Shown: one piece after another, positions 1-64,000 of the stretch
Layout of the letters: each line of letters opens with the position of its first letter
How positions within the stretch are numbered: the first letter of the stretch is position 1
Source: an uncultured Clostridia bacterium
GTDB taxonomy: Bacteria; Bacillota_I; Bacilli_A; RF39; UBA660
Length of the DNA stretch: 64,000 bases
Direction of reading: 5' to 3'
Assembly: GCA_947643225.1 (NCBI GenBank)
Contig: CANRVH010000001.1
Location: 6,868-70,867 of the forward strand
Notes under the pieces: model-generated
Seen by the model: the letters and a program-made list of their open reading frames with translations, nothing else
Told to the model about the DNA's origin: nothing
Database searches by the model: none
Translations under genes and position numbers: made by a program

Positions 1-2
1 AT

Positions 3-287
3 TCCGATTTTAGAGAAGAAGTTAAGAATGTCAATATTAAAACTCCTGATATTTTTAGTTTTAATTTTTATGGAGATGATGCAAAATGGGAGACTATAGT
101 TAATTTTGTTGTAAATCATAGAGATTGTGAAAGTATAGAAATTTTAACCCATTGTGGTTATGTAGATGAGGACACAAAACAAAAAACTTCTTATATACTA
201 CGCGAAGTTGAGCTTATAGAACTAAGAAAATTAAAAAAACATTCATTTTACAAAGAGTATAAATTAAGTAAATTCAGCAATCTATAG
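3..287 (+). CDS. 3' fragment of an unknown CDS; the 5' end lies outside the window. It is probably cargo of the mobile element.
   Basis: Frame 3 is open from the window edge to TAG at 285-287 (…THCGYVDEDTKQKTSYILREVELIELRKLKKHSFYKEYKLSKFSNL*). No start codon falls in the window. It is in the same orientation as the downstream element genes. Confidence 0.3.
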   Translation, partial: SDFREEVKNVNIKTPDIFSFNFYGDDAKWETIVNFVVNHRDCESIEILTHCGYVDEDTKQKTSYILREVELIELRKLKKHSFYKEYKLSKFSNL

Positions 288-319
288 TAGTTTGTTTATA
301 AACGAATGGCGGTGATTCA

Positions 320-1294
320 ATGAAAAATAATATGCTTATATATATATCAAAAGATGGTAATGTAAAAGTAGATGTTAATATACAAAATGAAGATATATGG
401 ATGAGTCAAGATGTAATGGCTAATCTTTATGATACAACGAAACAAAATATTAGTTATCATTTAAATAATATATTTAAGGAAGAAGAACTTAATAAAGATT
501 CAGTTGTCAAAGATTTCTTGACAACTGCTAGTGATGGTAAAAACTATAATGTTTTGCACTATAATTTAGATGCAATTATAGCTGTTGGATATAGAATTAA
601 CTCTAAAAAGGCAACTGAATTTAGAATTTGGGCGACAAAAGTTTTAAAAGAATATATGATTAAAGGTTTTTCCTTAAATGATGAAAGATTAAAAAATAAT
701 GGAGAAAATCCATACTTTGAAGAATTACTTGATAGAATACGTGATATTAGATCTTCAGAAAAAATATTTTGGAGAAAAGTATTAGATATTTATGCAACTT
801 CAATTGATTACAATCCAAAAGATAAACTATCAATAGATTTTTTCAAAACCGTGCAGAATAAAATGCATTATGCTACCCATGGCAACACAGCAGCCGAGGT
901 AATATTTACACGAGTTGATTCTAATAAAGAAAATTTAGGGCTCACTAATTTTAAAGGTGCTTATCCAACAAAAAGTGAAACTGAAATTGCAAAAAACTAT
1001 TTAACAGAAGAAGAACTTAATACTTTAAACAGAATGGTGTCTGCTTATTTAGATGTTGCAGAAATTAATGCACTAGATAGACATCCTATGACAATGAAAG
1101 ATTGGGTTAATGAGTTAGATACATTTTTAAAGATGACAAGAAAAGATATTTTAAAAGATAATGGGAAAATGTCACATGAAGAAGCATTGAAGAAAGCTCA
1201 TGAAGAATATGATAAATATATTCGGACTCACTTAACAACTGCAGAACAAGATTATCTTGATGTATTAAACAAAGAAGTAGAAGAATTAAGGTGA
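320..1294 (+). CDS. RhuM-family (COG3943-like) protein
   Basis: 324 aa. The N-terminus IYISKDGNVKVDVNIQNEDIWMSQDVMANLYDTTKQNISYHLNNIFKEEEL and the GYRINSKKATEFRIWATKVLKEYMIKGF motif match the conserved core of RhuM-family proteins. The RBS is ggcggtg upstream. Confidence 0.8.
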   Translation: MKNNMLIYISKDGNVKVDVNIQNEDIWMSQDVMANLYDTTKQNISYHLNNIFKEEELNKDSVVKDFLTTASDGKNYNVLHYNLDAIIAVGYRINSKKATEFRIWATKVLKEYMIKGFSLNDERLKNNGENPYFEELLDRIRDIRSSEKIFWRKVLDIYATSIDYNPKDKLSIDFFKTVQNKMHYATHGNTAAEVIFTRVDSNKENLGLTNFKGAYPTKSETEIAKNYLTEEELNTLNRMVSAYLDVAEINALDRHPMTMKDWVNELDTFLKMTRKDILKDNGKMSHEEALKKAHEEYDKYIRTHLTTAEQDYLDVLNKEVEELR

Positions 1295-1298
1295 TATT

Positions 1299-1925
1299 AT
1301 GGCTAAATTTTCAAATTTACTAGTAATGCTTGAATTACTAAATACTGGTAGAAAATATAGTGTTAAAGAATTATCATCAGCTTTAGAGGTATCAGAAAGA
1401 GTAATTAGAGAATATAAATTATTTTTAGAAGAAGCTGGAATTTTTGTAGATACAATACGAGGTCCCTATGGTGGTTATATTTTAAGAAAAAATATTACTA
1501 TTCCTCCTCTTTTAATAGATAATAATGATATAAATATAATAAAACAAGTTATTAAAAATACTACTAATAATAAATTAAAGTCTAGTTTGAAAAATATTGA
1601 AAATAAAATAACAAAAAACTTATTAGAATTGGAAAATAACAATACTTCGTTTATAAACACAGAAGAAGAGTTAAAAGTATATAATGCTCTAAATAAAGCA
1701 ATAAAATATAATTATAAAGTAAAAATTAAGTACACTAATTTACAACACGGAGAATCGGTTAGGACTATCTATCCACTGGGAATGTATCTTTTTCAAAACG
1801 AATGGTGGTGTTCATCTTATTGGGAAGAAAAAGACGATATGAGACAATTTCATATTAAAAGAATTTTGGAGTGTAAAATCCTAGATTCAACATTTAATCC
1901 TAAAAAAATAAATATAAAATTTTAG
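1299..1925 (+). CDS. HTH-WYL domain transcriptional regulator (YafY/BrxR-like)
   Basis: The N-terminal HTH (LLNTGRKYSVKELSSALEVSERVIREYKLFLEEAGIFVDTIRGPYGGYIL) is typical of HTH_11/DeoR-N. The C-terminus has a WYL-like segment (VRTIYPLGMYLFQNEWWCSSYWEEKDDMRQFHIKRI). It starts 4 nt after the RhuM stop, so it is probably translationally coupled. Confidence 0.7.
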   Translation: MAKFSNLLVMLELLNTGRKYSVKELSSALEVSERVIREYKLFLEEAGIFVDTIRGPYGGYILRKNITIPPLLIDNNDINIIKQVIKNTTNNKLKSSLKNIENKITKNLLELENNNTSFINTEEELKVYNALNKAIKYNYKVKIKYTNLQHGESVRTIYPLGMYLFQNEWWCSSYWEEKDDMRQFHIKRILECKILDSTFNPKKINIKF

Positions 1926-1979
1926 TACAGACCAAATACCGCCTATATAAGTGGTATTTTATTTATGGGAGGGAGAAAA

Positions 1980-2450
1980 ATGTCAAACGAGAAAGAAATA
2001 AAACATTATATAGAAGTGTTTTATAATTATAACCCAGATAGGGGTACTCAAGAGGATTTTACTTATTCGCATATTGTCACGAATAGAGATCCTTTATTAT
2101 ATATGGAAAGATTTCATGGTGCTAAAGGATTTAGGTTTTTTGATGTTGATGTTTCTGATAATTCATTGAATAAAGAAAAAAGAACAAATATAAGCCCTAT
2201 GTATTATTATGGAAGGTATATGGCAGAACAAGAAATAGAGCAAGTTCATAATGTAATGCCGTTTACAATTAATATTACAAAAATGATTTATTGCTATTGT
2301 GGATGCTTGGTTACTGATTTGAATGAAGGAGATATGACATTAGAAACTTATGCAAACTTAGTAAATAATGAAGAACCTAATTTTGAAAGTAAGCAATTAC
2401 TAAAAATGTCCGTTGCATGTCCTAAAAAATGTGCTAAAATGGTAATATAG
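1980..2450 (+). CDS. hypothetical protein with Cys motifs (CYCGC…CPKKC)
   Basis: ORF in the same operon as the RhuM and WYL genes. ATG at 1980 with a GGGAGGGAG RBS is preferred over the ATG at 1965. No recognisable family. An intrinsic terminator follows it. Confidence 0.5.
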   Translation: MSNEKEIKHYIEVFYNYNPDRGTQEDFTYSHIVTNRDPLLYMERFHGAKGFRFFDVDVSDNSLNKEKRTNISPMYYYGRYMAEQEIEQVHNVMPFTINITKMIYCYCGCLVTDLNEGDMTLETYANLVNNEEPNFESKQLLKMSVACPKKCAKMVI

Positions 2451-2473
2451 GATAATTAGAAGAAGGACTGAGT

Positions 2474-2504
2474 TTGGAGAGATTTTATCTCTCTTTTTTG
2501 CGTT
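2474..2504 (+). terminator. rho-independent terminator after the RhuM-WYL-unknown operon
   Basis: GGAGAGATTTTATCTCTC hairpin followed by TTTTTTG. Confidence 0.7.
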
Positions 2505-2689
2505 CTTTTTTAATTATTCTATCAGAAAGGAGCGTGAAATATGAATGAAATATATTTAAACTGTCGGAGACTATAATGGGTCTTAGGGATTTCTCCCTAA
2601 CAAGAAAAGGGTGTGATAGCACCATGCTTGATAGTTTGAAATTATACTATGTGTCATAAGATGGAGATGATAATCTGAAAAACAAATGG

Positions 2690-3208
2690 ATGTATAGAAA
2701 TGATGTAGAAAGAAATTTAGGTGTATCAAGGAAACAATTAAATCATGCTATTAAAGTAATGGAAAAATATCATTATTTTGAAAATTGGATTTGGTATAAA
2801 TTAGGGCCAACTGATTTAATTGTTTTATTTAATTTAGAATTTGTTGATTGGTTAAAAGATGTATATTTTAATAAAGATGGATTTTTCTTAGACAGAGAAA
2901 TCCATTTTTTAAATGAAAAAATTAAAGATTTAGAAAATGAATTAGGTATTTCTCATTACGAGAAAAATTATCCATATCTAAATGTAAAAGAACTACAAGA
3001 ATACTTTGATAAAAGTAATAGCTCTATTTTAAAGGCAATTGAAAGAATGAATAGAAAAATTGATTGTAAATGCTATAAAGATGGAAAATTATATATTACT
3101 CCTACTGGAGTAAAATGGTTAGATCAAAACTATTATAGAAAATCATACCTTAAAGAGTTGTTAAATTATAAAAAAATACTAAATGAAAAGGAGAATAAAA
3201 ATGACTAA
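2690..3208 (+). CDS. hypothetical protein, possibly DNA-binding (element cargo)
   Basis: 172-aa ORF. The C-terminal segment VKELQEYFDKSNSSILKAIERMNRK looks HTH-like. No confident family assignment. Confidence 0.4.
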   Translation: MYRNDVERNLGVSRKQLNHAIKVMEKYHYFENWIWYKLGPTDLIVLFNLEFVDWLKDVYFNKDGFFLDREIHFLNEKIKDLENELGISHYEKNYPYLNVKELQEYFDKSNSSILKAIERMNRKIDCKCYKDGKLYITPTGVKWLDQNYYRKSYLKELLNYKKILNEKENKND

Positions 3209-3593
3209 AGTTGATAGAAGAAAGAAAATAAATATCATGTTAAATGATGAAGAAAGAAGAATAATTACAGAAAAAGCAGTTGAATATGGATTTGGTCCAC
3301 ATCTTGCTACCTATGTTAGAAGTGCTTGTATTTATGAATCTTTATATAAAGAAGATATAGAAGGTAAAAATGAAATAATTAAAATAATGAGTGATTATAT
3401 TAGTGTTGTTAATAGAATACAATATGAGCAATCACAGTTAACTAAAAAAATTATGTTAAGTGAAGGAGATATACACATGATTAAAGATAATAATACTCTT
3501 CTTCATAATGAAATAAGAAAGCTAATTAAGACAATTGAAAATACATTAACAGTTAAACGTGTAAAAGAAACTAAGCAGAAACTAAATAAATAG
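3201..3593 (+). CDS. MobC-like ribbon-helix-helix protein (mobilisation accessory type)
   Basis: RRKKINIMLNDEERRIITEKAVEYGFGPHLATYVRSACI resembles the MobC/RHH family core (R…I.VRLT.EE…L…A…G.S.S.Y.R). ATG 3201 with an AAAGGAG RBS. It overlaps the upstream ORF. Confidence 0.5.
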   Translation: MTKVDRRKKINIMLNDEERRIITEKAVEYGFGPHLATYVRSACIYESLYKEDIEGKNEIIKIMSDYISVVNRIQYEQSQLTKKIMLSEGDIHMIKDNNTLLHNEIRKLIKTIENTLTVKRVKETKQKLNK

Positions 3594-3659
3594 CTTCTGC
3601 TTTTTCTTAAAGTATTATTTTACAATTTTTCTCATAGTTTTAAATAAAGGAGATGAGTT

Positions 3660-3857
3660 ATGGATTCTAATGATATTATGAGAAGTAAAGAAGTAAAATA
3701 TAAGAATAAAGAAATACTTTTAGAAGTGGCTCTTTCCTTAAATAAAGAGTTATTTGATGAAAATAAAATTTCATATAAAATGTTTAAATATACAGAAGAA
3801 AATATTTTAAAAGAATTAAAAATTTGTAATGTAAGTGGTGCAAATGCTAATACATGA
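3660..3857 (+). CDS. small hypothetical protein immediately upstream of the serine recombinase; could be a recombination directionality factor
   Basis: 65-aa ORF with an AAGGAG RBS. The proposed role rests on position only. Confidence 0.25.
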   Translation: MDSNDIMRSKEVKYKNKEILLEVALSLNKELFDENKISYKMFKYTEENILKELKICNVSGANANT

Positions 3858-3897
3858 AAATAATATGGTATAATGCTATTAGAAAGGAGAAGAAGAG

Positions 3898-5607
3898 TTG
3901 GATTTATATACTGTTCGAAAGCAGTTAAATATGGGAATGCCACTTACAAGTATAAAATTAAGAGTAACAGATTATGCAAGAGTATCAACAGATCATTTAG
4001 AACAAAAAAAATCTCTTCAAAATCAAGTGGAACATTTTGAACAATATATAAAAGAAAATCCAAATTGGACTTATACACCTGGTTATGTAGATGATGGAAT
4101 AACTGGTACAAGTGATGTTAAAAGAGATAACTTTATGAAAATGATTGAAGATGCTAGAGGTGGTAAATTTGATTTAATAGTTACCAAAGAAATTTCTAGA
4201 TTTTCAAGAAATACTCTTGATAGTATTAAATATACAAGAGAACTTTTATCGTATGGAGTGGCTGTTTTATTTGTAAATGATAATATTAATACTGCCCTAC
4301 CTGATTCAGAACTAAGACTTACTATTATGGCTTCCATGGCACAAGATGAAATAAGAAGATTATCAGAACGTGTTAAATTTGGTATGAATCGTGCAATAGA
4401 ACGCGGAGAAATATTAGGGAATGATTTACTTTATGGTTATAAAAAAGATAAAGATACTGGAGTATTAAATATTATAGAGGAAGAAGCAAAAGTTGTTAGA
4501 AGAATTTATGAACTATATACAGTTGAAGAATTAACACTTTCTAAAATAGTTAAAACTTTAAATAGCGAAGGATTAAAAACTTGTCAAGGTAAGAAATGGT
4601 GTATATCTACAATTTCACGGATGATTGAAAATCCTAAATATAAAGGATATTATTGTGCAAGAAAATCTGAAATAGTAGATTATATGACTAAAAAGATAAA
4701 ATACTTTGAAAAAGATGATTGGGTTATTTATGAGGATAAAACAAGAATACCACCAATAATTGATGAGGATTTATGGGATAGAGCTAATAATCGTTTAATA
4801 ACAAGAAAAAAAGCATTTAGCGAACGAAAAGAGGATAAAAGTATTTATAAAAATAGATACTTATATAGTGCTAAAATATTTTGTGCTGAACACAATACAG
4901 TTTTTCATAGAAGAGAATTTAGAAAAAATAAAAAAGATATTACTTGGGTTTGTTCCGAATATTTAAAAAATGGTAAATCTAATTGTGATTCACCAAATAT
5001 TAGAGAATCTGAACTAGATTCAATTTTTAAAGATTTAATTTCTAAACTTCAAATTGATTCTAACCAAGTAGTTGAAACTCTTATGAATTATTACAAACAT
5101 TTAGAAATTGATACTGGTATAGATGAAGAAATAAGTTTGAGAGAAAAAGAAATAAATAATCTTTATGCTAAAAAAGATAAATTATTAGAACTTAGTTTAC
5201 AAGGTAGTTTATCAAATACTGAATTTTATGAAAGGAATAGTTCTTTTAATGAAAAAATTAAAGTTCTTGATAATGAACTTAATAAGTTAAAAAGTCAAAA
5301 AGATGAACTAAAAGGAACAACAGATAAAACTAAAGAACTTGCTGAAATCTTAAAACAAAAAGTTAATTCTAAATCTACAATAGATAAAATAATTAGTTCT
5401 TTACTAGAGCGTATTGTTGTATCTAAAATATGTAATGATAAAAACAATATGGAATTAAATATATTTTTATCTTACAAGGAGAATGACGAAACAAAAAAAC
5501 TACAACCTATTTTAAGAAGTAGTTATGAATTTAAAAGAGGATATGACACACAAGGAACTAAAAGATATAAGGTCAATTATCAAGTGAATTGTTATTTTTG
5601 TCTATAA
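3898..5607 (+). CDS. large serine recombinase (resolvase/invertase catalytic domain, recombinase domain and C-terminal coiled-coil)
   Basis: YARVSTDHLEQ carries the catalytic Ser. The resolvase core reads DDGITGT…FDLIVTKEISRFSRNTLD and a recombinase domain follows. At 569 aa it is typical of integrative-element integrases. TTG at 3898 with a GAAAGGAG RBS, or ATG at 3931, could be the start. A TGGTATAAT extended -10 lies at about 3866. Confidence 0.85.
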   Translation: MDLYTVRKQLNMGMPLTSIKLRVTDYARVSTDHLEQKKSLQNQVEHFEQYIKENPNWTYTPGYVDDGITGTSDVKRDNFMKMIEDARGGKFDLIVTKEISRFSRNTLDSIKYTRELLSYGVAVLFVNDNINTALPDSELRLTIMASMAQDEIRRLSERVKFGMNRAIERGEILGNDLLYGYKKDKDTGVLNIIEEEAKVVRRIYELYTVEELTLSKIVKTLNSEGLKTCQGKKWCISTISRMIENPKYKGYYCARKSEIVDYMTKKIKYFEKDDWVIYEDKTRIPPIIDEDLWDRANNRLITRKKAFSERKEDKSIYKNRYLYSAKIFCAEHNTVFHRREFRKNKKDITWVCSEYLKNGKSNCDSPNIRESELDSIFKDLISKLQIDSNQVVETLMNYYKHLEIDTGIDEEISLREKEINNLYAKKDKLLELSLQGSLSNTEFYERNSSFNEKIKVLDNELNKLKSQKDELKGTTDKTKELAEILKQKVNSKSTIDKIISSLLERIVVSKICNDKNNMELNIFLSYKENDETKKLQPILRSSYEFKRGYDTQGTKRYKVNYQVNCYFCL

Positions 5608-5637
5608 GTTAGACATATAATTTTTCACTTGGCGACT

Positions 5638-6252
5638 TCATTTTCGCGCACTTTGTTCAAATAGACATACAAAGTCACCAGTACCACCAATAAATGCACT
5701 ACTCATAGCAGCAAAACTAACAGAAGTATCAATATTAACATCTTTTTTTGGATTAAGACCAGCTTCACGAATTGCCCATTCAAGAGTCATTTCAGGCATA
5801 CCTCCAGCACGACCACCAATAATTGTTTTCCCCTTTAGATCTTCCAGTTTAAAATTATCAATTTTCTTTCTAGAAACAATAAAATTACCATCTTTTTGAG
5901 TAAGTTGAGCGAATGTTTTTAAATAATCTTTTTCCCCGCTATTATAAATATAAATAGTTGCTTCACTTCCAGAAAAACCAATATCAGCATCTCCTGCTAA
6001 AACAGCAGCAGTAACTTTATCAGCTCCAGGTGTTAAACTCAAATTAATATCAATTCCCTCGTCCCTAAAAAATCCTTTTTCAATAGCAACATATTGAGGT
6101 GCATAAAAAATTGTATGTGCAACCTCAGCTACAGTAATCTTTTTTAATTTTTCCTTTTTATCCTTTTTTTGATCATTAAAATTAAAGAATATAGCACAAA
6201 TAGCTAATAATAAAATAATAATACTAACTACATATAAAATAATTTTTTTCAA
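5638..6252 (-). CDS. NMT1/THI5 (SsuA-like) ABC-transporter substrate-binding protein, apparently truncated at the C-terminus (204 aa versus about 320 aa typical)
   Basis: Signal/anchor MKKIILYVVSIIILLLAICAIFF, then the SsuA-like fold motifs (ITVAEVAHTIFYAPQYVAIEKGFFRDEGIDINL…GDADIGFSG). The ORF stops 30 nt from the recombinase stop. Confidence 0.55.
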   Translation of the reverse strand: MKKIILYVVSIIILLLAICAIFFNFNDQKKDKKEKLKKITVAEVAHTIFYAPQYVAIEKGFFRDEGIDINLSLTPGADKVTAAVLAGDADIGFSGSEATIYIYNSGEKDYLKTFAQLTQKDGNFIVSRKKIDNFKLEDLKGKTIIGGRAGGMPEMTLEWAIREAGLNPKKDVNIDTSVSFAAMSSAFIGGTGDFVCLFEQSARK

Positions 6253-6322
6253 AATAGTCCTCCTTTCTATTTCAAAGTATTATATGCAAAAGAATAAAGA
6301 TGTGATATAAAGGCATTACTAC

Positions 6323-6351
6323 TTGCCAAATAAAAAGAAATATGCTATAAT
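6323..6351 (+). promoter_or_regulatory. sigma-70-type promoter (TTGCCA-N17-TATAAT) for the adhesin gene
   Basis: Read directly: ttgccaaataaaaagaaatatgctataat. Confidence 0.5.
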
Positions 6352-6384
6352 AAGAGACATTAAATTCGATAGGGGGATAATAGA

Positions 6385-7656
6385 ATGAAAAATAATAAAA
6401 TAACAAAAACAATGTTAGTATTACTAATTACAATTACATCATTTTTTACAACAATGAGTAATGCCTTTGCTGAAGTGCCAAATAAAATTAATGTGACATC
6501 AACACCAGCTGTCAAAGGATATATTGGAGAAAAAGTAAACTTTGGAACAAAATCATTAAATGATGGTAGTGTTGCATACTGTTTAGATTACAATAAGTTA
6601 ACTCCAGATCATGCTATTGGAACATTAGCAGGTGAAATGGATGCAGGAATGGCCTATTTAATTGAAAATGGTTATCCACATAAAACCATAACAGGAGATA
6701 AAGCAAAAGATTATTATATTACACAAGTAGCAATTTGGTGGTATTTAGATGAAACAACAGGATCAACAAACTTAACTAATGAATTTAAAACAACAGATAG
6801 TGATCCACAAAATTTAAGACCAACCATAAAAAAGCTAGTAGATAATGCCAAAATAGTTAAAAATAAAGGATACAAAAATCCAAGTCTATCAGCAACAATC
6901 ACAAATAGAAAATTAACGATCTCAACAGATAAAAAATATTATATTTCAGACGAGATAAAAGTAAATTTAACAGATTTAGAAAGTTATACAGTTTCATTAA
7001 CAACCGCACCTGAAGGAAGTTATATAGCAGATGGAAAAGGAAATAAGAAAACAACTTTCCAAAAAGGAGAAACATTTAAAGTTTATGTCAAACAAACTGA
7101 TCAAAAAATTAAAAAAAGTGATATTAAGATAAAAATTAGTGGAACAACAACAATAAATAAAGTATACAAGTATAATCCAGAAAATGATGTAGAGCAAAGA
7201 ATATTAACTGCAGTTCTTTATCCAACAACAATAAAAAAAGAACAAGATCTATCTTTGACAATCTCACCATCAAAAGTAACAATTAATAAAATTGATGCAG
7301 AAACAAAAAAAGCCTTAGCAGGGGCAGTTCTTGTAGTAAAAGACAAAGCTGGAAATATTGTTGCAGAATTTACAACAAGTGAAGAATCTTATATTATTGA
7401 AGACTTAAGTAATGGAGAATACGAAGTATCAGAAAAAAGTGCTCCCGAAGGATATATCTTAAGCGAAAAAACATATCAATTTACGATTGATGATGATAAC
7501 AGAAATCACACAGTCATATTTGAAAATTATAAAGAAATATATGTTCCAGATACAAACTCTAATAGCACAATAATGTATATACTAGGTACAATCATAATGG
7601 TATCAGGTATCTCATTTGTAATCTACAATGCTAAGAAAAAACAAATTAATAAATAA
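6385..7656 (+). CDS. thioester-domain (TED) surface adhesin with a CnaB/SpaA-type domain and a non-canonical sortase sorting signal
   Basis: Signal peptide present. The TED Cys motif AYCLDYNK and Gln motif YITQVAIWWY are both there. A CnaB-type domain reads AGAVLVVKDKAGN…EYEVSEKSAPEGY. The C-terminus is IYVPDTNSNST followed by a hydrophobic helix and a KKKQ tail. Confidence 0.75.
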   Translation: MKNNKITKTMLVLLITITSFFTTMSNAFAEVPNKINVTSTPAVKGYIGEKVNFGTKSLNDGSVAYCLDYNKLTPDHAIGTLAGEMDAGMAYLIENGYPHKTITGDKAKDYYITQVAIWWYLDETTGSTNLTNEFKTTDSDPQNLRPTIKKLVDNAKIVKNKGYKNPSLSATITNRKLTISTDKKYYISDEIKVNLTDLESYTVSLTTAPEGSYIADGKGNKKTTFQKGETFKVYVKQTDQKIKKSDIKIKISGTTTINKVYKYNPENDVEQRILTAVLYPTTIKKEQDLSLTISPSKVTINKIDAETKKALAGAVLVVKDKAGNIVAEFTTSEESYIIEDLSNGEYEVSEKSAPEGYILSEKTYQFTIDDDNRNHTVIFENYKEIYVPDTNSNSTIMYILGTIIMVSGISFVIYNAKKKQINK

Positions 7657-8299
7657 AAAGAAACATGAAGTAAGTTCTAATACGATTGCCATGATATCAA
7701 GTATTGTCATTTTATTAGGACTCTTCATTTTTTCTTATAATTATACTAAATCTAAAAAAATATTAGCCTATGAACAAATGAATAACATCTTTTATGAAGA
7801 TCATTCAAAGACAGAAAAGAAAGAAAATAAAAAACAACAAAAAGAAGAAAAAATACAAGAACAAGAGGAGAAAAAGGAAATCATCACAAATGATTACATA
7901 GGCTATTTAGAGATACCAAAAATAAAGTTAAAAAAAGGGTTTGTTAGTAAAAAATCAAGTGATAATGATGTGGAAAAAAATATCTTTATAGTAGAACAAT
8001 CTACCTATCCTGATAAAGAAAAAGGTAACTTCATTATTGCCGCACATTCAGGAACTGGCTGGAAAGCTTTCTTTAATGATTTATATCAATTAGAACAAGG
8101 TAATGAGATTTATGTTACTTATAAAAATAAAAAATATACCTATAAAATAGCAGATATTTATAAGCAGAAAAAAACAGGAACTATCGCTATATATAGAGAT
8201 TATAATAAAACAACATTAACATTAGTAACCTGCACAAACAATGATGATACATCACAGACAGTTTATATTGCTTATTTAGAAAAAATAGAAAATTTATAG
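7628..8299 (+). CDS. class B-type sortase
   Basis: N-terminal TM helix, the His motif IIAAHSG and the catalytic TLVTCT motif. It overlaps the end of the adhesin gene. An ATG at 7691 is an alternative start. Confidence 0.8.
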   Translation: MLRKNKLINKKKHEVSSNTIAMISSIVILLGLFIFSYNYTKSKKILAYEQMNNIFYEDHSKTEKKENKKQQKEEKIQEQEEKKEIITNDYIGYLEIPKIKLKKGFVSKKSSDNDVEKNIFIVEQSTYPDKEKGNFIIAAHSGTGWKAFFNDLYQLEQGNEIYVTYKNKKYTYKIADIYKQKKTGTIAIYRDYNKTTLTLVTCTNNDDTSQTVYIAYLEKIENL

Positions 8300-8315
8300 A
8301 AGGGGGGAATAAAAA

Positions 8316-9293
8316 ATGATGAATGAATTATCTCTAATAGAAAAATTTAAAGTTGTCTTTGATATTACCAAATCAAATATCGTTTATCCAATTATTATAA
8401 TTTTTTTACTAATTATCAGCTTTCTATTTATAACAACAAATAAAAATAATGCCAAAGAAAGTAAAAAAGTTTATGGAAGCCTATATGCTATTTTAATGAT
8501 AATAATTTTAATTAAATATGCGACTTCATTAAAAACAATGATAGACTATATGATGAATCATTTATTTATTGTTTTTTACTTTCCCAATATTGCCGTTTAT
8601 TTAACAGCAATCCTCATCACAAATATCATCATGTGGATCAGTATGTTTAAATCATCTACTAAAACTATAATAAAAATAATCAATGCAACAATATTTTCTA
8701 TAATTCATTACATCTTACTTTTAATCCTTGGAATCATTACAACAAAAAAGATAGACGTCTTTAATCAAAAAGCACTATATGCTAATCACGATATTCATGC
8801 TTTAATTGAATTAAGCAGTAATATTTTTATAATATGGATGATCTTTCTTATCCTTTACAAAATAATTTATACTTATCTTGAAAGCAAAAAAGGACAAAAA
8901 ATCTATGATAACCAATTACTTGCAATAGAACAAGTCCAAAAAGTAGAAAAAGAAGGAACTGTAACAATTAATCTTCCAAAAAACATTAAAGAAGTAAGAG
9001 CACCATATCTAGTAAAAAGAGAAATGTCTAAAACAAGAATTGTTTATCAATTACCAAAACAAATGGAAAATACAGCTATTTATGAACAAATGTTGACTTT
9101 AGATGATTATAAATTATTAGTTTCCCTATTAAAAGAAGAAAAAGAAAAAGGGGTAAAAACAATCTTAAATAATCAGAAACACACGATAAACAAAGAAAAA
9201 ACAGAAGAAGAAAGGTTGACCCAAAAAAACAAACAGTCCCAACCAGAAAGTGGACTATCAGAATTGATGAGATTATATAAAAGTACAAGCTAA
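8316..9293 (+). CDS. polytopic membrane protein, function unknown
   Basis: Several hydrophobic helices and a charged C-terminal tail. A G6 run lies in the RBS (aggggggaat). Confidence 0.5.
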   Translation: MMNELSLIEKFKVVFDITKSNIVYPIIIIFLLIISFLFITTNKNNAKESKKVYGSLYAILMIIILIKYATSLKTMIDYMMNHLFIVFYFPNIAVYLTAILITNIIMWISMFKSSTKTIIKIINATIFSIIHYILLLILGIITTKKIDVFNQKALYANHDIHALIELSSNIFIIWMIFLILYKIIYTYLESKKGQKIYDNQLLAIEQVQKVEKEGTVTINLPKNIKEVRAPYLVKREMSKTRIVYQLPKQMENTAIYEQMLTLDDYKLLVSLLKEEKEKGVKTILNNQKHTINKEKTEEERLTQKNKQSQPESGLSELMRLYKSTS

Positions 9294-9335
9294 AATAAAA
9301 AAGTTAGTAAATAATTTTCAAATTATAACTAAGAG

Positions 9336-9366
9336 AAATAGAGAAAATATTTCTCTTTTTTGTAAA
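9336..9366 (+). terminator. rho-independent terminator
   Basis: AGAGAAATAGAGAAAATATTTCTCT hairpin followed by TTTTTG. Confidence 0.6.
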
Positions 9367-9449
9367 ATTCAAAATAAAATATGATCAATATATATCTAAA
9401 CTAAAGATTTTTCATTAACCATTTGCTACAATAAAACTAGGAAAAAATT

Positions 9450-10265
9450 CAAAATAAAAAGAAAAATAAGGCAGAAATACATATCCAATTTAGAAAAAAT
9501 AGAAGATTTTAATTTTGAAGAACAACGGTTACTATACCCCAATTCCAAAAGAATTGATCAAGATAGATACACCATATTATTAGAAAAAGAATACAACGAA
9601 GATTGTTTAAGTGTAGCAATTAACATTAAAACTAAAGCAGAGGAAGAATTTAACTATGATTATAGGCAAATAAAAAAATAATGAATAAAAATGGAAGAAA
9701 AGCATCTGCCTTTATTCGACAAGAGGAATTATTAAATAACTTAGACTTTAATGAAAAGGGATTAATGATAACAAATAATAGTATATGGTTAATTTTAGAT
9801 AATTAAAAAAATTCCCAGTAGAATACGACCATCAAATAAAAATAACAAGAATAGATTCCAACCAAGAAAATGAGTATGTAAGAAAAGTTGCAGAAGGATT
9901 CCAAAAAAAGTAGTGAAGCCAATCCAGACGACGATTTATTAGAAAATATCCTTAATACTATAAAGAGAAGCTTTTATCAACAGAAAAAATTTAAGATAGA
10001 ACATTATTTAGCCCAAATAGATAAAGAGCTTGTTGATACCATAACAATCATGTATAAAGATGATATTTCATTTATCTATAATGTAGCAGCAGATAAAAAA
10101 TATCGAAAAAGGGGAGTTTAATTAAAGCTGTAGTAAAAAGATTAGTCGAATTAGAAATAATCAAGTCATATTACCAAACAGAATATGAATATTATCCTGA
10201 AAAAATAAATCAGAAATTAGGATTTAAAATACTCTTTAGAGGAGTGAAATATACAAAACAATAAT
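9450..10265 (+). pseudogene. GNAT-family N-acetyltransferase pseudogene (multiple frameshifts and stops)
   Basis: GNAT motifs are spread over three frames: …VRKVAEGF…, IYNVAADKKYRKRGV (motif A) and LGFKILFRGVKYTKQ* (C-terminal). The only intact ORF is the 77-aa fragment at 9888-10121. Confidence 0.5.
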
Positions 10266-10363
10266 TACAGTACAAACTATGGAAAAGGACAATATACACT
10301 TTCTTGATAACACAACTTAAAATGAATTTAATCTCAAACTCCCCTAATTTCAAGCCAACTTTT

Positions 10364-10395
10364 CTTTGCCTAAAAATTTAGAATACGATATAATG
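10364..10395 (+). promoter_or_regulatory. promoter TTGCCT-N17-TATAAT upstream of pcrA
   Basis: Read directly: ttgcctaaaaatttagaatacgatataat. Confidence 0.45.
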
Positions 10396-10414
10396 AATTT
10401 AGAGGTAAAGAAAT

Positions 10415-12514
10415 ATGAAGATTGATAATTTAAATGAACAACAAAAAAAAGCCGTTTTATATAACGAGGGACCTCTATTAGTTCTAGCAGGAGCAGGTAG
10501 TGGTAAAACCAAAGTACTAACCACAAAAATTGCTTATCTAATAGAAGAAAAAAATATAGATCCTGATCATATTTTAGCTATTACATTTACAAATAAAGCT
10601 GCTAAAGAAATGAAAGATAGAGTATATAATCTAATAGGAAATTATGCAAAATATATTCAAATATCAACCTTTCATAGCTTTGGACTAAGATTATTAAGAG
10701 AAAATTGTGAAGTTTTAGGATATGATCGAAATTTTGTTATTATGGATAGTGATGATTCACTAACTGTTGTGAAAAAGATATTGAAAGATAGCAATTACGA
10801 TCCTAAAATTTATAATCCACGAGCAATTAGAAATAAAATCAGTGGTTGTAAAAATGAATTGATGAGCCCAGAAAAATATGAAAGATATGCTACTAGTGAA
10901 TATGAAAAAGTTACCTTAGAAGTATATCAAAAGTATGAGAAAAAGTTAAAACAAAATAATTCTGTGGATTTTGATGACTTATTAATATTACCAATCAAAT
11001 TATTGAAAGAAAATTCATCTATTTTGCAAAAATATCAAGAGAAATTTCAATACATTTTAATTGATGAATATCAAGATACAAATGAAGCACAATATATTCT
11101 AACAAAAATGCTAAGTGCCAAATATAGAAAAATCATGGTTGTAGGAGATGACTTTCAAAGTATTTATTCCTTTAGAGGTGCTAATTATAAAAATATTTTA
11201 AACTTTGAAAAAGACTATCAAGATTCCGAAACTATTCTTCTAGAACAAAATTACCGTTCAACAGGAAATATCCTAAAAGCAGCAAATGACGTGATAAAAC
11301 ATAATAGAGAAAGAAAAGACAAAAACTTATGGACAGAAAATGAACTTGGAGAAAAGATTAAATATTATCGTGCCTTTAATGAACGGGATGAAGCTCAATA
11401 TACAATACGAAAAATAAAAGAATTAACAAATAAAGAAGTAGCATACAAGGATATCGCTATATTATATAGAACAAATGCACAGTCACGGATTATAGAAGAA
11501 GAAATGTTAAAAGAAAATTTACCATACCGAGTAGTAGGAAGTTTTTACTTCTATAATAGAAAAGAAATCAAAGATTTAATCGCTTACTTAAGATTAATTC
11601 ACAATGATAAAGATAATGTCTCCCTAACTAGAGTAATTAATACTCCAAAAAGAGGAATAGGTTTAAAAACGATACAAAATATCACAGAAAAAGCCGATTC
11701 CTTAGGAGTAAGTATGTATGATGCCATATCATCAGGTAAAGAATTAGATTTTAAAAATACAATAGAAGAATTAAAAAAAGTATCTGAAAATATTACTTTA
11801 ACCGAATTAATTGATAAAGTACTAGATACAACAGGAATAAAAGAAGAATTAGAAAAAGAAAATTCTCTAGAGTCTGAAGTAAGACTAGAAAATTTAGAAG
11901 AATTTAAATCTATAACAAAAGCCTTTGAAGAAAAAGAAGGACTAATCTCCTTAGAAGATTTTTTATTAGAAATTAGTCTAGTAAGTGATGTAGAAGAATA
12001 TAAAAACGATGACAACAGAATTAATTTAATGACGATCCACTCCGTAAAAGGATTAGAGTTTGATTATGTTTTTATTGTTGGATTAGAAGAAGGAATATTT
12101 CCTCATATCAATAGCTTGATGGACAACTCTGAATTAGAAGAAGAAAGAAGACTTTGTTATGTAGCAATCACTAGAGCAAAAAAGGATTTGCATTTAGTAA
12201 ATACCCGTAGAAGGACTTTATTTGGAAAAGATCAAATCAATCCAACTAGTAGGTTTATTGCTGAAATTAATCAGGATTTAATCGAGACTAATGTTCAGAA
12301 AGAAGAGATGCCAGTTCTAAAGAAAGATAAGACAGAAATGTTTAGAGAGGAAAATATCGATTATCAGGTAGGAGATTATGTTTATCATGAATCATTCGGA
12401 ACAGGTAAAGTAGTAGAAGTAACGAATACTTTAGTAAGTGTTGCCTTTAAACATCCATTTGGAATAAAAAAATTAATGAAAAATCATAAAAAATTGGCGA
12501 AAGTAACCAATTAG
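10415..12514 (+). CDS. pcrA: ATP-dependent DNA helicase PcrA (UvrD family)
   Basis: Walker A AGAGSGKTKVLTTKIAYL, motifs II DEYQDTN, III VVGDDFQSIYSFRGA and VI VAITRAK. The C-terminal Tudor-like tail is present. Confidence 0.92.
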   Translation: MKIDNLNEQQKKAVLYNEGPLLVLAGAGSGKTKVLTTKIAYLIEEKNIDPDHILAITFTNKAAKEMKDRVYNLIGNYAKYIQISTFHSFGLRLLRENCEVLGYDRNFVIMDSDDSLTVVKKILKDSNYDPKIYNPRAIRNKISGCKNELMSPEKYERYATSEYEKVTLEVYQKYEKKLKQNNSVDFDDLLILPIKLLKENSSILQKYQEKFQYILIDEYQDTNEAQYILTKMLSAKYRKIMVVGDDFQSIYSFRGANYKNILNFEKDYQDSETILLEQNYRSTGNILKAANDVIKHNRERKDKNLWTENELGEKIKYYRAFNERDEAQYTIRKIKELTNKEVAYKDIAILYRTNAQSRIIEEEMLKENLPYRVVGSFYFYNRKEIKDLIAYLRLIHNDKDNVSLTRVINTPKRGIGLKTIQNITEKADSLGVSMYDAISSGKELDFKNTIEELKKVSENITLTELIDKVLDTTGIKEELEKENSLESEVRLENLEEFKSITKAFEEKEGLISLEDFLLEISLVSDVEEYKNDDNRINLMTIHSVKGLEFDYVFIVGLEEGIFPHINSLMDNSELEEERRLCYVAITRAKKDLHLVNTRRRTLFGKDQINPTSRFIAEINQDLIETNVQKEEMPVLKKDKTEMFREENIDYQVGDYVYHESFGTGKVVEVTNTLVSVAFKHPFGIKKLMKNHKKLAKVTN

Positions 12515-12527
12515 AAAGAGAGAAAAA

Positions 12528-13448
12528 ATGAAAAAAGAGTTAACTTTAGTAATTATGGCTGCTGGAATGGGAAATCGTTTTGGTGGATTAAAACAAATAG
12601 AAACGATGGGACCAAATGATGAATTTATTATTGATTATTCTGTTTACGATGCAATTTTAGCAGGATTTACCAAAATAGTATTTATTATAAAAAGAGAAAA
12701 TTTTGAAGTATTTAAAGAAACAATAGGATATAGAATAGAAGATAAAATAAAAGTAGAGTATGTTTTTCAAGAGTTAAATAATCTACCAACAGGTTATACA
12801 ATTCCAAAAGAAAGAGAAAAACCTTTAGGGACAGCCCAAGCAATTTTATGTTGTAAAAATAATGTGAATACACCCTTTGCAATTATTAATGCTGATGATT
12901 TTTACGGAAGAGATGCCTATTTTAAAGCAAGTGAATATTTAAAAACAATAAAAAATGATTCGAATAATTATGCCATGATAGCCTACCATATCAAAAATAC
13001 TTTAACAGAAAATGGTGCAGTAAAAAGAGGAGTATGCAAAGTTGAAAATAATCTTTTAGTAGACCTAATAGAAAGTAATGTCGAACGAAAAAATGCTAAA
13101 ATTATTGCATCTCCCCTAAATCACGATCCTTCATTCGAAATCGAAGAAAATCAAACTGTTTCTATGAATATGCTTTTATTTACACCAACCATTTTTAAAT
13201 TTATTGAAGAAAACTTTCCCACATTCCTAAAAGATAATCAAGAAAACTTATTAAAAGCAGAATACTTAATTCCTGATCTACTTCAAAAACTTTTAAAACA
13301 AAATAAAGTAACAACAAAAGTAATAGAAACGACCTCAAACTGGTATGGTGTTACTTATAAAGAAGATAAAGAGCATGTTCAAAGAGCCATCCAAGAATCA
13401 ATTACAGAAAAAATATATCCAAAAAATTTATGGAGAAATGATGAATAG
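12528..13448 (+). CDS. sugar-phosphate nucleotidyltransferase family protein
   Basis: N-terminal LVIMAAGMGNRFGG is the NTP-transferase fold G-loop. It is about 300 aa. Confidence 0.55.
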   Translation: MKKELTLVIMAAGMGNRFGGLKQIETMGPNDEFIIDYSVYDAILAGFTKIVFIIKRENFEVFKETIGYRIEDKIKVEYVFQELNNLPTGYTIPKEREKPLGTAQAILCCKNNVNTPFAIINADDFYGRDAYFKASEYLKTIKNDSNNYAMIAYHIKNTLTENGAVKRGVCKVENNLLVDLIESNVERKNAKIIASPLNHDPSFEIEENQTVSMNMLLFTPTIFKFIEENFPTFLKDNQENLLKAEYLIPDLLQKLLKQNKVTTKVIETTSNWYGVTYKEDKEHVQRAIQESITEKIYPKNLWRNDE

Positions 13449-13944
13449 AGAAGAAGAATTATTCAATATTCTGTTAAATGAAAAAGAAAAGTATACTTTA
13501 ATTATCAATAAAAAAGCACCTAATAATGAACTCATGTTATTAAAAGTGGGAAGTTTAGAAGGAGCTCAAAAATATTACCCAAATAAAGATTTTGTTATTT
13601 TAATAGAAAGAGATAATTTAAAAGTATGTTTAGAAAAAATCAAAGAATTAAAGCTAACAGATTATGATGTTGTATTTTTAGATACCTTAAATTTCCAAGA
13701 TTTCTATATTACAATAAGATACCTAAATCTGTATACCACAGTAAGAAGTATCATTATGGATTCAGCCTTAAGAAAGGAAAAAGAGAAAAAAGAGGGAAAA
13801 ATAGAAGAAAAAATCAAAGAGGAAATAGACCAAGTAGCAGAAAAATACGAGTTAACCGCTCTTGATGAATTACTATTAGGAAAAAAAATAGACGCAATCA
13901 AAGATTATGCTAAAGAAAAAAATATTTCTATTAATTTACTATAA
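13438..13944 (+). CDS. hypothetical protein
   Basis: The ORF track starts at 13345 inside the upstream gene. The ATG at 13438 with a GGAG RBS, overlapping the upstream stop, is the more likely start. Confidence 0.4.
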   Translation: MMNREEELFNILLNEKEKYTLIINKKAPNNELMLLKVGSLEGAQKYYPNKDFVILIERDNLKVCLEKIKELKLTDYDVVFLDTLNFQDFYITIRYLNLYTTVRSIIMDSALRKEKEKKEGKIEEKIKEEIDQVAEKYELTALDELLLGKKIDAIKDYAKEKNISINLL

Positions 13945-13998
13945 AATACTTTTAAATTTATAACATATATCTTATAATATAAGAAAGGAGGAATAAAA

Positions 13999-14646
13999 TT
14001 GACAAATAAAAATGAGTTATATCCTAAAGTGTTTACTTGGCTTTTTATTGGATTATTAGTAACCTTTATAACAGGTTATTCACTATCAATTAATATGGGC
14101 CTATTAAGCAGTCTGCTTACTGGAGGAAACTATGTTTTTCTAATTATAATAGAATTAGCAATCGCAATTTTTTTCTCAGTTAGATTATCCAAAATGTCTA
14201 AAATAACAGCAATAATTTGCTATTTACTATATTCTTTTATAACAGGAATAACTTTTTCAACAATTTTTATAGCCTTTGCTATGGAATCCATTATGCTAGT
14301 ATTTGCTGTAACATCAATTGTCTTTGGAATATTCGCTTTAATTGGATATACAACAAAGAAAAATCTATCATCATGGTCAACATTCTTACTAATGGCATTA
14401 TTAGGAGTAGTAGTAACTAGTATAGTAAATATTTTTCTACAAATACCACAATTAGATTTCATCATAACATTAATTTCTATTGTCGTATTTATTGGCTATA
14501 TTATTTATGATATGAAAAGAATACAAACATTAGCAGAAATCAATGAGGAAAGTGGACCAATATATGGAGCTTTTCAACTATACCTAGACTTTATTAATCT
14601 ATTCTTAGACTTATTAAAGCTACTAGGAAAATCAAACGATAATTAA
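13999..14646 (+). CDS. BAX inhibitor-1/YccA family membrane protein
   Basis: Seven predicted TM helices. The N-terminus YPKVFTWLFIGLLVTFITGY is typical of BI-1/YccA proteins. TTG start after an AGGAGG RBS. Confidence 0.65.
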   Translation: MTNKNELYPKVFTWLFIGLLVTFITGYSLSINMGLLSSLLTGGNYVFLIIIELAIAIFFSVRLSKMSKITAIICYLLYSFITGITFSTIFIAFAMESIMLVFAVTSIVFGIFALIGYTTKKNLSSWSTFLLMALLGVVVTSIVNIFLQIPQLDFIITLISIVVFIGYIIYDMKRIQTLAEINEESGPIYGAFQLYLDFINLFLDLLKLLGKSNDN

Positions 14647-14649
14647 TAG

Positions 14650-16701
<2,052 letters not shown>

Positions 16702-16759
16702 TATATAAATTAAGGAACTCAATATAGATGAATTTAGAAGTAAAACAACTAATTGATAT

Positions 16760-17135
16760 AGATAAAGAAATAAAATGACAATTTGGATTTATGAATAGCG
16801 AAGTAAAGAAGCAACCTATAATTTTGAAGAAATAAAATGTTTAATGAAACATAGCATATAAAAAAAGATTACAACAAACATAGGGATCCTTTTTAGATAA
16901 CAAAATAATCGGCATATACCAATTTACATACGAAGATTAGATGTAAGACCAGATTTTATCCATATCCTATTAATGGTCTATATTGATAAAAAATATCGAA
17001 AAAGAGGCTATGCAGCAAAATTATTAATAAATATTCAAGAAAAGTCCAAAGAAAAAATTTCGCTCAAAGAGATCTTCTTAGATAAAAAAATATATTGGTT
17101 TCTATGAAAAATATGGTTGAGTATTTGTATCCAAA
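16760..17135 (+). pseudogene. second GNAT acetyltransferase pseudogene, paralogous to the one at 9450-10265
   Basis: The reading frame is broken. It contains …LLMVYIDKKYRKRGYAAKLLINIQEKSK… (motif A) and …YEKYGW/EYLYPK. The same DKKYRKRG signature occurs in the other copy. Confidence 0.4.
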
Positions 17136-17338
17136 ATAAATACCTATATGAAAAAATAACACAATATATAAATAGAAATTATATATTTATGGGTAATGAT
17201 AAAATTGTAGAATCTTGACAAAAATAGGATAAAAGTTTGTGAACAAATACGAATAAATACCCTTTCATCACTTTCAATAACGAATTAAAATTAACTAAAT
17301 GAATGATTACATGATCACTAGAAAGGAGAAAGTAGAAA

Positions 17339-17911
17339 ATGAAAAAAGAAATCATGACAATAGTAGAAAGCTATTTACAAATTTTTAAAGATGAACAGAA
17401 AAGACAAGATGAACTTTTACAATTTTTAAACAAAACTGAAGAACAAAAAATAACAGATTGGAACAATTTTTGTGGACATATAGTAGCAAGTGTCTTTATC
17501 TATGCCAAAAGAGAAAAAAGGTTTTTAGTTTTATATCATAAAGATTTAAAAATGTATTTATATCCTGGTGGACACATAGACAAAGAAGATAAAGATATTT
17601 TAGAAGCAGCCAAAAGGGAATTACAAGAAGAAACAGGCATTACGAAATTTAAGCAATTACTAATAAAGAATAAGAAAATACCTATAGACATCAGTTCTCA
17701 TACAACACCATACAATAAACGACTAAACTTACCAAAACATAGACACTTTGATTTTAGATATTTATTTATGATTGAAAAAATAGTGGAAATAAAACAAGAT
17801 ACAGAAGAATTAGGAGACTATAAATGGATTGACTTAAAGGAATTGTCACAAGATAAACATTATGGAAAAATATCGAAAAAAATAGAAAAGGTATTAAACG
17901 AGAATAAATAA
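17339..17911 (+). CDS. NUDIX hydrolase
   Basis: Nudix box GGHIDKEDKDILEAAKRELQEETGI. Confidence 0.75.
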   Translation: MKKEIMTIVESYLQIFKDEQKRQDELLQFLNKTEEQKITDWNNFCGHIVASVFIYAKREKRFLVLYHKDLKMYLYPGGHIDKEDKDILEAAKRELQEETGITKFKQLLIKNKKIPIDISSHTTPYNKRLNLPKHRHFDFRYLFMIEKIVEIKQDTEELGDYKWIDLKELSQDKHYGKISKKIEKVLNENK

Positions 17912-17923
17912 TCGGGAGGAAAA

Positions 17924-18526
17924 ATGAAAAATAAAAAAATAACAAGAAAAATAACACAAGGAATGTATGTTTTAACAACAAATGGTGGTGGTTGTATTGT
18001 TGATGCAGTATCTCAAATCAGCACAGGAGATAATCCCTATATATCAGTGGCAGTAATGAAAAATAATTATACAAATGAACTACTAAAGAAAAATAATAAA
18101 TTTGCTCTTTCTGTACTAGGAATGAATGTAGATCCTGAGATCATTAAAACCTTTGGAATGAATTCTATGAAAAAGGTAGATAAATTTAAAAAAACAGAAA
18201 CAACAGAAGTTGAAGGAATAAAGATGATCAATGATTCTCTAGGATATATGCTATGTGAAATAGTAGACTCTATTGATAATGATACACATACTCTATTTAT
18301 TGGAAAACTAATTCAAGCAGATATCTATCAAGATAAAGCTCCCATGAGTTATGGCTATTACCAAGAAAACAAAGATGAGCTATTAAAAGTAACAACCAAA
18401 AAGGGAAAAACTGCATGGATTTGTACAGTCTGTGGTTATCTTTATTATGGGGAAGAACTACCAGAAGAGTTTAAATGCCCTATATGCGGTGTAGATAAAA
18501 CTCTATTTAAAAAAGAAGAGAAGTAA
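17924..18526 (+). CDS. flavin reductase-like domain fused to a C-terminal rubredoxin
   Basis: N-terminal FMN-binding split-barrel (flavin reductase-like) region. The C-terminus [11 protein letters not shown]…FKCPICG is a rubredoxin CxxCG…CPxCG motif. Confidence 0.7.
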
Positions 18527-18609
18527 TAAAGCGATAAAACTATTTAGAAAAAATTTACAAAAAGGAAAAGATATGTTATAATACATTGCAATTAAAGGGG
18601 GGTGAGAAG

Positions 18610-19341
18610 ATGTTTTGGAATAAGGATAGAATACCTAATTTAAAACTAGAAGATGATGATCAAGACTTTTTTAGAATGGACGAAGATATAGAAGAAAAAG
18701 AAATAAAAGAAGAAAAGCAAGAAACTGAAAAGTTCGATGAAAAGATTAATTTTAAAGGAATAAATACACCTAGAACAAATCAAATAAAGATAATAAATCG
18801 AATTCTAAATGTGATCATGGTAATACTTATAATTACTACTATTTTAGTAATTACAGACATCATGTTAATCTCACGCATTGGAAAAGGACCTTATTTTGCA
18901 CTAAATACAAAAACCTACCATGATGGAGGAACAAAAGTTTATTATGGAATAGGTTATAAAGTAATTAAATATAATCAGGAAGAAGGAAGAAAAGATACTG
19001 TAATAGGAAATTGGAACATAGAATATAATACAACACCAATAAAAATGACCACTCTAGATTTAGCATTAGAATTTAGTAATGATTTAGAAGGATCACTAGA
19101 TACCTATATGGATAATTATTTACAAGTATCAGGAAAAATAGAAAAAATAGAAAAAAGCAAAGTAACTTTAATATACCAAGATGAAGAAAAAAAATATAAA
19201 ACAAAATTAACCTGTAATATTTTAAACCCCACAAAAAAATATCATAAAGATGATTCTATAAAATTAGTTGGAACTTTATATAATTATTCAAAAGAAGATA
19301 AATTAAAGCTATATATGAAAAATTGTTATATAAAAAAATAA
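18610..19341 (+). CDS. hypothetical membrane-anchored protein
   Basis: ATG 18610 follows an AAGGGGGGTGAG RBS; the ORF track uses an upstream TTG at 18586. One TM helix is predicted. Confidence 0.4.
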   Translation: MFWNKDRIPNLKLEDDDQDFFRMDEDIEEKEIKEEKQETEKFDEKINFKGINTPRTNQIKIINRILNVIMVILIITTILVITDIMLISRIGKGPYFALNTKTYHDGGTKVYYGIGYKVIKYNQEEGRKDTVIGNWNIEYNTTPIKMTTLDLALEFSNDLEGSLDTYMDNYLQVSGKIEKIEKSKVTLIYQDEEKKYKTKLTCNILNPTKKYHKDDSIKLVGTLYNYSKEDKLKLYMKNCYIKK

Positions 19342-19348
19342 ATATTCG

Positions 19349-19380
19349 TAAGACTCCTATTAAGGAGTTTTATTTTCCAA
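19349..19380 (+). terminator. rho-independent terminator
   Basis: GACTCCTATTAAGGAGTTTTATTTT. Confidence 0.6.
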
Positions 19381-19536
19381 AAAAATATTTTATATCGTAT
19401 AATTAATATTGAAAATAAGAAATAATATTGGTTATTTTAAATTATTAGAATATCAATAAAAAACATGATATAATATTAGAGTATATAAATTGAAGAGAAA
19501 AATATACTCTTATAATAAATGAGAAAGGTGAACAAG

Positions 19537-19833
19537 ATGCAAGAAAAATTATCGATTAGTGAAGTAAAACATGTAGCAGAATTAGCAAAAATAAGAATAA
19601 GTGATAATGAACAAGAAAAGTATCAAATTGAATTAAAAAAAATTTTTAATGAATTAGAAAAGATAGAAGAAGTAAAAGATTATGACGAAGAAATCATCAT
19701 TACTCCAACTGAAGAAAAATGCCAGTTAAGAAAGGATGAAATAGGGCAAATGGTAAATCCTAAAGATATGTTAAAGAATGTCCCACGACACAGTGGAAAT
19801 TATATAGAGGTTCCGGTGGTTATTAATGAATAA
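19537..19833 (+). CDS. gatC: Asp/Glu-tRNA amidotransferase subunit C
   Basis: Reads ISEVKHVAELAKIRISDNEQEKYQIELKKIFNELEKIEEV. It is first of the gatCAB operon. ATG 19537 with a GAAAGGTG RBS. Confidence 0.85.
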   Translation: MQEKLSISEVKHVAELAKIRISDNEQEKYQIELKKIFNELEKIEEVKDYDEEIIITPTEEKCQLRKDEIGQMVNPKDMLKNVPRHSGNYIEVPVVINE

Positions 19834-21286
19834 ATATTTAGATAAAACAATTATAGAGTTAAATCAATTATTAAAAGAAAAAAAAATAACTCCATTAGAT
19901 TTAGTCCTAGAAGCATTTGCAAGGATTGAAAAAGAACATGAGTTAAATGCTTTCATTACTCTAAATAAAGAAGAGGCTTTAAAAGAAGCTAAAAAATTAG
20001 AAACTATGGAAGTGGATAATTTACTATTTGGTTTACCTATTGCAATAAAGGATAATATTTTAACAAAAAACTTAAGAACAACTTGTGCCTCTCATATGTT
20101 GGACAATTTCATTCCCATTTATGATGCAACAGTAGTAGAAAAAATAAAAGAAAAACATATGATTATTATTGGAAAAACAAATATGGACGAATTTGCCATG
20201 GGTTCATCTAGTAGAACAAGTTATTTTGGTGCTCCACGTAATCCTTGGAATAAACAAAAAATAGCTGGAGGAAGTAGTGGAGGAAGCGCAACAACAGTAG
20301 CGGCAAGACTTTTACCCCTTGCCTTAGGAAGCGATACAGGAGGAAGTATTCGTCAACCAGCAAGTTATTGCGGAATAGTTGGAATGAAACCAACCTATGG
20401 CAGAATTTCTCGCTATGGACTAGTAGCCTTTGCATCAAGTCTAGATCAAATAGGACCAATGACTAGAAATGTCTATGAAAATGCATTATTTTTAAATAGC
20501 TTAGTAGGAAAAGATGAAAAAGATCTAACCTCCTCAAAAAAAGAAAGAGAAGATTTTACAAGAAAGATTGGTCAAGAGATTAAGGGAATGAAATTTGCTA
20601 TTCCTAATTATTTTATGAGTGATATTGTAACAGAAGAGATTAGGGATAGGATCAAAGAAGTCATTCAATTATTAGAAAAAAAAGGTGCTACAGTTGATTA
20701 TATAGATATTGCTTATTTAGAAAATGCAGTCACTCTATACCAAATTATCGCAATGGGAGAAGCAAGTTCTAATTTAGCTAGATTTGATGGCATTCGTTAT
20801 GGACATTCTAAAGAAAATCCAAAAGATATTGATGACTTATATTATGGTAGCAGAGAAGAAGGCTTTGGTGAAGAAGTAAAAAGAAGAATTATGGTAGGAT
20901 CCTATATTTTAAGTGGAGATAATGCGAAAAAATATTATGATAAAGCTTTATCAATTAGAAGTGATATTAGAACAAGTTTCCTAAAAGCATTTGAAAAATA
21001 TGACCTAATTATTGGACCAACCACCACAACAACAGCTTATGATTTAACTGATCCGATGGATGATCCATTAAAAACATTCTTAGATGACGTTTTAGTTATT
21101 CCTGTTAATATGGCTGGACTTCCAGGACTAAATGTTCCTGTAGCTTTTTCAAAGGATCATATGCCAATAGGATTACATATTATAGGTAAACCTTTTGACG
21201 AAGCAACAATCTATCAATTAGCAAGTTTTATTGAAAAAGAATTAAATCTTGATTTGAATCCTAAAGGAAGTGATGAAAATGAGTAA
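19826..21286 (+). CDS. gatA: Asp/Glu-tRNA amidotransferase subunit A (amidase signature)
   Basis: Amidase signature GGSSGGSATTVAA…GSDTGGSIRQPAS. Confidence 0.92.
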   Translation: MNKYLDKTIIELNQLLKEKKITPLDLVLEAFARIEKEHELNAFITLNKEEALKEAKKLETMEVDNLLFGLPIAIKDNILTKNLRTTCASHMLDNFIPIYDATVVEKIKEKHMIIIGKTNMDEFAMGSSSRTSYFGAPRNPWNKQKIAGGSSGGSATTVAARLLPLALGSDTGGSIRQPASYCGIVGMKPTYGRISRYGLVAFASSLDQIGPMTRNVYENALFLNSLVGKDEKDLTSSKKEREDFTRKIGQEIKGMKFAIPNYFMSDIVTEEIRDRIKEVIQLLEKKGATVDYIDIAYLENAVTLYQIIAMGEASSNLARFDGIRYGHSKENPKDIDDLYYGSREEGFGEEVKRRIMVGSYILSGDNAKKYYDKALSIRSDIRTSFLKAFEKYDLIIGPTTTTTAYDLTDPMDDPLKTFLDDVLVIPVNMAGLPGLNVPVAFSKDHMPIGLHIIGKPFDEATIYQLASFIEKELNLDLNPKGSDENE

Positions 21287-22709
21287 CTATATTCCCACTA
21301 TTGGAATAGAAGTACACGTTGAATTAAAAACCAGGAGTAAAATATTTTCAAACTCAAAAAATGGTTATGGAATGGGAGCAAATACACTAACTAATGTCAT
21401 CGATTTAGGTTACCCAGGAACTCTTCCAACCGTAAATGAAGAAGTTATTAATATTGCAATTAAAGCAGCAACAGTTTTGCACTGTAAAATAAGAAAAATG
21501 ATGAATTTTGACCGTAAAAATTACTTTTATCCAGATAACTCTAAAAACTATCAAATTACTCAAAATAGAACCCCCATAGGTTATGATGGATATATTGAAA
21601 TAGATATAGATGGAAAAAAGAAAAAAATAGAAATAGAAGAAATGCATATTGAGGAAGATACCTGTAAAAGTGCCCATAGAAAAGACGTCACTCTTCTAGA
21701 TTTTAATCGTGCAGGAGTACCATTAATTGAAATCGTGACTAAACCTTGTATTTCATCAGGCGAAGAAGCCAAATTATATCTGGAAAAATTAAGAGAAACA
21801 CTCTTATATGCTGATATTTCTGATTGTAAAATAGAAGAAGGCTCTATGAGATGTGATGCCAATGTTTCAATCAGAAAAGAAGAAAAAGATCCATTTGGAA
21901 CAAAGGCTGAAATTAAAAATATTGGTTCAATTAGCAATGTAAAACTAAGTATTGAAAAAGAAATTATTCGCCAACAAAAATTATATGATAATCATGAAAC
22001 CTTTAAACCCCAAACAAGAAGATTTGACTCAAAACTGAATGATACCGTTTTAATGCGTGTAAAAGAAACAGGAAATGATTACCGTTACTTTCCAGAACCA
22101 GATATTCCATATCTTTATTTAACAGATGAACAAATTTTCCAAGCAAGAAAAACTATTCCCATGACTCCAGATGAAAGAAGAGAATTGTATGACAAAAGGA
22201 ATATGTCAGAAGTAAATAGAGAAAAGATAATCGCTCATCGCGAACTTAGTGATTTTTTAAATAAATTAGTAGAAACTAATCTTGATTTTCAAATTGCCTC
22301 TAATCTTCTTCTAGGTGATATTTCATCATACTTAAATAAAAAAAATAAAACATTAAAAGAGACAAAACTAACTCAAGAAAAATTCACAGATCTTGTGGAA
22401 AAAGTTATAGATAGAACATTAACAAGTAAAAATATTAAAGATTTATTAACAGATATCTTAGAAAAAGATCAATCAATTAGTGAATTAATCAAAGAAAAAA
22501 ATATCTCTAATATTACAGATGATAGCATTTTAAAAGAAATTATCCACAAAGTTTTAGAAAATAATGAAGAAAGTATAAAAGATTACTTATCTGGCCATGA
22601 TAGAGCATTAAAATATTTAATGGGGCAAGTAATGAAAGAAACAAAAGGAAGTGCCGATCCACTTTTAGCAAGTAATCTTTTAAAAGAAGAGCTAGAATCA
22701 AAAAAATAA
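21279..22709 (+). CDS. gatB: Asp/Glu-tRNA amidotransferase subunit B
   Basis: Reads MSNYIPTIGIEVHVEL…DFNRAGVPLIEIVT…, with a C-terminal YqeY-like domain. The ATG overlaps the gatA stop. The ORF track starts at GTG 21270. Confidence 0.92.
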   Translation: MSNYIPTIGIEVHVELKTRSKIFSNSKNGYGMGANTLTNVIDLGYPGTLPTVNEEVINIAIKAATVLHCKIRKMMNFDRKNYFYPDNSKNYQITQNRTPIGYDGYIEIDIDGKKKKIEIEEMHIEEDTCKSAHRKDVTLLDFNRAGVPLIEIVTKPCISSGEEAKLYLEKLRETLLYADISDCKIEEGSMRCDANVSIRKEEKDPFGTKAEIKNIGSISNVKLSIEKEIIRQQKLYDNHETFKPQTRRFDSKLNDTVLMRVKETGNDYRYFPEPDIPYLYLTDEQIFQARKTIPMTPDERRELYDKRNMSEVNREKIIAHRELSDFLNKLVETNLDFQIASNLLLGDISSYLNKKNKTLKETKLTQEKFTDLVEKVIDRTLTSKNIKDLLTDILEKDQSISELIKEKNISNITDDSILKEIIHKVLENNEESIKDYLSGHDRALKYLMGQVMKETKGSADPLLASNLLKEELESKK

Positions 22710-22763
22710 ATTTGATAAACAAAATCACATAGTGTATAATAAATATACTAGGGAGCTGATAAA

Positions 22764-23216
22764 ATGAAAAAGAAATTAAATGAACACAAGATTATGATAA
22801 TCATAATAGTTACTTTAGTTGTGCTTTCTATAATTTTAGTAAAATTACTAGATAATTATAGTAATGAAAAAGGAGCAATCTATGGAAATCGCCTAGAGGG
22901 AATAGAAAATGTAGAAATAGCTTCTAATATAAAGAAAGAGCTAATAAATAATATAGAATCAACAGGAAAAACACAAAAAGTATCAATAGATGTTCAAGGA
23001 AAAATTCTGAATTCTGAAATAATAGTAAATGATGATACTACAAGAGATGATGCTAAAACACTAGCAGATAAAATTATCGAAAAACTAACAGAGGAACAAA
23101 AAAAATTCTATGATGTTCAAGTATTTATCAAAAAAAATACAGATGACCAAACTTTTCCAATCATTGGATATCGCCATCATAATAGAGAAACATTTACTTG
23201 GACATTAGATAGATAA
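22764..23216 (+). CDS. small N-terminally anchored hypothetical protein
   Basis: 150 aa with a TM or signal anchor. Confidence 0.4.
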   Translation: MKKKLNEHKIMIIIIVTLVVLSIILVKLLDNYSNEKGAIYGNRLEGIENVEIASNIKKELINNIESTGKTQKVSIDVQGKILNSEIIVNDDTTRDDAKTLADKIIEKLTEEQKKFYDVQVFIKKNTDDQTFPIIGYRHHNRETFTWTLDR

Positions 23217-23226
23217 AGGAGTAAAT

Positions 23227-25269
23227 ATGAAAAAGAAACTGATCATCATTATCCCCGTTATAATAGCCATAACAACCTTTTTTATTGTTTATCGCTATTA
23301 TAACAAAGAAGATAAAACGACAGCTTTAACTGTAGTAGAAAAAAGATGGATAGAGGAAAATAAAGACAAAGTAGTAGATTTTGAAATTATTAATGACTAT
23401 CCTCTATATGGAATGAATGGAGAAGGAGTTTTCTTTAATTTTACTGAAGATTTTGAAAAAAACATCAATCTAGAGTTTAATAAGATTCCATATTTAAAAG
23501 ATTCAACTCCAACAACGAACAGTTATAGAATACGTATTTTAAATAATAAAGACGAATTAACAAAAAAAGACTTACCCCTATTTACAGATAGCTATATTGC
23601 TATTGGTAAAACATATCAAAGACTAAACTACATCAAAGATATGAAAAATTTAACCTTTGGAGTTTTTAAGAATGATTCAGAAGAAGTTAGTTATTACCTA
23701 AAATCAGGAAGTAATCTATCTTTTAAAAACTATAATACAATAGATGAATTATATACTGCTTTAGATAATAATGAAGTAAATATGATTATTGTTCCTAATA
23801 TTATGTATTTAGACAAAACAATAAATTCCAAATACTCTATTAATTATTATTTTCCAGAAATGACAAAAAAAATAGTTTTAACATTAAGTGATAGTAATGA
23901 AGAGTTAAATAGAATCGTGAAAAAATATTATACAAAATGGAAAAAAACAAAGTATGTAAAAGAATATAATCAATCATACTTAAATTATTATTTAGAAAAG
24001 AATAATATCTCTGCTAAAGCTAAAGCCTCTCTAATGTCAAAAAATTATATCTATGGATATGTAAAAAATGCTCCATATGAGACAAAAGTAAACCATAAAA
24101 TAAAAGGAATAGCTGGAGAATACATTGATCGAATTGCTCGACTTACAAATATTGAATTTAATTATAAGGAATACCCAAGTAAAAAGGAGTTAAAAAAAGC
24201 GATTAAAGAAGGAGAAGTAGATATCTACTTTGATTATTATAATTATTACGATGATAAATATCTAGCAACATTATCAACCTTTGTAGAAGAATATGTTGTC
24301 CTAGGCAAGCAAGAAGATAACCATATCATCAACTCATTTGAAAGCCTTAAAGGGGAAAACATAGTAATGTTAGAAGATGATTCTTTATATAACTATTTTG
24401 AAAATAATTCTCGCAGTAATATCACAAAAGTAAAGAATATAGAAGATTTATTGAAGAAAACTGAAGATAATGACAAAGTAATTGTAGTAGATAGAGAAAT
24501 ATATAATTATTACAAAAAAAACTTTAAAAAATATGATTTATTATACATGGATACCATGATGAATGACTATAAATTCATGATTAAAGAAAATAATAAAGCC
24601 TTTTATAATCTATTTAACTATATTATAAACACCAATTCATATTATAACTATCGTAATAGTGGTTTAGAGTCTCTTCAAGCATCAATTTTAGAAGATGCAA
24701 CATTTGAAAAAATATATGTATTTGTTCTAATTATTATATTTTTACCAATTATAGTAATAATAATAGTATATTTATATTTAAAATATAAAAAGAAAAGAAA
24801 AAAAGTAATCAAAATAGATCGCCATAAATATACGGATATGTTAACATCTTTAAAAAATAGAAACTACTTAAATACAAAAATGCCCGAATGGGGAGAATGT
24901 AAGGTATACCCACAAGCAATAGTTATGGTTGATTTAAATAATGTCAAGTATGTTAATGATAATCATGGACATGAAGCAGGAGATAAATTAATTATTAAAG
25001 CGGCTTCAACACTAGTAAATACCCAATTAGAAAATAGTGAAATTATTCGTACAGATGGAAATGAATTTCTAATATACCTAGTTGGTTATAGTCAAAAACA
25101 GGTAGATACATATACTAAAAAATTATTTAAAGAAATGAAAGAATTACCATATGATTTTGGAGCAGGGGTAGGGTATAGTATGATAGATGATGATATAAAA
25201 ACTTTAGATGATGCTATTAATGAAGCCACTCTAGATATGATTGCATCAAAAGAAGAACTAAAAAAATAA
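23227..25269 (+). CDS. membrane receptor with a large extracytoplasmic domain and a C-terminal degenerate GGDEF domain
   Basis: N-terminal TM helix, an extracellular region of about 460 aa, a second TM (IYVFVLIIIFLPIIVIIIVYLYL), then a GGDEF fold (…VMVDLNNVKYVNDNHGHEAGDKLI…). The signature reads RTDGNEF instead of RxGGDEF. Confidence 0.65.
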   Translation: MKKKLIIIIPVIIAITTFFIVYRYYNKEDKTTALTVVEKRWIEENKDKVVDFEIINDYPLYGMNGEGVFFNFTEDFEKNINLEFNKIPYLKDSTPTTNSYRIRILNNKDELTKKDLPLFTDSYIAIGKTYQRLNYIKDMKNLTFGVFKNDSEEVSYYLKSGSNLSFKNYNTIDELYTALDNNEVNMIIVPNIMYLDKTINSKYSINYYFPEMTKKIVLTLSDSNEELNRIVKKYYTKWKKTKYVKEYNQSYLNYYLEKNNISAKAKASLMSKNYIYGYVKNAPYETKVNHKIKGIAGEYIDRIARLTNIEFNYKEYPSKKELKKAIKEGEVDIYFDYYNYYDDKYLATLSTFVEEYVVLGKQEDNHIINSFESLKGENIVMLEDDSLYNYFENNSRSNITKVKNIEDLLKKTEDNDKVIVVDREIYNYYKKNFKKYDLLYMDTMMNDYKFMIKENNKAFYNLFNYIINTNSYYNYRNSGLESLQASILEDATFEKIYVFVLIIIFLPIIVIIIVYLYLKYKKKRKKVIKIDRHKYTDMLTSLKNRNYLNTKMPEWGECKVYPQAIVMVDLNNVKYVNDNHGHEAGDKLIIKAASTLVNTQLENSEIIRTDGNEFLIYLVGYSQKQVDTYTKKLFKEMKELPYDFGAGVGYSMIDDDIKTLDDAINEATLDMIASKEELKK

Positions 25270-25282
25270 AGGTGTGATATAA

Positions 25283-26092
25283 ATGGAGCAAGTAAGGGAT
25301 TTCTTAAAAAGAGCAATTAATATTATTAATAGACCTTATATGAGAATATTACCTGGGCAACTTGCTTTTTTTTGCATTATGTCCTTAATTCCGATTATTG
25401 CTCTATTAGGTTCATTAGCCAGTTACTTTTCTATTTCTCTAGATTCAATAAAGGAAATAACATCTAATATTTTACCAATAGACTTATCAATGTTGTTTCC
25501 ATCCTCTACACTATCTGGTCAGGGACTAAACTTTAACATCATCGTTTTCTTTGTAACAGCATTTATTCTAGCCTCAAATGGAATGCATTCAGTAATTATT
25601 ACATCCAATGAAATATATAATGATCAAAGTAGAAGTGTAATAGAAAGAAGAATAAAGGCAATTGCAATGACCATTGTATTAGTAGGACTACTATTTTTTT
25701 TACTAGCAATTATGGTTTTTAGTGATTTATTTTTTGAAATATTAAAAGAATATGCCACTAACAAAAAGGCAGTAGATACTTTTTATATCGTTTATAATTA
25801 CTTAAAAGTACCAATATCTTTAATACTAATTTATTTTAATGTTAAACAACTATATTTAATGGCACCAGATAACAAGGTATCTACAAAATCAATAAAATAT
25901 TCTTCAATATTTACAACTTCTGTTTGGATAATAGGAACTCAAATATACTCAATATATGTAAAATTTTTTTCAAACTATAACCTTTTTTATGGAAGTATAT
26001 CCAATATGATTATTTTGATGGTCTGGGTTTATTTTTTAGCCTATATTTTTGTCTTAGGAATGGCCCTAAGTGCAAGTAATAATCAAAATTAA
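25283..26092 (+). CDS. YihY/BrkB (virulence factor BrkB/RNase BN-like) family membrane protein
   Basis: The N-terminus YMRILPGQLAFFCIMSLIPII and six TM helices are typical of the YihY family. Confidence 0.6.
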   Translation: MEQVRDFLKRAINIINRPYMRILPGQLAFFCIMSLIPIIALLGSLASYFSISLDSIKEITSNILPIDLSMLFPSSTLSGQGLNFNIIVFFVTAFILASNGMHSVIITSNEIYNDQSRSVIERRIKAIAMTIVLVGLLFFLLAIMVFSDLFFEILKEYATNKKAVDTFYIVYNYLKVPISLILIYFNVKQLYLMAPDNKVSTKSIKYSSIFTTSVWIIGTQIYSIYVKFFSNYNLFYGSISNMIILMVWVYFLAYIFVLGMALSASNNQN

Positions 26093-26233
26093 TTAATGAC
26101 AAAATTTAATGAAAAATTATTGTTTTTTGTCTGATACTTTGGAACAAATAATAAACAAAAAGTTGACTTATCTTTAATAGAAATGTTGAACTTTGTCTAA
26201 ATATTAAGTATAATGAGATTAAGGTGATATAAG

Positions 26234-27769
26234 ATGAGAAAATATTTAAACATTATATCTATAATAATAGTTCTTGGCCTAATATACCCATTAAATATTT
26301 TTGCAGAAATAAAGATTGTAGATGATATATATAGTGAAACAATTCCTAGAGAATATGCCTTTACACCTAAGTTTATTGAAAATATAACAACAATGGAGGG
26401 ATCGGAGAGTTATAAAAAAATATGTCCTAATATTAATTGTTGGATAAGTGCTAGAAGAAAAAGCGATGGAAGTTTTGATGATTATTGGGCAATGTATAAA
26501 AATGTGGGAGTATGGAAAAGAAAAATTGTTGATATGAAAATCACTTTAGTCGATGTTGTTGATACTAATCCATCATCAAAATGTGCATACCATCTTAAAG
26601 AATTAGGAGAGGATATAGCTGATGATGATTATATTCGATTCCATATAATGCCAAAACAACTTGGCATAGAAGTGTTTACCGATTGTAGAAGCGAAGGAAC
26701 TACAGGTATTTTTAAAATAGAATTTTTTGATAACAATACAGGAGAAGAGCTTAAAGATTTAAAGAGTGTATTAAATTATGCTGACATTGATGGAGACGAA
26801 AGAATTTTATTGGATAATAACAGAGTAAAAGAAATGATTTATTATAAAACAGCCGAACAACATTTTCAACCAATAGAATTTAGTAATGATTATACTGTTC
26901 TAAGTGGAACAGAAAGATGGACTTGTACATTGCCAAGTGGAATGACAAAGGATGTCGAATGTATTAAATGTATTAATGGAAAATGTGAAAGAAATGCCCG
27001 AGAAAATACTTGTTTAGATCAAGATGGTAAAAATGGAAATAATGATAATTGCGGTGATTGCAATAAATCAGGTATGGTTACTACATTAAACGAAGGATCA
27101 TTTTTAGTAGGATGGGGAGGCTGGTATGTTGGTTTTTCTGCTGCTAGTCTTTTAAGAATCGAAGATCCAATTCCAATTAAAGAAGTCGATAAAGAAAAAG
27201 TAAAAGCCAAAGATGAAGAAGAAATTAATTATACAATAGAACAATACGTCCCAAACCAATCAACTGAACATTATTATAAATCATGGGTGCTTATTGATGA
27301 ACTAGAAAGTATATTAGAAACAAGCATTGATAATATTAAAATTAGAACCAATGGTAATGAAGATGTTACAGATAAATTTAATATCATACTAGAGAATAAT
27401 ACTTTAACAATTTCTGCTAAACAAGACTATGTATCATCAGATGAATTTTATAATTATGCAACTCAAGATGAATTCTATAATAGAACATTTTATATAGACA
27501 TTAAAGCAAAAGTCAGCAAAGATACAAAAGGACTAAAAGAAATTAAAAATCATACAGTATTGAGAATAGAATATAGTGATGGTACTCCAACAAAAGATAT
27601 TCTATCTAATGAGGTTACGACCATGATAGAAGAAGAAAAAATAGAAGAAATTATAGAAGTACCTAATACTGCTAAATTTATTGGTAAGATTGTTTTTATA
27701 GTTGGAAGTTTACTTATAATTAGTGGAATATTAATTATTATTAAAGTAAAAAAGAATCGACTTAATTAA
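26234..27769 (+). CDS. secreted Cys-rich surface protein with a C-terminal sorting-signal-like anchor (VPNTA + TM + KKNR)
   Basis: Signal peptide present. Cys cluster CTLPSGMTKDVECIKCINGKCER…CGDCNKSG. The C-terminus EVPNTAKFIGKIVFIVGSLLIISGILIIIKVKKNRLN parallels the VPDTN signal of the TED adhesin. Confidence 0.5.
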   Translation: MRKYLNIISIIIVLGLIYPLNIFAEIKIVDDIYSETIPREYAFTPKFIENITTMEGSESYKKICPNINCWISARRKSDGSFDDYWAMYKNVGVWKRKIVDMKITLVDVVDTNPSSKCAYHLKELGEDIADDDYIRFHIMPKQLGIEVFTDCRSEGTTGIFKIEFFDNNTGEELKDLKSVLNYADIDGDERILLDNNRVKEMIYYKTAEQHFQPIEFSNDYTVLSGTERWTCTLPSGMTKDVECIKCINGKCERNARENTCLDQDGKNGNNDNCGDCNKSGMVTTLNEGSFLVGWGGWYVGFSAASLLRIEDPIPIKEVDKEKVKAKDEEEINYTIEQYVPNQSTEHYYKSWVLIDELESILETSIDNIKIRTNGNEDVTDKFNIILENNTLTISAKQDYVSSDEFYNYATQDEFYNRTFYIDIKAKVSKDTKGLKEIKNHTVLRIEYSDGTPTKDILSNEVTTMIEEEKIEEIIEVPNTAKFIGKIVFIVGSLLIISGILIIIKVKKNRLN

Positions 27770-27796
27770 GAAAAATTAAAAATTTAAATACACTTC

Positions 27797-27832
27797 AATA
27801 AAACAAGAGTATGCAAAACTCTTGTTTTTTCT
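27797..27832 (+). terminator. rho-independent terminator
   Basis: AACAAGAGTATGCAAAACTCTTGTTTTTTCTTT. Confidence 0.7.
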
Positions 27833-27919
27833 TTAATATAGTTAAATAAATCGATTTTAAATGACAAATAAAATATATAAATCAAATTTTAGTCACCTTG
27901 TTCTATGCCATTAACCATT

Positions 27920-27948
27920 GAAAACAAATTAGATAGATGCTATAATAT
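27920..27948 (+). promoter_or_regulatory. promoter TTGAAA-N17-TATAAT upstream of ltaS
   Basis: Read directly: ttgaaaacaaattagatagatgctataat. Confidence 0.45.
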
Positions 27949-27968
27949 AATAAGCGAGGTAATACTAT

Positions 27969-30059
27969 ATGAAGAAAAAATTACAAAAACTCTGTAAGAA
28001 TACCAAAAGATATATAAAAAAAGTAAGAGAAGAACATTTAATAAAACAGTACATCAAGGAAAACCCTCTATTCATTACCTACATCTTAATCAATGTTTTA
28101 AATTCAACATTATTAAGATTTTTTACGATTAATACTGTTCAAAACTATTTATCAATAAAACCAATTATTGCCGATTTATCAGTAATAATTATAACTGGAT
28201 CATTAGGATTTTTATTTAAATTAAAAGGTAGATTTCGTTATTGGTTAACATTTACAATCATTTTTACAGCAACATGTATGGTCAATTCAGTCTACTACAC
28301 ATTTTATACATCATATGCTAGTTTTTCTATGTTAAGTCTTACCCAATTTTTAGGGCCAGTAGGAGATGCTGTTGTTCAAAATGTTGTTCAATTAAAAGAC
28401 TTAGCTTACTTATGTGCACCAACTATATTCTTATTTGTTAACCATAAAATGAAGAAGAAAGGATATTATAAAAAAATTGAATTAAAACAAAATAGAAAAC
28501 AAAGTGCACTAAAAAGTTTAATTTTAGGTGTAATTTTAGCAGTAGGTTTTATCATTAGTCTAACATCCTTAGAAATAGGGCGCTTTAATAAACAATGGAA
28601 TAAGGAATACATTGTTATGCGTTTTGGAATATACATTTATCAAATTAATGATGGAATTACAAGTCTTAAACCAAAAATAAATTCTATGTTTGGAATTTCT
28701 AAAGCAATAAAAGATTTTAATAATTACTATGAGGAAAGAGAAAAAAATGATACTTATGCTAGTGGTACAAATGAGTACACAGACACTTTAAAAGGAAAAA
28801 ATATTTTAGTTATTCATGCAGAAAGCTTGCAAACAATCGCTATGAATACTAAATTTAATGATCAAGAAGTAACGCCAAATTTAAATAAACTAGCAAGTGA
28901 AGGACTATACTTTTCTAACTATTACTCACAAGTTAGTGTAGGAACAAGTAGTGATGCAGAGCTAACCTTTACAACTAGCTTAATGCCAACACAAAGTGGA
29001 ACAGCATTTGTATCTTACTTTAATAGAAAATATATAAGCCTACCAAAAATTATGCAAGATAATGGCTATTATACATTTAGTATGCATGGAAATAATGCAG
29101 ATTTCTGGAATAGAAGAGTAATGCATGAAAATTTAGGATATCAAAAATTCTATAGTAAAAAAGATTACAAAGTAACAACTGAGAATACAATAGGATTAGG
29201 AATTAGTGATAAAGAATTTTTCAAACAATCTGTTGCTAAAATAGAAAAAATTGCATCTAAAAATGAAAAATATTATGGGCAAATAATTACCTTAACTAAT
29301 CATACCCCATTTAATGAAGTAGAAAAATATGGAGAATTTGACGTTGATATTAAAGAAAATATAACAAACGAAGATGGTAGTATAAGTGAAGTAACATATC
29401 CATATATGGAAGGAACAAAATTAGGCAACTATTTTAAATCTGTCCACTATGCTGATAGTGCCATAGGAGAGTTTATCAACGAACTAGATCAAAAAGGATT
29501 ACTAGAAAATACCGCGATTGTAATTTATGGTGACCATGATGCTAGACTTCCAGAAAAAGACTATAATCGCCTATTTAACTATGATAAAGAAACAGATTCA
29601 ATTAAAGATAAAGAGGATTCATCCTATGTGAAATTTGATAGTTATCAATATGAACTAAATAGAAAAGTTCCATTTATTATTTGGACCAAAGAAAAAAAAT
29701 ATAATAAAGAAGTTAGTAACGTCATGGGAATGTATGATGCCATGCCAACCCTTACCAATATGTTAGGAGTAGAAAGAAGTAAATATGCCCTTGGACACGA
29801 TATCTTTAATATCAAAGAAAATAATATCGTAGTTTTTCCAAATGGAAATTGGCTAACCAATAAAGTATATTATAATAGTCAGAAAAACGAATACCTTGCT
29901 CTTAACAGTAACGAAACAATAAGTAATACCTATATAGATGAAAATACTTCCTATACAACAAAATTGTTAGATGTATCTAATAACTTAATTGTATACGATT
30001 TAATAGCAAAAAAAGAAGAAGAAAATGACTTAGAAAAAAATCTGAAAGAAGGTTCCTAA
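27969..30059 (+). CDS. ltaS: lipoteichoic acid synthase family protein (LtaS-like sulfatase-fold polyglycerolphosphate transferase)
   Basis: Five N-terminal TM helices and an extracellular sulfatase/AlkP-like domain (LVIHAESLQ…, TNHTPF, YGDHD). At about 700 aa the length is typical. Confidence 0.8.
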   Translation: MKKKLQKLCKNTKRYIKKVREEHLIKQYIKENPLFITYILINVLNSTLLRFFTINTVQNYLSIKPIIADLSVIIITGSLGFLFKLKGRFRYWLTFTIIFTATCMVNSVYYTFYTSYASFSMLSLTQFLGPVGDAVVQNVVQLKDLAYLCAPTIFLFVNHKMKKKGYYKKIELKQNRKQSALKSLILGVILAVGFIISLTSLEIGRFNKQWNKEYIVMRFGIYIYQINDGITSLKPKINSMFGISKAIKDFNNYYEEREKNDTYASGTNEYTDTLKGKNILVIHAESLQTIAMNTKFNDQEVTPNLNKLASEGLYFSNYYSQVSVGTSSDAELTFTTSLMPTQSGTAFVSYFNRKYISLPKIMQDNGYYTFSMHGNNADFWNRRVMHENLGYQKFYSKKDYKVTTENTIGLGISDKEFFKQSVAKIEKIASKNEKYYGQIITLTNHTPFNEVEKYGEFDVDIKENITNEDGSISEVTYPYMEGTKLGNYFKSVHYADSAIGEFINELDQKGLLENTAIVIYGDHDARLPEKDYNRLFNYDKETDSIKDKEDSSYVKFDSYQYELNRKVPFIIWTKEKKYNKEVSNVMGMYDAMPTLTNMLGVERSKYALGHDIFNIKENNIVVFPNGNWLTNKVYYNSQKNEYLALNSNETISNTYIDENTSYTTKLLDVSNNLIVYDLIAKKEEENDLEKNLKEGS

Positions 30060-30060
30060 A

Positions 30061-30684
30061 ATGAAATTAAAAAAAAGTGTAAAAAGGTTTTTACTAGCAC
30101 TTCTAATTTTAATAGTAGGAGGACTAGCCGCAACTTATTTATTATTTTATGATCAAAAATCAACCAAAAAAGTAAAAGTTTTAACCAAAATTGAAGAGTA
30201 TGGTTATGAATTAAAAGATAATAAGAATAAAGAATATAGAAAATTATTTTATCAATTAGAAAAAATATTAAAAGAAAAAGAAGTCGATGAAGAAAAATAT
30301 GCAAAAATAATTTCTCAAATGTTTATTATTGATTTTTACTCTCTAAACGATAAATTAGCTAAAACCGATGTAGGAGGTTCAGATTTTGTATATAGTGGAG
30401 TATCAGTAGATTTTCTAGAAAAAGCCCAAGATACAATTTATAAATATGTAGAAAGTAATCTCTATGGGAATAGAACACAAAAATTACCAACAGTAAAGGA
30501 AGTAACAATAAAAAATATAGAGAAAGCCCCTTTTACTTATAAAGAAGAAGTCGATGAAAATGCATATAAAGTAGAAGTAGAATGGAATTATACAGATACA
30601 TCAACTAGTAATGGCTACCAAACAGAAGCTACTTTAATTTTTATTCATGATGGAAAAAAACTAACATTAGTAGAATTACAATAA
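30061..30684 (+). CDS. hypothetical membrane-anchored protein
   Basis: N-terminal TM helix. It starts immediately after the ltaS stop. Confidence 0.4.
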   Translation: MKLKKSVKRFLLALLILIVGGLAATYLLFYDQKSTKKVKVLTKIEEYGYELKDNKNKEYRKLFYQLEKILKEKEVDEEKYAKIISQMFIIDFYSLNDKLAKTDVGGSDFVYSGVSVDFLEKAQDTIYKYVESNLYGNRTQKLPTVKEVTIKNIEKAPFTYKEEVDENAYKVEVEWNYTDTSTSNGYQTEATLIFIHDGKKLTLVELQ

Positions 30685-30699
30685 TAGGAGGCAATTAAA

Positions 30700-32700
30700 A
30701 TGAAGAAAAAAGAATTAAAGGAAAATCAACTCAAACAGCCAAAAAGTCGTATAGTAGTATTAATATTAACTATTTTATTACTAATTAGTAGCATAATCTG
30801 TATGATAGATTTATATCAATTAATTACTCTAGAAAGCTTTAGAAAATATATTTATATAGCAATTGTTGTATTAATCTTTATTGATTTACTGTTAATAATG
30901 AAAACAAGAAAAAGATTTCGAAAGAAACAAAAAAAGATTTTTAAAAATAAAGGAATAATTAGTTTTCAAGTATTTTACCTTTTATTAACTGTATCATTTG
31001 CAGTCATCATGACTTATGCCTATAACTATATAGGAAGTTTTAATAAAGACTATGTTACTTATTCATCAAGCCTAGTAGTAATGAATGACAATAAAGCAGA
31101 AAAAATAAAAGATATTAAAAATTACACAATAGGTATAATAAAAGATAAAACCTCCCCAGAAGGATATATTATTCCAAGAGAAATAATCAAAGAAAATAAT
31201 TTAGAAGATTATAATAACATCAAAAAGTATGATAATTATTCGTCTATGATTGCAGATTTATACTCAGGAGATATTGAAGCAAGCTTTTTATCAAGTGATT
31301 ATGTATCGATGTTTAGTAGTATTGCCAGTTACGAAACGATCAAAGAAGATACAAAAGTCATTATCAAAAAAGAAAAGAAAATGGCTAAAGCATCTACTAG
31401 TAAAAAAGAAAAAGTATCAGCAGGAAAGAAAATAACTGAACCATTTACGATTCTATTAATGGGAGTAGACTCAACAGATGAGGGATTATCAAAAAATACA
31501 GTAGCTAATGGCGATTCTTTAATTCTAATCACCTTCAATCCAAAAACTTTAAATGCTACAATGCTAAGTATTCCAAGAGACAGTTATGTTCCAATTGCAT
31601 GTTGGTCAAATAAAGCAGAAAATAAAATAACCCATGCAGCAGCTTACGGAACAGATTGTATGATGAAAACAATTGAAAACTATTTTGATATCGATATTGA
31701 CTACTATGCAAAAATTAACTTCAAAGGACTAGTTCACTTAGTTGATGCAGTAGGTGGAATTGATGTTGAAGTTCCAAAAGATTTATGTACAGATGATTCA
31801 TCAAGAGGAAAAGAAGTTTGCATTAAAGAAGGAAGACAACATCTCGATGGTGAAGGGGCTTTAGTATTAGCACGTAACCGTAAACAATTAACAGGTGGGG
31901 ATTTAGATCGAGGTCAAAATCAGCAATTAGTTATTCAAGCCCTAATTAATAAAATAAGAACAATTAAAAGCGCCAAAAAATTCTTAGATATTTTAAATAC
32001 AGTATCTAACAATTTAGACACAAATTTTACTAGTAATCAAATTCTTTCTTTCTATAATATTGCCGAAGATATTCTAAATAATAATCTAGCTAAAGATGAT
32101 GCCGATTTAGTTAATATCACAAGATTATATTTACAAGGATCAGGTCAAATGATTTATGATGAGGGTATGCGAATGAAACTATGGAATTATATTCCAAATA
32201 AAAATAGTAGAAAAGACATTATTAGTGCGATGAAAGTAAACTTAAATCAAGAAGGACATGAAGGAATAAAAGAATTTAAATTCTCCATAAATGATGAATA
32301 TGAAAAAGAAATCATTGGCTATGGTCCCTATAAATCGGATTCAAGTTATTCTTTAGTACCTAATTTTATAGGTTTATCAAAAGAAAGAGCACAAACTCTA
32401 GCAAGTAGAAACGGAGTTAGAATCAACTTTATTGGAACTAGCGGAACAGTAATAAAACAAAGTGTCCCAGAAGGAAAAAGAACGGATAAATTATCAGGAA
32501 GCGTTTCACTAACACTATCAGGAACACCATCAACGAATCATTCTACAACAATCCCCTCAAAAAAAGATACCCTAGATAATCAAGACGATGGAAAAGAAAA
32601 TAATAATACAGAAGAAGAACCAAAGGAAGAGGAAAATCCACCATCATCAGATAAAGACCAAGACAAGGATAATTCATCTGGAGCAGTTCCATCCGAATAA
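30700..32700 (+). CDS. LytR-CpsA-Psr (LCP) family protein with a C-terminal PASTA domain and an acidic low-complexity tail
   Basis: TM anchor, then the LCP core (FTILLMGVDSTDEG…GDSLILITFNPKTLNATMLSIPRDSYV…VLARNR). The C-terminus VPNFIGLSKERAQTLASRNGVRINFIGTSGTVIKQSVPEGKR is PASTA-like. Confidence 0.75.
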   Translation: MKKKELKENQLKQPKSRIVVLILTILLLISSIICMIDLYQLITLESFRKYIYIAIVVLIFIDLLLIMKTRKRFRKKQKKIFKNKGIISFQVFYLLLTVSFAVIMTYAYNYIGSFNKDYVTYSSSLVVMNDNKAEKIKDIKNYTIGIIKDKTSPEGYIIPREIIKENNLEDYNNIKKYDNYSSMIADLYSGDIEASFLSSDYVSMFSSIASYETIKEDTKVIIKKEKKMAKASTSKKEKVSAGKKITEPFTILLMGVDSTDEGLSKNTVANGDSLILITFNPKTLNATMLSIPRDSYVPIACWSNKAENKITHAAAYGTDCMMKTIENYFDIDIDYYAKINFKGLVHLVDAVGGIDVEVPKDLCTDDSSRGKEVCIKEGRQHLDGEGALVLARNRKQLTGGDLDRGQNQQLVIQALINKIRTIKSAKKFLDILNTVSNNLDTNFTSNQILSFYNIAEDILNNNLAKDDADLVNITRLYLQGSGQMIYDEGMRMKLWNYIPNKNSRKDIISAMKVNLNQEGHEGIKEFKFSINDEYEKEIIGYGPYKSDSSYSLVPNFIGLSKERAQTLASRNGVRINFIGTSGTVIKQSVPEGKRTDKLSGSVSLTLSGTPSTNHSTTIPSKKDTLDNQDDGKENNNTEEEPKEEENPPSSDKDQDKDNSSGAVPSE

Positions 32701-32702
32701 AA

Positions 32703-32750
32703 AAAGAGAAGATATGAATTAAAATAGGAAAAATATTCTTTTCTTTTTAT
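32703..32750 (+). terminator. rho-independent terminator
   Basis: AAGAGAAGATATGAATTAAAATAGGAAAAATATTCTTTTCTTTTTATTT. Confidence 0.5.
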
Positions 32751-32806
32751 TTGCCATAATCCAAATAATATTTTATAATGTTAATGATGAAAGTGAAGGT
32801 ATTTAA

Positions 32807-33664
32807 ATGAATAAACTAGCGATAGTAATAGTAAATTATAATGATTATGAAACAACAAAAATACTACTAGATAATATAAAAGATTATCAGTGTTTAACAA
32901 AAATAGTAGTTGTAGATAATCACTCAACAGACCATTCCTATAAACATCTAAAAAAACTAGCAAACAAAAAAATAGTAATTTTAGAAAACAAAAAAAGCAA
33001 AAGTTATGCTTCAGGATTAAACCTAGGAGCAAAATATTTAATTAAAGAATTAGGAAAATGTAACATAATTTTCTCTAATTCAGATATCATAATAAAAAAG
33101 GAAACAGATTTAGTAAAACTTTCTAAAGATACGAAAAAATTTAATATAGGAGTAGTAGGGCCAATAATTAACGAACATGGAAAACTAAATAGAGGATGGC
33201 CTCTACCTAACCCAAAGAAAGAAATTCTTTATAATTTACCATTAATAAATCGCTATTTTAAAAAGAAATACTCATCATATCAGGAAAGTCATTATAAGGA
33301 AGAACTAGCCATAGTAGGAGCAGTATCAGGATGTTTCTTTTTAGTAAATAGTGAACTTTTACAAGAAATAAACTTTTTTGATGAGGCTACTCACCTTTAT
33401 TATGAGGAAAATATTTTAGCCAAAAAAACAGAAAAAACAAATTATCAAATAGCAGTAGATACAAAAGTAGAAGTTATCCATAATCATTCAGTAACAATTG
33501 ATAAAATTGAAAGTAAAATTAGTAAATATAAAATACTGAAAGCTAGTCAAAGATACTTTGTAAAAGAATACTTAAAGGCAAATTGGATAGAAATGTTTTT
33601 CTTATGGACTACAAATAAATTATCCTTAATAATATTATATATAAGGTGTTTCATAAAAAAATAA
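32807..33664 (+). CDS. family 2 glycosyltransferase
   Basis: GT-A N-terminus LAIVIVNYNDYETTKILLDNI…VVDNHSTD and a DxD-type motif SNSDI. Confidence 0.7.
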   Translation: MNKLAIVIVNYNDYETTKILLDNIKDYQCLTKIVVVDNHSTDHSYKHLKKLANKKIVILENKKSKSYASGLNLGAKYLIKELGKCNIIFSNSDIIIKKETDLVKLSKDTKKFNIGVVGPIINEHGKLNRGWPLPNPKKEILYNLPLINRYFKKKYSSYQESHYKEELAIVGAVSGCFFLVNSELLQEINFFDEATHLYYEENILAKKTEKTNYQIAVDTKVEVIHNHSVTIDKIESKISKYKILKASQRYFVKEYLKANWIEMFFLWTTNKLSLIILYIRCFIKK

Positions 33665-33677
33665 GAAAGGTGATAAA

Positions 33678-34514
33678 ATGGACAAAAATAAAAAAGAAGG
33701 AAAAAAAGAACAATCAAAAGATCGAATCATAAACAACTTCTTACTTCTAGTAGTTTTAATTTTATTAGTATATATCCTCTTTGCAACAGGAGTGGTAAAA
33801 ATTAATAAATTAGATAAAGCAGCTCCTAAAAATGAAGAAACTGAAGAATTAGAGGAAAAGATTAAACTAAAAATAACAGACCCCTTAATAACCAATCTTT
33901 ATAAAAGTGTAGAATTAGGAAGAAGTTATCAGGCCTTGAGACATTATTACTTTTATAGCTATGATAAACTGTTTGTTAAATATATGGATGATGCTTTTAT
34001 TAAAGAAATGGCCTTATCAAAATTAACTTTACAAGATGAAAACAGTATAGATGCAAATATTATTAAAAGGCAGTTTGAATCGATTGTAGGAAATAATACA
34101 ATTTATAAAGATAGAACATTTCAGACCCAATGTTCAACCTTTAAGTATGATCAAACAAAAAATATTTATAATATTACCAAAAATCAAAATTGTAATCTGT
34201 CAAAAGAGGACAATAATGACTACTTTGATAAAATTATAAGTGCCTATAAATATAGTGATCGAATAGAAATTATTACAAGAGTAGGTTATTTAGAAGAAGA
34301 AAAAGAATTAGTAGGAGAAGGAGTGTATCAGTCAACAGGAAAAACACTCATTAAAAGAGATATGGATGCATCAGAAGTAATAGGAACATATACAGAAAAT
34401 TTAGATCAGATCAAGAAAAAAGTAGATTATAGCAAACTTCCACAATACAAATATACCTATAGACTAGATAATAATAAATATTATTTTTATTCAGTAGAAA
34501 AAATAGAAGGATAA
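33678..34514 (+). CDS. hypothetical N-terminally anchored extracytoplasmic protein
   Basis: TM helix followed by a hydrophilic domain. No family recognised. Confidence 0.4.
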   Translation: MDKNKKEGKKEQSKDRIINNFLLLVVLILLVYILFATGVVKINKLDKAAPKNEETEELEEKIKLKITDPLITNLYKSVELGRSYQALRHYYFYSYDKLFVKYMDDAFIKEMALSKLTLQDENSIDANIIKRQFESIVGNNTIYKDRTFQTQCSTFKYDQTKNIYNITKNQNCNLSKEDNNDYFDKIISAYKYSDRIEIITRVGYLEEEKELVGEGVYQSTGKTLIKRDMDASEVIGTYTENLDQIKKKVDYSKLPQYKYTYRLDNNKYYFYSVEKIEG

Positions 34515-34675
34515 AACTTGAATATACATAAGTATATATAAGTTTTTATTTAGTAATGAATTTAAGGTTATTAATATGTATAATTTCATACTTAAACCAA
34601 TAACAATTCTGATTATAAACAGTGATTTATTGTCTAATTTAAAATAACCAATACAATAAGTAAATACTTTTGAAA

Positions 34676-34725
34676 AGCAACCCATCCATCCCACTTGACA
34701 AAGTGGGGGGGGGTTGTTTTATAAT
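34676..34725 (+). promoter_or_regulatory. perfect TTGACA (34695-34700) and TATAAT (34720-34725) hexamers separated by a 19-nt spacer that contains a G9 homopolymer, embedded in a GC-rich inverted repeat. It is a candidate phase-variable promoter; an intrinsic terminator is the alternative reading.
   Basis: Read directly: caacccatccatcccacTTGACAaagtgggggggggttgtttTATAATg. The G9 run is exceptional in an AT-rich sequence of about 28% GC. The downstream gene at 34798 has a GAGGAG RBS. Confidence 0.5.
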
Positions 34726-34797
34726 GAAATAAAAGTAAGGTAAGAAAATACGACAATAAACGACTATAATATTGAAAATAAAAGCGAGGAGATAAAG

Positions 34798-35400
34798 ATG
34801 GGGAAAATAGTGAAAAAGAGTTATTGTATACTAATAGGAATAATGATGGGTGTGGTATTAGCTTATGGAGGAGTATATGCAGCAACGACAATTATGGGTA
34901 GTAATATCACCTATTCTAATGCAAATTCAGGACTTTCATCAACTCATATTCAAGGAGCAATCGATGAATTATATGATAAAATAAAGAACCCTACTTCAAA
35001 AGTATATTATTATGGAACCTTTAAAAAAAACAATAATATGTACACATTTTCAGGAGATTTTTTTGAAAATACAGTATATCATAAAGAAAAGACTTATTTT
35101 AAGTATACAAATAAGAAGTGGGTATTGTGCATAACTCAAAATACAAAAGAGGAATGTTTTGACATTTATAGAAATTACGAAAACGAAGTAAAAAATATAA
35201 AACAAGTATTTGGTGAAGAAAATTGTGTTGGATACAAAACTGGACCAAATGCAGCATATCCAGGTATAAGATGTTCAAATAACGATTTTGAATGTAGTAT
35301 TGAAGAATATATGGCTATAGGTTCATGCACAGATAAGAAAAATAGCGTAAAATGTTCCACACAATATGGCACAGATGGAAAATGTATTACTACTTCATAA
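34798..35400 (+). CDS. small secreted/anchored Cys-rich protein (about 12 Cys in the mature part)
   Basis: N-terminal hydrophobic anchor. Cys-rich C-terminal half (…CITQNTKEECFD…CVGY…CSNNDFECS…CTDKKNSVKCSTQYGTDGKC). Confidence 0.5.
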   Translation: MGKIVKKSYCILIGIMMGVVLAYGGVYAATTIMGSNITYSNANSGLSSTHIQGAIDELYDKIKNPTSKVYYYGTFKKNNNMYTFSGDFFENTVYHKEKTYFKYTNKKWVLCITQNTKEECFDIYRNYENEVKNIKQVFGEENCVGYKTGPNAAYPGIRCSNNDFECSIEEYMAIGSCTDKKNSVKCSTQYGTDGKCITTS

Positions 35401-35568
35401 TTATTTCAATATTATATAATTATACAAGTTTTATAATAGAAAGTATTTTTTAAATATTATACTAAAAAATCATTTTAATCATTATTTTTATTCTGTTTAA
35501 ATACTAATCTACTATTAATAAAAATATAAATATATGATAAAATAATAGTAGATTAAAAGGAGAAACTA

Positions 35569-38526
35569 ATGATGTTAAATATTAAAAGTAATTATTCTCT
35601 TCTTTCCAGTATGCTAAAAATAGATGATATTATAGAGTATGCCTTAAAAACTAATAAAAATTATGCTTCAATTTGTGACAATAATATGTATGGAGCAATG
35701 CACTTTTATAAAAAGTGTTTAGAAAAAAAGTTAAAGCCAATTATTGGTTTAGAAATAAAAACAGAAGAATTACATATCTCATTATATATAAAAAACTATG
35801 AAGGCTACCAATCCATAATCAAACTATCTACAATTAACGAAGAAAGAAAAGTAGAACGAGAAGATTTAAAAAAATATTCAAAAAGTTTAATATGTATTAT
35901 AAATTTCTCAAAAAAAGAAAATTTTGAAGAACTAAAAAATATTTATGAAGAGATCTATCTAGGATATACCAATAAAGAAGAAGAACAACTTGCTAAAGTA
36001 ATTACCCCTAACATAGTTTTCTTTAGAGAATGTCTTTATTTAGATAAAAAGGATTCTACTTATTTATCTTATTTATACCGAATAAGAGATGGTAAAACAA
36101 TATCTGATGATGATGATTATGATACTCAAAATCATGAGTTAAATCTTCCAAATATTTTAGAGTTAACAAGCAATGATGGCTTGATGAATATGGAAAAAAT
36201 CGTAACAGAATGTAACTTAGAATTTCCAAAAGCAGAATTATTATTACCAATATATCATCCTAATAACGGAATGAGTCCATCAGAGTACTTATTTGAATTA
36301 ACAAAATTTGGACTAAAAAAAAGAATCGGTGAAACTATCCCCGAAAAATATAAGAATAGATTAAGTTATGAATTAAAAATTATTAATGACATGGGTTTTT
36401 GTAATTATTTTCTTGTAGTTTATGACTTTATCAAATTCGCTAAAAAAAATGACATTTTAGTAGGACCAGGTAGAGGTTCAGCTGCAGGTAGCTTAGTAGC
36501 CTATACTTTAGGAATCACAGAAATCGATCCTTTAGAATATGACTTGCTATTTGAAAGATTCTTAAATCCAGAACGAAAAACAATGCCCGATATCGATACA
36601 GACTTTCCCGATGATAAGAGGGAATTGGTAATAAATTATGTAAAAGAAAAATATGGAGATAAACACGTAGCAGGAATTGTTACCTTTGGTACTTTAGGAG
36701 CAAAACAAGTTCTAAGAGATATAGGTAGAGTATTAAATATTCCTATTTATAAAATAGATAGCCTAACAAAATTAATCCCAACTATAACAAAAGATAAACT
36801 ATCAATAATCTATCAAAAAAATCAAAACTTTAAAGCCATTATAGATAGTGACACCTCACTAACAAATCTTTTAAGAATTGCAATAAATTTTGAAGGGTTT
36901 CCAAGACATACATCTTCCCATGCGGCAGGAATTGTCATGTGCGAAAAACCCCTTGATGAAGTCGTTCCTCTAACAATTAGTGATAATATGTACTTAACAG
37001 CCTATTCTATGGAATATTTAGAAGAATTGGGACTTTTAAAAATGGACTTTTTAGGTCTAAAAAATCTAAGTATTATTGCTAATATTATAAATGATATTGA
37101 AAAAACTTATCACCAAAAAATCAATTTTAATGCTATTCCTTTAAATGATCAAGAAGTTTTAAATATTTTTAAAGAAGCCGAAACGACAGGTATTTTTCAA
37201 TTTGAATCAAGTGGAATGAGAAACTTCCTAAAAAAATTAAAACCAAACACTTTTGAAGATATTTTTGCAGCAATCGCACTTTTCCGTCCAGGACCAGCAG
37301 TAAATATTGAAAGTTATATCAAAAGAAAACATCAAGAAGAAAAAATTACTTATCTTGATCCCTCTTTAAAACCAGTATTAGAAAATACTTATGGAATATT
37401 TATTTATCAAGAACAAATTATGCAAATTGCCAATATTTATGCAGGTTATTCTTTAGGAGAGGCAGATATCTTAAGACGAGCTATGAGTAAGAAAAAAATA
37501 GATCTGCTACAAAAAGAAGAAACTAAATTCATTACGAAGAGTAAAGAAAAAAACCATGATGATAAAACCTCAAAAAAGATTTTTGACTTAATTTTAAATT
37601 TTGCAAGTTTCGGTTTTAATCGATCCCATTCCGTAGCATATTCCCTTATTGCCTATAAATTAGCCTATTTCAAAGTACACTATAAGGAAGTATTTTATAG
37701 TAACTTATTAACTAATGTAATCAATGCCTCTTCGAAAACTTATGAATATATTTTAGAGATCAAATCGAAAAATATAAAAATAGAAAAACCAGATATTATG
37801 ATTAGTACAGACCGTTACTTAGTAAAGGAAAATACAATATATCTTCCTTTTTCGATCATTAATTCTGTAGGAAACGTTGCCTCAAAACAGATTTTAGAAG
37901 CAAGAAAAGAAGGGCAATTCATCGATATTTTTGATTGCTTTAGCAGGCTAGTCATAAATGGAATAACAAAGAAAACTTTAGAATCATTAATCTACTCCTC
38001 ATCTTTTAGAAGTTTTGGTTATAATATAGCAACATTAATTGAAAACCTAGATAATTTAATGAATTATGCAACATTAACCAAAGATTTAGATCCAGCATTA
38101 GTCATGAGGCCAGTTATTACTGAGAAAAAAGAGTTTAACCAAGAAATACTTTTAGAAGAAGAAAAAAAATTATTTGGACTTTATTTAACTCAACATCCAA
38201 CTAGCAAATATTTAAAAGAAAATCAAGATTGCATTCCACTAATAGAATTAAATCATTATATAAATAAAAAAATTAATACATTAGTTTATGTAGACAAAAT
38301 AAAAACAACCAAAACAAAAAAAGGCGATGATATGGCATTTCTTACAGGTAGTGATGACAGAACAAAAATAGAGTATCTGCTATTCCCAAACTCATATAGT
38401 ATGTATAATTACTTAGAAAGAGGCGATATCGTTAAAATATATGGTAGAGTAGAAAAAAGACTAAATGAATTACAGATTATTGTTAATAAAGTAACTGTAT
38501 TGAATGGAGAAATTAAAAATGACTAA
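35569..38526 (+). CDS. dnaE: DNA polymerase III alpha subunit, DnaE type
   Basis: The polymerase core motifs include PDIDTDF, GRGSAAGSLVAY, LFRPGP and ISDNMYLTAYSMEYLEELGLLKMDFLGLKNL. A C-terminal OB fold is present. The PHP N-terminus has lost its canonical His residues. Confidence 0.9.
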   Translation: MMLNIKSNYSLLSSMLKIDDIIEYALKTNKNYASICDNNMYGAMHFYKKCLEKKLKPIIGLEIKTEELHISLYIKNYEGYQSIIKLSTINEERKVEREDLKKYSKSLICIINFSKKENFEELKNIYEEIYLGYTNKEEEQLAKVITPNIVFFRECLYLDKKDSTYLSYLYRIRDGKTISDDDDYDTQNHELNLPNILELTSNDGLMNMEKIVTECNLEFPKAELLLPIYHPNNGMSPSEYLFELTKFGLKKRIGETIPEKYKNRLSYELKIINDMGFCNYFLVVYDFIKFAKKNDILVGPGRGSAAGSLVAYTLGITEIDPLEYDLLFERFLNPERKTMPDIDTDFPDDKRELVINYVKEKYGDKHVAGIVTFGTLGAKQVLRDIGRVLNIPIYKIDSLTKLIPTITKDKLSIIYQKNQNFKAIIDSDTSLTNLLRIAINFEGFPRHTSSHAAGIVMCEKPLDEVVPLTISDNMYLTAYSMEYLEELGLLKMDFLGLKNLSIIANIINDIEKTYHQKINFNAIPLNDQEVLNIFKEAETTGIFQFESSGMRNFLKKLKPNTFEDIFAAIALFRPGPAVNIESYIKRKHQEEKITYLDPSLKPVLENTYGIFIYQEQIMQIANIYAGYSLGEADILRRAMSKKKIDLLQKEETKFITKSKEKNHDDKTSKKIFDLILNFASFGFNRSHSVAYSLIAYKLAYFKVHYKEVFYSNLLTNVINASSKTYEYILEIKSKNIKIEKPDIMISTDRYLVKENTIYLPFSIINSVGNVASKQILEARKEGQFIDIFDCFSRLVINGITKKTLESLIYSSSFRSFGYNIATLIENLDNLMNYATLTKDLDPALVMRPVITEKKEFNQEILLEEEKKLFGLYLTQHPTSKYLKENQDCIPLIELNHYINKKINTLVYVDKIKTTKTKKGDDMAFLTGSDDRTKIEYLLFPNSYSMYNYLERGDIVKIYGRVEKRLNELQIIVNKVTVLNGEIKND

Positions 38527-39004
38527 ACAAAAAAAAATGCTGATATTAATAGCCATAATCGTATTAATAGATCAACTAACTAAAACTTGGATTAGAATAA
38601 ATTTTAATTATTTAGAAACAATAACGATAATCAATAATTTTTTTAATATTACTTATACGAAAAACACGGGAGGAGCTTGGTCAATCTTAGAAGGAAATCA
38701 ATTATTTTTGATTATAGTAAGTATCATTTTTCTAATAGTTTTAACAGTATACATAAAAAAAGAAAAGAATATTACTAACTTATCCTTAACTAGCTTTTCC
38801 CTGATCATTAGTGGCATAATAGGAAATCTAATCGATCGCATTTTTTTAAATGCAGTAGTTGATTTTTTATCATTTAAAATAATAGACTATTACTTTCCTA
38901 TATTTAATTTTGCAGATATAATGATAGTAATTGGTGTAACATTATTAATGATTGATATCATAAGGAGTGAAGTGCATGAAAGAAATAAAAGTAATAGAAA
39001 ATAA
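38519..39004 (+). CDS. lspA: lipoprotein signal peptidase II
   Basis: Four TM helices. Conserved motifs NTGGAW and IIGNLIDRIF…DFLSF…FNFAD. ATG 38519 with a GGAG RBS; the ORF track starts at 38504. Confidence 0.85.
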   Translation: MTKQKKMLILIAIIVLIDQLTKTWIRINFNYLETITIINNFFNITYTKNTGGAWSILEGNQLFLIIVSIIFLIVLTVYIKKEKNITNLSLTSFSLIISGIIGNLIDRIFLNAVVDFLSFKIIDYYFPIFNFADIMIVIGVTLLMIDIIRSEVHERNKSNRK

Positions 39005-39893
39005 TATAGAAAGATTGGATAGTTACTTATCAAATTCTTTAGAAATATCTCGCAGTAAAATTCAAAAATTGATTAAACAAAAAAAGATAACCGTTAATGA
39101 AAAATTAATATCGCCTAGTTACCAAGTAAAAGAAGGGGATGTGATCAGGATAGACGATGAATTAGATTTTACAATCACAGTGGAACCAGAAAATATTCCC
39201 CTAGATATTGTTTATGAAGACGATCTTTTAATGATCATTAATAAACAAAGTGGAATGGTAGTTCATCCAGCACCAGGAAATTACTCTCATACCTTAGTAA
39301 ATGCCCTTTTACATTATCTAAACTTAGAAAAAACGAAAAATATAAGACCAGGTATTGTTCATCGTCTAGATAAGGATACCAGTGGTCTAATGGTAGTAGC
39401 CAAAAATGAAGAAGTATTAGAAAAACTTTCTAATATGATGAAAGAAAAAAAAATAAAGAGACATTATCTAGCCTTAGTAGAAGGAATAATTGGACCAGAA
39501 AGTGCGACAATTGATGCCCCAATTGGAAGAGATAAAAATAATCGGGAAAAAATGTGCGTAACAGATATCAATAGTAAAGAAGCTATAACTCATATTAAAG
39601 TGTTAGAAAGATACGCCAAAAATACATTAATAGAATGTATTTTAGAAACAGGAAGAACACATCAAATAAGGGTACATTTATCCTACATCAAACATCCTGT
39701 AATTAATGACCCTGTATACAGTAATAAAAAGGCAACCAAATTTGGGCAGTTTCTTCACTCGAAAAGTATAGATTTTTACCATCCTATCACAAAAGAACAT
39801 CTTCACTTTGAACAACCAATTCCAGAGGAATTTAAAATCTATTTAGAAAAAATAAATAAAACAACATATAATGTAAAAAAGTGTCAAAAATGA
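38976..39893 (+). CDS. rluD: 23S rRNA pseudouridine synthase, RluD/RluA family
   Basis: S4 domain (RLDSYLSNSLEISRSKIQKLIKQKKITVN). Catalytic motif HRLDKDTSGLMVVAKN. The lspA-rluD linkage is conserved in Bacillota. Confidence 0.85.
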   Translation: MKEIKVIENNIERLDSYLSNSLEISRSKIQKLIKQKKITVNEKLISPSYQVKEGDVIRIDDELDFTITVEPENIPLDIVYEDDLLMIINKQSGMVVHPAPGNYSHTLVNALLHYLNLEKTKNIRPGIVHRLDKDTSGLMVVAKNEEVLEKLSNMMKEKKIKRHYLALVEGIIGPESATIDAPIGRDKNNREKMCVTDINSKEAITHIKVLERYAKNTLIECILETGRTHQIRVHLSYIKHPVINDPVYSNKKATKFGQFLHSKSIDFYHPITKEHLHFEQPIPEEFKIYLEKINKTTYNVKKCQK

Positions 39894-40023
39894 TACTTTT
39901 TTCTTATTCCCAATTATAATAAAACTATAGAAAGAGAAAAAGAAAATGAAATTATTTCATATATAGTAAGTTATATTTCTTTGATAAAAAATAAATTATG
40001 TCATCAATAGGTGGGGTGTGCAT

Positions 40024-41421
40024 ATGTTAAAATATTATAAAAATACAGTTTTATATAACGATAATATTAAAACAGGGATCGGAATTATTACAGGGTGGAA
40101 AAAACCAAGCTTAATAAAAGAACATTTAACAAATGAAAGTTTAGATAAGACAAAGACGATAGGAACCTTATATACAAAGAATGGGATTAATTATATAATA
40201 GCAAATTTATTTTTAAATCCAGAGATTAATCATTTAATATTTTTAGAAGATTCAGATATAAAAAATACGATTAGTGAAAGTATAAAAACATTTTTATATT
40301 TTTTAGAAACAGAGGAAATTACTTTCCAAGAAAAGTTTCATTATAGTAAGGAAAATATACATGAATTTTGTACTTATTTTAAAAATCATATTTCTGTTGT
40401 GGCCAGTAAAAATTTAAATGAAGAAATTAATAAAATTTCCTCTGAAACAAATTGGAGAAAAGAACCATTAGAATTAGAAGCTATAAAAATAGAAAATACA
40501 GAGACTTTAACAAGTGAAAAACAAGGATTTATGGTTCGGGCCAATACTGTTAAAGAAGCATGGGAGCGTAGTTTAAAATTAATCGGCACATATGGAAATC
40601 TGAAACTATCTGATTACGATGAAAACCAACTGGAATTAATTAATCTATCAATTATTGTCAAAAATGAGAACTTAACAAGTCCCTCTATGATTGGAACACT
40701 TGAAATTACAGAAGAGGAATTAAGAAAATATGAGGAAAGTTTATTAGACAAAGAAAAAACATCAGATATTAAATATACATATGGGGGACGTTTTCGAAAT
40801 TTTCATGGAATAGATCAATTAGAATATATGGTAAAAACTTTAAAGAATACACAATACTCAAGAAGAGCTGTTTCAATGTTATGGGACCCCAATTTAGAGG
40901 CAAACCATAATGAAGGTCCTTGTCTAAATTTATATCAAGCTGTTGTTCAAGATAATCTGCTTTATATGACTGCTTATTTTCGCTCAAATGATATTTATAA
41001 TGCATATCCTAGAAACATTTATGGAATCTTAAAGATTCAAGATGAGTTATGTCAAAGACTAAATCTAGAAAAGGGATATGTTAATACTATTGCATGCTCT
41101 GCTCATGTATATGAAAGAAATTTTGAGGACTTGAAAGCATTTACAGAAAGCAATATTTTATTTTGTGAAGAAGATGAAAGAGGTTATTTCTTTGTAGAGA
41201 CTAGTGAAGATGGAATACAAGTAACATTATATAATAGAGAGGGTGTAGAACAAAAAGAATTTCAAGGAACAAGTGCAAATACACTTCGTGATGCAATATG
41301 TTTTCACACAAGTAATATAGAACATGCATTTTACTTAGGACAAGAAATAGCAAAAGCAGAGATTGCTTATAAAAATAATCTTCCATATATTCAGGATAAA
41401 GAACTTATACTAAAAAAATAA
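40024..41421 (+). CDS. thymidylate synthase (ThyA)-fold protein with an N-terminal extension of about 165 aa and altered active-site motifs
   Basis: The C-terminal 300 aa align to ThyA: [26 protein letters not shown] matches [37 protein letters not shown] matches [28 protein letters not shown] matches YQRSCDVFLGLPFNIAS, and SAHVY matches DTHLY. The N-terminal 165 aa match no family I recognise. Confidence 0.6.
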   Translation: [465 protein letters not shown]

Positions 41422-41515
41422 AAATATTTTAATATATAGAAAAATGATACATCAAAATAATATACTATAAAAAAAGAATACTATAGAAATATAGTAATTT
41501 TTTAAATGCAAATAG

Positions 41516-41974
41516 CTAAGAACAATTCAAAACATATAAACAGAAAGTAAAAGCACTAAGAATTAAACTATATAATACATTAATATCCAAGTATCGTGTA
41601 CTTTTCTCATTTAAAAAAGAAATTTCTTCATAAACATAAAGTAAACTAATAAAAAGAAGCATACTACTAAGAAAACAAAATAATAAATGATGCATATTAA
41701 AAAAAACTCGGATAAAGACAAAACTAATAAAATTAAGTAAAAGTTTAAAGTAGAAAGTTCGCCCTAAATTTTGATATTGATATAAAGAAATAATCTCAGT
41801 AAGAGATAAAGAAATAAGAATAACATAAACGAAATTAAAAACATGAAAAAAGTTAAGAGAAGGCTTAAAAACATGAAAAGTTAAACTAGTATAAAAAGAA
41901 GAATCAAGTTTAAATAATAAACATAGTCCAAAAGTAACAAAAATAAGAAAAAAATTTTTAAAAAACTTAATCAT
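41516..41974 (-). CDS. hypothetical polytopic membrane protein
   Basis: 152-aa hydrophobic ORF. It is the only convincing minus-strand ORF in this stretch. Low complexity. Confidence 0.35.
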   Translation of the reverse strand: MIKFFKNFFLIFVTFGLCLLFKLDSSFYTSLTFHVFKPSLNFFHVFNFVYVILISLSLTEIISLYQYQNLGRTFYFKLLLNFISFVFIRVFFNMHHLLFCFLSSMLLFISLLYVYEEISFLNEKSTRYLDINVLYSLILSAFTFCLYVLNCS

Positions 41975-42115
41975 CTTAATCTACTCCTTCTAAAAAAATA
42001 TATGCAAAAAATTTTGACTTATGAAAAGTTAAAAAGAAATGATTATTTTAAAATAATTCATTAAACTTTAGAACTTAGTCCTTTTCTATTTCTAACATAT
42101 AGTATATAATATAAT

Positions 42116-43288
42116 ATGACAGGAGGAGATAACTTGAAATATGAAATAGATGAATCATTATTAGATGAAAAAAATATGTTAACCATGAAATTATTACATT
42201 ATTTTATAACAGAAAAAAACTATAATCCTGTAATATTACAGGGAGTAGATAATGAAATATGGCTTGAAAACTTAGATGAAGATTATAGAATTGTAAGAAT
42301 TGTATCAGGAAATATCTTAAATGAGGAACAATTTAGATTTGATGTTTTTAAAACGAAAAGAATTGTCAAAAAAATAAAAGCAAAAACTTTGACATTAAAA
42401 ATCAATACATTAAGTATTTTTTTAGATATAGAAGAATCTTTTACAGAAAAACCTTCAAAAGATATTACTTGTTTAAAAATAAAAAGTGAAACGGACATTA
42501 AAAAAAATAAGATTCTAAAAAAGTTTTTTCCTGATATTTCAAAAAAATTAAAGTATTCTGAAGAAGGGTTACAATTATTTATGAGGATAACTAACGATAT
42601 TAATAAACACAATGTAAAGGATAATAAAAAAGTAGAAGAAGTTTTTAGACAAAAGTATCCACTAGTAACATATACCCTAATTACGATAAACGTTTTAATT
42701 TACTTAATACCATTTCTTTTTAATGAGATAAATTTTTTCTTAAATAAATTTTGTCTCTATAATCCCTTAATAAAAAATGGGGAGTATTATAGAATATTAA
42801 CTGGAGCATTCTTACATGCTAATATTTTTCATCTATTATTTAACTGTTATACTCTATATGTAATAGGAATACAACTAGAAAGCTTTTTAGGAAAGATCAA
42901 ATATTTATTAGTATATTTATTTAGTGCAATAACAGCATCCCTAATGTCTATGATTTTTCTTGGAAATAGTGTTAGTGTAGGGGCAAGTGGAGCCATATTT
43001 GGATTAATGGGAAGTTTAGTATATTTTGGATATTACTATAGAGTATATCTAGGAAGTATTGTAAAAACCCAAATTATTCCTCTAATTATAACGAATTTAC
43101 TTTTAGGATTAATGATTACAGGTATTGATAATTTTGCACATATTGGCGGATTAATAGGAGGATCATTAATTACAATTGCTTTAGGAGTAAAATATAAAAG
43201 TAGCACCTTTGAAAAAGTAAATGGATATATCTTATCCTTTATTTATTTAATATTTTTAATTTTTATGGCATTTACATATACAATGTAA
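42116..43288 (+). CDS. rhomboid family intramembrane serine protease with an N-terminal cytoplasmic extension
   Basis: Catalytic Ser motif GASGAIFGLMG and His motif AHIGGLIGG in the C-terminal six-TM core. The N-terminal domain of about 180 aa is unknown. Confidence 0.8.
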   Translation: MTGGDNLKYEIDESLLDEKNMLTMKLLHYFITEKNYNPVILQGVDNEIWLENLDEDYRIVRIVSGNILNEEQFRFDVFKTKRIVKKIKAKTLTLKINTLSIFLDIEESFTEKPSKDITCLKIKSETDIKKNKILKKFFPDISKKLKYSEEGLQLFMRITNDINKHNVKDNKKVEEVFRQKYPLVTYTLITINVLIYLIPFLFNEINFFLNKFCLYNPLIKNGEYYRILTGAFLHANIFHLLFNCYTLYVIGIQLESFLGKIKYLLVYLFSAITASLMSMIFLGNSVSVGASGAIFGLMGSLVYFGYYYRVYLGSIVKTQIIPLIITNLLLGLMITGIDNFAHIGGLIGGSLITIALGVKYKSSTFEKVNGYILSFIYLIFLIFMAFTYTM

Positions 43289-43354
43289 AGAGATTTGCTT
43301 AAAGAATAAAATAATGCTAAAATAAAATTATATAATGATAGAGAGGTGAACTTA

Positions 43355-43606
43355 ATGAGTTTAGAAGAAACAAGTCTTTTTCATATAGCCGATATGAATG
43401 TAGAAGAAATTCGTTATATCCTAAAGGAAGTATATAATGCCTTAGAAGAAAGAGGATATAATCCAACCAATCAAATAGTAGGATATCTAATTAGTGGAGA
43501 TCTAGGATATATTTCTAGCTATAAAGATGCCCGCAAAAAAATGCAAACAATAGATAGAGCAAAAATCGTAGAAGTTCTTTTAGAAGAATTTCAAAGGAGA
43601 AAATAA
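43355..43606 (+). CDS. IreB/UPF0297 family regulatory protein (YrzL-like)
   Basis: EVYNALEERGYNPTNQIVGYLISGDLGYISSYKDAR is diagnostic of UPF0297. It is first of the conserved yrzL-ruvX-yrzB-mltG-yrrM cluster. Confidence 0.75.
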   Translation: MSLEETSLFHIADMNVEEIRYILKEVYNALEERGYNPTNQIVGYLISGDLGYISSYKDARKKMQTIDRAKIVEVLLEEFQRRK

Positions 43607-44022
43607 TGCGTTATTTAGGCCTAGATCTAGGATCAAAAACGTTAGGAATTGCTATATCCGATCAAACAGGAATGATTGCTAGAAGTCTTAAAATCATTCG
43701 ACATGAAGAAGAATACGAAAGACTCCTAAAAGAAATAAAAAAATTAGTAGAAGAAGAAAAAATAGAAGGTATTGTTTTAGGCTATCCTAAAAACATGAAT
43801 AATACAATAGGAGAAAAAGCAAAGTTAAGTGAAACCTTTAAAGAACAATTAGAAAAAGAATGTAAGATAAAAGTTGAGTTGGAGGATGAAAGACTAACTA
43901 CGAAACAAGCAACAGATATTTTAATTAGTAACAATACATCAAGAAAAAAAAGAAAAAAAGTAATTGATAGCATGGCAGCAACCATTATCTTGCAAAGTTA
44001 TTTAGATAAGAAAGGAAAATAA
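43606..44022 (+). CDS. ruvX: Holliday junction resolvase-like protein RuvX/YqgF
   Basis: MRYLGLDLGSKTLGIAISD (RNase H-like N-terminus) and the conserved DERLTT motif. Confidence 0.85.
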   Translation: MRYLGLDLGSKTLGIAISDQTGMIARSLKIIRHEEEYERLLKEIKKLVEEEKIEGIVLGYPKNMNNTIGEKAKLSETFKEQLEKECKIKVELEDERLTTKQATDILISNNTSRKKRKKVIDSMAATIILQSYLDKKGK

Positions 44023-44024
44023 AA

Positions 44025-44309
44025 ATGGAACAAAATAGTTTTACCATCGTAAATGATGAAGGCCGTGAAGTAAAATACGATGTATTATTCACATTTCAAA
44101 GTGAGGAAACAAATAAAGATTATATTGTATATACCGATAATTCAAAAGATAAAGAAGGAAACATTCAAGTATTCGCCTCAATTTATCATCCCAAAGAGGA
44201 ACCAGCAAGATTGGAAGCAATTGAAACAGAACAAGAATGGAAAATTATCGACACAATTTTAAAAACAATTCAAGAAGAATTAAAAAATAATCAAGACGAG
44301 CAAAATTAA
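44025..44309 (+). CDS. DUF1292/UPF0473 family protein (YrzB-like)
   Basis: IVNDEGREVKYDVLFTF…DYIVYTD pattern. Position in the conserved cluster. Confidence 0.65.
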   Translation: MEQNSFTIVNDEGREVKYDVLFTFQSEETNKDYIVYTDNSKDKEGNIQVFASIYHPKEEPARLEAIETEQEWKIIDTILKTIQEELKNNQDEQN

Positions 44310-44343
44310 CCATTCGCTCGTTGTTTGTTATGAAAGGGGAAAC

Positions 44344-45429
44344 ATGAGAAGAAGAAAGTTAAAAAGAAAAGTCAAAGTAACCATTGTTATATTAGTTATA
44401 CTAGGACTTCTTCTTATTGCTAGTAGTGGTCTTTATAGTTATTTAGTAAGTCCAGTAGATAAAACATCAAAAGCAACGATTGAAGTAAAAATTACAACAG
44501 GAATGTCCACCAAAAAGATAGGAGAACTTTTAGAGAAAAAAGGCCTAATTAGAGACAGCAGTTTTTTTCTAATATACACCAAACTAAACCATTGCAGTTC
44601 CCTAAAAGCAGCAACTTATGATTTAAAGAAAAATATGTCTTTAAGAAAAATAACAGATGTCATTTGTAATGGACAAGCTAGTAATACAGAAACAATCAAT
44701 ATTACCTTTAAAGAAGGAAAAAGAATTACAGATTATGCTAAACTAATTAGTGAAAAAACAACTAATAGCTATGATGATGTCATAAATTTAATGAAGAATT
44801 ATACCTACATCGAAGAATTAATTGATAAATATTGGTTTCTAACAGAAACTATCTTAAATCCCAACATTTATTATCCTCTAGAAGGATATATCTATCCTGA
44901 TACATACCAATTTGAAAATAAAAATGTAGAGATTAAAACAATAATAGAGAAAATGTTAAATCAAACAGATAAAATATTAACAGAATACAAAGATAGTTTA
45001 CAAAATAGTAAACATACGATTCACGAATATCTAACTTTAGCAAGTATGGCTGAACTTGAAGGAACAAATACAGAAAATAGAAAGATGATTGTTGGAATTT
45101 TTGAAAATCGCATGAAAAGAAAAATGAATCTAGGAAGTGATGTAACAACATACTATGCATTACAACTCCCTATGACTAGTGATTTAACAGCAAAACAATT
45201 TGCAACTAAAAATCCATATAACACTAGAGATATGGAAATGAAAACACTCCCAGTAGGCCCAATAGCAAGTATTTCTAAGTCATCTCTAGAAGCAGCACTT
45301 AATCCAACACCAAGTTCATATTACTACTTTGTAGCAGATAAACTAGGAAATATTTTTTATACTAAAAATAGCAATGAACATTTAAAGAAAGTTCAAGAAA
45401 TAAAGGAAGCGGGAAACTGGATATGGTAG
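44344..45429 (+). CDS. mltG: endolytic murein transglycosylase MltG (YceG family)
   Basis: N-terminal TM helix, a LysM-like segment and the YceG core (…YYFVADKLGNIFYTKN…). Position in the conserved cluster. Confidence 0.8.
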   Translation: MRRRKLKRKVKVTIVILVILGLLLIASSGLYSYLVSPVDKTSKATIEVKITTGMSTKKIGELLEKKGLIRDSSFFLIYTKLNHCSSLKAATYDLKKNMSLRKITDVICNGQASNTETINITFKEGKRITDYAKLISEKTTNSYDDVINLMKNYTYIEELIDKYWFLTETILNPNIYYPLEGYIYPDTYQFENKNVEIKTIIEKMLNQTDKILTEYKDSLQNSKHTIHEYLTLASMAELEGTNTENRKMIVGIFENRMKRKMNLGSDVTTYYALQLPMTSDLTAKQFATKNPYNTRDMEMKTLPVGPIASISKSSLEAALNPTPSSYYYFVADKLGNIFYTKNSNEHLKKVQEIKEAGNWIW

Positions 45430-46010
45430 AGGAATTAGAAAAAATAAAAGAATATGCCAAAGTTAATCATATTCCCATTATGCAAGAAGATGGAATAGAA
45501 TTTTTAATTAAATTGATTAAAGAAAATAAGATAAAAAATATTTTAGAAATAGGAACAGCAATAGCATACTCCACTATAAAAATGGCTTTAGTAGATCCTT
45601 CAATTAAAATAACAACAATTGAAAGAGATGAAGAAAGATACTTAGAAGCTTCAAAAAATATCAAAAAATTAGACTTAGAAAAACAAATCACGATAATTTT
45701 CAATGATGCAAGTGAAGTGAACCTACAACAAAAATATGATCTAATCTTTATTGATGCTGCTAAGGCACAAAATAAAAGATTTTTTCTAAAATTTAAAGAT
45801 AATCTAAAAAAAGATGGATATATTACAACAGATAATATCAATTTTCATGGATTAACTAAAAAGAACTTAGAAGAAATTGAAAGTAAAAATCTAAGAGGCT
45901 TAATTAGAAAGATTAACGATTATATTAACTTCTTAAAAGAAAACAAAGAATACACAACAACTTTTTATGAAGTAGGAGATGGCATAGCAATCAGTAAAAG
46001 GAATGAGTAA
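45423..46010 (+). CDS. class I SAM-dependent O-methyltransferase (YrrM/caffeoyl-CoA OMT-like)
   Basis: SAM motif ILEIGTAIAYSTI…FDLIFIDAAK. It overlaps the mltG stop. Confidence 0.75.
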   Translation: MVEELEKIKEYAKVNHIPIMQEDGIEFLIKLIKENKIKNILEIGTAIAYSTIKMALVDPSIKITTIERDEERYLEASKNIKKLDLEKQITIIFNDASEVNLQQKYDLIFIDAAKAQNKRFFLKFKDNLKKDGYITTDNINFHGLTKKNLEEIESKNLRGLIRKINDYINFLKENKEYTTTFYEVGDGIAISKRNE

Positions 46011-46728
46011 AATGAATGATCTAAAAAAAATTGAATATAATAAGAAATTATTAATTGCATTAATTATAGTACTTATCTTATATATCGTTTTATTAATAGT
46101 AAAAAATAACAATGATCAAGCCTATAGCAACTACAAGGACGATGAAAGTAAAGAATATGTGTATACAAAATATGAATCAACTAAAAATAATGCTAAAGTA
46201 CCTTATATTAATTTAGTAACAGAAGATGCCAAAAAGGTTAATCAGGAGATTTTAACTCTTGCAACAGAATACTTAAAAGCAACTAATAAGAATAAAACAG
46301 TGACTTATCGTTACAATCAAAACAAAAATATTTTATCTGTAGTTCTAACCTTTAGGGATATTAATCAATATGATCAGTTAAAATATCGCTATAAAACATA
46401 TGTCTTCGATTTAAAGAATTCTGCAAAATTATTAACAAATAATCAAATTATTGATAAATTTAATATTACCTATGACGAAATAAATGAAATTATGGCTAAA
46501 GCAATGAAAGAAAAGTATGTAGATGAAGTAAGAAAAGGTTTTATTGAAAAAAACGAATGCAATTATAGCTGTTTTTTAGAAAATAGAAATATTAATAATT
46601 ATATCGATCAGGCAAACTATTATATAGAAAACTCTCATCTAATGGTATATAGAGCCTTTGAAGTATATTCTATTTATGGTGAAGAAGAATATTTTACTAG
46701 AAATGACTTTAAATTTTTAATAAAATAG
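46003..46728 (+). CDS. hypothetical N-terminally anchored protein
   Basis: TM helix, then a hydrophilic domain (…HLMVYRAFEVYSIYGEEEYF…). No confident family. Confidence 0.4.
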   Translation: MSKMNDLKKIEYNKKLLIALIIVLILYIVLLIVKNNNDQAYSNYKDDESKEYVYTKYESTKNNAKVPYINLVTEDAKKVNQEILTLATEYLKATNKNKTVTYRYNQNKNILSVVLTFRDINQYDQLKYRYKTYVFDLKNSAKLLTNNQIIDKFNITYDEINEIMAKAMKEKYVDEVRKGFIEKNECNYSCFLENRNINNYIDQANYYIENSHLMVYRAFEVYSIYGEEEYFTRNDFKFLIK

Positions 46729-46771
46729 GTATAATAGAAGAAGAAATTTTAAAAGAAAAAGAGGTGATTTT

Positions 46772-47629
46772 ATGTCTTTTATTTTAACTGCAAGTGCCAA
46801 TATTTGTTCAGATTTTGTTTTAGCAACAATATTAAGTATTATAAGAAGAGGACTTAATCTGATTCAAATCATTGTTCCATTCGTTTTACTTATATCAGGA
46901 ATATTACGATTTATAAAATTAATGTTAAATCCAGATAATGATAAAAAAGGCATGAAAGCCTTCTTTAACTCAATTATAGCAGCAGTTATTATCTTTTTTT
47001 TACCAGCAATAATAAATACAATGATGAATATCATTAATGAATCAGGTGAAGTAGGAATAACAGATGATCAATATTTAACTGTTTTCAATCTATCAAGTTG
47101 TTGGACAGCTGCTGAAAATACTCAAGCAGAAATGGATTCTGTAGCAGAAAGTGGTGGCTCCAATAGTTCAACGATAAAAGACGAATACAAAAAATATATT
47201 TTGCTAAATGATACCTCGAATATAACTCCCTTCGAACGTCCAAATTCTTCTAGCAATGCCCAAAATACAGAAATGGGAACAAAAATCATCAATTATGCCA
47301 AACAATTTATTGGGAGACCTTATGTATGGGGAGGGAATAGCTTAACAAACGGAACAGATTGTAGTGGATTTATTCATTTGGTTTATGCTAACTTTGGAAT
47401 TAATGTTCCAAGGCAATCCACGGCATTCAGAACAATAGGAACAGAAGTACCAAGTATTAATGATGCACGAGCAGGTGACATCATTTGTTACAATGAACAC
47501 GTTGCTTTGTTCCAAGGAGATGGACTAAAAATTGTTCATGCTAAAAGTTCTAAAACAGGAATAGTAGAAGACCAAACTCCTTTTTATGGAAGTAAAAGTG
47601 TAATCACAATTAGAAGAGTAGTAAATTAA
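46772..47629 (+). CDS. membrane protein with a novel N-terminal two-TM domain fused to a C-terminal NlpC/P60 peptidoglycan endopeptidase domain
   Basis: NlpC/P60 core GRPYVWGGNSLTNGTDCSGFIHLVYANFGINVP…HVALFQGDG…HA. The N-terminal domain of about 120 aa is shared with the next gene. Confidence 0.7.
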   Translation: MSFILTASANICSDFVLATILSIIRRGLNLIQIIVPFVLLISGILRFIKLMLNPDNDKKGMKAFFNSIIAAVIIFFLPAIINTMMNIINESGEVGITDDQYLTVFNLSSCWTAAENTQAEMDSVAESGGSNSSTIKDEYKKYILLNDTSNITPFERPNSSSNAQNTEMGTKIINYAKQFIGRPYVWGGNSLTNGTDCSGFIHLVYANFGINVPRQSTAFRTIGTEVPSINDARAGDIICYNEHVALFQGDGLKIVHAKSSKTGIVEDQTPFYGSKSVITIRRVVN

Positions 47630-47642
47630 AGAAGGTGATGAA

Positions 47643-48068
47643 ATGATTTATCTAGCAGAATCAATTTGTAGAGACTATACTTTAGCAACAATTTTATCGA
47701 TAATAAAAAGAGCACTTACCTTAATTCAAGTCGTAGTTCCCATAGTTTTACTTATATCTGGTATCATGCAGTTTATAAAATTAATGTTAAATCCAGATAA
47801 TGATAAAAAAAAATTAAAAGCCTTTTTAAATTCAATTATAGCAGCAACAATTATTTTTTTCTTACCATTAATTATAAATATATCCATGAATATCATCAAT
47901 ATCAATTATGAAGCAGGAATAGCAAAAGATGATATAATTACAGCTTTTGATATTAGTAGTTGTTGGGAGAAAGTAGATCAAATCCAAGATGAAATGGACT
48001 CAGCAAATGAGACAAAAAGTAGTACCATAAAAGAGGAAGAAGAAAAGAAATTGACCACATTAAAGTAA
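47643..48068 (+). CDS. paralogue of the N-terminal domain of the preceding gene, lacking the NlpC/P60 domain
   Basis: About 65% amino-acid identity to residues 1-130 of the 46772 product (LATILSII[KR]R.L.LIQ..VP.VLLISGI..FIKLMLNPDNDKK..KAF.NSIIAA.IIFFLP.IIN). It contains an A9 run. Confidence 0.5.
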   Translation: MIYLAESICRDYTLATILSIIKRALTLIQVVVPIVLLISGIMQFIKLMLNPDNDKKKLKAFLNSIIAATIIFFLPLIINISMNIININYEAGIAKDDIITAFDISSCWEKVDQIQDEMDSANETKSSTIKEEEEKKLTTLK

Positions 48069-48119
48069 ATCATCATATAATTAATCATATTATAATAGTA
48101 AAAAGAAAGAAGGCAAAAG

Positions 48120-49427
48120 ATGAAATATTATTGTTTAGGAATAAAAGGAACAGGAATGTCAACTCTTGCTCAAATCCTACATGATTTAGGACATACAGTA
48201 ACAGGTTATGACGATGCCAAAGAATATAAGTTTACTCAAAAGGGACTAGATGATAGAAAGATTAAAATTTATTACGAACATAATCATGCTATTGATCAAG
48301 ACACAATTGTAACCTATTCAGTTGCTGTAAAAGAAGATCATCAAGAACTTCAACGAATAAAAGAAATGGGTTTAAAAATAAAAAAATACAATGAAATAAT
48401 GGGTGATATTACCAAAATATTTGACACGATCTCTGTAGCAGGAACACATGGAAAAACAACAACATCTTCACTAATCAAACATATTTTATATCATACAATA
48501 GGTTGTAATTATTTTATAGGAGCAGGAGATGGTTATGCCAATAAGAAAAATAAACTATTTGTTATGGAATCAGACGAATTTAACAAACATTTTATAACCT
48601 ATTATCCAAAATATTCTGTAATTACTAACATAGAAAAAGAACATATGGAGTGTTATAAAGATCTAAATGACATTATTTCCACATTTGAAGTCCTTGCCAA
48701 TCATACAAGAGAAGAAATTATAGCCTGTGGAGATAATGAAAATATCAGAAAAATAACACCAACAAAAACTCCTATTATTTATTATGGATTTAGTGAAAAC
48801 AATGAATATCAAATAAAAAATGAACAAATAACAGAAAAGGGAGAGAATTTTGATTTATATCAAAATAAGAAATGGTTAGGGAATTTTACTGTACCATTAT
48901 ATGGAAAGCATATGGTTTTAAATACAACAGCAGCTATAATTATATGTATGAAACATAATATTGAAATAGAAAAAATAAAAGAGTTATTGTTAACCTTTCA
49001 AAATGCTAAGCGTCGTTTTGTAGAAGAAAAAATAAAAGATAGCATTATTATCGACGATTATGCACATCATCCAACAGAAATAAAAGTAACACTAGAAGCA
49101 ATTAGAGCAAAGTACCCCAAGAAAAGATTAGTAGCAGTTTTTAAGCCTAATACATATTCTAGAACAAAGGATTTTAAAGATGAATTCATTCAATCGTTAA
49201 AAATAGCAGATAAAGTCTATTTAACAGAAATAGATTGTAATAGAGAAAAACAAGAAGATTATGAGGGAGTAACTTCTCATACAATATTAGATCAAATAAA
49301 AGATGCTGAGATCATTTCTGAAGATACCATTAATAAATTAGAAAATGAAAAAAATTCAGTGATTTGCTTTATGAGTTGTGCCTATGTAAATCACTTGATA
49401 GAGGGATATAAGAACTTATTAAAATAG
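48120..49427 (+). CDS. murC: UDP-N-acetylmuramate--L-alanine ligase
   Basis: Mur ligase N-terminus MKYYCLGIKGTGMSTLAQIL, the ATP-binding motif VAGTHGKTTTSSLI, and the DDYAHHPTEI C-terminal domain. Confidence 0.9.
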   Translation: MKYYCLGIKGTGMSTLAQILHDLGHTVTGYDDAKEYKFTQKGLDDRKIKIYYEHNHAIDQDTIVTYSVAVKEDHQELQRIKEMGLKIKKYNEIMGDITKIFDTISVAGTHGKTTTSSLIKHILYHTIGCNYFIGAGDGYANKKNKLFVMESDEFNKHFITYYPKYSVITNIEKEHMECYKDLNDIISTFEVLANHTREEIIACGDNENIRKITPTKTPIIYYGFSENNEYQIKNEQITEKGENFDLYQNKKWLGNFTVPLYGKHMVLNTTAAIIICMKHNIEIEKIKELLLTFQNAKRRFVEEKIKDSIIIDDYAHHPTEIKVTLEAIRAKYPKKRLVAVFKPNTYSRTKDFKDEFIQSLKIADKVYLTEIDCNREKQEDYEGVTSHTILDQIKDAEIISEDTINKLENEKNSVICFMSCAYVNHLIEGYKNLLK

Positions 49428-49647
49428 TTCTTTTCTTTATTAATCCCATAATTTCCCATACTTTTTTGATAATTAATCGACAATTTTTAGTTATGATAAA
49501 GCTGTAGAAAGGAAGGGATGCCAATAAGAAAAAAATAGATAAAAAAAATAAAATAATACATTAATATACAAAATGGAGGTAATGAATATAAGATTAGAAA
49601 AAATAAAAATTTAGTGATATACTAACTATTGAAAAGTAGGTGATAGT

Positions 49648-50307
49648 ATGTATACAATATGTTTAGTAGAAGATGAAACGGATCTTTCTAGTTTAGTTAA
49701 AGTCTACCTAGAAAAAGATGGGTACGATGTAATATGCTTTACTAAAGGAAAAGATGCAATTAATTATATTGATCAAAAAGTAGATTTATGGATATTAGAT
49801 ATTATGCTTGCAGATGACTACAGTGGTTATGACGTAATTGGAGAAATTAGAAAAAAGGATATTAATGTTCCAGTTATTTTTACATCAGCAAGAGACCAAG
49901 ATTTAGATAAAATATTAGGACTAGAGCTTGGAAGTGATGATTACATCACTAAACCATATTCCAGTAAAGAACTTGTTCTAAGAGTAAACAACATCATCAA
50001 AAGAGTCTATAAAAATAAAGAAAATAATTTGCTAAATTATGATATTTATAAAATAGATATGAATAAAAGAATAGCACTAAAAGAAGAAAAAGAACTAAAT
50101 CTCACAACTTTAGAATTTGACCTATTGTTATTATTTGTAAATAATATAGGAAAAGGTTTTTCAAGAGATGAAATTTTAAACACAGTATGGGGTAGTGACT
50201 ATTTCGGAACAGATAGAGTAGTAGATGACTTAGTACGAAGATTAAGAAAGAAAATGCCAAAACTAAAAATTTCAACAATTTATGGGTTTGGATATCGCTT
50301 ATCATGA
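49648..50307 (+). CDS. OmpR-family two-component response regulator
   Basis: Receiver domain with DLWILDIML (phospho-acceptor Asp) and a winged-helix C-terminus (…LTTLEFDLLLLFVNN…GYRL). Confidence 0.85.
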   Translation: MYTICLVEDETDLSSLVKVYLEKDGYDVICFTKGKDAINYIDQKVDLWILDIMLADDYSGYDVIGEIRKKDINVPVIFTSARDQDLDKILGLELGSDDYITKPYSSKELVLRVNNIIKRVYKNKENNLLNYDIYKIDMNKRIALKEEKELNLTTLEFDLLLLFVNNIGKGFSRDEILNTVWGSDYFGTDRVVDDLVRRLRKKMPKLKISTIYGFGYRLS

Positions 50308-51575
50308 GTTATAAAAATGCAACCCTTAGTAAACAATTATCATTTATTATTATATCCATTTTTGTTATAGTCTTTATCTCATTAGGAATTGTTTTACCAA
50401 AGACACTAATTCCTGTTGCAGAAGAAAATATCTATTCCTATCTTAGTGAACCCTTAAAATTAATGCAGTCTAACTTTAATAAAGATCTAACTCCATCTAC
50501 AATAGCCTATCTTTATATGATCAATGATCAGATAGTCAGTAGTGATAATTTATCAGAAGTCTTAAAAACCAAAAATACAAATGAACTAATTAAATATATT
50601 AAAGATACTTATGGTAAATTTAGCTATAAACATAGGACTTATTATTACTATCAAATACAAAAAAATGGTATAAAAAAAATTGCTTTAACAGATGACTCAT
50701 ATATCAAAGAAATAAAAGAAAAAATTTTAAATGCCATATTACCAATAGTATTAGGAACTTTTCTTTTAATAGGATTAATATTAGGTATTTGGATTTCTAT
50801 TATTGTCATAAAAATAGAACATCTAAAAGAAAAAGTAGATAATATTGATAACTCAGATTATAACCATAAAATAGACTTTAAAACATCAGATGAAATAAAA
50901 TCTTTAGGTTTAGCAATGGAAGATATGCGAATTTCCTTAAAAAGTCAGGAGGAATATCGCAATCAAATGTATCAAAATATTTCACATGATTTTAAAACAC
51001 CTCTCACAGTGATAAAATCATATATCGAAGCGGTCGATGATAAGGTTGAAGATCCCACTAATGCACTTCAAATTATCAAAGATCAAACAGAAAAATTAGA
51101 AACAAAAGTACACTCACTTCTTTACTTAAATAAACTAGATTATCTTAAAAGTAGTAAAGTAGAAATTATTCCCATTGATATGGAAAAAATGATTACTGAT
51201 GAAGTAAATAAATTCAAATGGAAAAGAAAAGATATTGAATTTAAAGTTACTATAGATCACAAATCAAAATTTGTTGGAACAAACGAGCATTGGGAAACAA
51301 TTCTAGACAATTTATTAAATAACTTTATGAGATATGCTAGGAAAACAATCAAAATCACTGCTAAACAAAATAAATTAATTTTATATAATGATGGATCAAA
51401 TATAGACAATGAATTACTTGAAGGAATCTTTACTCCGTTTCGGAAAGGAATCAAAGGTGAATTTGGTTTAGGTCTTTCAATAGTCAAAAAGACCCTGAAT
51501 ATCATTGGTTATAATATTTTTGTTAAAAATGAAAAAAAAGGAGTTTCCTTTACTATAGTTAGAATTCATAAGTAA
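50304..51575 (+). CDS. sensor histidine kinase (HisKA + HATPase_c), cognate to the upstream regulator
   Basis: Two TM helices. H-box ISHDFKTPLTVIKSYIEAV. N- and G-boxes LLNNFMRYA…GLGLSIVKK. The start overlaps the regulator stop. Confidence 0.8.
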   Translation: MSYKNATLSKQLSFIIISIFVIVFISLGIVLPKTLIPVAEENIYSYLSEPLKLMQSNFNKDLTPSTIAYLYMINDQIVSSDNLSEVLKTKNTNELIKYIKDTYGKFSYKHRTYYYYQIQKNGIKKIALTDDSYIKEIKEKILNAILPIVLGTFLLIGLILGIWISIIVIKIEHLKEKVDNIDNSDYNHKIDFKTSDEIKSLGLAMEDMRISLKSQEEYRNQMYQNISHDFKTPLTVIKSYIEAVDDKVEDPTNALQIIKDQTEKLETKVHSLLYLNKLDYLKSSKVEIIPIDMEKMITDEVNKFKWKRKDIEFKVTIDHKSKFVGTNEHWETILDNLLNNFMRYARKTIKITAKQNKLILYNDGSNIDNELLEGIFTPFRKGIKGEFGLGLSIVKKTLNIIGYNIFVKNEKKGVSFTIVRIHK

Positions 51576-51602
51576 ATATCATAAGATATTTGCTTTTTTC
51601 GA
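51576..51602 (+). terminator. rho-independent terminator
   Basis: AAATATCATAAGATATTTGCTTTTTTCG. Confidence 0.5.
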
Positions 51603-51618
51603 GTAAATACGATATAAT

Positions 51619-52833
51619 ATGCATATTAAAAAGAGGCGGTATAGAAAAATGCGAGGAAGAAAATCAAATTGGATAACACCTTATAATTTAGTAAAAGCAT
51701 ATTATCTTCATCATGGTAACTTAGATGTTCCTAGTAGCTACAGAACAAAAAATGGTTATGAAGAAGACCCTGAAGGATTTGATATAGGAAGATGGTTATC
51801 TAAACAAAGATATGGTTATATTGAAAACGAAAATTATAATTTGACAGACAGACAAATAAAATTATTAAATGATATAGAAATGATTTGGGATATTCATGAA
51901 TACAGATGGGATAAAATGTATAATTTAGCAAAGTCATATTATCTTCATCATGGTAACTTAGATGTTCCTAGTAATTTCAGAACAAAAAATGGTTATGAAG
52001 AAGACCCTGAAGGATTTGATTTAGGAAATAAGATAATATATCAAAGGGAAGCTTACAAAGAATCTAGATTGAGTAAAGCTAGAGAAAAAAAGTTAAATGA
52101 TATAGAAATGATTTGGGATCTTAATGAATATAGATGGAATATAAATTATTCTTTACTTGAAAATTATTATAATCACTATAATAGAAAAGAAAAATTAGAA
52201 GTAAATTTGGATTGGATAGATACACAAAGAAGAAAATATAGGGGAAGGATAAAAGGTGTACTCACTGATAAACAAATAATGTTATTAGAAAAATTAAACT
52301 TTGATTGGTTTGCAAAAAAAGATTTGCAATATCAAACCGAAATCATTACCTCTGATAATAATAATCGAAAAAGTATAGAAATTTTTAACCGATTTCGATC
52401 TTATTTGAATAATCTTCCAAAAGATGTTAATATACTTTCTAAGGAGGAAATAAATCAAGGATTTATTGATCAGTTAAATGGAAAAAGAGAAAATAATAAT
52501 CGAATAGTAACTAGTTTAGAAGAAGCAATATATGAAACCGTAAAAGTATACGATTATAAAAAAAATTCTAATAAAATAGAGATATTAATATACTATTTAT
52601 TGCTACATATAGACAGAATGGATCAATATGAGGATGCTATTTTATGTTTTCCAAAAAACAATGGAGTACAAGAATACCTTAGAAATGCCGGAAAAGAAAA
52701 TCTATTACAAGAAATACGTAATATAGTATCTACTGAACACTGTGACATCGATATAAGTAACCTAGATATTCTTTATCAAGAATATTCGAATTATTGTTAT
52801 ACAAAGGATACAATAAGGAGGAAAAAGAAATGA
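51619..52833 (+). CDS. protein with four tandem helicase-associated (HA, PF03457-like) repeats and a C-terminal domain of unknown function
   Basis: The repeat W/Y..K.YYLHHGNLDVPS..RTKNGYEEDPEGFD[IL]G recurs, consistent with HA repeats. The C-terminal 130 aa are paralogous to the next ORF. Confidence 0.55.
   Translation: MHIKKRRYRKMRGRKSNWITPYNLVKAYYLHHGNLDVPSSYRTKNGYEEDPEGFDIGRWLSKQRYGYIENENYNLTDRQIKLLNDIEMIWDIHEYRWDKMYNLAKSYYLHHGNLDVPSNFRTKNGYEEDPEGFDLGNKIIYQREAYKESRLSKAREKKLNDIEMIWDLNEYRWNINYSLLENYYNHYNRKEKLEVNLDWIDTQRRKYRGRIKGVLTDKQIMLLEKLNFDWFAKKDLQYQTEIITSDNNNRKSIEIFNRFRSYLNNLPKDVNILSKEEINQGFIDQLNGKRENNNRIVTSLEEAIYETVKVYDYKKNSNKIEILIYYLLLHIDRMDQYEDAILCFPKNNGVQEYLRNAGKENLLQEIRNIVSTEHCDIDISNLDILYQEYSNYCYTKDTIRRKKK
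51691..52160 (+). repeat. intragenic tandem duplication: two units of about 235 bp with near-identical flanks
   Basis: The stretch tattatcttcatcatggtaacttagatgttcctagta…aaaaatggttatgaagaagaccctgaaggatttgat occurs at 51696-51790 and again at 51934-52028. The stretch gatatagaaatgatttgggat occurs at about 51873 and again at about 52103. Confidence 0.7.
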
Positions 52834-53177
52834 AAAAAAGTAACCAAGTAAAAAGTTTAGAAGAAGCCATATATAAAACATTAAAAAGTTACGGGTATGA
52901 TGAACTACCAGAACGAGCAACATATTTGATTTATATAATTGTAGCACATATAGATAGAATGGACAAATATGAAGATGCTATTTTATGTTTTACAGAAAAT
53001 GATGGTGCCCAGGAATACATTAGAACCAAAGGAAAACAAGCACTATTAGAGGAAATGAATGCCTTAATATCAACTGAAAGTAAGAATATAGATCTTTACC
53101 AAGAGTATTCAAAATGCTGCTATACTAGGCTATGTAATCAGAACAAAGGTGAAAAACAAAAAGTAAAGGTAAAATAA
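52830..53177 (+). CDS. stand-alone paralogue of the C-terminal domain of the HA-repeat protein
   Basis: SLEEAIYKTLKSYGYDE…HIDRMDKYEDAILCF…AQEYIR…YQEYSKCCYT parallels residues 300-400 of the 51619 product. ATG 52830 overlaps the upstream TGA (ATGA), with an AGGAGG RBS. Confidence 0.5.
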   Translation: MKKSNQVKSLEEAIYKTLKSYGYDELPERATYLIYIIVAHIDRMDKYEDAILCFTENDGAQEYIRTKGKQALLEEMNALISTESKNIDLYQEYSKCCYTRLCNQNKGEKQKVKVK

Positions 53178-53178
53178 A

Positions 53179-53212
53179 AAAGAAAAATTATAGTTTCTTT
53201 TTTTATTTTCCG
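53179..53212 (+). terminator. rho-independent terminator
   Basis: AAAAGAAAAATTATAGTTTCTTTTTTTATTTT. Confidence 0.55.
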
Positions 53213-53235
53213 GAAATACTAAAAATGGTGAGATC

Positions 53236-54024
53236 ATGAAAATTTTAATAACAGGTGGAAGGGGAGGAATAGCTTATTTAACAGCTTCCAAACTTTCTAA
53301 ACTAGGTCATAAAATTTATCTTTGTACTCATACAAGTAAACAATTAGAGACCTTAAAAAAGAAAATAAAAAAAGAACAATTAAATATTGTGCCCTATAAA
53401 CTAGATATTACAAATAAAGATGATTTACAATTATTAGATAAATTAGATTATGACATAGTATGGGCCCATGCTGGAATAGGAAATGGGGGAACTCTTCTAG
53501 CAATGGAAGTAGATGTATTAAGAGAAAATTATGAAACAAATATTTTTGGAACAATGGAGGTAGTAAGAAAGGCTTATTTGAATTTTAAACAACAAAAGAA
53601 AAAAGGAAAAATTTTTGTAACTTCCTCACTTGCAGGAATGCTACCACTTCCTTATCTTTCTTGTTACACTTCCTCTAAAGCAGCATTATCTATGTTATGT
53701 TTTACCCTAAAAAAGGAACTAAAAGAATCAGGTACTAATATTACGATTTCTTTAATTGAACCAGGTGCTTATAAAACTGGCTTTAATGAAGTAATGATAG
53801 AAAATAAAGAAAAATTTTTAAAGACGAAAAATATATTTTATAATGATAGAAAAAAAATAACTCAATCACAGAAGAAATTATTCAATTTAATTGAAAATAA
53901 GAATATTGACAAATTAGTAAATAAAATAATAAAAGAAATGACAAAAGAAAATCCAAAATTTAAAATAAGAAGTCCATTTATACAAGCATTATTTACTAAA
54001 TTATATTATTTATTCTATAGATAG
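53236..54024 (+). CDS. short-chain dehydrogenase/reductase (SDR) family oxidoreductase
   Basis: Rossmann ILITGGRGGIAY, catalytic YTSSKAAL (YxxxK), and the NITISLIEPGAYKTGF motif. Confidence 0.8.
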   Translation: MKILITGGRGGIAYLTASKLSKLGHKIYLCTHTSKQLETLKKKIKKEQLNIVPYKLDITNKDDLQLLDKLDYDIVWAHAGIGNGGTLLAMEVDVLRENYETNIFGTMEVVRKAYLNFKQQKKKGKIFVTSSLAGMLPLPYLSCYTSSKAALSMLCFTLKKELKESGTNITISLIEPGAYKTGFNEVMIENKEKFLKTKNIFYNDRKKITQSQKKLFNLIENKNIDKLVNKIIKEMTKENPKFKIRSPFIQALFTKLYYLFYR

Positions 54025-54959
54025 ATAATATTATTTCTTTATCTTTAATAAACAAATCATTAATCCAATTCACTCTTAGCTACTAGAACTTACTTTTATT
54101 CCCAGAAAATCTTGATAATATTTAAACTAAACATCAGAAAGAGATAGATCTTTTGTCTTAAAAGTTGATAAATAGTCTTATCAATACAATAGCAAAGAAT
54201 GTCCTAATTTAAATTATAAATATTATTTTTATGGATCATTTTCTTATAACAACAATAATTATATAATAAGTAAAAACTTCCACATAAAAAATATTGATCA
54301 TCTTTTCTATTTCTTAAATAGTTTCAAATTAATGGGTAATTATATATATATCATTTTACAAGATTAATATAACAAAGCTTTAACTTCGACAAAACATTCA
54401 CAATTTAAAAACTCCATCTGTTCCTTTTCATTAATTCCTAGCAACTATCTCTTGGTAACTTCCTTTTATTCCATAAGGTGATACGATAACATCCAGGATA
54501 GGATTTCTTGTAGAAATGGAGCAATCTTTATGGAGTTTCATCTTAATATTCCATAAATCAAAAATAGTTTTAATATTATCCACTACATAAGTAAAAAAAT
54601 GATTGTATTATAACATGGATGAGAAAAAAACAGTAAAATTGATATTACTAAAATTATTTTTATATAGAGAAAGTCAGATAAATAGCTTTGTAAAATCATA
54701 ATACTCGTATAATCAATTTTAAGGAAAGATCATTCCAAAAGGCTGTTTTTTTTCTTTTCTATATTTTTGATTTATTATACCTCTAGAAGTATAATAAATC
54801 TTGCACTCCTATTCTTAGTTGTAATTATTTTACTTCTAAAATAATAAAAGCATCTGATTTCAACATTAGTTTATTTCAAATGCTATTCTTCAAGGGATTA
54901 CATCTGATTTTTACAATAAAATGTAACTTTTTTATTTTATATTGACATATTCATAATAA

Positions 54960-54995
54960 CATAAAAACGACTTTTTGATAAGTCGTATTTTTATT
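54960..54995 (-). terminator. hairpin with flanking T/A runs, read as an intrinsic terminator downstream of the tRNA on the minus strand (possibly bidirectional)
   Basis: ACGACTTTTTGATAAGTCGT inverted repeat flanked by ATAAAAA and ATTTTT. A second hairpin, ACTCGAAAGTTCGAGT at 55008-55023, directly abuts the tRNA 3' end. Confidence 0.5.
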
Positions 54996-55026
54996 GTCAC
55001 TCGAAAGTTCGAGTTTCCTGTCAATC

Positions 55027-55103
55027 TGGTAGCGCCGGGGAGATTCGAACTCTCGACCTATCGGGTATGAACCGATTGCTCTAGCCAACTGAGCTACAGC
55101 GCC
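55027..55103 (-). tRNA. tRNA with a CAU anticodon (elongator Met or lysidine-type Ile2), 77 nt, with an encoded CCA
   Basis: The reverse complement folds as a cloverleaf: GGCGCUG/UA/GCUC-AGUUGGCUA-GAGC/A/AUCGG-UUCAUAC-CCGAU/AGGUC/GAGAG-UUCGAAU-CUCCC/CGGCGCU/A/CCA. It has two G-U pairs in the acceptor stem and one T-stem mismatch. The anticodon-stem base lacks the three G-C pairs of an initiator. Confidence 0.85.
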
Positions 55104-55122
55104 AAATAAATGAAACAATAAA

Positions 55123-55152
55123 AGTATATCAAAACAAAGAATACTTGACAAT
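55123..55152 (-). promoter_or_regulatory. promoter for the tRNA gene (minus strand TTGTCA-N18-TATACT)
   Basis: The reverse complement of 55123-55152 reads ttgtcaagtattctttgttttgaTATACT and ends about 20 nt upstream of the tRNA 5' end. Confidence 0.4.
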
Positions 55153-55299
55153 ACTTTTTTAAAAATTACAGTAAAAAAATTTCGCAAAGAAAATCTGATA
55201 TAATTACTACATAATAAAAAAGCCATATGTAGTAATGAATAGAAAAAAGAAGAGAACTAAGAAAAGATAAAGATCTAATAAAGGAATTATATACCATTA

Positions 55300-55930
55300 T
55301 ATCTAGATATTTACCTGAGTTATTAACCATGTTTGATAATTTGACTGATACAAGACATCAAAGTTATATGACTTATACAATGAAAGCTATTTGTGTTGCT
55401 AGATTATTCACATTGTTATGTAGAATAACTACTATGACAGATATTTTCACAGATACTTTTGATACAGATAATTGTATTAAAAATATATCTAAAATTTGTA
55501 AACAAAATTTAAAAGAACTTCCTTATTAAGAAACAATTCAATATGTATTTATGAACAAATCAATAGGAATATCCAAAAACTTTAATCCGCTCAAAAATGT
55601 TTAATAAATATAAATATGATGGCTACTTTTAACTATTTATTGATGGAACTAACCTTTCTGGCTATAATAATAATTTAAATAACAATTGTATTAAGAAAAA
55701 ATATAAAGATGGTAAAATTTGTTATTGTTAATATGTTTAAGAATGTAAATTAATTGTGGGTAACATAACTATTAGTCTAGATAGTGAATGGATAGAAAAT
55801 ACAGATAGAATGATACTCAAAAACAAGATTGTAAATCAAGGCTTTTGTAAGAACGGCTAAAAGAATCATTATTTCTTCATTTAATTTACTCATACTATAA
55901 GATAATCACCAGAACCTTGTCTGTAAAATT
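55300..55930 (+). pseudogene. decayed ISAs1-family (H-repeat-associated) transposase remnant
   Basis: The only intact ORF is the 66-aa fragment at 55329-55529: LTDTRHQSYMTYTMKAICVARLFTLLCRITTMTDIF resembles the DDE_Tnp_1_assoc N-terminal domain (DPR…H.L.DIL.IA..A.LCG…). Downstream frames contain …LIDGTNLSG… (compare IDGKTLRGS) interrupted by stops. Confidence 0.4.
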
Positions 55931-56037
55931 TTAACTAAACAAATTTATTTACTCTTTTTCACTGAAAAAATTAATAAAAAAATCTATTGATAATAAGAGA
56001 ATAAAATATTTATGTTATAATAAAAATAGGTGATAAG

Positions 56038-56913
56038 ATGAAAAAAGTAATATCCATTATATTATCAATAATTATTCTAATATCATTATTAGGATTAACA
56101 ATAATTATTAATATCAATATAATAATGAAAAACAAGACAATAAGTAAAGTAGCCTCTAATATAAAATACATAGATTTAGTAAACATTAAGATGAAAGAAA
56201 ATGAACTAAAAGAAACATATGATTCAATTTATATATCATTACAACAAGAAGGAATTAGTAGAGAAAACATCAATAAAATTTATAAACAAGATTTTTTTGA
56301 AAAAATTACAACTAAAATAATTTACACAGAAGTTAAATTCTTATTAACAGGTAATATCTCAAAAACATATACAATCAATGATATAAATAACTTGATAAAA
56401 AAAGATATCGAAAAGATAAATTTGCAACAAGAAGAAAAAGAAAAAATAATAAAGATACTAAATTATAATAGTTCTAAAATATTAACAATAGAGAATATAA
56501 TTAGAAGTAATATAAATAATATTTCTCCAACAAAAATCAAAATAGTTAGATATTTTTTAAGTTATAAATTTAAGGTAATTCTACTATGTCTACTAATTAT
56601 ATGCATATTAATAGAGTTGGTATTAAATAAAGAAAGATTACTTCCATATATTTTTATTCCAACAATAATTTGTAGTTTTTTAGAACTACTAATCTCTATT
56701 TTTACACCCAAATCAATAACCACTAATATAGCAAATAAATTTCTAGAAAGTATCTTATATCCATATATAAAAATTTTTCTCAATAATCTATTATTTACAT
56801 CTTTAATTATATTAGGAATTAGTATCATTTACTTAATGGTGAACGAATCAGTGATGAAAAAAGAAAAAAGGAGATTAAAACCAAAAATCAAAAAGAAAAG
56901 ACTAGATATTTAA
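56038..56913 (+). CDS. hypothetical membrane protein (N-terminal and C-terminal TM segments, basic tail)
   Basis: 291-aa ORF, AT-rich and of low complexity. No family recognised. Confidence 0.4.
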   Translation: MKKVISIILSIIILISLLGLTIIININIIMKNKTISKVASNIKYIDLVNIKMKENELKETYDSIYISLQQEGISRENINKIYKQDFFEKITTKIIYTEVKFLLTGNISKTYTINDINNLIKKDIEKINLQQEEKEKIIKILNYNSSKILTIENIIRSNINNISPTKIKIVRYFLSYKFKVILLCLLIICILIELVLNKERLLPYIFIPTIICSFLELLISIFTPKSITTNIANKFLESILYPYIKIFLNNLLFTSLIILGISIIYLMVNESVMKKEKRRLKPKIKKKRLDI

Positions 56914-57002
56914 AATCCCTAATAAAAAAGCTTTTATCTTAAAAAAAAGTATGCTATAATACTATATAGTTAAAAAAATATAAGAATATGGAGGATTGAA
57001 TT

Positions 57003-57440
57003 ATGGCATTAGATAAACTAAAAAATATATTTGGTGGAGAAGAAGTAGCAGAAGAAGAAGTTTCAATTGATGAAGAATTTTACTCAACATCACGTGAAAC
57101 ATATCACGAAGAAAATGGAATAGCTGGTTCCAAAATGATGTTACTAGAACCACGTGCTTATTCAGAATCACAACAAATAGCAGATTACCTAAAATCTAGA
57201 AATGCAGTAGTAGTAAATTTAAAAAGAGTAACACCAGATCAAGCAAAACGAATTGTAGATTTTTTAAGTGGAACAATATATGCAATAGGAGGAGATTTGC
57301 AAAAATTAGGTGGAGGGATCTTTTTATGTACACCAAATAATGTAAATGTAGAAGGAAAAATATCAGAAGAGACAACACCTACTAAAGCAACTACAAAATC
57401 TAAAAAAAATGAAGAAGAGGATGACGATTTTAACTGGTAA
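57003..57440 (+). CDS. sepF: cell division protein SepF
   Basis: The N-terminus [12 protein letters not shown] and the core [67 protein letters not shown] are typical of SepF/DUF552. A TGCTATAAT extended -10 lies at about 56948. Confidence 0.8.
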
Positions 57441-57695
57441 ACTAAAAATTGAATTAGGAGTCTAATAAATATAATCGTTAAGAAACAAATTGGTTTATAA
57501 GTAATGCCATAGATAAAACAAAAAAATCATTATAAATATCATGATTGGAACAGAAAATAAAAAGACTTCCTAAATATAAAGATATTTAAAAGGAAATTAA
57601 AGATAATTATACAATAGCGACAAGTAATAATAGAATAAATTGATGAACTAGAATGATCAAGTAGCGAATAGGTTGCTTGTTTTTTAATAAAATAA

Positions 57696-57724
57696 TTGAA
57701 AAGATAGAAAAATTATGTTATAGT
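57696..57724 (+). promoter_or_regulatory. promoter TTGAAA-N17-TATAGT driving the T-box leader
   Basis: Read directly: ttgaaaagatagaaaaattatgttatagt. Confidence 0.5.
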
Positions 57725-57730
57725 AACAAA

Positions 57731-57950
57731 GAAAGCAAATGCGAAAGACGAAAATATTGGAAAGTTTATAGAGAGCTTTAGTTAGGTGAAATAAAGTAAC
57801 AAGTAAAATATTTTAGATCACTTTCAAGTGCATTTTAGGGATAAGCTAAAATCGTATCTCGCGTTAAGAGAATAAAGTGTATAGAGTAGCTATAAAATAA
57901 GGTGGTACCGCGATAATTCGTCCTTAAATTTATAGCTATTTTTTAATTAA
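57731..57950 (+). promoter_or_regulatory. T-box riboswitch leader (tRNA-sensing antitermination element) upstream of the CaCA-ileS operon
   Basis: Conserved T-box sequence AAGGTGGTACCGCG at 57899-57912. The UGGU tetranucleotide would pair with an ACCA acceptor end (discriminator A, as in tRNA-Ile). The terminator helix GTAGCTATAAA…TTTATAGCTAT encloses the T-box and is followed by TTTTTT (57938-57943). An AGAGAG AG-box-like element lies at about 57770. Confidence 0.7.
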
Positions 57951-57961
57951 AAGGAGGAAAT

Positions 57962-58912
57962 ATGGTTATTCATATTATAATTTTAATTATTGGGTTTATA
58001 GTTTTAATTAAAGGAGCAGATCTATTTGTAGATGCAGCATCATCACTTGCACAAAACTTTCATTTATCAAAAATGCTAATCGCTTTAACAATCGTTGCTT
58101 TTGGTACAAGTGCCCCAGAATTTGCTGTATCAGTAAAGTCAATGATGAGTGATAGTGGAGATATTGTTCTAGGAAATGTGATTGGTAGTAATATTCTAAA
58201 TATTCTATTAATACTGGGAATATCAAGTTGCATTCATACATTAAATGTAAAAAATGCAACAGTCAAAAAAGAATTACCAATAACCATACTAATTTCAACA
58301 CTATTAATAGTTTTAATTAGCGACCAGTTTCTAGTTCATACAGCAAGTAATGCTCTGACTAGGTCAGATGGAATTATTATTCTATTATTTTTCTTAGTCT
58401 TTGTTTATTATTTATTATCAGTAATGAGAAATAAAAAAGAGGTAGAGGAAGAAAAAGCAAAATATGGAGTAATTAAATCAATTTTTTTCACCATAATAGG
58501 AATTATCTGTTTAGTATTAGGAAGTAATGCTGTTGTAGATGCAGCAAGTTTTATCGCCAAAAGCCTAGGAGTTAGTGAGAGAATGATTTCTCTTACAATA
58601 ATTGCTTTTGGTACTAGCTTACCAGAACTTGTAACTAGTATGATGGCAACAAAAAAAGGGGAGTATGATATTGCAATTGGAAATGTAGTAGGAAGTAATA
58701 TTTTTAATATTGGTATAGTACTAGGAATTCCCTTAGTAATATTTGGAACAATACCATCAATAACATTTAATTATATTGATTTATTGGTATTATTCCTCTC
58801 ATCATTTCTATTATTCGTTTTTAGTTTTAAAGATCATAAATTAAGTAGAAAAGAAGGAATAATATTTTTATTGATATTCGTAATATATTATAGTTTTGTT
58901 ATAATAGGTTAA
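57962..58912 (+). CDS. CaCA-family cation/Ca2+ antiporter (YrbG-like) membrane protein
   Basis: Two alpha-repeat signatures: GTSAPEF…GNVIGSNILNILLILG and GTSLPEL…GNVVGSNIFNIGIVLG. About ten TM helices. AGGAGG RBS. Confidence 0.8.
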   Translation: MVIHIIILIIGFIVLIKGADLFVDAASSLAQNFHLSKMLIALTIVAFGTSAPEFAVSVKSMMSDSGDIVLGNVIGSNILNILLILGISSCIHTLNVKNATVKKELPITILISTLLIVLISDQFLVHTASNALTRSDGIIILLFFLVFVYYLLSVMRNKKEVEEEKAKYGVIKSIFFTIIGIICLVLGSNAVVDAASFIAKSLGVSERMISLTIIAFGTSLPELVTSMMATKKGEYDIAIGNVVGSNIFNIGIVLGIPLVIFGTIPSITFNYIDLLVLFLSSFLLFVFSFKDHKLSRKEGIIFLLIFVIYYSFVIIG

Positions 58913-58931
58913 TCAAAAAGAGGTGACTAAA

Positions 58932-61900
58932 ATGAAATTTGAAAAATTAGATAATGGAAAAATCCACGAAGTAGAAAGTAAATTAGTTAAAAAGTGGAAA
59001 GAGATTGATATCTTAAATAAGTGTATAGACACAAAAGATCAAAAAAATAATTTTGTATTTTATGATGGACCAATTTATGCCAATGCTAAACCAGGAATAC
59101 ATCATGTTTTTGCAAAGACAATAAAAGATTCTTTTTGTAAGTTTAAAACGATGCAAGGATACAGAGTGTTAAGAAAAATAGGATTAGATACACATGGACT
59201 ACCAATTGAAGTAAATGTAGAAAAAAAATTAGGGTTTAAATCTAAAACAGACATTGAAAAATTAGGTATTGAAAAATTCTGCGAAGAATGCAAAAATGAA
59301 ACAGCAACCAATATTGATGAAGTAAAGAAAGTAACCGATATGATGGGGCAATTTATTGATTGTGATAATCCCTATGTTACCTGTAGTAATGAATTCATTG
59401 AATCTGAATGGTGGATAGTAGATCAATTAAATAAAAAAGGATTAATTTACTATGGAAATAAAGTTTTGCCTTATTGTCCTAGATGTGGAACAGAACTTGC
59501 TTCACATGAAGTTTCTCAAGGATATAAAGAAGTTTCAGTTAATACCGTTATTGTACCCTTTAAATTAGTAAATGAAGATACTTATGTTCTAGTATGGACG
59601 ACAACACCTTGGACTTTAATGGCCAATGTTAGCTTATGTGTGAATCCCAAACTAGAATATATTAAAGCATCAAGCAAAGGATACCACTTTATTGTTGCTA
59701 AAGATTTAGCAAATACTGTTTTAGGAGAAGAGTACGAAATACAAAAAACCTATCATGGAACTGATCTAGTTGGATTAAAATATGAACAATTAATGCCCTT
59801 TGTCAAAGTAGAAGGGAAAGCCTTTGAAATTCTTGCTGATGACTATGTTACCGCAAGTGATGGTACAGGAATTGTCCATATCGCTCCTGCTTATGGAGTA
59901 GACGATAATAGAGTAGCAACGAATGCGAATATTACTTTTATTAATCCAGTCGGAAAAGATGGTTGTTATACTGAAGGACCTTGGCAAGGAAGATTAGTAA
60001 CTGATCCTGAATTAGAAATCGATATTATTAAATACCTAAAAGAAGAAGATAAACTATTTAAAAAAATGAAAATAGTACATGATTATCCACATTGTTGGAG
60101 ATGTAAGCAACCACTAGTTTATTATGCAAAACCAGCTTGGTATGTTAAAAATACAGCATATAAAGAACAGATTATCGAAGAGAATAACAAAATCAATTGG
60201 TATCCTAACTATGTTGGTGAAAAACGGTTTAAGAACTGGCTTGAAAATATGATTGATTGGGGAATTTCTAGAAATCGTTATTGGGGATGCCCACTGCCAA
60301 TATGGACTTGTTGCTGCGGGCACTTTGAAACAATAGGTTCCCGTAGAGAATTAAAAGATAAAGCACTTGAAGAGATTGATATCGAAAGTCTAGAACTTCA
60401 TCGACCTTATGTTGATCAAATTCATATCAAGTGTTCAGAATGTGGAAAAAGTATGAATCGTGTACTAGATGTAATGGATGTTTGGTTTGATTCTGGAGCT
60501 ATGCCATATGGACAGTACCATTATCCTTTTGAAAATAAAGAATTGTTGGAAACCCAATTTCCAGCTGACTTTATTGCAGAAGGAGTTGATCAAACTCGTG
60601 GTTGGTTTTATGTACTTTTAGTTTTATCTACACTAATTAGTGGCAAATCCAGCTTTAAAAATGTTGTAGTTAATGATATGATGCTAGATGCTCATGGAAA
60701 AAAAATGAGTAAATCTGTAGGAAATATTATTAATCCAATAGAAATTATGACAGAATATGGAGCAGATACAATTAGATTTTATATGCTATATACATCTCCA
60801 GTTTGGACTCCTCTTAGATTCGATGAAAATGGTGTCAAAGAAGTCTATTCCAAATACATATCTACCTTTAAGAATGCTTATTCTTTCTTTGAAATGTATG
60901 CCAATGCCGATCATATTGATCCAAGAGAGTATAATATTCCAGTAGAAAAACGTGAGCTTATAGATAGATGGCTACTTTCTAAACTAAACAAATTAGTTAA
61001 AAATGTTACACATGCATTAGAAGAATATGATCTAAATAAAGCAACTAAGTTGATTGTTCCATTTCTAAATGATGATTTATCTAATTGGTATATTAGAAGT
61101 AATAGAAGAAGATTTTGGGATTCATCCCTTACAGATAGTAAAAAAGCTGTTTATTTAACTACTTATGAAGTTCTAACTACACTATGTAAGCTATGTGCTC
61201 CAATTACTCCATTTTTAACAGAGGAAATTTATCAAAAATTAACGAATGAGGAATCTGTTCATTTAGCAGATTATCCTATATGTCAAGAAAACCTAATAGA
61301 TGTAGAAACAGAAGAAAGAATGGATTTGGTAAGAGATATTTGTTCATTAGGAAGATATGCCCGTGAAGAAGTCAATATCAAAGTTCGCCAACCAATTAGA
61401 AATCTAATTTTACCAGCTAATAATCAAATCGTTTTAAAAGATCTTATTAGTGCAATAAAAGAAGAATTAAATGTAAAAAACATCGAATTTAAAGAAGATA
61501 TGAGTGACTATCTAGAATATATTGTCAAACCAAATTTTAAAGAACTAGGTCGTACCTTAGGACCAAAAATTAAACGATTACAAGAAATTGTTAAAGACTT
61601 TAGAAATGAGGAAGTAGAAAAAATAAAAAATGGAGGATTAGAAATCAATTTAGATGGTGAAAAATTAACCTTAACAGAAGAAACAGTCATCATTTCCTTA
61701 AAACAAAAAGATGGTTATGCATCATGTAGCAATGAAAAAACTTGTGTTGTTTTAGATACGAATTTAGATGATGAATTAATATTAGAAGGGCTTGCTAGAG
61801 AAATGATTCGTACAATTCAAAGTTTAAGAAAAGATGCTGATTTTGTTATTACTGATCATATCAAAGTTTATTATCAAGGAGATGAAGATATTGATAAAAT

Positions 61901-62030
61901 GTTAGAGTCTTATCAAGAATATGTAAAACAAGAAACACTTGCAGAAGAAATCATCAAAAAGGAAGATTTAACATCAGAAGAACAAGATTTAAATCATCAT
62001 CAATGTAAAATTATAGTAGAGAAAATATAG
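58932..62030 (+). CDS. ileS: isoleucyl-tRNA synthetase (type-2/eukaryote-like architecture, no C-terminal zinc finger)
   Basis: Class I aaRS with KMSKS (KMSKSVGN), a CP1 editing domain, TIKD after the HIGH-region (GIHH variant) and WISRNRYWG typical of IleS. The ORF track starts at GTG 58923. ATG 58932 with a GAGGTG RBS is preferred. Confidence 0.9.
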   Translation: MKFEKLDNGKIHEVESKLVKKWKEIDILNKCIDTKDQKNNFVFYDGPIYANAKPGIHHVFAKTIKDSFCKFKTMQGYRVLRKIGLDTHGLPIEVNVEKKLGFKSKTDIEKLGIEKFCEECKNETATNIDEVKKVTDMMGQFIDCDNPYVTCSNEFIESEWWIVDQLNKKGLIYYGNKVLPYCPRCGTELASHEVSQGYKEVSVNTVIVPFKLVNEDTYVLVWTTTPWTLMANVSLCVNPKLEYIKASSKGYHFIVAKDLANTVLGEEYEIQKTYHGTDLVGLKYEQLMPFVKVEGKAFEILADDYVTASDGTGIVHIAPAYGVDDNRVATNANITFINPVGKDGCYTEGPWQGRLVTDPELEIDIIKYLKEEDKLFKKMKIVHDYPHCWRCKQPLVYYAKPAWYVKNTAYKEQIIEENNKINWYPNYVGEKRFKNWLENMIDWGISRNRYWGCPLPIWTCCCGHFETIGSRRELKDKALEEIDIESLELHRPYVDQIHIKCSECGKSMNRVLDVMDVWFDSGAMPYGQYHYPFENKELLETQFPADFIAEGVDQTRGWFYVLLVLSTLISGKSSFKNVVVNDMMLDAHGKKMSKSVGNIINPIEIMTEYGADTIRFYMLYTSPVWTPLRFDENGVKEVYSKYISTFKNAYSFFEMYANADHIDPREYNIPVEKRELIDRWLLSKLNKLVKNVTHALEEYDLNKATKLIVPFLNDDLSNWYIRSNRRRFWDSSLTDSKKAVYLTTYEVLTTLCKLCAPITPFLTEEIYQKLTNEESVHLADYPICQENLIDVETEERMDLVRDICSLGRYAREEVNIKVRQPIRNLILPANNQIVLKDLISAIKEELNVKNIEFKEDMSDYLEYIVKPNFKELGRTLGPKIKRLQEIVKDFRNEEVEKIKNGGLEINLDGEKLTLTEETVIISLKQKDGYASCSNEKTCVVLDTNLDDELILEGLAREMIRTIQSLRKDADFVITDHIKVYYQGDEDIDKMLESYQEYVKQETLAEEIIKKEDLTSEEQDLNHHQCKIIVEKI

Positions 62031-62066
62031 AATTTATTCTAGAAGAACGGAAACAGTTTAGTATTC

Positions 62067-62654
62067 ATGAATATAGGAATAGATATTGATGGTGTTCTTA
62101 CCGATATGGAAAACTATATTTCTGTATTTGGTAAGAAGTATGCAAAAGAAAATAATATAGACTTTGACGAGAAAATGGATAATAATACTATTTATGGCTT
62201 TTTTACTAAGAAAGATAATGAAAAATTTTGGGATAGATATTGGGAGGATTATGCCGAAAATGTAGAAGTTAGAACCTCAGCCAGTGAGGTAATAAAAAAG
62301 TTAAGAAATGAAGGGAATTATATCATTATTATTACAGCAAGAACATATGATAAGCCAATTATAAAAAGTGGTAAGAAAAGACAAAAAAACATGGAAAAAT
62401 TAATTATAAAATGGTTAAACAAAAACAATATAATATATGATAAACTCATATTTTCTAATTTAAACAAACTAAATAATTGTTTAGATAATCATATTGATAT
62501 TATGTTAGAAGATTCTATTAGTAATATTGAAATTTTAAAAGACCATATCAAAATACTAATGTTTAATACACAATACAATAAATTTTATCAAGATGATAAA
62601 ATACGTAAAGTATATAATTGGAATGATATTTATAATGCAATTAATGAATTATAA
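62067..62654 (+). CDS. HAD-superfamily hydrolase, 5'(3')-deoxyribonucleotidase-like
   Basis: N-terminal HAD motif I IGIDIDGVL. At about 195 aa the size fits the NT5C family. Confidence 0.5.
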   Translation: MNIGIDIDGVLTDMENYISVFGKKYAKENNIDFDEKMDNNTIYGFFTKKDNEKFWDRYWEDYAENVEVRTSASEVIKKLRNEGNYIIIITARTYDKPIIKSGKKRQKNMEKLIIKWLNKNNIIYDKLIFSNLNKLNNCLDNHIDIMLEDSISNIEILKDHIKILMFNTQYNKFYQDDKIRKVYNWNDIYNAINEL

Positions 62655-62667
62655 ATATATTTTGTAA

Positions 62668-62702
62668 AGTACTAATAATTTTTAATTAGTACTTTTTCAT
62701 AT
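62668..62702 (+). terminator. rho-independent terminator
   Basis: AAAGTACTAATAATTTTTAATTAGTACTTTTTCAT. Confidence 0.6.
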
Positions 62703-62907
62703 TAATATTATATTTTAATAATTATTATTAAATATTAAGTTATTTATAGATAACGTACATACAAAATAATATCTAGTAATAATTATCTATTTAAATTTTT
62801 ATTGTAGAAAAATGGGATAAATATGCAATTAAAACCTCAACAAGTAGTGTAGATGATTTAATAGGAGAACTTTAAATTTCGTTATAGCAAAATTTTTATA
62901 TTATGAA

Positions 62908-63093
62908 ATGATTAAACAAAATCAGTTTGATTCAAAGATAAATAAGGATGAATTAAAAAAATTATCTAATTGGGTGAAAGCTAATTGTAATTCAAGAAAC
63001 TATTTAGAACAAATTGTAGGGGAAGTAAAGCCAGATTATCATATGCCATTAAGTGAATATGCCACTTATAAAAGTAAAATAATTTTACGATAA
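62908..63093 (+). CDS. small hypothetical protein (61 aa)
   Basis: Isolated ORF in an AT-rich spacer, followed by a hairpin and T-run at about 63110-63160. Coding status is uncertain. Confidence 0.25.
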   Translation: MIKQNQFDSKINKDELKKLSNWVKANCNSRNYLEQIVGEVKPDYHMPLSEYATYKSKIILR

Positions 63094-63191
63094 TAACTTA
63101 AAATAAATAAAAGAAAAGAATAATTTCTTAGTAGATAAAATCTTTTCTTTTTTTTCTTTTTGCGGTAATATAGATGTACGGAAGTGATTAG

Positions 63192-64000
63192 ATGAAAATA
63201 CTAATAAAACCCACAAAAAAAATTGAAGAATATCAAAATATAGACGGAGTCATTCTTCCATTAAGGGATTATTCAATAGACTATGAAACAGATTATACAT
63301 TAGAGGAAATTTTAGAGATTCAGAAACACTTCGATAAAGAAATTTTTCTTGTCATAAATAGAATGATATTCAATCAAGATATAGAAAGTTTAAGAAGAGT
63401 ATTACTGGAAATAGAACAGTTAAAAATAACAGGAATTTTCTTTTATGATTTAGCACTTTTAAAATTAAAACAAGAACTAAATCTAAAAACAGATCTAGTT
63501 TGGAATGCAACCCATATGATAACAAACTATAAAACATGTAATTATTATTATAATAGAGGAGTAAAATATGCCTGCTTATCTAATGAAATTACACTAAAAG
63601 AAATACTGGAAATAAAAGAAAAATCAAAAATTATTCCGATGTTTACCATGATTTCCTATCCAATAGTAGCAACTAGTAAGAGAAAATTAATTACCAATTA
63701 TCATAAAATGCATAGTTTAGAAAATAAAGAATATTTAGAAGTAGAAGAAAGACTAACAAAAGAGAAATATTTGGTTCAAGAAACAAAGTTTGGAACAGTC
63801 TTTAAATACGCTAAAATATTAAATCATATAGAGGCTCTAGAACAACTAAAAAAAGTAGATTTCTCTTATTTAATTTTGATAGAGGATGGAATAGACCATC
63901 ATATCTTCCAAAGAATTTTAACGATAATTGATAAAAATAAAAAAGAAAATGCTAAAGTAGATGAAATATATGATTTAATCGGAAACAGTACAGGTTTTTT
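63192..64000 (+). CDS. U32-family peptidase-like protein (YrrN/YrrO-like), truncated at the 3' end by the window
   Basis: Its pattern parallels the U32 N-terminal TIM-barrel region (…YTLEEILEIQKHFDKEIFLVINRMIFNQDIESLRRVLLEIEQLKITGIFFYDLALL…). No stop codon falls in the window. Confidence 0.5.
   Translation, partial: MKILIKPTKKIEEYQNIDGVILPLRDYSIDYETDYTLEEILEIQKHFDKEIFLVINRMIFNQDIESLRRVLLEIEQLKITGIFFYDLALLKLKQELNLKTDLVWNATHMITNYKTCNYYYNRGVKYACLSNEITLKEILEIKEKSKIIPMFTMISYPIVATSKRKLITNYHKMHSLENKEYLEVEERLTKEKYLVQETKFGTVFKYAKILNHIEALEQLKKVDFSYLILIEDGIDHHIFQRILTIIDKNKKENAKVDEIYDLIGNSTGF

Follow-up and report, generated by a model that had tools for sequence, protein, structure and literature searches.

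Do the three co-directional genes near the left end of this sequence form one defence operon, or do they belong to separate modules that lie side by side? WYL regulators are known for gating large defence systems, and the logic by which their WYL and WCX domains sense ssDNA was worked out only recently. A sequence-only reading of the window (the whole 64,000-nucleotide stretch of DNA that was analyzed, with a GC content of 26.6%) had grouped a RhuM-family gene, a gene for a BrxR/CapW-like HTH-WYL regulator and a gene for a protein with a CYCGC…CPKKC motif into a single candidate defence or abortive-infection module. The regulator is called WYL-208 here, and the third gene g3. The analysis favors, with a probability of about 0.6, a region of two functionally independent cargo modules: RhuM, and a WYL-208 switch cassette with a swappable partner, in this case g3.

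The locus and its mobile element

The three open reading frames, the gaps of 4 nt between RhuM and the WYL gene and of 54 nt between the WYL gene and g3, and the terminator that follows were all borne out on the sequence (Table 1). The terminator is predicted to end the RhuM-WYL-g3 transcription unit, and the 70-nt stretch that contains it (2451-2520) folds with z = -3.77. The g3 start at 1980 is supported by the putative ribosome-binding site GGGAGGGAG and by all homologues, with GGAG-type sites found in homologous loci at the same distance to the start codon; an alternative start, the ATG at 1965, would give a protein of 161 aa. No known RNA family was found in positions 1-6500 of the window.

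Table 1. Coordinates of the cargo genes, regulatory elements and mobile-element features in the window
Feature	Position	Strand	Detail
Unknown cargo ORF, 3' end only	3-287	+	frame 3 open to stop 285-287; continues beyond left window edge
RhuM-family gene	320-1294	+	324 aa
WYL-208 gene	1299-1925	+	208 aa; wHTH-linker-WYL regulator, no WCX domain
Conserved 29-nt box GACCAAATACCGCCTATATAAGTGGTATT and T-rich tail	1930-1966	+	22-bp palindrome ATACC-N12-GGTAT
g3 Shine-Dalgarno GGGAGGGAG	1967-1975	+	read from sequence
g3 (orphan gene)	1980-2450	+	156 aa
Predicted intrinsic terminator after g3	2476-2500	+	8-bp stem GGAGAGAT/ATCTCTCT, then T6; hairpin 2476-2494 (terminator scan)
Element backbone ORF	2690-3208	+	172 aa; ORF list
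Element backbone ORF	3183-3593	+	136 aa; ORF list
Element backbone ORF	3660-3857	+	65 aa; ORF list
Large serine recombinase (element integrase)	3898-5607	+	Resolvase, Recombinase, Zn_ribbon_recom domains
NMT1-type ABC substrate-binding-protein gene, N-terminal 204-aa part	5638-6252	-	interrupted by element

The recombinase matches the phrog_95 integrase (E 4e-113) and is Ccr-like, with scores under the NCBIfam cutoffs. The 172-aa and 136-aa backbone proteins are approximately 91% identical to their counterparts in a related locus, L018, and the 136-aa protein has a weak NikA-like RHH match (E 6e-4, under cutoff). The gene order upstream of the recombinase, including the 65-aa frame, is the same in L018-L022. 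The right element junction lies at approximately 5650-5656, and the NMT1 profile match of the interrupted fragment ends at profile position 145 of 216. In L018, the missing C-terminal frame of 140 aa is found at the opposite end of the element, where it adjoins ABC ATPase and permease genes. The two NMT1 halves are about 6.3 kb apart in L018, the window contains the N-terminal half, and the reconstructed junction reads ...FVCLFE/PNALDVEKQ... (slash at the join). With integrase domains at one end and a split NMT1 gene flanking, the proposed location on a serine-recombinase element is confirmed, and RhuM, WYL-208 and g3 are cargo of an element of ~6.3 kb inserted in the NMT1 gene. The partial cargo frame at the left edge of the window has no match in Pfam; its position is taken in other element copies by an alpha/beta hydrolase (L018) or a transglutaminase-like protein (L005).

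RhuM and the three-gene question

RhuM matches PF13310 (Virulence_RhuM) over residues 61-302 (E 9.5e-108, 359.7 bits against a cutoff of 33.7), and its N-terminus has a weak Bro-N match. It also matches the PADLOC system PDC-S05 over its full length (E 4.6e-147, residues 2-318). One PDC-S05 member protected E. coli against T7, T5 and T4 as a single gene, with protection of approximately 1000-fold against T7 and T5 (bioRxiv 10.1101/2024.09.26.614923), and RhuM had earlier been predicted to be a toxin domain in restriction-modification and defence neighborhoods (PMC3710099). The family identity of RhuM is upheld, and its standing as a defence candidate is supported. A search for a solved structure of the RhuM family found none. 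The copy in the window is 96% identical to that in L018 and 87% identical to that in L005, and nothing sets it apart from the PDC-S05/Virulence_RhuM family. By its sequence matches, RhuM is a candidate for a stand-alone, single-gene defence or toxin protein.

In the same PADLOC search, WYL-208 matches a generic 'WYL' profile and g3 matches no model, so that neither has a match to a defence-specific one. A single three-gene defence or abortive-infection system, with the WYL protein as repressor and RhuM and g3 acting jointly, would suit the co-directional genes, the 4-nt gap and the one terminator. The end of the RhuM coding sequence also overlaps the conserved WYL leader, and the window, L018-L021 and L005 all have an intact triad, with RhuM remnants in two further loci showing that it was ancestral to this sub-clade. 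Conservation across lineages argues against such a system. A WYL gene lies directly upstream of g3 in all eight independent g3 lineages, with a gap of 51-58 nt, whereas RhuM is intact upstream in only two, is a remnant in two (an 86-aa stub in L006 and a stop-ridden pseudogene in L003, where a second, downstream copy is also split) and is absent in four. WYL-208 and g3 remain intact where RhuM has decayed or is absent, WYL-208 occurs with many other partner genes and no RhuM, and PDC-S05 works alone. The triad is thus not conserved as the unit it was taken for, an outcome that the sequence-only reading had itself named as refuting, and joint action of the three genes is very improbable. Two modules placed side by side, RhuM and the WYL-208-g3 cassette, are the probable arrangement. 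This case shows that adjacent WYL and RhuM genes on a mobile element are not enough to mark a defence operon. That WYL-g3 acts in defence is kept at the level of a plausible hypothesis, because g3 matches no PADLOC model and most cassettes lie among housekeeping genes.

The WYL-208 cassette and its partners

The assignment of WYL-208 as an HTH-WYL regulator stands, and its strict likeness to BrxR or CapW does not. It matches HTH_11 over residues 9-61 (29.4 bits, cutoff 25) and WYL (PF13280) over residues 127-193 (43.6 bits, cutoff 21.8). The generic PADLOC profile, PDLC01457, aligns with residues 6-203 over positions 5-202 of 229 (E 8.5e-29); because the match is whole-length, that profile family is also of the short HTH-WYL type that lacks WCX. 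Sequence matches in the PDB are limited to the WYL domains of PafBC (6sj9) and BrxR (7qfz), with BrxR aligned only over its residues 118-197 of 295. WYL-208 ends 15 residues past the WYL domain, at residue 208, and the WCX domain is absent. In CapW, a ligand-gated repressor, the WCX domain spans residues 193-297 and an RWHVR motif contains two arginines that contact ssDNA (PMC11662680). In the aligned segment of WYL-208, the RWHVR motif of CapW and BrxR reads EWWCS, and therefore both ssDNA-contacting arginines are lost.

The WYL-208 subfamily comprises 371 homologous clusters, and the protein is exactly 208 aa long in 109 of the 120 listed. Its dN/dS is 0.06-0.23 (0.06-0.15 for pairs without L012), and its identity across loci is 71-99%, compared with only 42-91% for the g3 proteins of the same loci. 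The g3 protein evolves 3-5 times faster than WYL-208 and is rare, with 31 clusters among 1.84 billion representatives; a dN/dS of approximately 0.3-0.5 indicates that it is conserved as a protein. Its AF2 model is confident (pLDDT 86, below 50 from residue 133) and has an acidic globular core (~residues 1-130) followed by a short basic disordered tail. That g3 belongs to no recognizable family also holds, as no match was found in Pfam or PADLOC and no structural neighbor of the model in the PDB or BFVD. Searches for a toxin family match and for invariant catalytic residues found neither. Distant g3 relatives that lack a WYL gene lie beside rpsU or form the N-terminal domain of longer proteins, and no homologues were found in phages or plasmids.

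The Cys motifs noted in g3 do not define its family. Only the close clade has an invariant CYCGC, with C105 alone conserved family-wide (~90%), and CPKKC falls in the low-confidence disordered tail and is missing from most homologues; the idea that g3 is built around a metal-binding Cys cluster was rejected on these grounds. Membership in PF13798 (PCYCGC) was also rejected. The g3 protein and PF13798 have a C-x-C-G-C string in common that is not conserved across the g3 family, the match scores 14.5 bits against a cutoff of 25 over only 27 residues, and none of 32 g3 family members match at E <= 0.01. A role for g3 as a recombination directionality factor was rejected, as WYL-g3 is also found at a great distance from any recombinase.

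Between the WYL gene and g3 lies a second terminator-like palindrome that the sequence-only reading had missed; a terminator scan flags it at 1934-1959 (9 pairs, 3 GC). It forms part of the conserved box, which may be a terminator-like hairpin or a candidate protein-binding site. Every type-A WYL-208 gene has the 29-nt box behind it in the same place, irrespective of the gene that follows, and the palindromic element lies 5-8 nt past the WYL-208 stop codon. It is far more conserved than WYL synonymous sites, at a mean pairwise difference of 0.09 per site against a synonymous pS of 0.33-0.63 (0.05 for one near-identical pair) from loci that overlap partly with the box set. The ATACC-N12-GGTAT spacing is invariant across type-A loci, and the T-rich tail is kept in all of them though its sequence varies. 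The motif occurs once in the window. No compensatory changes were found in the palindrome stem, the hairpin folds weakly in the window copy (z -0.33, against z -3.4 in the L013 copy) and it is degraded in L045. Therefore, the box may be an operator, a terminator or both, and these functions are inseparable on this evidence. Type-B WYL proteins have a different recognition helix and different boxes, with hairpins that sequester the Shine-Dalgarno sequence (P unpaired 0-0.2, z -4.4 to -5.7).

Most stand-alone cassettes have an extended -10 promoter upstream of the WYL gene, and several others lack one; in the window, the RhuM coding sequence occupies its place. A search upstream of WYL genes found no shared palindromic operator, with the ATACC/GGTAT half-site at 2.8/kb versus a background of 2.1/kb, and an autoregulatory copy of the palindrome there was rejected because it was not found. 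A g3 promoter within the 54-nt gap was rejected on our reading that no -10/-35 is conserved, that the loop hexamers vary and that key positions are missing.

WYL-208 genes are normally followed by the 22-bp palindrome, or another hairpin, with its T-rich tail, and then by a partner gene approximately 55 nt on. The partners fall into eight BLAST families, of which only that of L032 is linked to g3, weakly (hhalign E 1e-4). By sequence comparison, at least seven unrelated orphan families appear to follow WYL-208, g3 being one of them. No remote homology of g3 to the 185-aa and 235-aa partners was found. Pfam, PADLOC and NCBIfam assign none of the partners, except for a weak SIS-like signal in the 338-aa partner, and a PADLOC scan of g3 and eight other partners gave nothing significant (best E 0.011 and 0.036).

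The neighbors of most cassettes are housekeeping genes (recG/GH3/nrnA, NUDIX/MBL/HD, lysS/rpsL, rplS/lepB/tRNA-Met/map), and recG and/or a NUDIX gene is close upstream in three apparently syntenic lineages (L034, L043, L052-56). Such ordinary chromosomal sites favor an account in which WYL-208 is a lineage-wide housekeeping regulator of stress, DNA damage or metabolism (DriD/PafBC/SiwR-like or YafY-type), g3 is its local non-defence target and the location on the element is incidental hitch-hiking. The SIS-like (sugar-phosphate) look of the 338-aa partner fits such a non-defence regulon, as do the extreme conservation and uniform length of WYL-208 and the distant g3 homologues beside ribosomal-protein genes. 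Searches of phages and viral contigs yielded no copy: phage and plasmid matches of WYL-208 reach only 22-28% identity and are YafY-type, and no relatives of WYL-208, g3 or the two other partners tested were found in viral contigs. However, it is unusual for a housekeeping regulon that the partner of a constant regulator turns over between at least seven unrelated orphan families, and the same WYL protein is found with different right flanks. Several cassettes are located on, or adjoin, mobile or conflict genes, including the element in the window, L023 (recombinase, ADP-ribosyl toxin, GT4-conflict and Panacea genes), L027 (IS66) and L037 (a DUF3644/REase gene), and the faster evolution of g3 also speaks against a housekeeping role. 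This account retains an appreciable, though minority, share of the probability.

The constant component with variable partners, the two genes with the regulator first and the mobile-element location could also describe an addiction pair that stabilizes the element, by analogy with promiscuous type II antitoxins: the WYL protein would be a DNA-binding antitoxin, kept in excess of the g3 toxin by the terminator between the genes. Such a pair is highly improbable here. Type II genes are typically coupled tightly, whereas these two are 51-58 nt apart with a hairpin between them, and the HTH and WYL domains hardly change from one partner to the next, which speaks against protein contacts tailored to each partner. 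In addition, g3 lacks a toxin-like domain or invariant catalytic residues, and many cassettes are at stable chromosomal sites.

The cassette beside RhuM is best described, then, as a probable pairing of a constant front end, WYL-208 and the palindromic terminator-like element, with a variable back end, one orphan-family gene. WYL-208 would be a dimeric, ligand-sensing wHTH-WYL regulator that governs how the unit is transcribed. Basal expression of the partner would be kept low by the hairpin and U-tract, with the hairpin of other subtypes sequestering the Shine-Dalgarno sequence instead, and a signal sensed by the WYL domain would raise transcription, or read-through, into the partner gene. 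Sensing is probably unlike that of CapW, as ssDNA sensing of the CapW kind is improbable for a protein that lacks both WCX and the two ssDNA-contacting arginines. The cassette in the window may have lost its own promoter and be read from the RhuM transcript. The g3 protein is cytoplasmic, has a fold without detectable relatives and shows no obvious sign of catalysis. It would be an effector or binding protein induced by stress or infection, most likely with a role in conflict; that role is the weakest step of the proposal.

A more far-reaching and speculative idea, which we consider unlikely, is that WYL-208 and the palindrome form a portable sensor-switch front end to which unrelated single-gene effectors have been recruited time and again. 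The cassettes would then define a previously unrecognized family of conflict systems, pared down to two genes, in uncultured gut Bacilli, g3 would be an effector without a known fold relative, and the WCX-less (Sm-like) WYL protein might act on the hairpin itself to control termination or read-through, and not only on a promoter operator. WYL-208 is unusual in three ways: WCX and the arginines that contact ssDNA are missing, a near-invariant sequence is combined with a conserved cis element, and the genes behind it come from at least seven unrelated orphan families. If the partner genes are effectors, WYL-208 provides a guilt-by-association handle for new small immune or stress proteins in uncultured gut bacteria, and a test case for signal sensing by a minimal WYL switch. 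If they are not, g3 is still documented as a new protein family, with a confident model that has no structural neighbor in the libraries searched (PDB and BFVD).

Comparison with known systems

PDC-S05 is a single-gene system, and the RhuM in the window is linked to WYL-g3 by position only. The closest whole-length profile match to WYL-208 is that of the CRISPR-associated WYL accessory proteins (PDLC01457), and neither cas genes nor a CRISPR array was found adjoining any WYL-208 cassette examined.

CapW and WYL-208 are alike in the order and lengths of their parts, with the wHTH, linker and WYL segments at residues 1-70, 71-136 and 137-193 of CapW and at 1-65, 66-125 and 127-193 of WYL-208. 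BrxR and CapW also share with WYL-208 a helical linker of ~60 aa and a gene arrangement in which the regulator is first and variable cargo lies downstream. However, BrxR and CapW are approximately 295 aa long with a C-terminal WCX domain of ~100 aa, whereas WYL-208 has 208 aa and no WCX. Their cargo consists of recognized defence systems (BREX, CBASS and others), whereas WYL-208 has one orphan gene as its cargo. BrxR binds a second inverted repeat before the downstream brxA promoter (PMC9122601), and this R-BOX2 and the WYL-208 box are each a palindrome between regulator and cargo. The WYL-208 palindrome differs in being followed by a terminator-like U-tract, and WYL-208 differs in that no operator was found at its own promoter.

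DriD, PafBC and SiwR, WYL activators of transcription in DNA-damage responses, are likewise HTH and WYL regulators of adjacent lineage-specific genes under genotoxic stress. They differ in that they also carry WCX or are duplicated (PafBC), and in having defined regulons as opposed to a single swappable neighbor.

Panacea-domain antitoxins are partner-swapping modules in which one conserved component occurs with many unrelated partners. Nothing about WYL-208 suggests neutralization of a partner via protein contacts, as in those modules; the constant part here is a transcription factor together with a conserved cis element.

The three genes and their element

All three genes that the sequence-only reading joined into one candidate defence operon were found as described: a RhuM gene, a gene for a wHTH-linker-WYL regulator (WYL-208) and one for an orphan protein (g3), with gaps of 4 nt (RhuM/WYL) and 54 nt (WYL/g3), a terminator-like hairpin with a T-run closing the unit, and a downstream large serine recombinase with Resolvase, Recombinase and Zn-ribbon domains. 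The domain assignments are solid: RhuM matches PF13310 (E 9.5e-108) and the PADLOC model PDC-S05 (E 4.6e-147), and in the regulator HTH_11 and WYL each score above threshold. The g3 start at ATG 1980 is favoured over ATG 1965, because it is preceded by the Shine-Dalgarno sequence GGGAGGGAG and all homologues begin at the equivalent Met.

The whole element is visible in near-identical copies on metagenomic contigs (loci L018-L022), in the order variable cargo gene, RhuM, WYL, g3, 172/177-aa ORF, 130/136-aa ORF, 65-aa ORF and serine recombinase. Its insertion target is the gene for an NMT1-type ABC substrate-binding protein. In L018 the rest of that gene is a 140-aa frame about 6.3 kb off, adjoining transporter ATPase and permease genes, and the halves rejoin with ...FVCLFE directly before PNALDVEKQ.... 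The sequence GAAC(A/C)AA is common to both att junctions, and the insertion knocks out the gene that comes first in a transporter operon of three genes. The left end of the element lies outside the window. The cargo slot 5' of RhuM differs by element copy: the window has an ORF without a known family there, L018 encodes an alpha/beta hydrolase, and the L005 product is transglutaminase-like, with a GYGHCW motif. The three small backbone ORFs precede the recombinase in the same order in L018-L022, and the 172-aa and 136-aa ORFs share about 91% identity with those of L018; all three may serve excision or mobilisation as accessory proteins. Directly adjoining the split gene on its right are genes for a pilin-like surface protein (whose L018 orthologue has TED and SpaA domains) and a sortase, and another ORF, of 325 aa; they form ordinary chromosomal context.

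Positions of features in the window and at homologous loci on other contigs
Sequence	Feature	Positions	Strand	Remark
Window	Cargo-slot ORF	3-287		
Window	RhuM	320-1294	+	324 aa
Window	WYL-208 (HTH-WYL)	1299-1925	+	208 aa
Window	Palindromic box	1930-1958		
Window	g3	1980-2450	+	156 aa
Window	Terminator-like hairpin	2476-2494		
Window	Three backbone ORFs	2690-3857		172 aa; 136 aa (weak NikA-like ribbon-helix-helix match); 65 aa
Window	NMT1 gene, N-terminal part	5638-6252	-	204 aa; Pfam match cut at position 145 of 216
Window	Right element junction	~5650-5656		
Window	Surface protein, sortase, 325-aa ORF	6385-9293		
L018	NMT1 halves	6947-7369; 13665-14285		
L018	Alpha/beta hydrolase cargo	7468-8322		284 aa
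L005	Transglutaminase-like cargo	5663-6247		194 aa
L003/L009	Composite island	5667-13055		
L027	P0131 locus	4208-6694		
L029	P0131 locus	1-2492		
L034	334-339-aa partner	4687-5703		
L038	334-339-aa partner	715-1719		
L052	334-339-aa partner	6689-7708		
L034	Type-B hairpin	4625-4692		
L016	Distant g3 relative	3522-3965		147 aa
L010	Tandem g3-domain proteins	4908-6780		289 and 282 aa

A conserved regulator with changing partners

Context was recovered for eight lineages whose g3 homologue is 36% or more identical. The contigs that supply all gene context are metagenomic, from uncultured Bacilli of low GC content (26.6% in the window; the related locus L009 is labelled an uncultured Bacilli MAG). 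The triad is not the conserved unit, an outcome that the sequence-only reading had named as refuting: the 208-aa WYL gene lies directly upstream of the g3 homologue in 8/8 lineages, with a gap of 51-58 nt, whereas an intact RhuM gene lies directly upstream in the clade of the window and L018 and in L005 only. RhuM is reduced to its last 86 codons in L006-L008; in L003/L009 stop codons and an internal deletion mark the upstream copy, and the other copy is broken into 231 and 87 aa; and RhuM is absent altogether from L011, L012, L013 and L023. By this pattern of intact, remnant and absent genes, RhuM was ancestral to one sub-clade and has since decayed at least twice, with WYL and g3 intact throughout.

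The L003/L009 locus (MAG MGBC143456) is a decaying composite island in which both RhuM copies are broken beside intact WYL and g3 genes, a 541-aa gene is broken into 238 and 198 aa, and the 196-aa transglutaminase-like gene has a partial second copy of 138 aa. With the NMT1 gene as reference, the recombinase of this island is at the other end from that in the window.

Homologues of WYL-208 fall into 371 clusters (E <= 1e-5); of the 120 clusters listed, 109 have a length of exactly 208 aa. In 20-odd loci surveyed beyond the g3-linked ones, the gene about 55-60 nt downstream comes from families other than g3, with products of 185-205 aa (L027, L033), 245 aa (L035), 334-339 aa (L034, L038, L052), 129-242 aa (L039-L044), 253 aa (L043), 172 aa (L032) and 252 aa (L046, without the hairpin). 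BLAST groups the partners into 8 families counting g3. By hhalign the L032 partner alone is linked to g3, weakly (E 1e-4), and no such link was found for the 185-aa and 235-aa partner families. The partner proteins have no significant Pfam, PADLOC or NCBIfam match, except for a SIS-type signal in the 338-aa partner that is far under cutoffs (E ~2-4e-4); the weak likeness is to GlmD (E 2.4e-4) and archaeal PGI/PMI (E 3.5e-4), which are double-SIS sugar-phosphate enzymes. One WYL-208 protein, P0131 (123 contigs), and its 185-aa partner have two different right flanks, in L027 and L029, which share 97.9% nucleotide identity until homology stops about 450 nt past the partner gene.

We put at 0.6 the probability that the triad comprises two modules, RhuM and a WYL switch with swappable cargo. 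PDC-S05, the model matched by RhuM, is a candidate single-gene system; in E. coli, one member protected about 1000-fold against T7 and T5 (bioRxiv 10.1101/2024.09.26.614923), and RhuM was predicted as a toxin domain in 2013 (PMC3710099).

The g3 protein is rare: 5.8 billion proteins yielded 9 clusters (90% identity), and 1.84 billion representatives yielded 31. It has no family assignment in Pfam, NCBIfam, PHROGs or PADLOC. Its lone Pfam match, to PCYCGC, covers 27 residues and was rejected because its 14.5 bits fall short of the cutoff, 25. At g3-linked loci g3 is 42-91% identical versus 71-99% for the WYL protein, and its dN/dS (Nei-Gojobori) is 0.28-0.54 at unsaturated dS versus 0.06-0.23. 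The 156-aa ORF is conserved as a protein, and these ratios show a real protein under selection that evolves 3-5 times faster than its regulator. The AF2 model from a 32-sequence alignment (pLDDT 86, pTM 0.75) has a confident alpha+beta domain over residues 1-130 and a tail disordered from residue 133; most members have an acidic core and a short basic tail. F51, D55 and G78 are invariant family-wide, and Y10, P38, L39, N70, S72, Y76, I103, C105, G108, T120 and E123 nearly so, with no catalytic set of the Cys-His type standing out among the conserved residues. In short, g3 is a new protein family without a detectable fold relative. Distant relatives occur without a WYL gene, as a stand-alone gene between rpsU and yqeY in L016 and as tandem paralogues in L010, in which the g3 domain is N-terminal, ahead of a C-terminal extension.

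The palindromic box

The box GACCAAATACCGCCTATATAAGTGGTATT lies 5-8 nt past the WYL stop codon in every type-A locus. Within it is a 22-bp palindrome whose ATACC-N12-GGTAT spacing is invariant; a T-rich tail and then the partner RBS come next. The mean pairwise difference of the box is 0.09 per site, and WYL synonymous pS is 0.33-0.63 (0.05 for one near-identical pair) over loci partly overlapping the box set. Variation is limited to the central 7 nt, and no double-sided compensatory changes were seen among the compared loci. Hairpin strength varies, from weak in the window (z -0.33) to strong in L013 (z -3.4). The box would act as a terminator or attenuator that damps partner expression, and possibly as a protein-binding site too, given the precedent of BrxR, which binds a second inverted repeat ahead of the downstream brxA promoter (PMC9122601). 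Upstream of WYL genes, no enrichment of the palindrome or of the half-site was found. Clear extended -10 promoters precede WYL in most stand-alone cassettes and are missing from several others; in the window this region is RhuM coding sequence, and the RhuM transcript probably carries the cassette as well.

Loci with an altered recognition helix (type B; SPRMIRIYK or SERMIRKYK versus SERVIREYK) have different boxes. Their hairpin, by predicted folding, sequesters the partner Shine-Dalgarno sequence (P unpaired 0-0.2, z -4.4 to -5.7) and would damp the partner gene translationally as well as transcriptionally. In L034, L037, L048, L039-L042 and L044 an anti-SD-like CCUC(U) pairs with the partner GGAGG, and at some type-B loci a GUGAC box pairs with the start-codon region too.

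A possible defence role, and known WYL regulators

Evidence on a defence role for the cassette is mixed. In favour of a role in conflict, the window cassette sits on a mobile element beside RhuM, L023 lies among recombinase, ADP-ribosyl toxin, GT4-conflict and Panacea genes, L027 adjoins IS66 and an ADP-ribosyl toxin, and L037 adjoins a DUF3644/REase gene; the right flanks of one identical WYL protein differ, partner genes turn over across unrelated families, and g3 is fast-evolving. Against it, the neighbours of many cassettes are recG/GH3/nrnA, NUDIX/MBL/HD/IMPase, lysS/rpsL or rplS/lepB/tRNA-Met/map genes, the cassette has no defence-specific model match, and no phage or viral-contig relatives were found. 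Upstream recG is seen in L034 and L053, and a GH3 gene adjoins the cassette in L034 and L013. Within the two-module reading, the weakest step is g3 as a conflict effector. The original observation is confirmed, and its interpretation as a candidate defence operon is supported in part.

The proposed likeness to BrxR and CapW holds for domain order and lengths, which are those of CapW (wHTH 1-70, linker 71-136, WYL 137-193; PMC11662680), with two differences. WYL-208 ends 15 residues past the WYL domain and therefore has no WCX, which in CapW partly builds the ssDNA crevice (PMC11662680), and the segment aligned with the BrxR RWHVR motif is EWWCS, with both ssDNA-contacting arginines lost. The ligand of WYL-208 need not be ssDNA. 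The top whole-length profile match is a generic CRISPR-associated 'WYL' model (E 8.5e-29), although cas genes are nearby in none of the WYL-208 loci examined. What merits following up is the WCX-less WYL-208 with its conserved palindrome and set of orphan partners, rather than the triad; this cassette is a variation on the known theme of a WYL regulator ahead of variable cargo.

Follow-up and report, generated by a model that had tools for sequence, protein, structure and literature searches.

In the genome of an uncultured gut Bacilli host, we identified a 7,722-bp cassette carrying a large serine recombinase (LSR) that is, with a probability of about 90%, integrated within a gene coding for an NMT1/SsuA-type substrate-binding protein. 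The window, which refers here to the whole 64,000-nucleotide stretch of DNA that was analysed, holds the right-hand 5.66 kb of this element (positions 1-5658). The features of the element and of its right border are as follows, in window coordinates except for the last one:

3-284, plus strand: 3′ end of YdjC, cargo
320-1294, plus strand: RhuM, cargo; PADLOC candidate defence family PDC-S05 (E=5e-147)
1299-1925, plus strand: WYL/HTH regulator, cargo; also a PADLOC match
1965-2450, plus strand: 161-aa unknown protein, cargo
2690-3208, plus strand: 172-aa unknown protein, cargo
3183-3593, plus strand: 136-aa ribbon-helix-helix protein, weakly NikA-like, cargo
3660-3857, plus strand: o65 (65 aa, no assigned family), directly upstream of the LSR gene
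3898-5607, plus strand: LSR, a 569-aa ORF with a TTG start, the integrase of the element
roughly 5634-5681: right attachment site, in which an attP half is joined to an attB half
5638-6252, minus strand: truncated NMT1/SsuA-type substrate-binding protein ORF of 204 codons, ending in ...FEQSARK and a stop codon
4058-6121 of the overlapping metagenome contig L001: rest of the element (2.06 kb), with a NUDIX-alpha/beta-hydrolase fusion and the start of YdjC

The initial annotation had described a 569-aa serine recombinase lying 30 nt from an opposite-strand ORF of 204 codons. Both ORFs were confirmed, and exactly 30 nt (5608-5637) lie between their stop codons. The second ORF was thought to be a truncated gene and, indeed, it covers only part of the profiles of its family (positions 5-145 of 216 for NMT1 and 12-147 of 290 for SsuA_fam) instead of the full two-lobe domain of about 330 aa, intact homologues measuring 328-333 aa. 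Of a gene of about 331 codons, the ORF retains the first 198, followed by six element-derived codons: the host sequence (5657-6252) runs through codon 198 and two bases into the Glu199 codon, while the third base of this codon, QSARK and the stop are provided by the element (5638-5656). The 120 best homologues include 72 of 317-333 aa, which read ...LFEPNA[LT]... at this position, and 47 of only 198-225 aa. All 47 short homologues leave the intact proteins at one point, at least 42 of them directly after ...LF(E/D), with two parting from the intact form a few residues later, after ...LFEPNA; from there on, their tails are unrelated (QSARK, DSARIMTLYF and DNVSKRK, for example). Such a shared point of departure shows that the truncation is not due to chance. 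One homologue, P0013, is a mosaic, and its sequence hints that some of the spread may have occurred by homologous recombination of the flanks rather than by LSR integration.

When the window was searched by tblastn with an intact homologue, only the known fragment was matched, and the left end of the element therefore lies outside the window. This end was read from another assembly, the ENA contig L001, whose link to the window consists of 2,228 identical bases (100% identity with window positions 1-2228). L001 carries the missing 133 codons (aa 199-331) at 2.06 kb to the left of the window, which sets the length of the element at 7,722 bp and places the remainder of the gene where the initial annotation had expected it, beyond the left end of an element inserted in the binding-protein gene. 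Joining both flanks in silico gives a gap-free ORF of 331 aa that is 91% identical to the intact homologue P0006; stops and frameshifts are absent from both gene fragments, and the tblastn matches at the other loci showed none either.

Element-free relatives tell the same story. Loci L003-L005 carry an intact gene followed by the same right-hand neighbours as in the window (TED-SpaA, sortase, a 328-aa protein and PcrA), and the alignment of L003 with the composite sequence consists of two blocks that are 7.72 kb apart and overlap by four nucleotides, GAAC. The claim that everything to the right of the element is core chromosome is borne out by this synteny only up to about window position 12,000. 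None of the empty sites among the binding-protein homologues exceeds 92% identity with the gene of this host, and they thus give no sign of polymorphism within the species. The GC content is 0.23-0.29 on both sides of the junction and gives no boundary signal, and a scan for promoters and terminators returned no more sites than shuffled sequence.

The comparison of the empty site with the two junctions positions the crossover at the dinucleotide TC at 5657-5658, or GA in the sense of the gene, with which the Glu199 codon begins. The right attachment site, formerly placed at 5608-5640, has thus to be moved: the crossover falls inside the ORF, with an element half at 5634-5656 (GACTTC-N8-GCACT-N4 on the plus strand) and a host half starting at 5659. 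GAAC is the sole sequence common to the empty site and both junctions, and GA is the only invariant junction dinucleotide across about 45 loci. The attP could be reconstructed as an imperfect inverted repeat of 48 bp with GA at its centre, in which 18/30 positions match (GACTTC-N8-GCACT-N4-GA-N4-AGTGC-N8-GAAGTC), and its arms are conserved and symmetric across the family. The junction sequences are ...CTATTTGAACCTAATGC... for attB and ...GCACTAAGAGAACAAAGTGC... for attP. These are the hallmarks of serine integrase sites: a length of about 40-50 bp, imperfect inverted-repeat arms, a non-palindromic crossover of 2 bp, and attP and attB sequences that share minimal identity. Looking for the excised circle, an attP-specific pattern gave no match in the JGI metagenomes. 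A broader pattern fitting both attP and attL returned 112 stretches in metagenomes and 10 in IMG/VR, with six true family members that are all attL and none attP, numbers that are too few to decide.

The recombinase has all the domains expected of a large serine recombinase. Its N-terminal Resolvase domain (PF00239, E=2e-32, residues 26-171) harbours the nucleophilic serine and the catalytic motif YARVSTD and is followed by a Recombinase domain (PF07508, E=2e-23, 194-300) and a zinc ribbon (Zn_ribbon_recom, PF13408, E=1e-9, 322-381); DUF4368 was not found in the Pfam scan. The protein falls into PHROG 95 ‘integrase’ (E=4e-113). Its best NCBIfam matches are CcrB and CcrC (E of about 3e-35), with scores that are nonetheless far below the cut-offs of these families (122 and 121 bits against 900; 56 against 700 for CcrA), and a weak match to XisF was also obtained (E=2e-24). 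The closest solved structure for its catalytic domain is 3g13, a ‘putative conjugative transposon recombinase’ from C. difficile (E=8e-39); TnpX matches as well, and the SPbeta integrase is a detectable relative (E=6e-13). This LSR is a member of a new LSR family and is presumably still active.

All cargo genes of the window (1-3593) lie on the same strand as the LSR. Pfam and PHROG scans detected no phage structural, conjugation or relaxase families in the element and, apart from the integrase and a NUDIX hydrolase, its PHROGs are all of unknown function. The 136-aa protein has a NikA-like match at residues 12-52 (E=6e-4) that, with 20.4 bits, remains under the Pfam cut-off of 27. We considered the label of ‘defence island’ and dropped it, because PADLOC matched only RhuM and WYL, and ten other cargo representatives of the family gave no convincing match. 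The small protein o65 is found upstream of the LSR in 44 loci (tblastn), with 40-98% identity and the core motif LNKELFDENKISYKMFKYTEENILKEL. It has 299 database homologues, none of which carries a Pfam domain, and it has itself no match in Pfam, PHROG or PADLOC. AlphaFold2 models it as a two-helix hairpin (mean pLDDT 81). We consider o65 to be a candidate directionality factor or regulator acting with the LSR. That TndX-type LSRs do not need a partner protein (PMC4430133) counts against such a role.

The insertion is not an isolated event. In about 45 other species-level genome bins of gut “Bacilli/Mollicutes”, an LSR that is 55-97% identical lies next to a binding-protein gene split exactly between F198 and E199. 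Genome size in these uncultured gut Bacilli is about 1.3 Mb. Elements for which both ends are in hand (n=33) span 2.8-17.2 kb, with a median of 5.6 kb, and in 33 loci the missing 133 codons were found beyond the element. Only o65 and the LSR form a conserved gene pair. The cargo is variable, with about 69 clusters, and comprises one to several accessory genes such as RhuM and assorted enzymes; the 172-aa and 136-aa genes travel together in 8/33 elements. No capsid, terminase, portal, relaxase or coupling-protein gene was found among the scanned cargo genes of the family. Among 50,697 phage records, the closest LSR is only 41% identical (MT837325.1); we did not retain this record as a phage relative, since its ORFs, read as translations only, look chromosomal and from a GC-richer bacterium. 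Finally, LSRs that are 95-97% identical occur in hosts with binding proteins that share only 48-71% identity with the reference. Such a decoupling of LSR similarity from host similarity indicates horizontal spread.

The same operon has received other insertions. Three further LSR lineages use other sites in it, bringing the total to four sites for four lineages. The genome studied here also contains a second LSR element, which truncates the permease gene of the operon. The recombinase that we found in addition on L001, and whose called gene is 331 aa long, had been suspected of being a frameshifted pseudogene; tblastn revealed a single open frame of 447 aa, which refutes this idea.

We propose that the LSR recombined a 48-bp attP with an attB located inside the gene of an ABC-transporter substrate-binding protein, the crossover taking place at the GA of codon Glu199. 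The gene is thereby split into a 5′ fragment, completed by six codons of the element, and a 3′ fragment lying 7.7 kb away. The latter, together with the ATPase and permease genes, is separated from the operon promoter, because every gene of the element is antisense to the operon. The family has an invariant core of o65 and LSR with variable cargo, and is devoid of phage, conjugation and relaxase genes. The element therefore behaves like an SCC-type site-specific chromosomal cassette, and its passage from cell to cell presumably relies on other elements, transduction, or transformation with subsequent recombination. The split gene, its two junctions, the empty site, the symmetric attP, the use of this site in many species and the decoupling of LSR from host similarity are all directly observed here.

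Could the binding protein instead be naturally about 200 aa long in this lineage, with the recombinase adjacent by chance? The 198-225 aa length of 47/120 best homologues might suggest so. This idea is however practically untenable, as the short forms share one point of divergence before carrying unrelated tails, the missing 133 codons are present beyond the element in 33 loci, and the Pfam match does not extend beyond position 145 of the 216-position profile. A second alternative, that the 7.7-kb block is not a complete small cassette but what is left of a decayed prophage or conjugative element, is also very improbable. In its favour, prophages often carry RhuM and WYL genes, both of which are present here, the LSR matches PHROG 95 ‘integrase’, and the weak NikA-like match (E=6e-4, below cut-off) might be a leftover of a mobilisation module. 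Against it, the two attachment junctions are intact and symmetric, and each of the 33 relatives is a small element (2.8-17 kb) whose ends and LSR are intact; the scanned cargo, devoid of capsid, terminase, portal, relaxase and coupling-protein genes, and the 41% identity of the nearest LSR in the phage records (n=50,697), in a record that looks chromosomal, go in the same direction. A related proposal is that of an integrative mobilisable element, in which the 136-aa ribbon-helix-helix and 172-aa proteins would be a relaxosome accessory module for an oriT that escaped recognition, with the relaxase and the pore supplied by a co-resident conjugative element. The NikA-like match at residues 12-52 and the co-occurrence of the two genes in 8/33 elements are in its favour. 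We find it unlikely, since this match is under the Pfam threshold, no relaxase was found, and the gene pair is missing in most members of the family, including the smallest ones, which are equally widespread.

It is also conceivable that the element is a reversible switch, the LSR and o65 carrying out a regulated excision by which the binding-protein gene is made whole whenever the cell needs the transporter. Precise excision would indeed give back an intact ORF, both fragments are free of stops and frameshifts (here and in the tblastn matches of other loci), a small conserved partner protein adjoins the LSR, and there is the weak match to XisF (E=2e-24). We nonetheless hold this to be quite improbable. 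Given the decoupling of LSR and host similarities, the insertions look recent, and the intactness of the fragments is therefore explained without a switch. Moreover, a second LSR element truncates the permease gene of the operon in the same genome, four sites used by four LSR lineages fit a dispensable target better than a regulated one, and the attP or attB junction expected from an occupied strain was not seen in the pattern searches of the JGI metagenomes and IMG/VR. Integration of a small, complete cassette thus remains our preferred reading. More tentatively, and as a possibility rather than an expectation, o65 and the LSR might constitute a self-sufficient minimal module for integration and excision (the elements being as small as 2.8 kb), with o65 as a new family of directionality factors; such cassettes might be a main exchange route for accessory enzymes and defence genes in reduced-genome gut Bacilli, with the operon serving as a four-site landing pad for four LSR lineages.

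Site-specific insertion of LSR elements into conserved coding sequences is well documented. The element is a well-defined but ordinary kind of mobile element, and finding it overturns nothing. What it shows is that uncultured small-genome gut Bacilli swap individual accessory genes by means of tiny LSR cassettes that target one operon, and gene flow in this poorly studied gut lineage can be better understood through these cassettes. For annotation, ‘binding proteins’ of 200 aa in these genome bins are to be read as split genes. A defined natural attP/attB pair (48 bp, GA core) with its recombinase and dozens of natural variants is also material for serine-integrase engineering, and o65 is a compact candidate partner protein that can be tested as a directionality factor.

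Among known systems, the SCC (SCCmec) elements of staphylococci rely on Ccr LSRs (the CcrAB pair) that target the 3′ end of rlmH (orfX) and preserve this gene. Both types of cassettes are non-phage and non-conjugative, have LSRs as their only mobility genes, use one conserved site in a chromosomal gene, carry variable cargo and can accumulate side by side at their locus. In contrast with SCC, the elements described here encode a single LSR, with Ccr scores far under the cut-offs, and a conserved 65-aa partner; they reside in uncultured gut Bacilli, and their mid-gene target (codon 198/199) is destroyed. Capsid, terminase, portal, tail and replication/packaging-hijack genes, which would mark a prophage or phage satellite, are absent from the PHROG scan, and the cargo representatives are enzymes. 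LSR-excised intervening elements are also known, such as skin in sigK (SpoIVCA), SPbeta in spsM (SprA/SprB) and the fdxN element (XisF), for which small directionality factors have been described. There as here, the reading frame of a gene is broken by an LSR element and comes back with precise excision, but the present elements appear to be horizontally mobile between species instead of fixed, and give no sign of regulated excision.

The LSRs of the TndX/TnpX transposon type (Tn5397, Tn4451) use a GA crossover and a conserved protein-coding target (PMC4430133), two properties that they share with the window LSR. DUF4368 is found in 63% of the LSRs of the multi-targeting clade, which includes the TndX-like subfamily, against 0.73% of the site-specific LSRs (PMC10083194). 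The window LSR differs from the TndX/TnpX type in being without DUF4368 and in its strict use of a single site across about 45 genomes, and its elements are without conjugation or mobilisation modules. Our literature searches returned no description of this target or of the LSR/o65 family, and the main text of PMC10083194 does not mention an NMT1/SsuA-type target at codon 198/199 or this family. The site-specific clusters of Durrant et al. 2022 (PMC10083194) nonetheless offer a close likeness: there, as in the gut Bacilli, many diverged LSRs occupy one conserved position within a gene, as exemplified by the 33 LSRs integrated in a prolyl isomerase gene.

The window contains a 569-aa large serine recombinase (LSR) that converges on a short gene encoding an NMT1/SsuA-type substrate-binding protein, with 30 nt between the two stop codons. 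The ORF table and Pfam matches agree with the initial annotation on this description.

Features at the right end of the element (window coordinates)
3660-3857, + strand: o65, a 65-aa ORF directly upstream of the LSR
3898-5607, + strand: 569-aa LSR ORF (ORF table)
5634-5656, + strand: element-derived half-site (sequence)
5657-5658, + strand: crossover TC (junction comparison)
5638-6252, - strand: 204-aa binding-protein ORF, ending ...FEQSARK-stop (ORF table)

The LSR has the full architecture of its class (Resolvase 2e-32, Recombinase 2e-23, Zn_ribbon_recom 1e-9), DUF4368 being absent in a Pfam search of the 569-aa ORF. The binding-protein ORF covers only positions 5-145 of the 216 of NMT1 and 12-147 of the 290 of SsuA_fam. 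A binding protein that is naturally about 200 aa long would have spoken against a disrupted gene. Among the best 120 homologues in the protein collection, lengths fall into two classes, 317-333 aa (72 proteins) and 198-225 aa (47 proteins). The intact proteins carry ...GDFVxLFEPNA[LT]xxE..., and the short ones are colinear with them up to ...LF(E/D), after which they end in short, mutually unlike tails (QSARK, QSVRE, DSARIMTLYF or DNVSKRK, for example); two diverge slightly later, after ...LFEPNA. A shared breakpoint followed by unrelated tails rules out a naturally short protein. One truncated form, P0013 (204 aa), is a mosaic, residues 1-99 being identical to the intact homologue P0006 and residues 100-198 only 70-85% identical; flanking host DNA could have been co-transferred with the element by homologous recombination, or the sequence could be an assembly chimera.

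The other half of the gene was found beyond the left end of the element, as had been proposed. The RhuM protein (window 320-1294) recurs on an 8.3-kb ENA metagenome contig, L001, whose last 2,228 bases are 100% identical to window 1-2228, so that window coordinate x corresponds to L001 coordinate x+6121. Codons 199-331 lie on L001 at 4057..3659 (-), with the operon's ATPase and permease genes coming after them. The suggested comparison with related genomes lacking the element also bore out the insertion: loci L003-L005 carry an intact 331-aa gene (P0006, 91% identical) and share with the window the right-hand neighbours, namely a TED-SpaA protein, a sortase, a 328-aa protein and PcrA. When L003 is compared with the L001-window composite, it matches in two blocks that share four bases (GAAC) on the L003 side and are separated by 7.72 kb on the composite side, and joining both flanks in silico results in a gap-free 331-aa ORF. 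From core to core the element measures 7,722 bp, its left end lying 2.06 kb outside the window. Directly right of the insertion, a thioester-domain (TED) SpaA-type surface protein and a sortase (window 6385-8299, +) form a pair that is kept beside the operon in empty-site loci.

In gene sense, the empty site reads ...CTATTT GAAC CTAATGC..., the window junction ...CTATTT GAAC AAAGTGCGCGAAAATGAAGTC... and the L001 junction ...GACTTCTTATACTTGCACTAAGA GAAC CTAATGC.... In a comparison of about 45 related loci, both junctions keep only two bases without exception, GA, which open the Glu199 codon. The attachment site of the element, attP, was reconstructed as the 48-bp GACTTC-N8-GCACT-N4-GA-N4-AGTGC-N8-GAAGTC, in which 18/30 positions match going outward from the central GA; judged from sequence, its anatomy is that expected for a serine-integrase site. 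The attR first placed at 5608-5640 has to move about 20 bp to the right, the crossover TC being at 5657-5658. The element thus supplies the last five codons of the "204-aa protein", its stop and the third base of the Glu199 codon. On all sequence-level counts, the 7,722-bp insert is a genuine LSR element.

Scanning the LSR against one genome per species, we found about 50 loci with LSRs 55-97% identical, all from bins of uncultured animal-gut bacteria that bear the label Bacilli, Mollicutes, Tenericutes or Erysipelotrichaceae; among them is one complete chromosome, OZ006981.1 (1.31 Mb). Wherever a locus includes enough flank, the break in the binding-protein gene falls between F198 and E199. 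These data show site-specific insertion, with a 2-bp crossover joining the symmetric attP to a host site (attB) in coding sequence, and show it recurring in many species. The 33 elements with both ends span 2.8-17.2 kb (median 5.6 kb). In locus L006 the LSR is 97% identical, against only 54-65% identity to the reference for the binding-protein fragments on either side; this decoupling of LSR identity from host identity indicates that the elements spread horizontally. No shift in GC content marks the element boundary. In locus L037, the 5' fragment (13144-13731, +) is oriented opposite to the 3' fragment (8408-8010, -), suggestive of an inversion, either between elements or between attachment sites. 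In L047, L048, L050, L051 and L056, more divergent LSRs (55-63% identical), and in L036 (75%), the LSR lies near the other end of the element, the left one, at a distance of about 200 bp and with cargo downstream; the module order is thus flipped in this branch, with the target codon unchanged.

Cargo in the 33 elements falls into about 69 clusters, nearly always on the LSR strand. The 7,722-bp element carries a NUDIX-alpha/beta-hydrolase fusion and YdjC, together with RhuM, a WYL regulator, a weakly NikA-like protein and two unknowns. RhuM, which matches PADLOC candidate family PDC-S05 (E=5e-147), occurs in 15/33 elements; further cargo in the family includes a HAD hydrolase, a short-chain dehydrogenase, an HD-domain protein, a GH3 glycosidase, a nucleoside hydrolase-NT5C fusion, an ABC exporter gene pair and an APH-like kinase. 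Pfam and PHROG searches of the window element and cargo representatives detected no capsid, terminase, relaxase or coupling-protein families. The closest LSR among phage records is 41% identical. One record labelled "Bacteriophage sp." (MT837325.1, 7,121 bp; L206) ends in a 563-aa LSR preceded by an o65-like 79-aa ORF; its translations, read by eye only, look sugar-nucleotidyltransferase-, ThyX- and deaminase-like, with no phage genes evident, and the record resembles a piece of chromosome from a bacterium of higher GC content.

Only two genes are conserved family-wide, the LSR and o65. The latter is found in 44 loci (40-98% protein identity, core motif conserved); none of its 299 database homologues is annotated, and searches of Pfam, PHROG and PADLOC gave no match for it. 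Its AlphaFold2 model is a hairpin of two helices (mean pLDDT 81). Small o65-like ORFs also precede more distant LSRs, in L206 (6149-6388) and in L014 (15797-16084), where the 95-aa ORF carries the o65-like motif ...KKLYEDNFISFDIYEKIKEEI.... One element (L040) holds two o65-like copies (8562-8702 and 9820-9975), one with an internal stop, and in L039 an o65-like ORF (8541-8684) lies 1.3 kb away from the LSR, signs of rearrangement or tandem elements. A 103-aa ORF antisense to o65 (window 3632-3943, -) overlaps the LSR start; only 8 of the 33 complete elements have it above the 70-aa ORF threshold, against 44 loci that keep the + strand frame of o65, and it is probably not a gene.

From established LSR knowledge, the LSR alone should recombine attP with attB. 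Excision by LSRs normally requires a directionality factor binding the second DNA-binding domain (PMC12286644); TndX of Tn5397 and the staphylococcal Ccr are among the transposon or cassette LSRs that perform both reactions unaided (PMC4430133, PMC12286644). We tentatively propose o65 as a possible directionality factor, or LSR regulator, while holding this to be somewhat doubtful. Since every element gene is antisense to the operon, the insertion would be polar on its distal genes.

Three further LSR lineages target other positions in the operon, which is thus a multi-site landing pad.

Other LSRs in the operon
L029 9886-11439: 517-aa LSR, at about codon 149 of the binding-protein gene, running into the truncated gene
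L014 16122-17891 (also L013): 589-aa LSR, at about codon 98 of the same gene
L001 920-2260 (+) and 2304-2927 (-); L003 7725-9728: about 450-aa LSR and cut permease gene

The L029 insert (4.3 kb, 7189-11471) has its LSR at the end and a collagen-like repeat protein aboard; L023, L024, L030, L036, L044, L051 and L053 show the codon-149 hotspot by fragment pattern only. The L014 insert (5.8 kb, 12067-17843) also ends in its LSR. The permease (about 262 codons) is cut at about residue 206 (...SLIG/VIMGE...) beside an LSR unrelated to the 569-aa one (29% identical), in L003-5, L007, L021, L034, L044, L050 and L001, the last of which stands for the window's own genome. Two LSR elements therefore sit in one operon in this genome, and this double interruption weakens the reading of the insertion as a regulatory switch.

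Many diverged LSRs converging on one intragenic site is a documented pattern (PMC10083194), so our finding belongs to a kind already known; it is well supported and unsurprising in principle, and its uses lie in annotation and in the att sites it provides. The LSR falls outside the Ccr family (122 bits, where the cut-off is 900). It also differs from most of the multi-targeting clade that includes the TndX-like subfamily, 63% of whose LSRs carry the DUF4368 that it lacks (Durrant et al., PMC10083194). The 7,722-bp element works like the SCC-type chromosomal cassettes of staphylococci, and has in common with TndX a GA core and the targeting of coding sequence.

Follow-up and report, generated by a model that had tools for sequence, protein, structure and literature searches.

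Class II thioester domains (TEDs), whose defining feature is an extra beta-sandwich of ~75 residues separating helix 3 from strand P, are found in BaTIE of Bacillus anthracis (BA5258/BasC, 6FWV; PMC6194298), which joins such a domain (with a YC-hydrophobic-polar Cys motif, an accessory TQxx(hydrophobic)W motif that adjoins the thioester without forming it, and a bonding Gln carried by the hairpin that leads back to the head lobe) to three CnaB isopeptide domains, a 38-residue unstructured linker and a C-terminal LPATG signal. Class II TED adhesins also serve bacterium-to-bacterium contact (PMC8092201): TIE-pLS20 (p34), encoded by a B. subtilis conjugative plasmid, combines a Class II TED with a Cna stalk, carries no sorting signal, works without sortase anchoring and is needed for efficient conjugation. 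Among sortases, Spy0129 of Streptococcus pyogenes, a true class B enzyme, polymerises pili and acts on the VPPTG of the thioester adhesin Cpa, which it attaches (PMC3019223), and the class D enzymes (that is, SrtD of C. perfringens (4D70, LPQTGS), SrtD of B. anthracis (LPNTA) and YhcS/SrtD of B. subtilis (LPDTS, LPDTA)) tolerate D, N or Q as the third residue of the motif and residues other than Gly as the fifth, and have an adjacent substrate gene (PMC4498605, PMC3222306). All sortases carry a His-Cys-Arg triad according to a 2026 paper (PMC13257024), and in S. pyogenes SrtA the Arg is essential, R216A being inactive (PMC9520033). The same article nevertheless cites an evolved, LMVGG-specific S. 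aureus SrtA in which this Arg is replaced by Ser and which is still an efficient transpeptidase; the role of the sortase Arg is under active debate (PMC9520033).

The locus reported here, a three-gene operon in the window (that is, the whole 64-kb stretch of DNA that was analysed), can be set against each of these systems. Its adhesin shares with BaTIE the Class II TED with its inserted beta-sandwich, the Cys and TQxx(hydrophobic)W motifs, the Gln on the returning hairpin, the CnaB isopeptide stalk and the C-terminal sortase signal; unlike BaTIE, to which it is ~20% identical, it has one CnaB domain rather than three, ends in a linker-less VPDTN and is encoded by a gene fused into an operon with its own sortase. 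The sortase shares with class D enzymes the D or N at motif position 3, the non-Gly residues at position 5 and the adjacent substrate gene, but differs in the Val that replaces Leu at position 1, in an unconstrained position 5, in carrying Gln for the triad Arg, in scoring far under both NCBIfam cutoffs and in showing no evident link to sporulation. With Spy0129/Cpa it has in common a neighbouring sortase and a thioester adhesin whose non-LPXTG signal is rich in V/P, and it departs from that system in lacking both the long beta6/beta7 insertion and a pilus context. The evolved S. aureus SrtA likewise works without the Arg and differs in how it recognises the N-terminal side of its motif, but it is engineered and bears many other mutations, whereas the clade described here is natural and old and uses Gln. 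TIE-pLS20 has a counterpart in a related cassette (locus L091) that also lies in a conjugative element, whereas the copy in the window is chromosomal and bears a full sorting signal. We consider it probable that the locus is a conserved operon for surface display in an RF39-type gut bacterium with a small, AT-rich genome, and that its sortase is a member of a large clade, as yet without a class, that is closest to class D and outside class B. The features of the upstream region and of the adhesin gene are as follows.

6323..6351, + strand: best promoter-like site (TTGCCA, 17 nt, TG-n-TATAAT; 11/12 matches, extended -10), 34 nt 5' of the adhesin ATG; weak, positional evidence only, because the regional count of such sites is not above the shuffle expectation.
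6371-6377, + strand: ribosome-binding site AGGGGGA of the adhesin gene, read from the sequence.
6385..7656, + strand: TIE adhesin, 423 aa, with signal peptide, Class II thioester domain, CnaB/SpaA stalk domain and VPDTN (Pfam, PDB, Foldseek).
6385..6471, + strand: Sec signal peptide, residues 1-29, with a putative cleavage site AFA|E (sequence; model helix 4-23, low pLDDT at 19-28).
6580..6582, + strand: codon of Cys66 (AYCLD, in AYCLDYNK), the predicted thioester Cys (conservation, BaTIE alignment).
6721..6738, + strand: TQVAIW accessory motif (Thr113-Trp118; in TQVAIWWY), opposite BaTIE TQLAVW.
6880..7161, + strand: beta-sandwich insertion, about residues 166-259 (all-beta segment E167-E259 of the AF2 model).
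7195..7197, + strand: codon of Gln271 (VEQRIL), the predicted thioester-forming Gln (conservation, BaTIE alignment).
7270..7533, + strand: CnaB/SpaA stalk domain (PF17802), with a predicted Lys302-Asn381 isopeptide bond and catalytic Glu350.
7543..7557, + strand: sorting motif VPDTN, residues 387-391, with predicted cleavage after Thr390 (76 orthologous operons).
7570..7653, + strand: hydrophobic helix (residues 396-416) and positive tail KKKQINK (sequence; model helix 396-421).

An earlier note on this DNA had described the product of 6385-7656 as a thioester-domain adhesin with a CnaB-type isopeptide domain, and both identifications hold. The Pfam TED model PF08341 matches with E 8.9e-11 (42.6 bits; cutoff 22) and the SpaA/CnaB-like model PF17802 matches residues 297-382 with E 6.4e-18, and the best solved relative is BaTIE (6FWV; 2.7e-17 by sequence, 3.9e-24 by Foldseek), followed by 6FWY; these two, the top fold matches of the adhesin's AF2 model (mean pLDDT 87.2), are Class II TED structures. 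In the model, the beta-sandwich is inserted between helix 145-161 and hairpin 261-293. The stalk of the model also resembles pilins (Foldseek), and the CnaB2 structure 8BDW matches the adhesin with 5.9e-8. Within the stalk, no variation was seen at K302, E350 or N381 among 49 homologues, and K302 stands opposite BaTIE Lys297, a pattern consistent with an isopeptide bond.

Cys66 is the adhesin's sole Cys, is invariant in the 49 homologues and stands opposite BaTIE Cys71, and its context A-Y-C66-L-D agrees with the Class II motif [YFL]-C-hydrophobic-hydrophilic. Its partner had been sought in TQVAIW(WY), the Gln of which (Gln114) belongs instead to the accessory motif: T113, Q114 and W118 are invariant in the homologues and fit TQxx(hydrophobic)W, the match to the TIGR03934 model (TQXA_dom) being 17.3 bits, under its cutoff of 30.4. 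The Gln predicted in its place, Gln271, is invariant in the 49 homologues and lies opposite BaTIE Gln266, the experimentally shown bonding Gln of that protein, although its context fits the weak hydrophobic-Q-polar-hydrophobic-hydrophobic motif only partly, since the preceding residue is Glu. The predicted thioester pair is therefore Cys66-Gln271, the juxtaposition of which is read across from Cys71-Gln266 of BaTIE. As the note had said, the C-terminus consists of VPDTN, a membrane helix and KKKQ. Because VPDTN begins six residues past the isopeptide residue Asn381, the adhesin has no wall-spanning linker, which is odd for a wall-anchored protein; plain membrane anchoring would fit such a C-terminus too.

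The remaining two genes of the operon, and the catalytic and neighbouring residues of the sortase, are positioned as follows.

7628..8299, + strand: sortase, 223 aa, catalytic domain from about residue 88 to 223 (PF04203, 4.3e-21).
8045..8047, + strand: codon of catalytic His140 (AAHSG), conserved in 132/132 representatives.
8195..8197, + strand: codon of Arg190 (IYRDY) in the beta6/beta7 connection; Arg in 111/132 and Lys in 13/132 representatives.
8231..8233, + strand: codon of catalytic Cys202 (TLVTC), conserved in 132/132 representatives.
8255..8257, + strand: codon of Gln210, at the start of strand 8 and at the triad-Arg position of other sortases (alignments, model).
8316..9293, + strand: orphan polytopic membrane protein (gene 3), 325 aa (80 loci).

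The start of the sortase gene overlaps the end of the adhesin gene by 29 nt in the window, so that the adjacency and overlap reported earlier, along with the TLVTC(T) motif, are upheld. Among 80 related species-level loci inspected, 76 carry the cassette of adhesin, sortase and membrane protein in this order, with the adhesin ORF directly 5' of the sortase and an overlap of 8-68 nt in all 76, and pcrA lies downstream in 70 of the 80; a branch with the motif VPFTG has the same gene order. A scan of a one-genome-per-species collection found relatives of the sortase in 574 stretches, and the clade, which reaches down to 34% identity and forms at least 130 clusters when grouped at 50% identity, has its centre in gut Bacilli of the RF39 type and in their mobile elements. 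A rival possibility is that the cassette is mobile-element cargo for mating-pair adhesion in conjugation, and not a chromosomal factor for host colonisation: the L091 cassette lies among TrbL/VirB6-like and TraC/VirB4-like genes of a conjugative element, a serine-recombinase element is found immediately 5' of the operon in the window, and the pLS20 adhesin sets a functional precedent (PMC8092201). We nonetheless hold this to be extremely improbable for the present operon, which is flanked by an NMT1-like gene and pcrA whether or not a species carries the inserted element. That element has its boundary inside the NMT1 gene, placing the operon outside it; no transfer genes occur in the conserved neighbourhood, and the place beside pcrA is fixed in 70 of the 80 species. 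In other loci a DUF2935-like gene occupies the place of region 9294-10414; a decayed copy of that gene was considered as the identity of this region and rejected.

In the 76 orthologous operons, each from a different species, the first four motif positions are V (76), P (76), D or N (39 and 37) and T (76), whereas the flanking positions vary, which indicates that VPxT is more than a chance pattern; P388 and T390 of the adhesin are invariant in the wider family of 49 homologues as well. Position 5 is A in 31 operons, N in 16, S in 14, G in 9, K in 4 and D in 2, and even sortases that are 94-96% identical are paired with substrates that differ there. Sortases of the same clade at only ~38-48% identity are paired with VPDTL, VPITG, VPNTG, VPRTY and IPDTK. 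At position 3, D/N is confined to the close clade, its place being taken by F, I or R in other branches. The motif proposed in the earlier note, VP[DN]T[NA], was right in being a non-LPXTG signal with a conserved VP[DN]T core, but was drawn too narrowly at both of these positions, the fifth being essentially free. VPxT recurs across unrelated substrate families, every substrate retains the full tripartite sorting signal, and about 1.3 Mb of related loci yielded no LPXTG signal. A literature search for VPXTG found nothing. The nearest known motifs are those of class D sortases, LPNTA, LPDTS and LPDTA (PMC4498605, PMC3222306), with which [DN]-T-[A/S] is common; in the present clade, by comparison, position 1 is Val in 76/76 operons and position 5 may also be N, G, K, D, L or Y.

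A second predicted substrate is encoded 18 kb from the sortase.

26234..27769, + strand: predicted substrate, 511 aa, with VPNTA at 27659-27673 (sequence, TIGR04226, PF17998).

This secreted, Cys-rich protein, with its C-terminal VPNTA, membrane helix and KKNR, is as the note portrayed it: it has a signal peptide, an N-terminal region with 11 Cys and an isopeptide/AgI-II C2-like domain, matching TIGR04226 (isopeptide-forming fimbrial domain; 1.7e-10) and PF17998 (2.9e-6). No relatives were found in JGI metagenomes and no PDB match was obtained. A screen of the 64 kb for ORFs of 80 aa or more whose C-terminus resembles a sorting signal gave only this protein and the adhesin as genuine cases; its third match proved to be a truncated NMT1 gene and was discarded as a false positive. 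With a substrate this distant, the description of the sortase as 'dedicated' to the adhesin is not supported, and the enzyme is more likely the general sortase of its lineage. On the basis of this one distant substrate in a 64-kb window, it is probably the organism's general sortase and anchors the VPNTA protein also.

The sortase consists of an N-terminal membrane anchor, a disordered Lys/Glu linker and a catalytic domain that matches PF04203 (MEROPS C60) with 75.4 bits (cutoff 26.6), the match ending at profile position 119 of 125. None of the NCBIfam sortase class models is passed at its cutoff (bits/cutoff: class C, 72.6/160; SrtD, NF058671, 70.3/140; class E, 62.6/160; class D, NF033746, 49.8/165; class B, TIGR03064, 21.7/153.75). 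The best solved relative by sequence is SrtD of C. perfringens (CpSrtD, 4D70; 9.7e-16 by profile-to-PDB search), and the second-best PDB match is an Ebp class C sortase; Foldseek with the sortase model does not discriminate among classes A, C, D and E. The class B assignment made previously is ruled out by the family model, the profile-to-PDB search and the loop lengths. What TIGR03064 matches is confined to the N-terminal membrane segment and linker. The family profile hits no class B structure at E<=1e-3, none is among the top 50 Foldseek matches, and strands 168-181 and 196-201 of the model are separated by 14 residues without a helix, as against the 27-residue helical beta6/beta7 insertion that is the class B hallmark (PMC3019223). 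Spy0129, with its VPPTG substrate Cpa, is a precedent for a class B enzyme serving a thioester adhesin, and the adjoining substrate and sortase genes are arranged as with accessory sortases; even so, a dedicated class B sortase, comparable to S. aureus SrtB (NPQTN) or Spy0129 and processing only VP[DN]T[NA] substrates, is hardly credible in view of these results, of the distant second substrate and of position-5 residues beyond N and A. Substrates of the class B types NPQTN or (N/S/P)PxTG were not seen, those observed being VPxTx.

The nominal top score of the class C model and the Ebp match raise another possibility, that of pilus assembly, in which a class C-like polymerase would join the thioester adhesin as a tip to a shaft pilin (for example, the 26234-27769 protein with its RrgB-type isopeptide domain). 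The TIGR04226 match of that protein and the pilin-like stalk of the adhesin model would agree with this. However, the class C score is far under its cutoff, the sortase has neither a DP[WFY] lid nor a C-terminal membrane helix (sequence and model), a YPK-type pilin motif is absent from both window substrates, no shaft or basal pilin gene is present in the operon in any of the 80 loci, and the second substrate is both 18 kb off and not conserved; we judge pilus assembly very unlikely. The placement that we favour is in the unclassified, class D-proximal clade.

The active site sets this clade apart. The TLxTC motif, the His and the Cys are invariant in all 132 diverged clade representatives, but the His-Cys-Arg triad is incomplete, with Gln210 where the Arg is expected. 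In HMMER alignments, Q210 faces the triad Arg of S. agalactiae SrtA and T211 that of B. anthracis SrtA; Gln210 lies 8 residues past Cys202, a spacing equal to that of Cys208 and Arg216 in S. pyogenes SrtA (PMC9520033), and is at the start of strand 8 of the model (residues 209-222). No Arg occurs in residues 203-223. Gln occupies the 210 position in 130/132 representatives, more strictly than any nearby residue is kept, and TQT or SQT is found in all 25 of the commonest tail variants, which account for 161 of 200 close homologues. Arg190 is the only well-conserved Arg of the catalytic domain; it was considered as a reader of D/N at motif position 3 and rejected, the VPFTG branch retaining the Arg and its conservation being below that of Gln210. 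A literature search for natural sortases without the triad Arg found no report.

Because the missing Arg is essential in S. pyogenes SrtA, activity of the window sortase cannot be assumed. The enzyme might be impaired, with its substrates held by their membrane helix and VPxT kept for some other purpose (it could, for instance, mark where the stalk domain ends, or let a non-catalytic, sortase-like partner dock), and to this the short path from the CnaB domain to VPDT without a wall-spanning linker, and the sortase-independent pLS20 adhesin (PMC8092201), would lend some support. We find it unlikely, given that the invariant His, Cys and TLxTC point to strong purifying selection on the catalytic apparatus, that Gln210 is itself maintained in nearly all representatives, that a tripartite signal persists on every substrate and VPxT on unrelated substrate families, and that the evolved Arg-to-Ser SrtA is efficient (PMC9520033). 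Our own tentative proposal, a serious possibility that we would not put as high as probable, is that of an active natural clade with a His-Cys-Gln triad, in which loss of the Arg is tied to a [V/I]-P-x-T rule without constraint after the scissile bond, and which depends on the membrane partner encoded by gene 3.

In the gene 3 protein, the N-terminal membrane domain is conserved (DYMMN...YFPN) and the charged tail, with LTLDDYKLL, is variable. Every one of the 80 loci has a match to the protein, which follows the sortase match wherever it is listed, and its ORF was called adjacent to the sortase in 77 of them, with a gap of 6-57 nt in 74; a homologue (E 8e-15) also lies behind a sortase in the distant locus L093. 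It probably acts together with the sortase. Searches of Pfam, NCBIfam, 5.8 billion proteins and the PDB (profile-to-PDB) gave no match to indicate its identity; the sole match, to VKOR, was at chance level (E 0.037) and was rejected. BLASTP found no similarity between it and the TrbL-like protein of L091.

The pieces can be envisioned to work as follows. Through Cys66-Gln271, the Class II thioester domain would form a covalent bond with an amine of its target, being projected from the cell by the beta-sandwich and the single isopeptide-locked CnaB domain (Lys302-Asn381, Glu350), while VPDTN, the helix and KKKQ would keep the adhesin in the membrane pending sortase action. The sortase, its gene probably translationally coupled to the overlapping adhesin gene, would use Cys202 and His140 to cut after Thr390 and hand the adhesin to a peptidoglycan precursor, and its clade may read the [V/I]-P-x-T core with indifference to the residue past Thr. 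A role of the adhesin in host attachment, as had been suggested, is plausible, and the presence of the cassette in 76 of 80 loci and of sortase relatives in 574 stretches makes the operon a good candidate for the means by which RF39-type bacteria, which are uncultured, have reduced genomes and abound in the gut, attach to host or partner cells. Searches based on LPXTG will miss the entire wall-anchored proteome of this lineage. A Gln-type clade with a shifted motif also offers a ready test of whether the sortase Arg is catalytic or positions the substrate, and a VPxT-reading enzyme tolerant of any next residue could become an orthogonal tool for sortase-mediated protein ligation. RF39 bacteria are predicted to be mostly walled and to have kept sortases (PMC10868615); the window contains wall-related genes (that is, LCP-PASTA, YceG/MltG and an LtaS-like gene), and FemAB is found near related loci.

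The core observation of the earlier note, a thioester-domain adhesin gene overlapped by the gene of a sortase, is confirmed, and its interpretation is partly right. The ORFs concerned (the first three from the ORF list) are:

6385-7656, + strand, adhesin, 423 amino acids
7628-8299, + strand, sortase, 223 amino acids, with a 29-nt overlap with the adhesin ORF
8316-9293, + strand, membrane protein, 325 amino acids
26234-27769, + strand, predicted second substrate (Cys-rich surface protein), with a signal peptide, 11 Cys and VPNTA followed by a helix and KKNR

The adhesin starts with a signal peptide, contains AYCLDYNK (Cys66) and TQVAIWWY (Gln114) and closes with VPDTN followed by a hydrophobic helix and KKKQINK. 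It belongs to a known family, and Pfam bears out both domains claimed for it (that is, the thioester domain (TED), PF08341, E 8.9e-11, and a CnaB-type isopeptide domain, SpaA/CnaB-like PF17802, E 6.4e-18), as well as the nature of the next gene product (Sortase, PF04203, E 4.3e-21). Among all ORFs of at least 80 amino acids in the window (G+C 26.5%), a sorting-signal-like C terminus was found only in the adhesin and the 26234-27769 protein, the second secreted Cys-rich protein previously pointed out; a third match of the scan came from a truncated gene and was rejected as a false positive.

By sequence, the best solved relative of the adhesin is BaTIE of Bacillus anthracis (6FWV, E 2.7e-17), and a confident AlphaFold2 model built on 49 homologues (mean pLDDT 87.2) has 6FWV (E 3.9e-24) and the thioester domain of E. 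faecium TIE86 (6FWY, E 1.2e-13) as its top fold matches. Both are Class II thioester domains, which are defined by a beta-sandwich inserted in the thioester fold (PMC6194298), and the model has the all-beta insertion required of this class at residues 167-259. In TQxx(hydrophobic)W motifs, Gln and Trp adjoin the thioester and are non-essential for the bond, the bonding Gln being located on a later strand (PMC6194298); in BaTIE, the thioester is Cys71-Gln266 and the first isopeptide Lys297-Asn373. When the BaTIE fragment was added to the adhesin family alignment, Cys66 fell opposite Cys71, Gln271 (VEQRIL) opposite Gln266 and Lys302 opposite Lys297, whereas Gln114, in the motif TQVAIW that the earlier note had assigned to the bond, fell opposite the Gln of the accessory TQLAVW. 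Given this mapping, the invariance of C66, Q271, K302, E350 and N381 in the 49 homologues, and the presence of Cys66 as sole Cys, we predict that the adhesin forms a Cys66-Gln271 thioester and a Lys302-Asn381 isopeptide with Glu350 as catalyst. VPDTN starts six residues past Asn381, and the adhesin therefore has no wall-spanning linker.

The sorting motif suggested earlier, VP[DN]T[NA], holds in its first four positions (V 76, P 76, D/N 39/37 and T 76 in 76 orthologous operons) but is too narrow at position 5 (A 31, N 16, S 14, G 9, K 4, D 2), after which small polar residues follow. In the wider adhesin family, VPFTG is commonest (86 of 120), on a branch with an operon of the same make-up, and other forms include VPDTN, VPNTN, VPDTG, VPNTA and IPETG; ~1.3 Mb of related loci yielded no LPXTG signal. 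As closely related sortases pair with differing residues (S versus N between sortases 94-96% identical; G, N, S, A or D between those 86-89% identical), position 5 drifts freely, without co-evolution with the enzyme. Five loci whose sortases belong to this clade, at just ~38-48% identity, have substrates that adjoin, and mostly overlap, the sortase and end in VPDTL, VPITG, VPNTG, VPRTY and IPDTK. On the basis of the variants across close and remote substrate-sortase pairs, the core read by this clade would be [V/I]-P-x-T; among described motifs, class D sortase signals come nearest (LPNTA, LPDTS, LPDTA and LPQTGS; PMC4498605, PMC3222306). In L094, a remote locus with a related sortase, a 680-amino-acid ORF (4001-6043) joins a SpaA stalk, IPDTK, a membrane helix and a sortase domain in one frame; this is a natural fusion of substrate and sortase or, alternatively, an artefact of assembly or frameshift.

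Against NCBIfam models, the sortase scores 72.6 bits for class C (cutoff 160), 70.3 for SrtD (140), 62.6 for class E (160), 49.8 for class D (165) and 21.7 for class B (153.75). A search of the PDB with the sortase family profile returned C. perfringens SrtD first (4D70, E 9.7e-16), followed by enzymes of classes C, A and E, with class B chains absent at E<=1e-3. In the AF2 model (pLDDT 72.5), strands 6 and 7 are separated by only 14 residues without a helix, where a helical insertion of 27 residues is found in class B enzymes (PMC3019223). The class B identity given in the earlier note is ruled out by these three results. Foldseek confirmed the sortase fold without separating classes A, C, D and E; the enzyme has neither the class C lid motif nor a C-terminal helix, and the YPK pilin motif is absent from both substrates. 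It is best described as unclassified, nearest class D.

A His-Cys-Arg triad has been described for all sortases (a 2026 paper, PMC13257024). The window's sortase keeps His140 (AAHSG) and Cys202 (TLVTC), and residues 203-223 contain no Arg. In HMMER alignments, the Arg of S. agalactiae SrtA falls opposite Gln210 and that of B. anthracis SrtA opposite Thr211; the spacing from Cys202 to Gln210 (8 residues) equals that of Cys208/Arg216 in S. pyogenes SrtA (PMC9520033), and Gln210 begins predicted strand 8 (residues 209-222, AF2 model). TQT or SQT occupies the Gln210 site in the 25 most frequent tail variants (161 of 200 close homologues), and an Arg occurs in the 16 residues past the Cys in only 7 of the 200. 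Across a wider set (132 representatives at 50% identity, reaching E ~2e-28), His and Cys are each found in 132/132 and Gln in 130/132, the only conserved Arg being Arg190 in the beta6/beta7 connection (111/132, with Lys in 13). In S. pyogenes SrtA, the Arg touches the motif backbone at positions 1 and 2 and R216A is inactive, yet an evolved SrtA bearing Ser in place of Arg is active, in this case on another motif (PMC9520033). We suggest that Gln210 may supply the hydrogen bonds that Arg gives elsewhere and that the Arg-to-Gln change may be tied to the Val-first motif. No description of natural sortases without the triad Arg was found in the literature searched. Judged from sequence, the novelty would lie in the sortase system (that is, a VPxT core, a free post-scissile residue, Gln for Arg and a fixed membrane partner).

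Amines on host proteins are what thioester domains capture. Efficient plasmid conjugation in B. subtilis also requires a Class II TED adhesin (PMC8092201). In the remote locus L091 (2488-8633), a TED-SpaA protein ending in VPNTG and an overlapping Gln-type sortase lie inside a conjugative element, adjoining TrbL/VirB6-like and TraC/VirB4-like genes, which suggests that this protein acts in mating-pair adhesion.

The membrane protein, annotated as hypothetical in the sources, has no relative in Pfam, NCBIfam or the PDB. Its N-terminal half is polytopic and conserved (DYMMN...YFPN), and its charged tail, in which LTLDDYKLL occurs, is variable. A homologue (27% identity, E 8e-15) lies 3' of a related sortase in L093 (4001-5787), a remote locus that also holds sporulation genes (SpoIIP, GPR peptidase); of the 132 representatives, only this sortase and one other lack the conserved Gln, and no sorting-signal protein stands beside the L093 sortase. 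Because the pair occurs there without an adjacent substrate, sortase and membrane protein are probably the more ancient unit. The invariant residues of the membrane protein (F, P, N, Y, W and D) do not suggest a hydrolase, and our proposal is that it acts together with the sortase.

Scanning one genome for each species gave 574 stretches that encode relatives of the sortase; the best 80 were inspected, all of which come from MAGs of uncultured gut bacteria with the labels Bacilli, Tenericutes, Mollicutes, Mycoplasmatota, Candidatus Faecimonas (GTDB genus CAG-877, order RF39; PMC8035907) or Clostridium sp. CAG:417. The genes run in the order NMT1-like (minus strand), adhesin, sortase, membrane protein, pcrA and nucleotidyl transferase, with an adhesin match upstream of the sortase in 76, a membrane-protein match in 80 and pcrA downstream in 70 of these best 80 of 574 loci. 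The upstream ORF overlaps the sortase ORF by 8-68 nt wherever called (76/76), and the membrane-protein ORF, called beside the sortase in 77 loci, follows a gap of 6-57 nt in 74; these overlaps and gaps fit a single, translationally coupled transcription unit. A good promoter-like site lies at 6323-6351, in a region where the site count is not above chance. What we say here past sequence, conservation and synteny, we infer. A peptidoglycan acceptor for the sortase is plausible, as the window has genes for wall-related proteins (an LCP-PASTA protein, YceG/MltG and an LtaS-like enzyme), FemAB occurs near related loci and RF39 is predicted to be mostly walled, with sortases retained (PMC10868615).

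The operon is chromosomal, outside a serine-recombinase element inserted in the neighbouring NMT1-like gene. This integrated element (genes 320-5607, in the segment 1-6252), inside which the window starts, carries RhuM, a WYL regulator, a NikA-like protein and a large serine recombinase, and splits the NMT1/SsuA-like binding-protein gene (5638-6252, minus strand; 204 amino acids left versus ~330 intact). The break looks like a recurrent attachment site, as the gene is broken after identical GDFVxLFE codons in several other species. On the other side, the 1.1 kb between the membrane-protein gene and pcrA (9294-10414) has no ORF above 77 amino acids and no similarity to the DUF2935-like gene sited there in other loci; ORF 9888-10121 resembles an acetyltransferase remnant.

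Directly 5' of the VPNTA protein gene, 23227-26092 encodes two proteins, a membrane diguanylate cyclase (GGDEF) that also has a solute-binding-like domain and a member of the BrkB family, and surface display under cyclic-di-GMP control is possible. The LCP-PASTA protein (666 amino acids, within 30700-32700) combines phosphonate-binding-like, LCP (LytR-CpsA-Psr) and PASTA domains, an unusual architecture for a wall-polymer ligase, and a 467-amino-acid protein (40018-41421) pairs a partial thymidylate-synthase-like domain with a C-terminal PterinBD-DUF4346 domain. The long ORFs of the window are nearly all on the + strand, and the only tRNA gene in the 64 kb (Met, 55027-55103) is on the minus strand.

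Follow-up and report, generated by a model that had tools for sequence, protein, structure and literature searches.

Simple-repeat switching of surface proteins is well documented in pathogens, among them Neisseria, Haemophilus, Treponema, and the mycoplasmas. The closest described systems are promoters in which a homopolymer separates the two sigma factor hexamers, and in Neisseria meningitidis porA (poly-G), opc (poly-C), and fetA (poly-C) all carry such a run between -10 and -35 (PMC2791445). The unstable tract of porA controls a surface protein by altering the fit of the sigma factor (PMC2791445; PMC7864442). In T. pallidum, a poly-G lies between the -35 and -10 of tp0126, with an optimum at a spacer of 17 nt, and the poly-G runs of the tp0126 and tpr promoters, 7-11 nt in length, belong to genes for putative outer-membrane proteins (PMC7864442). 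Most copies of tprL contain 9 G's, though expression is higher with 8 G's than with 10 (PMC7864442), which provides a precedent for the commoner genotype being the less active one. Transcription of the M. hyorhinis vlp genes, a multigene family of variable surface proteins, is switched by a poly-A tract in the promoter, and vmm of Mycoplasma mycoides has a dinucleotide repeat in its promoter region (PMC10502178). Literature searches, the coverage of which was incomplete, returned little on uncultured gut commensals, where the phase variation described was that of invertible promoters in Bacteroidales, and no description of homopolymer tracts of this kind in gut commensals of the lineage considered here.

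The locus described here lies in a 64-kb stretch of DNA from an uncultured low-GC gut member of the Bacilli, referred to below as the window, and its features are collected in Table 1. A promoter matching the consensus at 12 of 12 hexamer positions encloses a run of nine G's, and on re-reading the sequence the coordinates given in the earlier note for TTGACA, the G run, TATAAT, and the open reading frame were all found to be exact. The same note had called the G run a strong outlier, and this holds: it is the sole run of G or C of at least 7 in the window, the next longest being two G6 runs (at 8302 and 18597), and approximately 0.002 G runs of at least nine would be expected from base composition. 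The GC content of the window was measured at 26.6%, rather than the approximately 28% given earlier. Two occurrences of TTGACA-N15-21-TATAAT were found on the + strand of the window and none on the - strand, against approximately 0.15 expected per strand by our estimate from hexamer counts. The predicted transcription start would give a leader of approximately 65 nt. An Rfam scan of positions 34400-35650 (E ≤1) gave no match, and hence no riboswitch or known leader.

Table 1. Features of the poly-G promoter locus, in window coordinates
Feature	Position	Strand	Description
AT-rich terminator-like hairpin	34513-34546	+	AAAACTTGAATATAC-ATAA-GTATATATAAGTTTT, then TATTT
Lineage-specific insertion	34515-35498	+	~1 kb, approximate bounds, from gene order in relatives; holds hairpin, promoter, and 200-aa gene
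GC-rich imperfect hairpin	34674-34720	+	-27.3 kcal/mol, z = -4.2 (RNA fold)
-35 hexamer TTGACA	34695-34700	+	Perfect consensus
-35/-10 spacer	34701-34719	+	19 nt, encloses G9
G9 homopolymer within promoter spacer	34705-34713	+	Read directly from sequence
-10 hexamer TATAAT	34720-34725	+	Perfect consensus
Predicted transcription start (A)	34732-34733	+	~7 nt past -10, from usual -10-to-start distance
Ribosome-binding site GAGGAG	34786-34791	+	6 nt before ATG
200-aa protein gene	34798-35400	+	Open reading frame

The 200-aa protein encoded downstream had been described earlier as exported and as containing about 12 cysteines. Residues 4-33 are predicted to form an N-terminal membrane helix or signal sequence, ahead of a Cys-rich outer domain. 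The cysteine count is 9 (residues 10, 111, 120, 143, 159, 166, 177, 186, and 196), one falling within the membrane helix and eight, which are conserved, within the outer domain. Between the two parts lies a short conserved helix (residues 51-63) with the motif ...SGLSST(N/H)(V/I)QGAIDELYDK. The outer domain (residues 70-198) is modelled as beta-rich, and in the family alignment Cys-111, Cys-120, Cys-143, Cys-159, Cys-186, and Cys-196 are invariant or nearly so. AlphaFold2 gave a mean pLDDT of 83 with 34 family sequences, rising above 90 in the C-terminal half, whereas a run with just 6 sequences was poor (pLDDT 52). Comparison of the model with solved structures gave no match beyond generic beta-sheets. 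On this model, the protein is predicted to be surface-exposed.

No family could be assigned to the protein or its relatives from Pfam, NCBIfam, or PHROGs, the sole profile match being to a weak unnamed PHROG (E = 0.0015), and an exact-sequence look-up of the product returned no record. The protein as a whole has few close relatives; its N-terminal part, comprising the membrane helix and the motif ...SNxxYxNxxSGLSSTNVQGAIDELY, defines a large family. A search with the N-terminal profile gave 197 matches, a search with the whole protein gave 717 cluster representatives (E ≤0.001), and members of the family occur in tandem arrays. No relatives were found in viral contigs, so a phage origin of the N-terminal motif is unsupported.

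Approximately 630 kb of related low-GC DNA, consisting of the fetched surroundings of family members and other fetched low-GC sequence, was scanned for G runs of at least 6 inside promoters matching at least 9 of 12 consensus positions. This unbiased scan returned only the promoters listed in Table 2. Those of L071, L120, and L154 represent one homologous promoter, the core of which is better conserved than its flanks, and the remainder are unrelated in sequence, giving five independent contexts (the window and four others). All of the downstream proteins have an N-terminal membrane helix or signal sequence. Family relatives of the window gene follow the promoters in L071, L072, L120, and L154. 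In L018, the product is a 464-aa protein bearing a signal sequence and a C-terminal anchor, and the gene occupies the position directly before dnaE that the 200-aa gene has in the window. The Cys-rich, membrane-anchored protein of L035 was considered as a possible family member; it showed no relationship to the window family (E above 0.1) and was treated as a separate surface-protein family.

Table 2. Poly-G promoters returned by the scan of related low-GC DNA
Source	-35	G run	Spacer (nt)	-10
Window	TTGACA	G9	19	TATAAT
L067 (same strain)	TTGACA	G11	21	TATAAT
L071	TTGATT	G9	19	TATAAT
L120	TTGATT	G9	19	TATAAT
L154 / L155	TTGATT	G8	18	TATAAT
L072	TTGACA	G10	19	TATGAT
L018	TTGACA	G8	19	TATGAT
L035	TTGCAA	G10	19	TATAAT

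On the sequence evidence, five G8-G10 runs inside promoter spacers in DNA this AT-rich cannot be chance, and their recurrence at unrelated surface-protein promoters is the strongest support for the idea of a promoter-spacer switch. The distance from the 3' end of the tract to the -10 hexamer differs among promoters (0, 1, 6, or 10 nt), which fits a device for setting spacer length better than a fixed protein-binding site. Other repeats occupy the same place in two further family members, namely a T20 before the -10-like GATAGAAT in L073 and a (TA)8 in L087. Many more members have no repeat, and several of these directly follow another gene.

Variation in tract length could be followed within one strain and between close relatives. 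The contig L067 (ENA ERZ14651017; 1,509 nt, 2.4× coverage) encodes an identical 278-aa protein, the product of the gene upstream of the promoter, and aligns with window positions 33603-35109 without a mismatch and with a single 2-nt gap, which at this 2.4× coverage gives a tract of G11. L068, from the same sample as L067, aligns with 3,731 nt of the window at 100% identity, and over the 5 kb and more compared, the length of the G run is the sole difference seen between the two sources. Sequencing errors are common in long G runs. Read from a 2.4× contig, the difference between G9 and G11 is suggestive, being what a slippage hotspot would predict. Another contig of the same project, L001, was considered as a rearranged allele and ruled out, since its first 129 nt are low-complexity junk. 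Between relatives, G8 is shared by L154 and L155 (99.1% identity) and G9 by L071 and L120 (about 90% identity), so no instability of the tract is visible at these distances. A pattern scan with the promoter flanks and a variable gap gave no match in metagenome contigs or viral contigs.

On balance, the locus is probably a terminator fused to a sigma-A promoter, the spacer of which is set by a slippage-prone poly-G tract, and so a candidate switch of the kind seen in porA, tp0126, and vlp. As in that class, a homopolymer lies inside the -35/-10 spacer, the sigma hexamers stand so near the optimal distance (19 nt, compared with 17 nt in the lineage) that steps of 1-2 nt would carry the spacing on or off it, and the product is, by prediction, a surface or secreted member of a multigene family. 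The two-in-one control region would have arrived along with the small surface-protein gene. In the cell, the GC-rich hairpin and its T-run would stop transcripts arriving from upstream, so that the gene would depend on its own promoter. This promoter, which overlaps the hairpin and would be read by the housekeeping sigma factor, has its hexamer distance set by the G run. Slipped-strand mispairing during replication would add or remove bases in runs of 8-11 G's, presumably frequently and reversibly, and the spacer would shift between 17-18 nt, taken to be active, and at least 19 nt, taken to be weak or silent. The outcome would be heritable yet reversible expression of the protein, either on/off or graded, in a subpopulation. 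The 19-nt copy in the window is predicted to be in a low or off state, which the insulating terminator would keep off by blocking read-through from upstream. The earlier proposal of a contingency switch in the spacer gains from the G11 tract in the other assembly of the same strain and from the same layout in four further contexts, and loses from the lack of any 17-nt copy and from the G8 shared by 99%-identical strains.

The length of the spacer in these promoters is puzzling. Ordinary consensus promoters of the lineage show a sharp peak at 17 nt (28 cases, against 3-9 for each other spacing from 13 to 23), and the earlier note had expected the loss of one or two G's to give an optimal spacer of 18 or 17 nt. 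No spacer of 17 nt was found among the poly-G promoters of the ~630-kb scan; all five independent contexts have 19 nt, departures being limited to the 18 nt of the L154/L155 variant and the 21 nt of the G11 copy. The 19 nt are reached with G runs of different lengths (8, 9, and 10), offset by different flanks, and this constancy looks more like selection for 19 nt than like random phase states.

An unlikely, although not negligible, explanation is that the promoter is fixed and does not switch, the 19-nt spacer being its working design and the G tract owing its persistence to its structure or to the binding of a factor, and not to its mutability. A MerR-like activator might twist or bend the long spacer, or the geometry of poly(dG) might make 19 nt behave as 17. 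Such a promoter would account for the recurrence of 19 nt despite the differing length and position of the tract and for the equal tract lengths in strains 1% apart and promoters approximately 10% apart, and MerR-family promoters also have spacers of 19-20 bp. The shifting distance between tract and -10 is nevertheless unsuited to a factor that binds at a fixed position. The spacer contains no dyad (in the window the dyad has its centre at the -35 hexamer, and none exists in the other promoters), and no regulator gene adjoins the locus; for these two reasons a MerR-type promoter was ruled out in spite of its matching spacer length. The same strain also has G11 with its 21-nt spacer, L154/L155 has 18 nt, and the T20 and (TA)8 of other family members point to the mutability of a repeat as the common property.

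The 19-nt spacer can be read in two ways. In the favoured reading, the common gut genotype represents, on the long side, the nearest state that is fully off, and one or two slips would bring it to on, for which the common genotype of tprL is a precedent (PMC7864442). In the less favoured reading, a spacer of 19 nt works as such in these promoters, by means of an activator or of poly(dG) geometry. The former is preferred because the position of the tract is not fixed, the spacer has no dyad, no regulator gene is nearby, and spacers of 18 and 21 nt occur. It is rather improbable, in our estimation, that the 19-nt poly-G spacer is a selected working state in several species and that these promoters are not usually off. 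If it were, the cause may be that the G run shortens or stiffens the helix so that 19 nt acts like 17, or that a factor specific to the lineage acts on spacers of this kind. In that case slippage would adjust expression about an optimum that departs from the standard one, and the working state would amount to a rule of promoter geometry undescribed for housekeeping sigma factors. The recurring 19-nt spacer presents a concrete, testable puzzle of promoter spacing.

Nearly all genes in the window are on the + strand. Upstream of the promoter is an envelope cluster encoding an LtaS-type sulfatase, an LCP-family transferase with a PASTA domain, a family-2 glycosyltransferase, and the 278-aa protein of unknown function, and downstream are dnaE, lspA, and an RluD-like gene. 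The best matches of DnaE are 79% and 74% identical and come from uncultured gut MAGs; the matches are labelled "Bacilli," "Erysipelotrichaceae," or "Tenericutes," and the MAGs derive from human, mouse, rabbit, and ruminant samples. Gene order by tblastn places dnaE directly after the 278-aa gene in L002, L012, and L013. In L002, only 86 nt separate the two genes, and these hold an AT-rich hairpin with a T-run, similar to and at the place corresponding to that in the window, followed by the conserved dnaE promoter. In the window, the conserved dnaE promoter region resumes at approximately 35499. As the 278-aa gene runs straight into dnaE in three relatives, the 200-aa gene and its promoter are a lineage-specific insertion.

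The GC-rich hairpin followed by TTTT, which the earlier note had reported, proved to be real (Table 1). Its arms are CAACCC...CCCACTT and AAGTGGG...GGGTTG, with the -35 hexamer in the loop (loop GACA) and the G9 run as the 3' arm. An A-run precedes the hairpin and a T-run follows it, so that it resembles a terminator in both directions. Among the 49 T-tailed hairpins on both strands of the window, its core (34678-34716; 59% GC) is the strongest at -21.9 kcal/mol, the next being at -16.6 kcal/mol. As in an intrinsic terminator, a stable GC-rich stem-loop is followed by a T/U-run, TTTTATAAT lying directly after the stem. A simple consensus terminator tool missed the hairpin because its stem has an internal loop. 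The earlier suggestion that it may double as a terminator of the upstream envelope operon found no support. The hairpin lies approximately 160 nt past the 278-aa gene, which has a terminator-like hairpin of its own directly past its stop codon (fold of 34506-34575, -12.7 kcal/mol), so the GC-rich hairpin is not needed to end that operon. It is better read as an insulator belonging to the inserted gene cassette. A short RNA consisting of the hairpin only was also considered and rejected; there is a weak promoter-like site at 34630-34657, but an RNA started there would hardly exceed the hairpin in length.

That the locus is a terminator only, with the G run as its 3' arm, the hexamers in place by chance, and transcription starting from the TATAAT at 34765 or arriving by read-through, appears very unlikely. 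This explanation would suit the strongest terminator-like hairpin in the window, and TATAAT is frequent in DNA as AT-rich as this (117 on the + strand). TTGACA, however, is rare (12 on the + strand), as is a correctly spaced perfect pair on the estimate given above, and the TATAAT at 34765 lacks both a TG extension and a usable -35 (AAGAAA stands at the 17-nt distance). The 5' arm of the hairpin is CCCATCCATCCC, which is not a C run, so formation of the stem needs no homopolymer. Finally, the poly-G tracts of L018, L035, L071, L072, L120, and L154 are unpaired, yet all lie between -35 and -10. Only the tract in the window pairs with an upstream C-rich arm to form part of a hairpin, and the role that the G tracts share is therefore in the promoter and not in termination. 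In L071, L120, and L154, a terminator-like hairpin overlaps the -35 hexamer, and its T-run reaches into the spacer. We infer that the fusion of an insulating terminator to a switchable promoter is part of the design.

More improbable still is a switch that acts through the terminator, in which an upstream promoter transcribes the tract, and termination and read-through into the gene vary with the length of the tract; it would be loosely comparable to the attenuation-like switch of pil1 in Streptococcus gallolyticus (PMC3894217). The G tract is indeed part of the stem, and the hairpin is somewhat more stable with a longer tract (-24.0 kcal/mol at G7 and -30.4 kcal/mol at G11). When modelled from G5 to G13, though, it remained very stable throughout (-19 to -31 kcal/mol), so tract length would not switch termination, and steps of 1-2 nt should not open the hairpin. 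The other poly-G promoters lack such pairing, and no leader open reading frame with a ribosome-binding site spans the tract, which also rules out leader-peptide attenuation. It can scarcely be credited that the tract has no role and is a neutral remnant from the insertion or an error of sequencing or assembly, for although the locus is a lineage-specific insertion and low-coverage contigs of the project contain junk, the tract sits within unique sequence in two independent assemblies, comparable tracts come from several projects and hosts, neutral G8-G11 runs would not persist at 26-33% GC or fall in promoter spacers five times, and the recurrence in the ~630-kb scan largely refutes it.

If the promoter-spacer switch is correct, a whole lineage of uncultured low-GC gut Bacilli would vary several surface-protein families through poly-G promoters, with a bearing on how such organisms might evade antibodies and phages. 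The arrangement would provide a simple sequence signature that can be searched for in metagenomes, and heterogeneity of tract length in metagenomic reads would be biological information and not noise.

By analogy with the described systems, the proposed mechanism itself is of the classical homopolymer-in-spacer type. The window resembles porA in having a poly-G of similar length between -10 and -35. It differs from porA, opc, and fetA in its host, a low-GC uncultured member of the gut Bacilli rather than a Gram-negative pathogen of a different phylum, in the additional part played by the tract as an arm of a terminator hairpin, and in a modal spacer of 19 nt and not 17, and switching here is a candidate property. 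T. pallidum is a spirochaete whose tpr tracts lie just upstream of the transcription start without a clear -35/-10 spacer, and unlike in the window, no overlapping terminator is described for tp0126 or tpr. With vlp and vmm, the family described here shares the combination of a multigene family and simple repeats at promoters, including its T20 and (TA)8 members, and the mycoplasma hosts belong to the same broad class (Bacilli/Mollicutes-related). The vlp tract is, however, poly-A rather than poly-G, and the Vlp proteins are lipoproteins with repeat regions, whereas the proteins here are predicted to be membrane-anchored or secreted, with eight cysteines, and are unrelated to them in sequence. 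MerR-regulated promoters share the 19-nt spacer between good hexamers, but the promoters here have no dyad operator in the spacer and no adjacent merR-type gene, and they carry a homopolymer of shifting position. New here are the host lineage (low-GC gut Bacilli without cultured members), the families of proteins under control, a terminator fused to the promoter, which in the window uses the G tract as a stem arm, and the conserved 19-nt state.

In all of the poly-G promoters (those of the window, L018, L035, L071, L072, L120, and L154), the tract on the sense strand is G and never C, and no C run of at least 8 nucleotides (at least 7 in L073–L152) was found in the low-GC loci scanned. With five independent contexts, this bias toward G is only weakly significant, and G-only tracts could stem from either replication-strand bias or a functional preference. 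Two members of the window gene's family carry repeats of other kinds directly upstream of the −10 region, T20 in the case of L073 and (TA)8 in that of L087, so different repeat types may have the same function within the family.

The L154 promoter, which contains a G8 tract, also occurs in a deleted version in two related loci of the same sequence (L153 and L156), where it adjoins an IS3-type transposase pair with HTH and rve domains. The family gene there lacks the poly-G tract, −10 hexamer, ribosome-binding site, and start codon, and its coding sequence past the deletion is 99.7% identical to the L154 version. This deletion looks like a permanent knock-out of an otherwise switchable family gene. 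Broken genes are frequent among members of the family: an identical frameshift in L157 and L158 cuts the gene into ORFs of 115 and 155 amino acids, and a copy in L002 has no intact N terminus in one frame. Pseudogene formation seems to be a common route of decay in this family.

Coordinates of features in the window and related loci
Locus	Positions	Feature
Window	8302-8307	G6 run
Window	14649-14684	Terminator/promoter composite
Window	14689	670-aa gene
Window	18597-18602	G6 run
Window	26234-27769	511-aa protein
Window	34891-34992	Conserved motif (residues 32-65)
L001	1-129	Low-complexity start of contig
L002	463-984	Family copy
L018	1675-3129	Poly-G-promoter gene
L073	about 11-35	T20 run
L087	about 1555-1575	(TA)8
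L153	1161-2296, 2396-2460	Transposase pair adjoining deleted promoter
L157, L158	2501-3366	Frameshifted family gene

The poly-G-promoter gene of L018, from a different species, encodes a protein with a signal sequence and C-terminal anchor that is unrelated to the window gene; it lies directly upstream of dnaE, the slot occupied in the window by the 200-aa gene. Poly-G-promoter cassettes may insert preferentially into the intergenic region near dnaE. Elsewhere in the window, the 511-aa protein encoded directly upstream of the LtaS-like gene contains an RrgB-like isopeptide-forming fimbrial domain, and p200-type family copies take the place of this gene at the matching position upstream of ltaS in L002. 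A second terminator/promoter composite, directly before the 670-aa gene, consists of a hairpin (GATTAGGTTTTACCTGATC), T9, and GCTATAAT, in that order, so that the T-run of the terminator, not a G-run, precedes the −10.

The sole other G6 runs in the window form Shine–Dalgarno-like sequences (AAGGGGGG) 7–9 nucleotides upstream of start codons and could provide built-in controls for errors in the sequencing of homopolymers. The low-complexity start of L001 (a 755-nt contig at 1.6x coverage), which begins GGGGGCGGGG and is unrelated to the window, probably arose as an artefact of a read or of the assembly and advises caution over single-contig evidence from its project.

The conserved motif around SGLSSTNVQGAIDELY in the window protein is not confined to N termini: the giant proteins P0126 (2,706 amino acids) and P0127 (5,298 amino acids) contain 25 and 44 copies of it, respectively. 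The motif is thus a repeat module that is widespread among large surface proteins.
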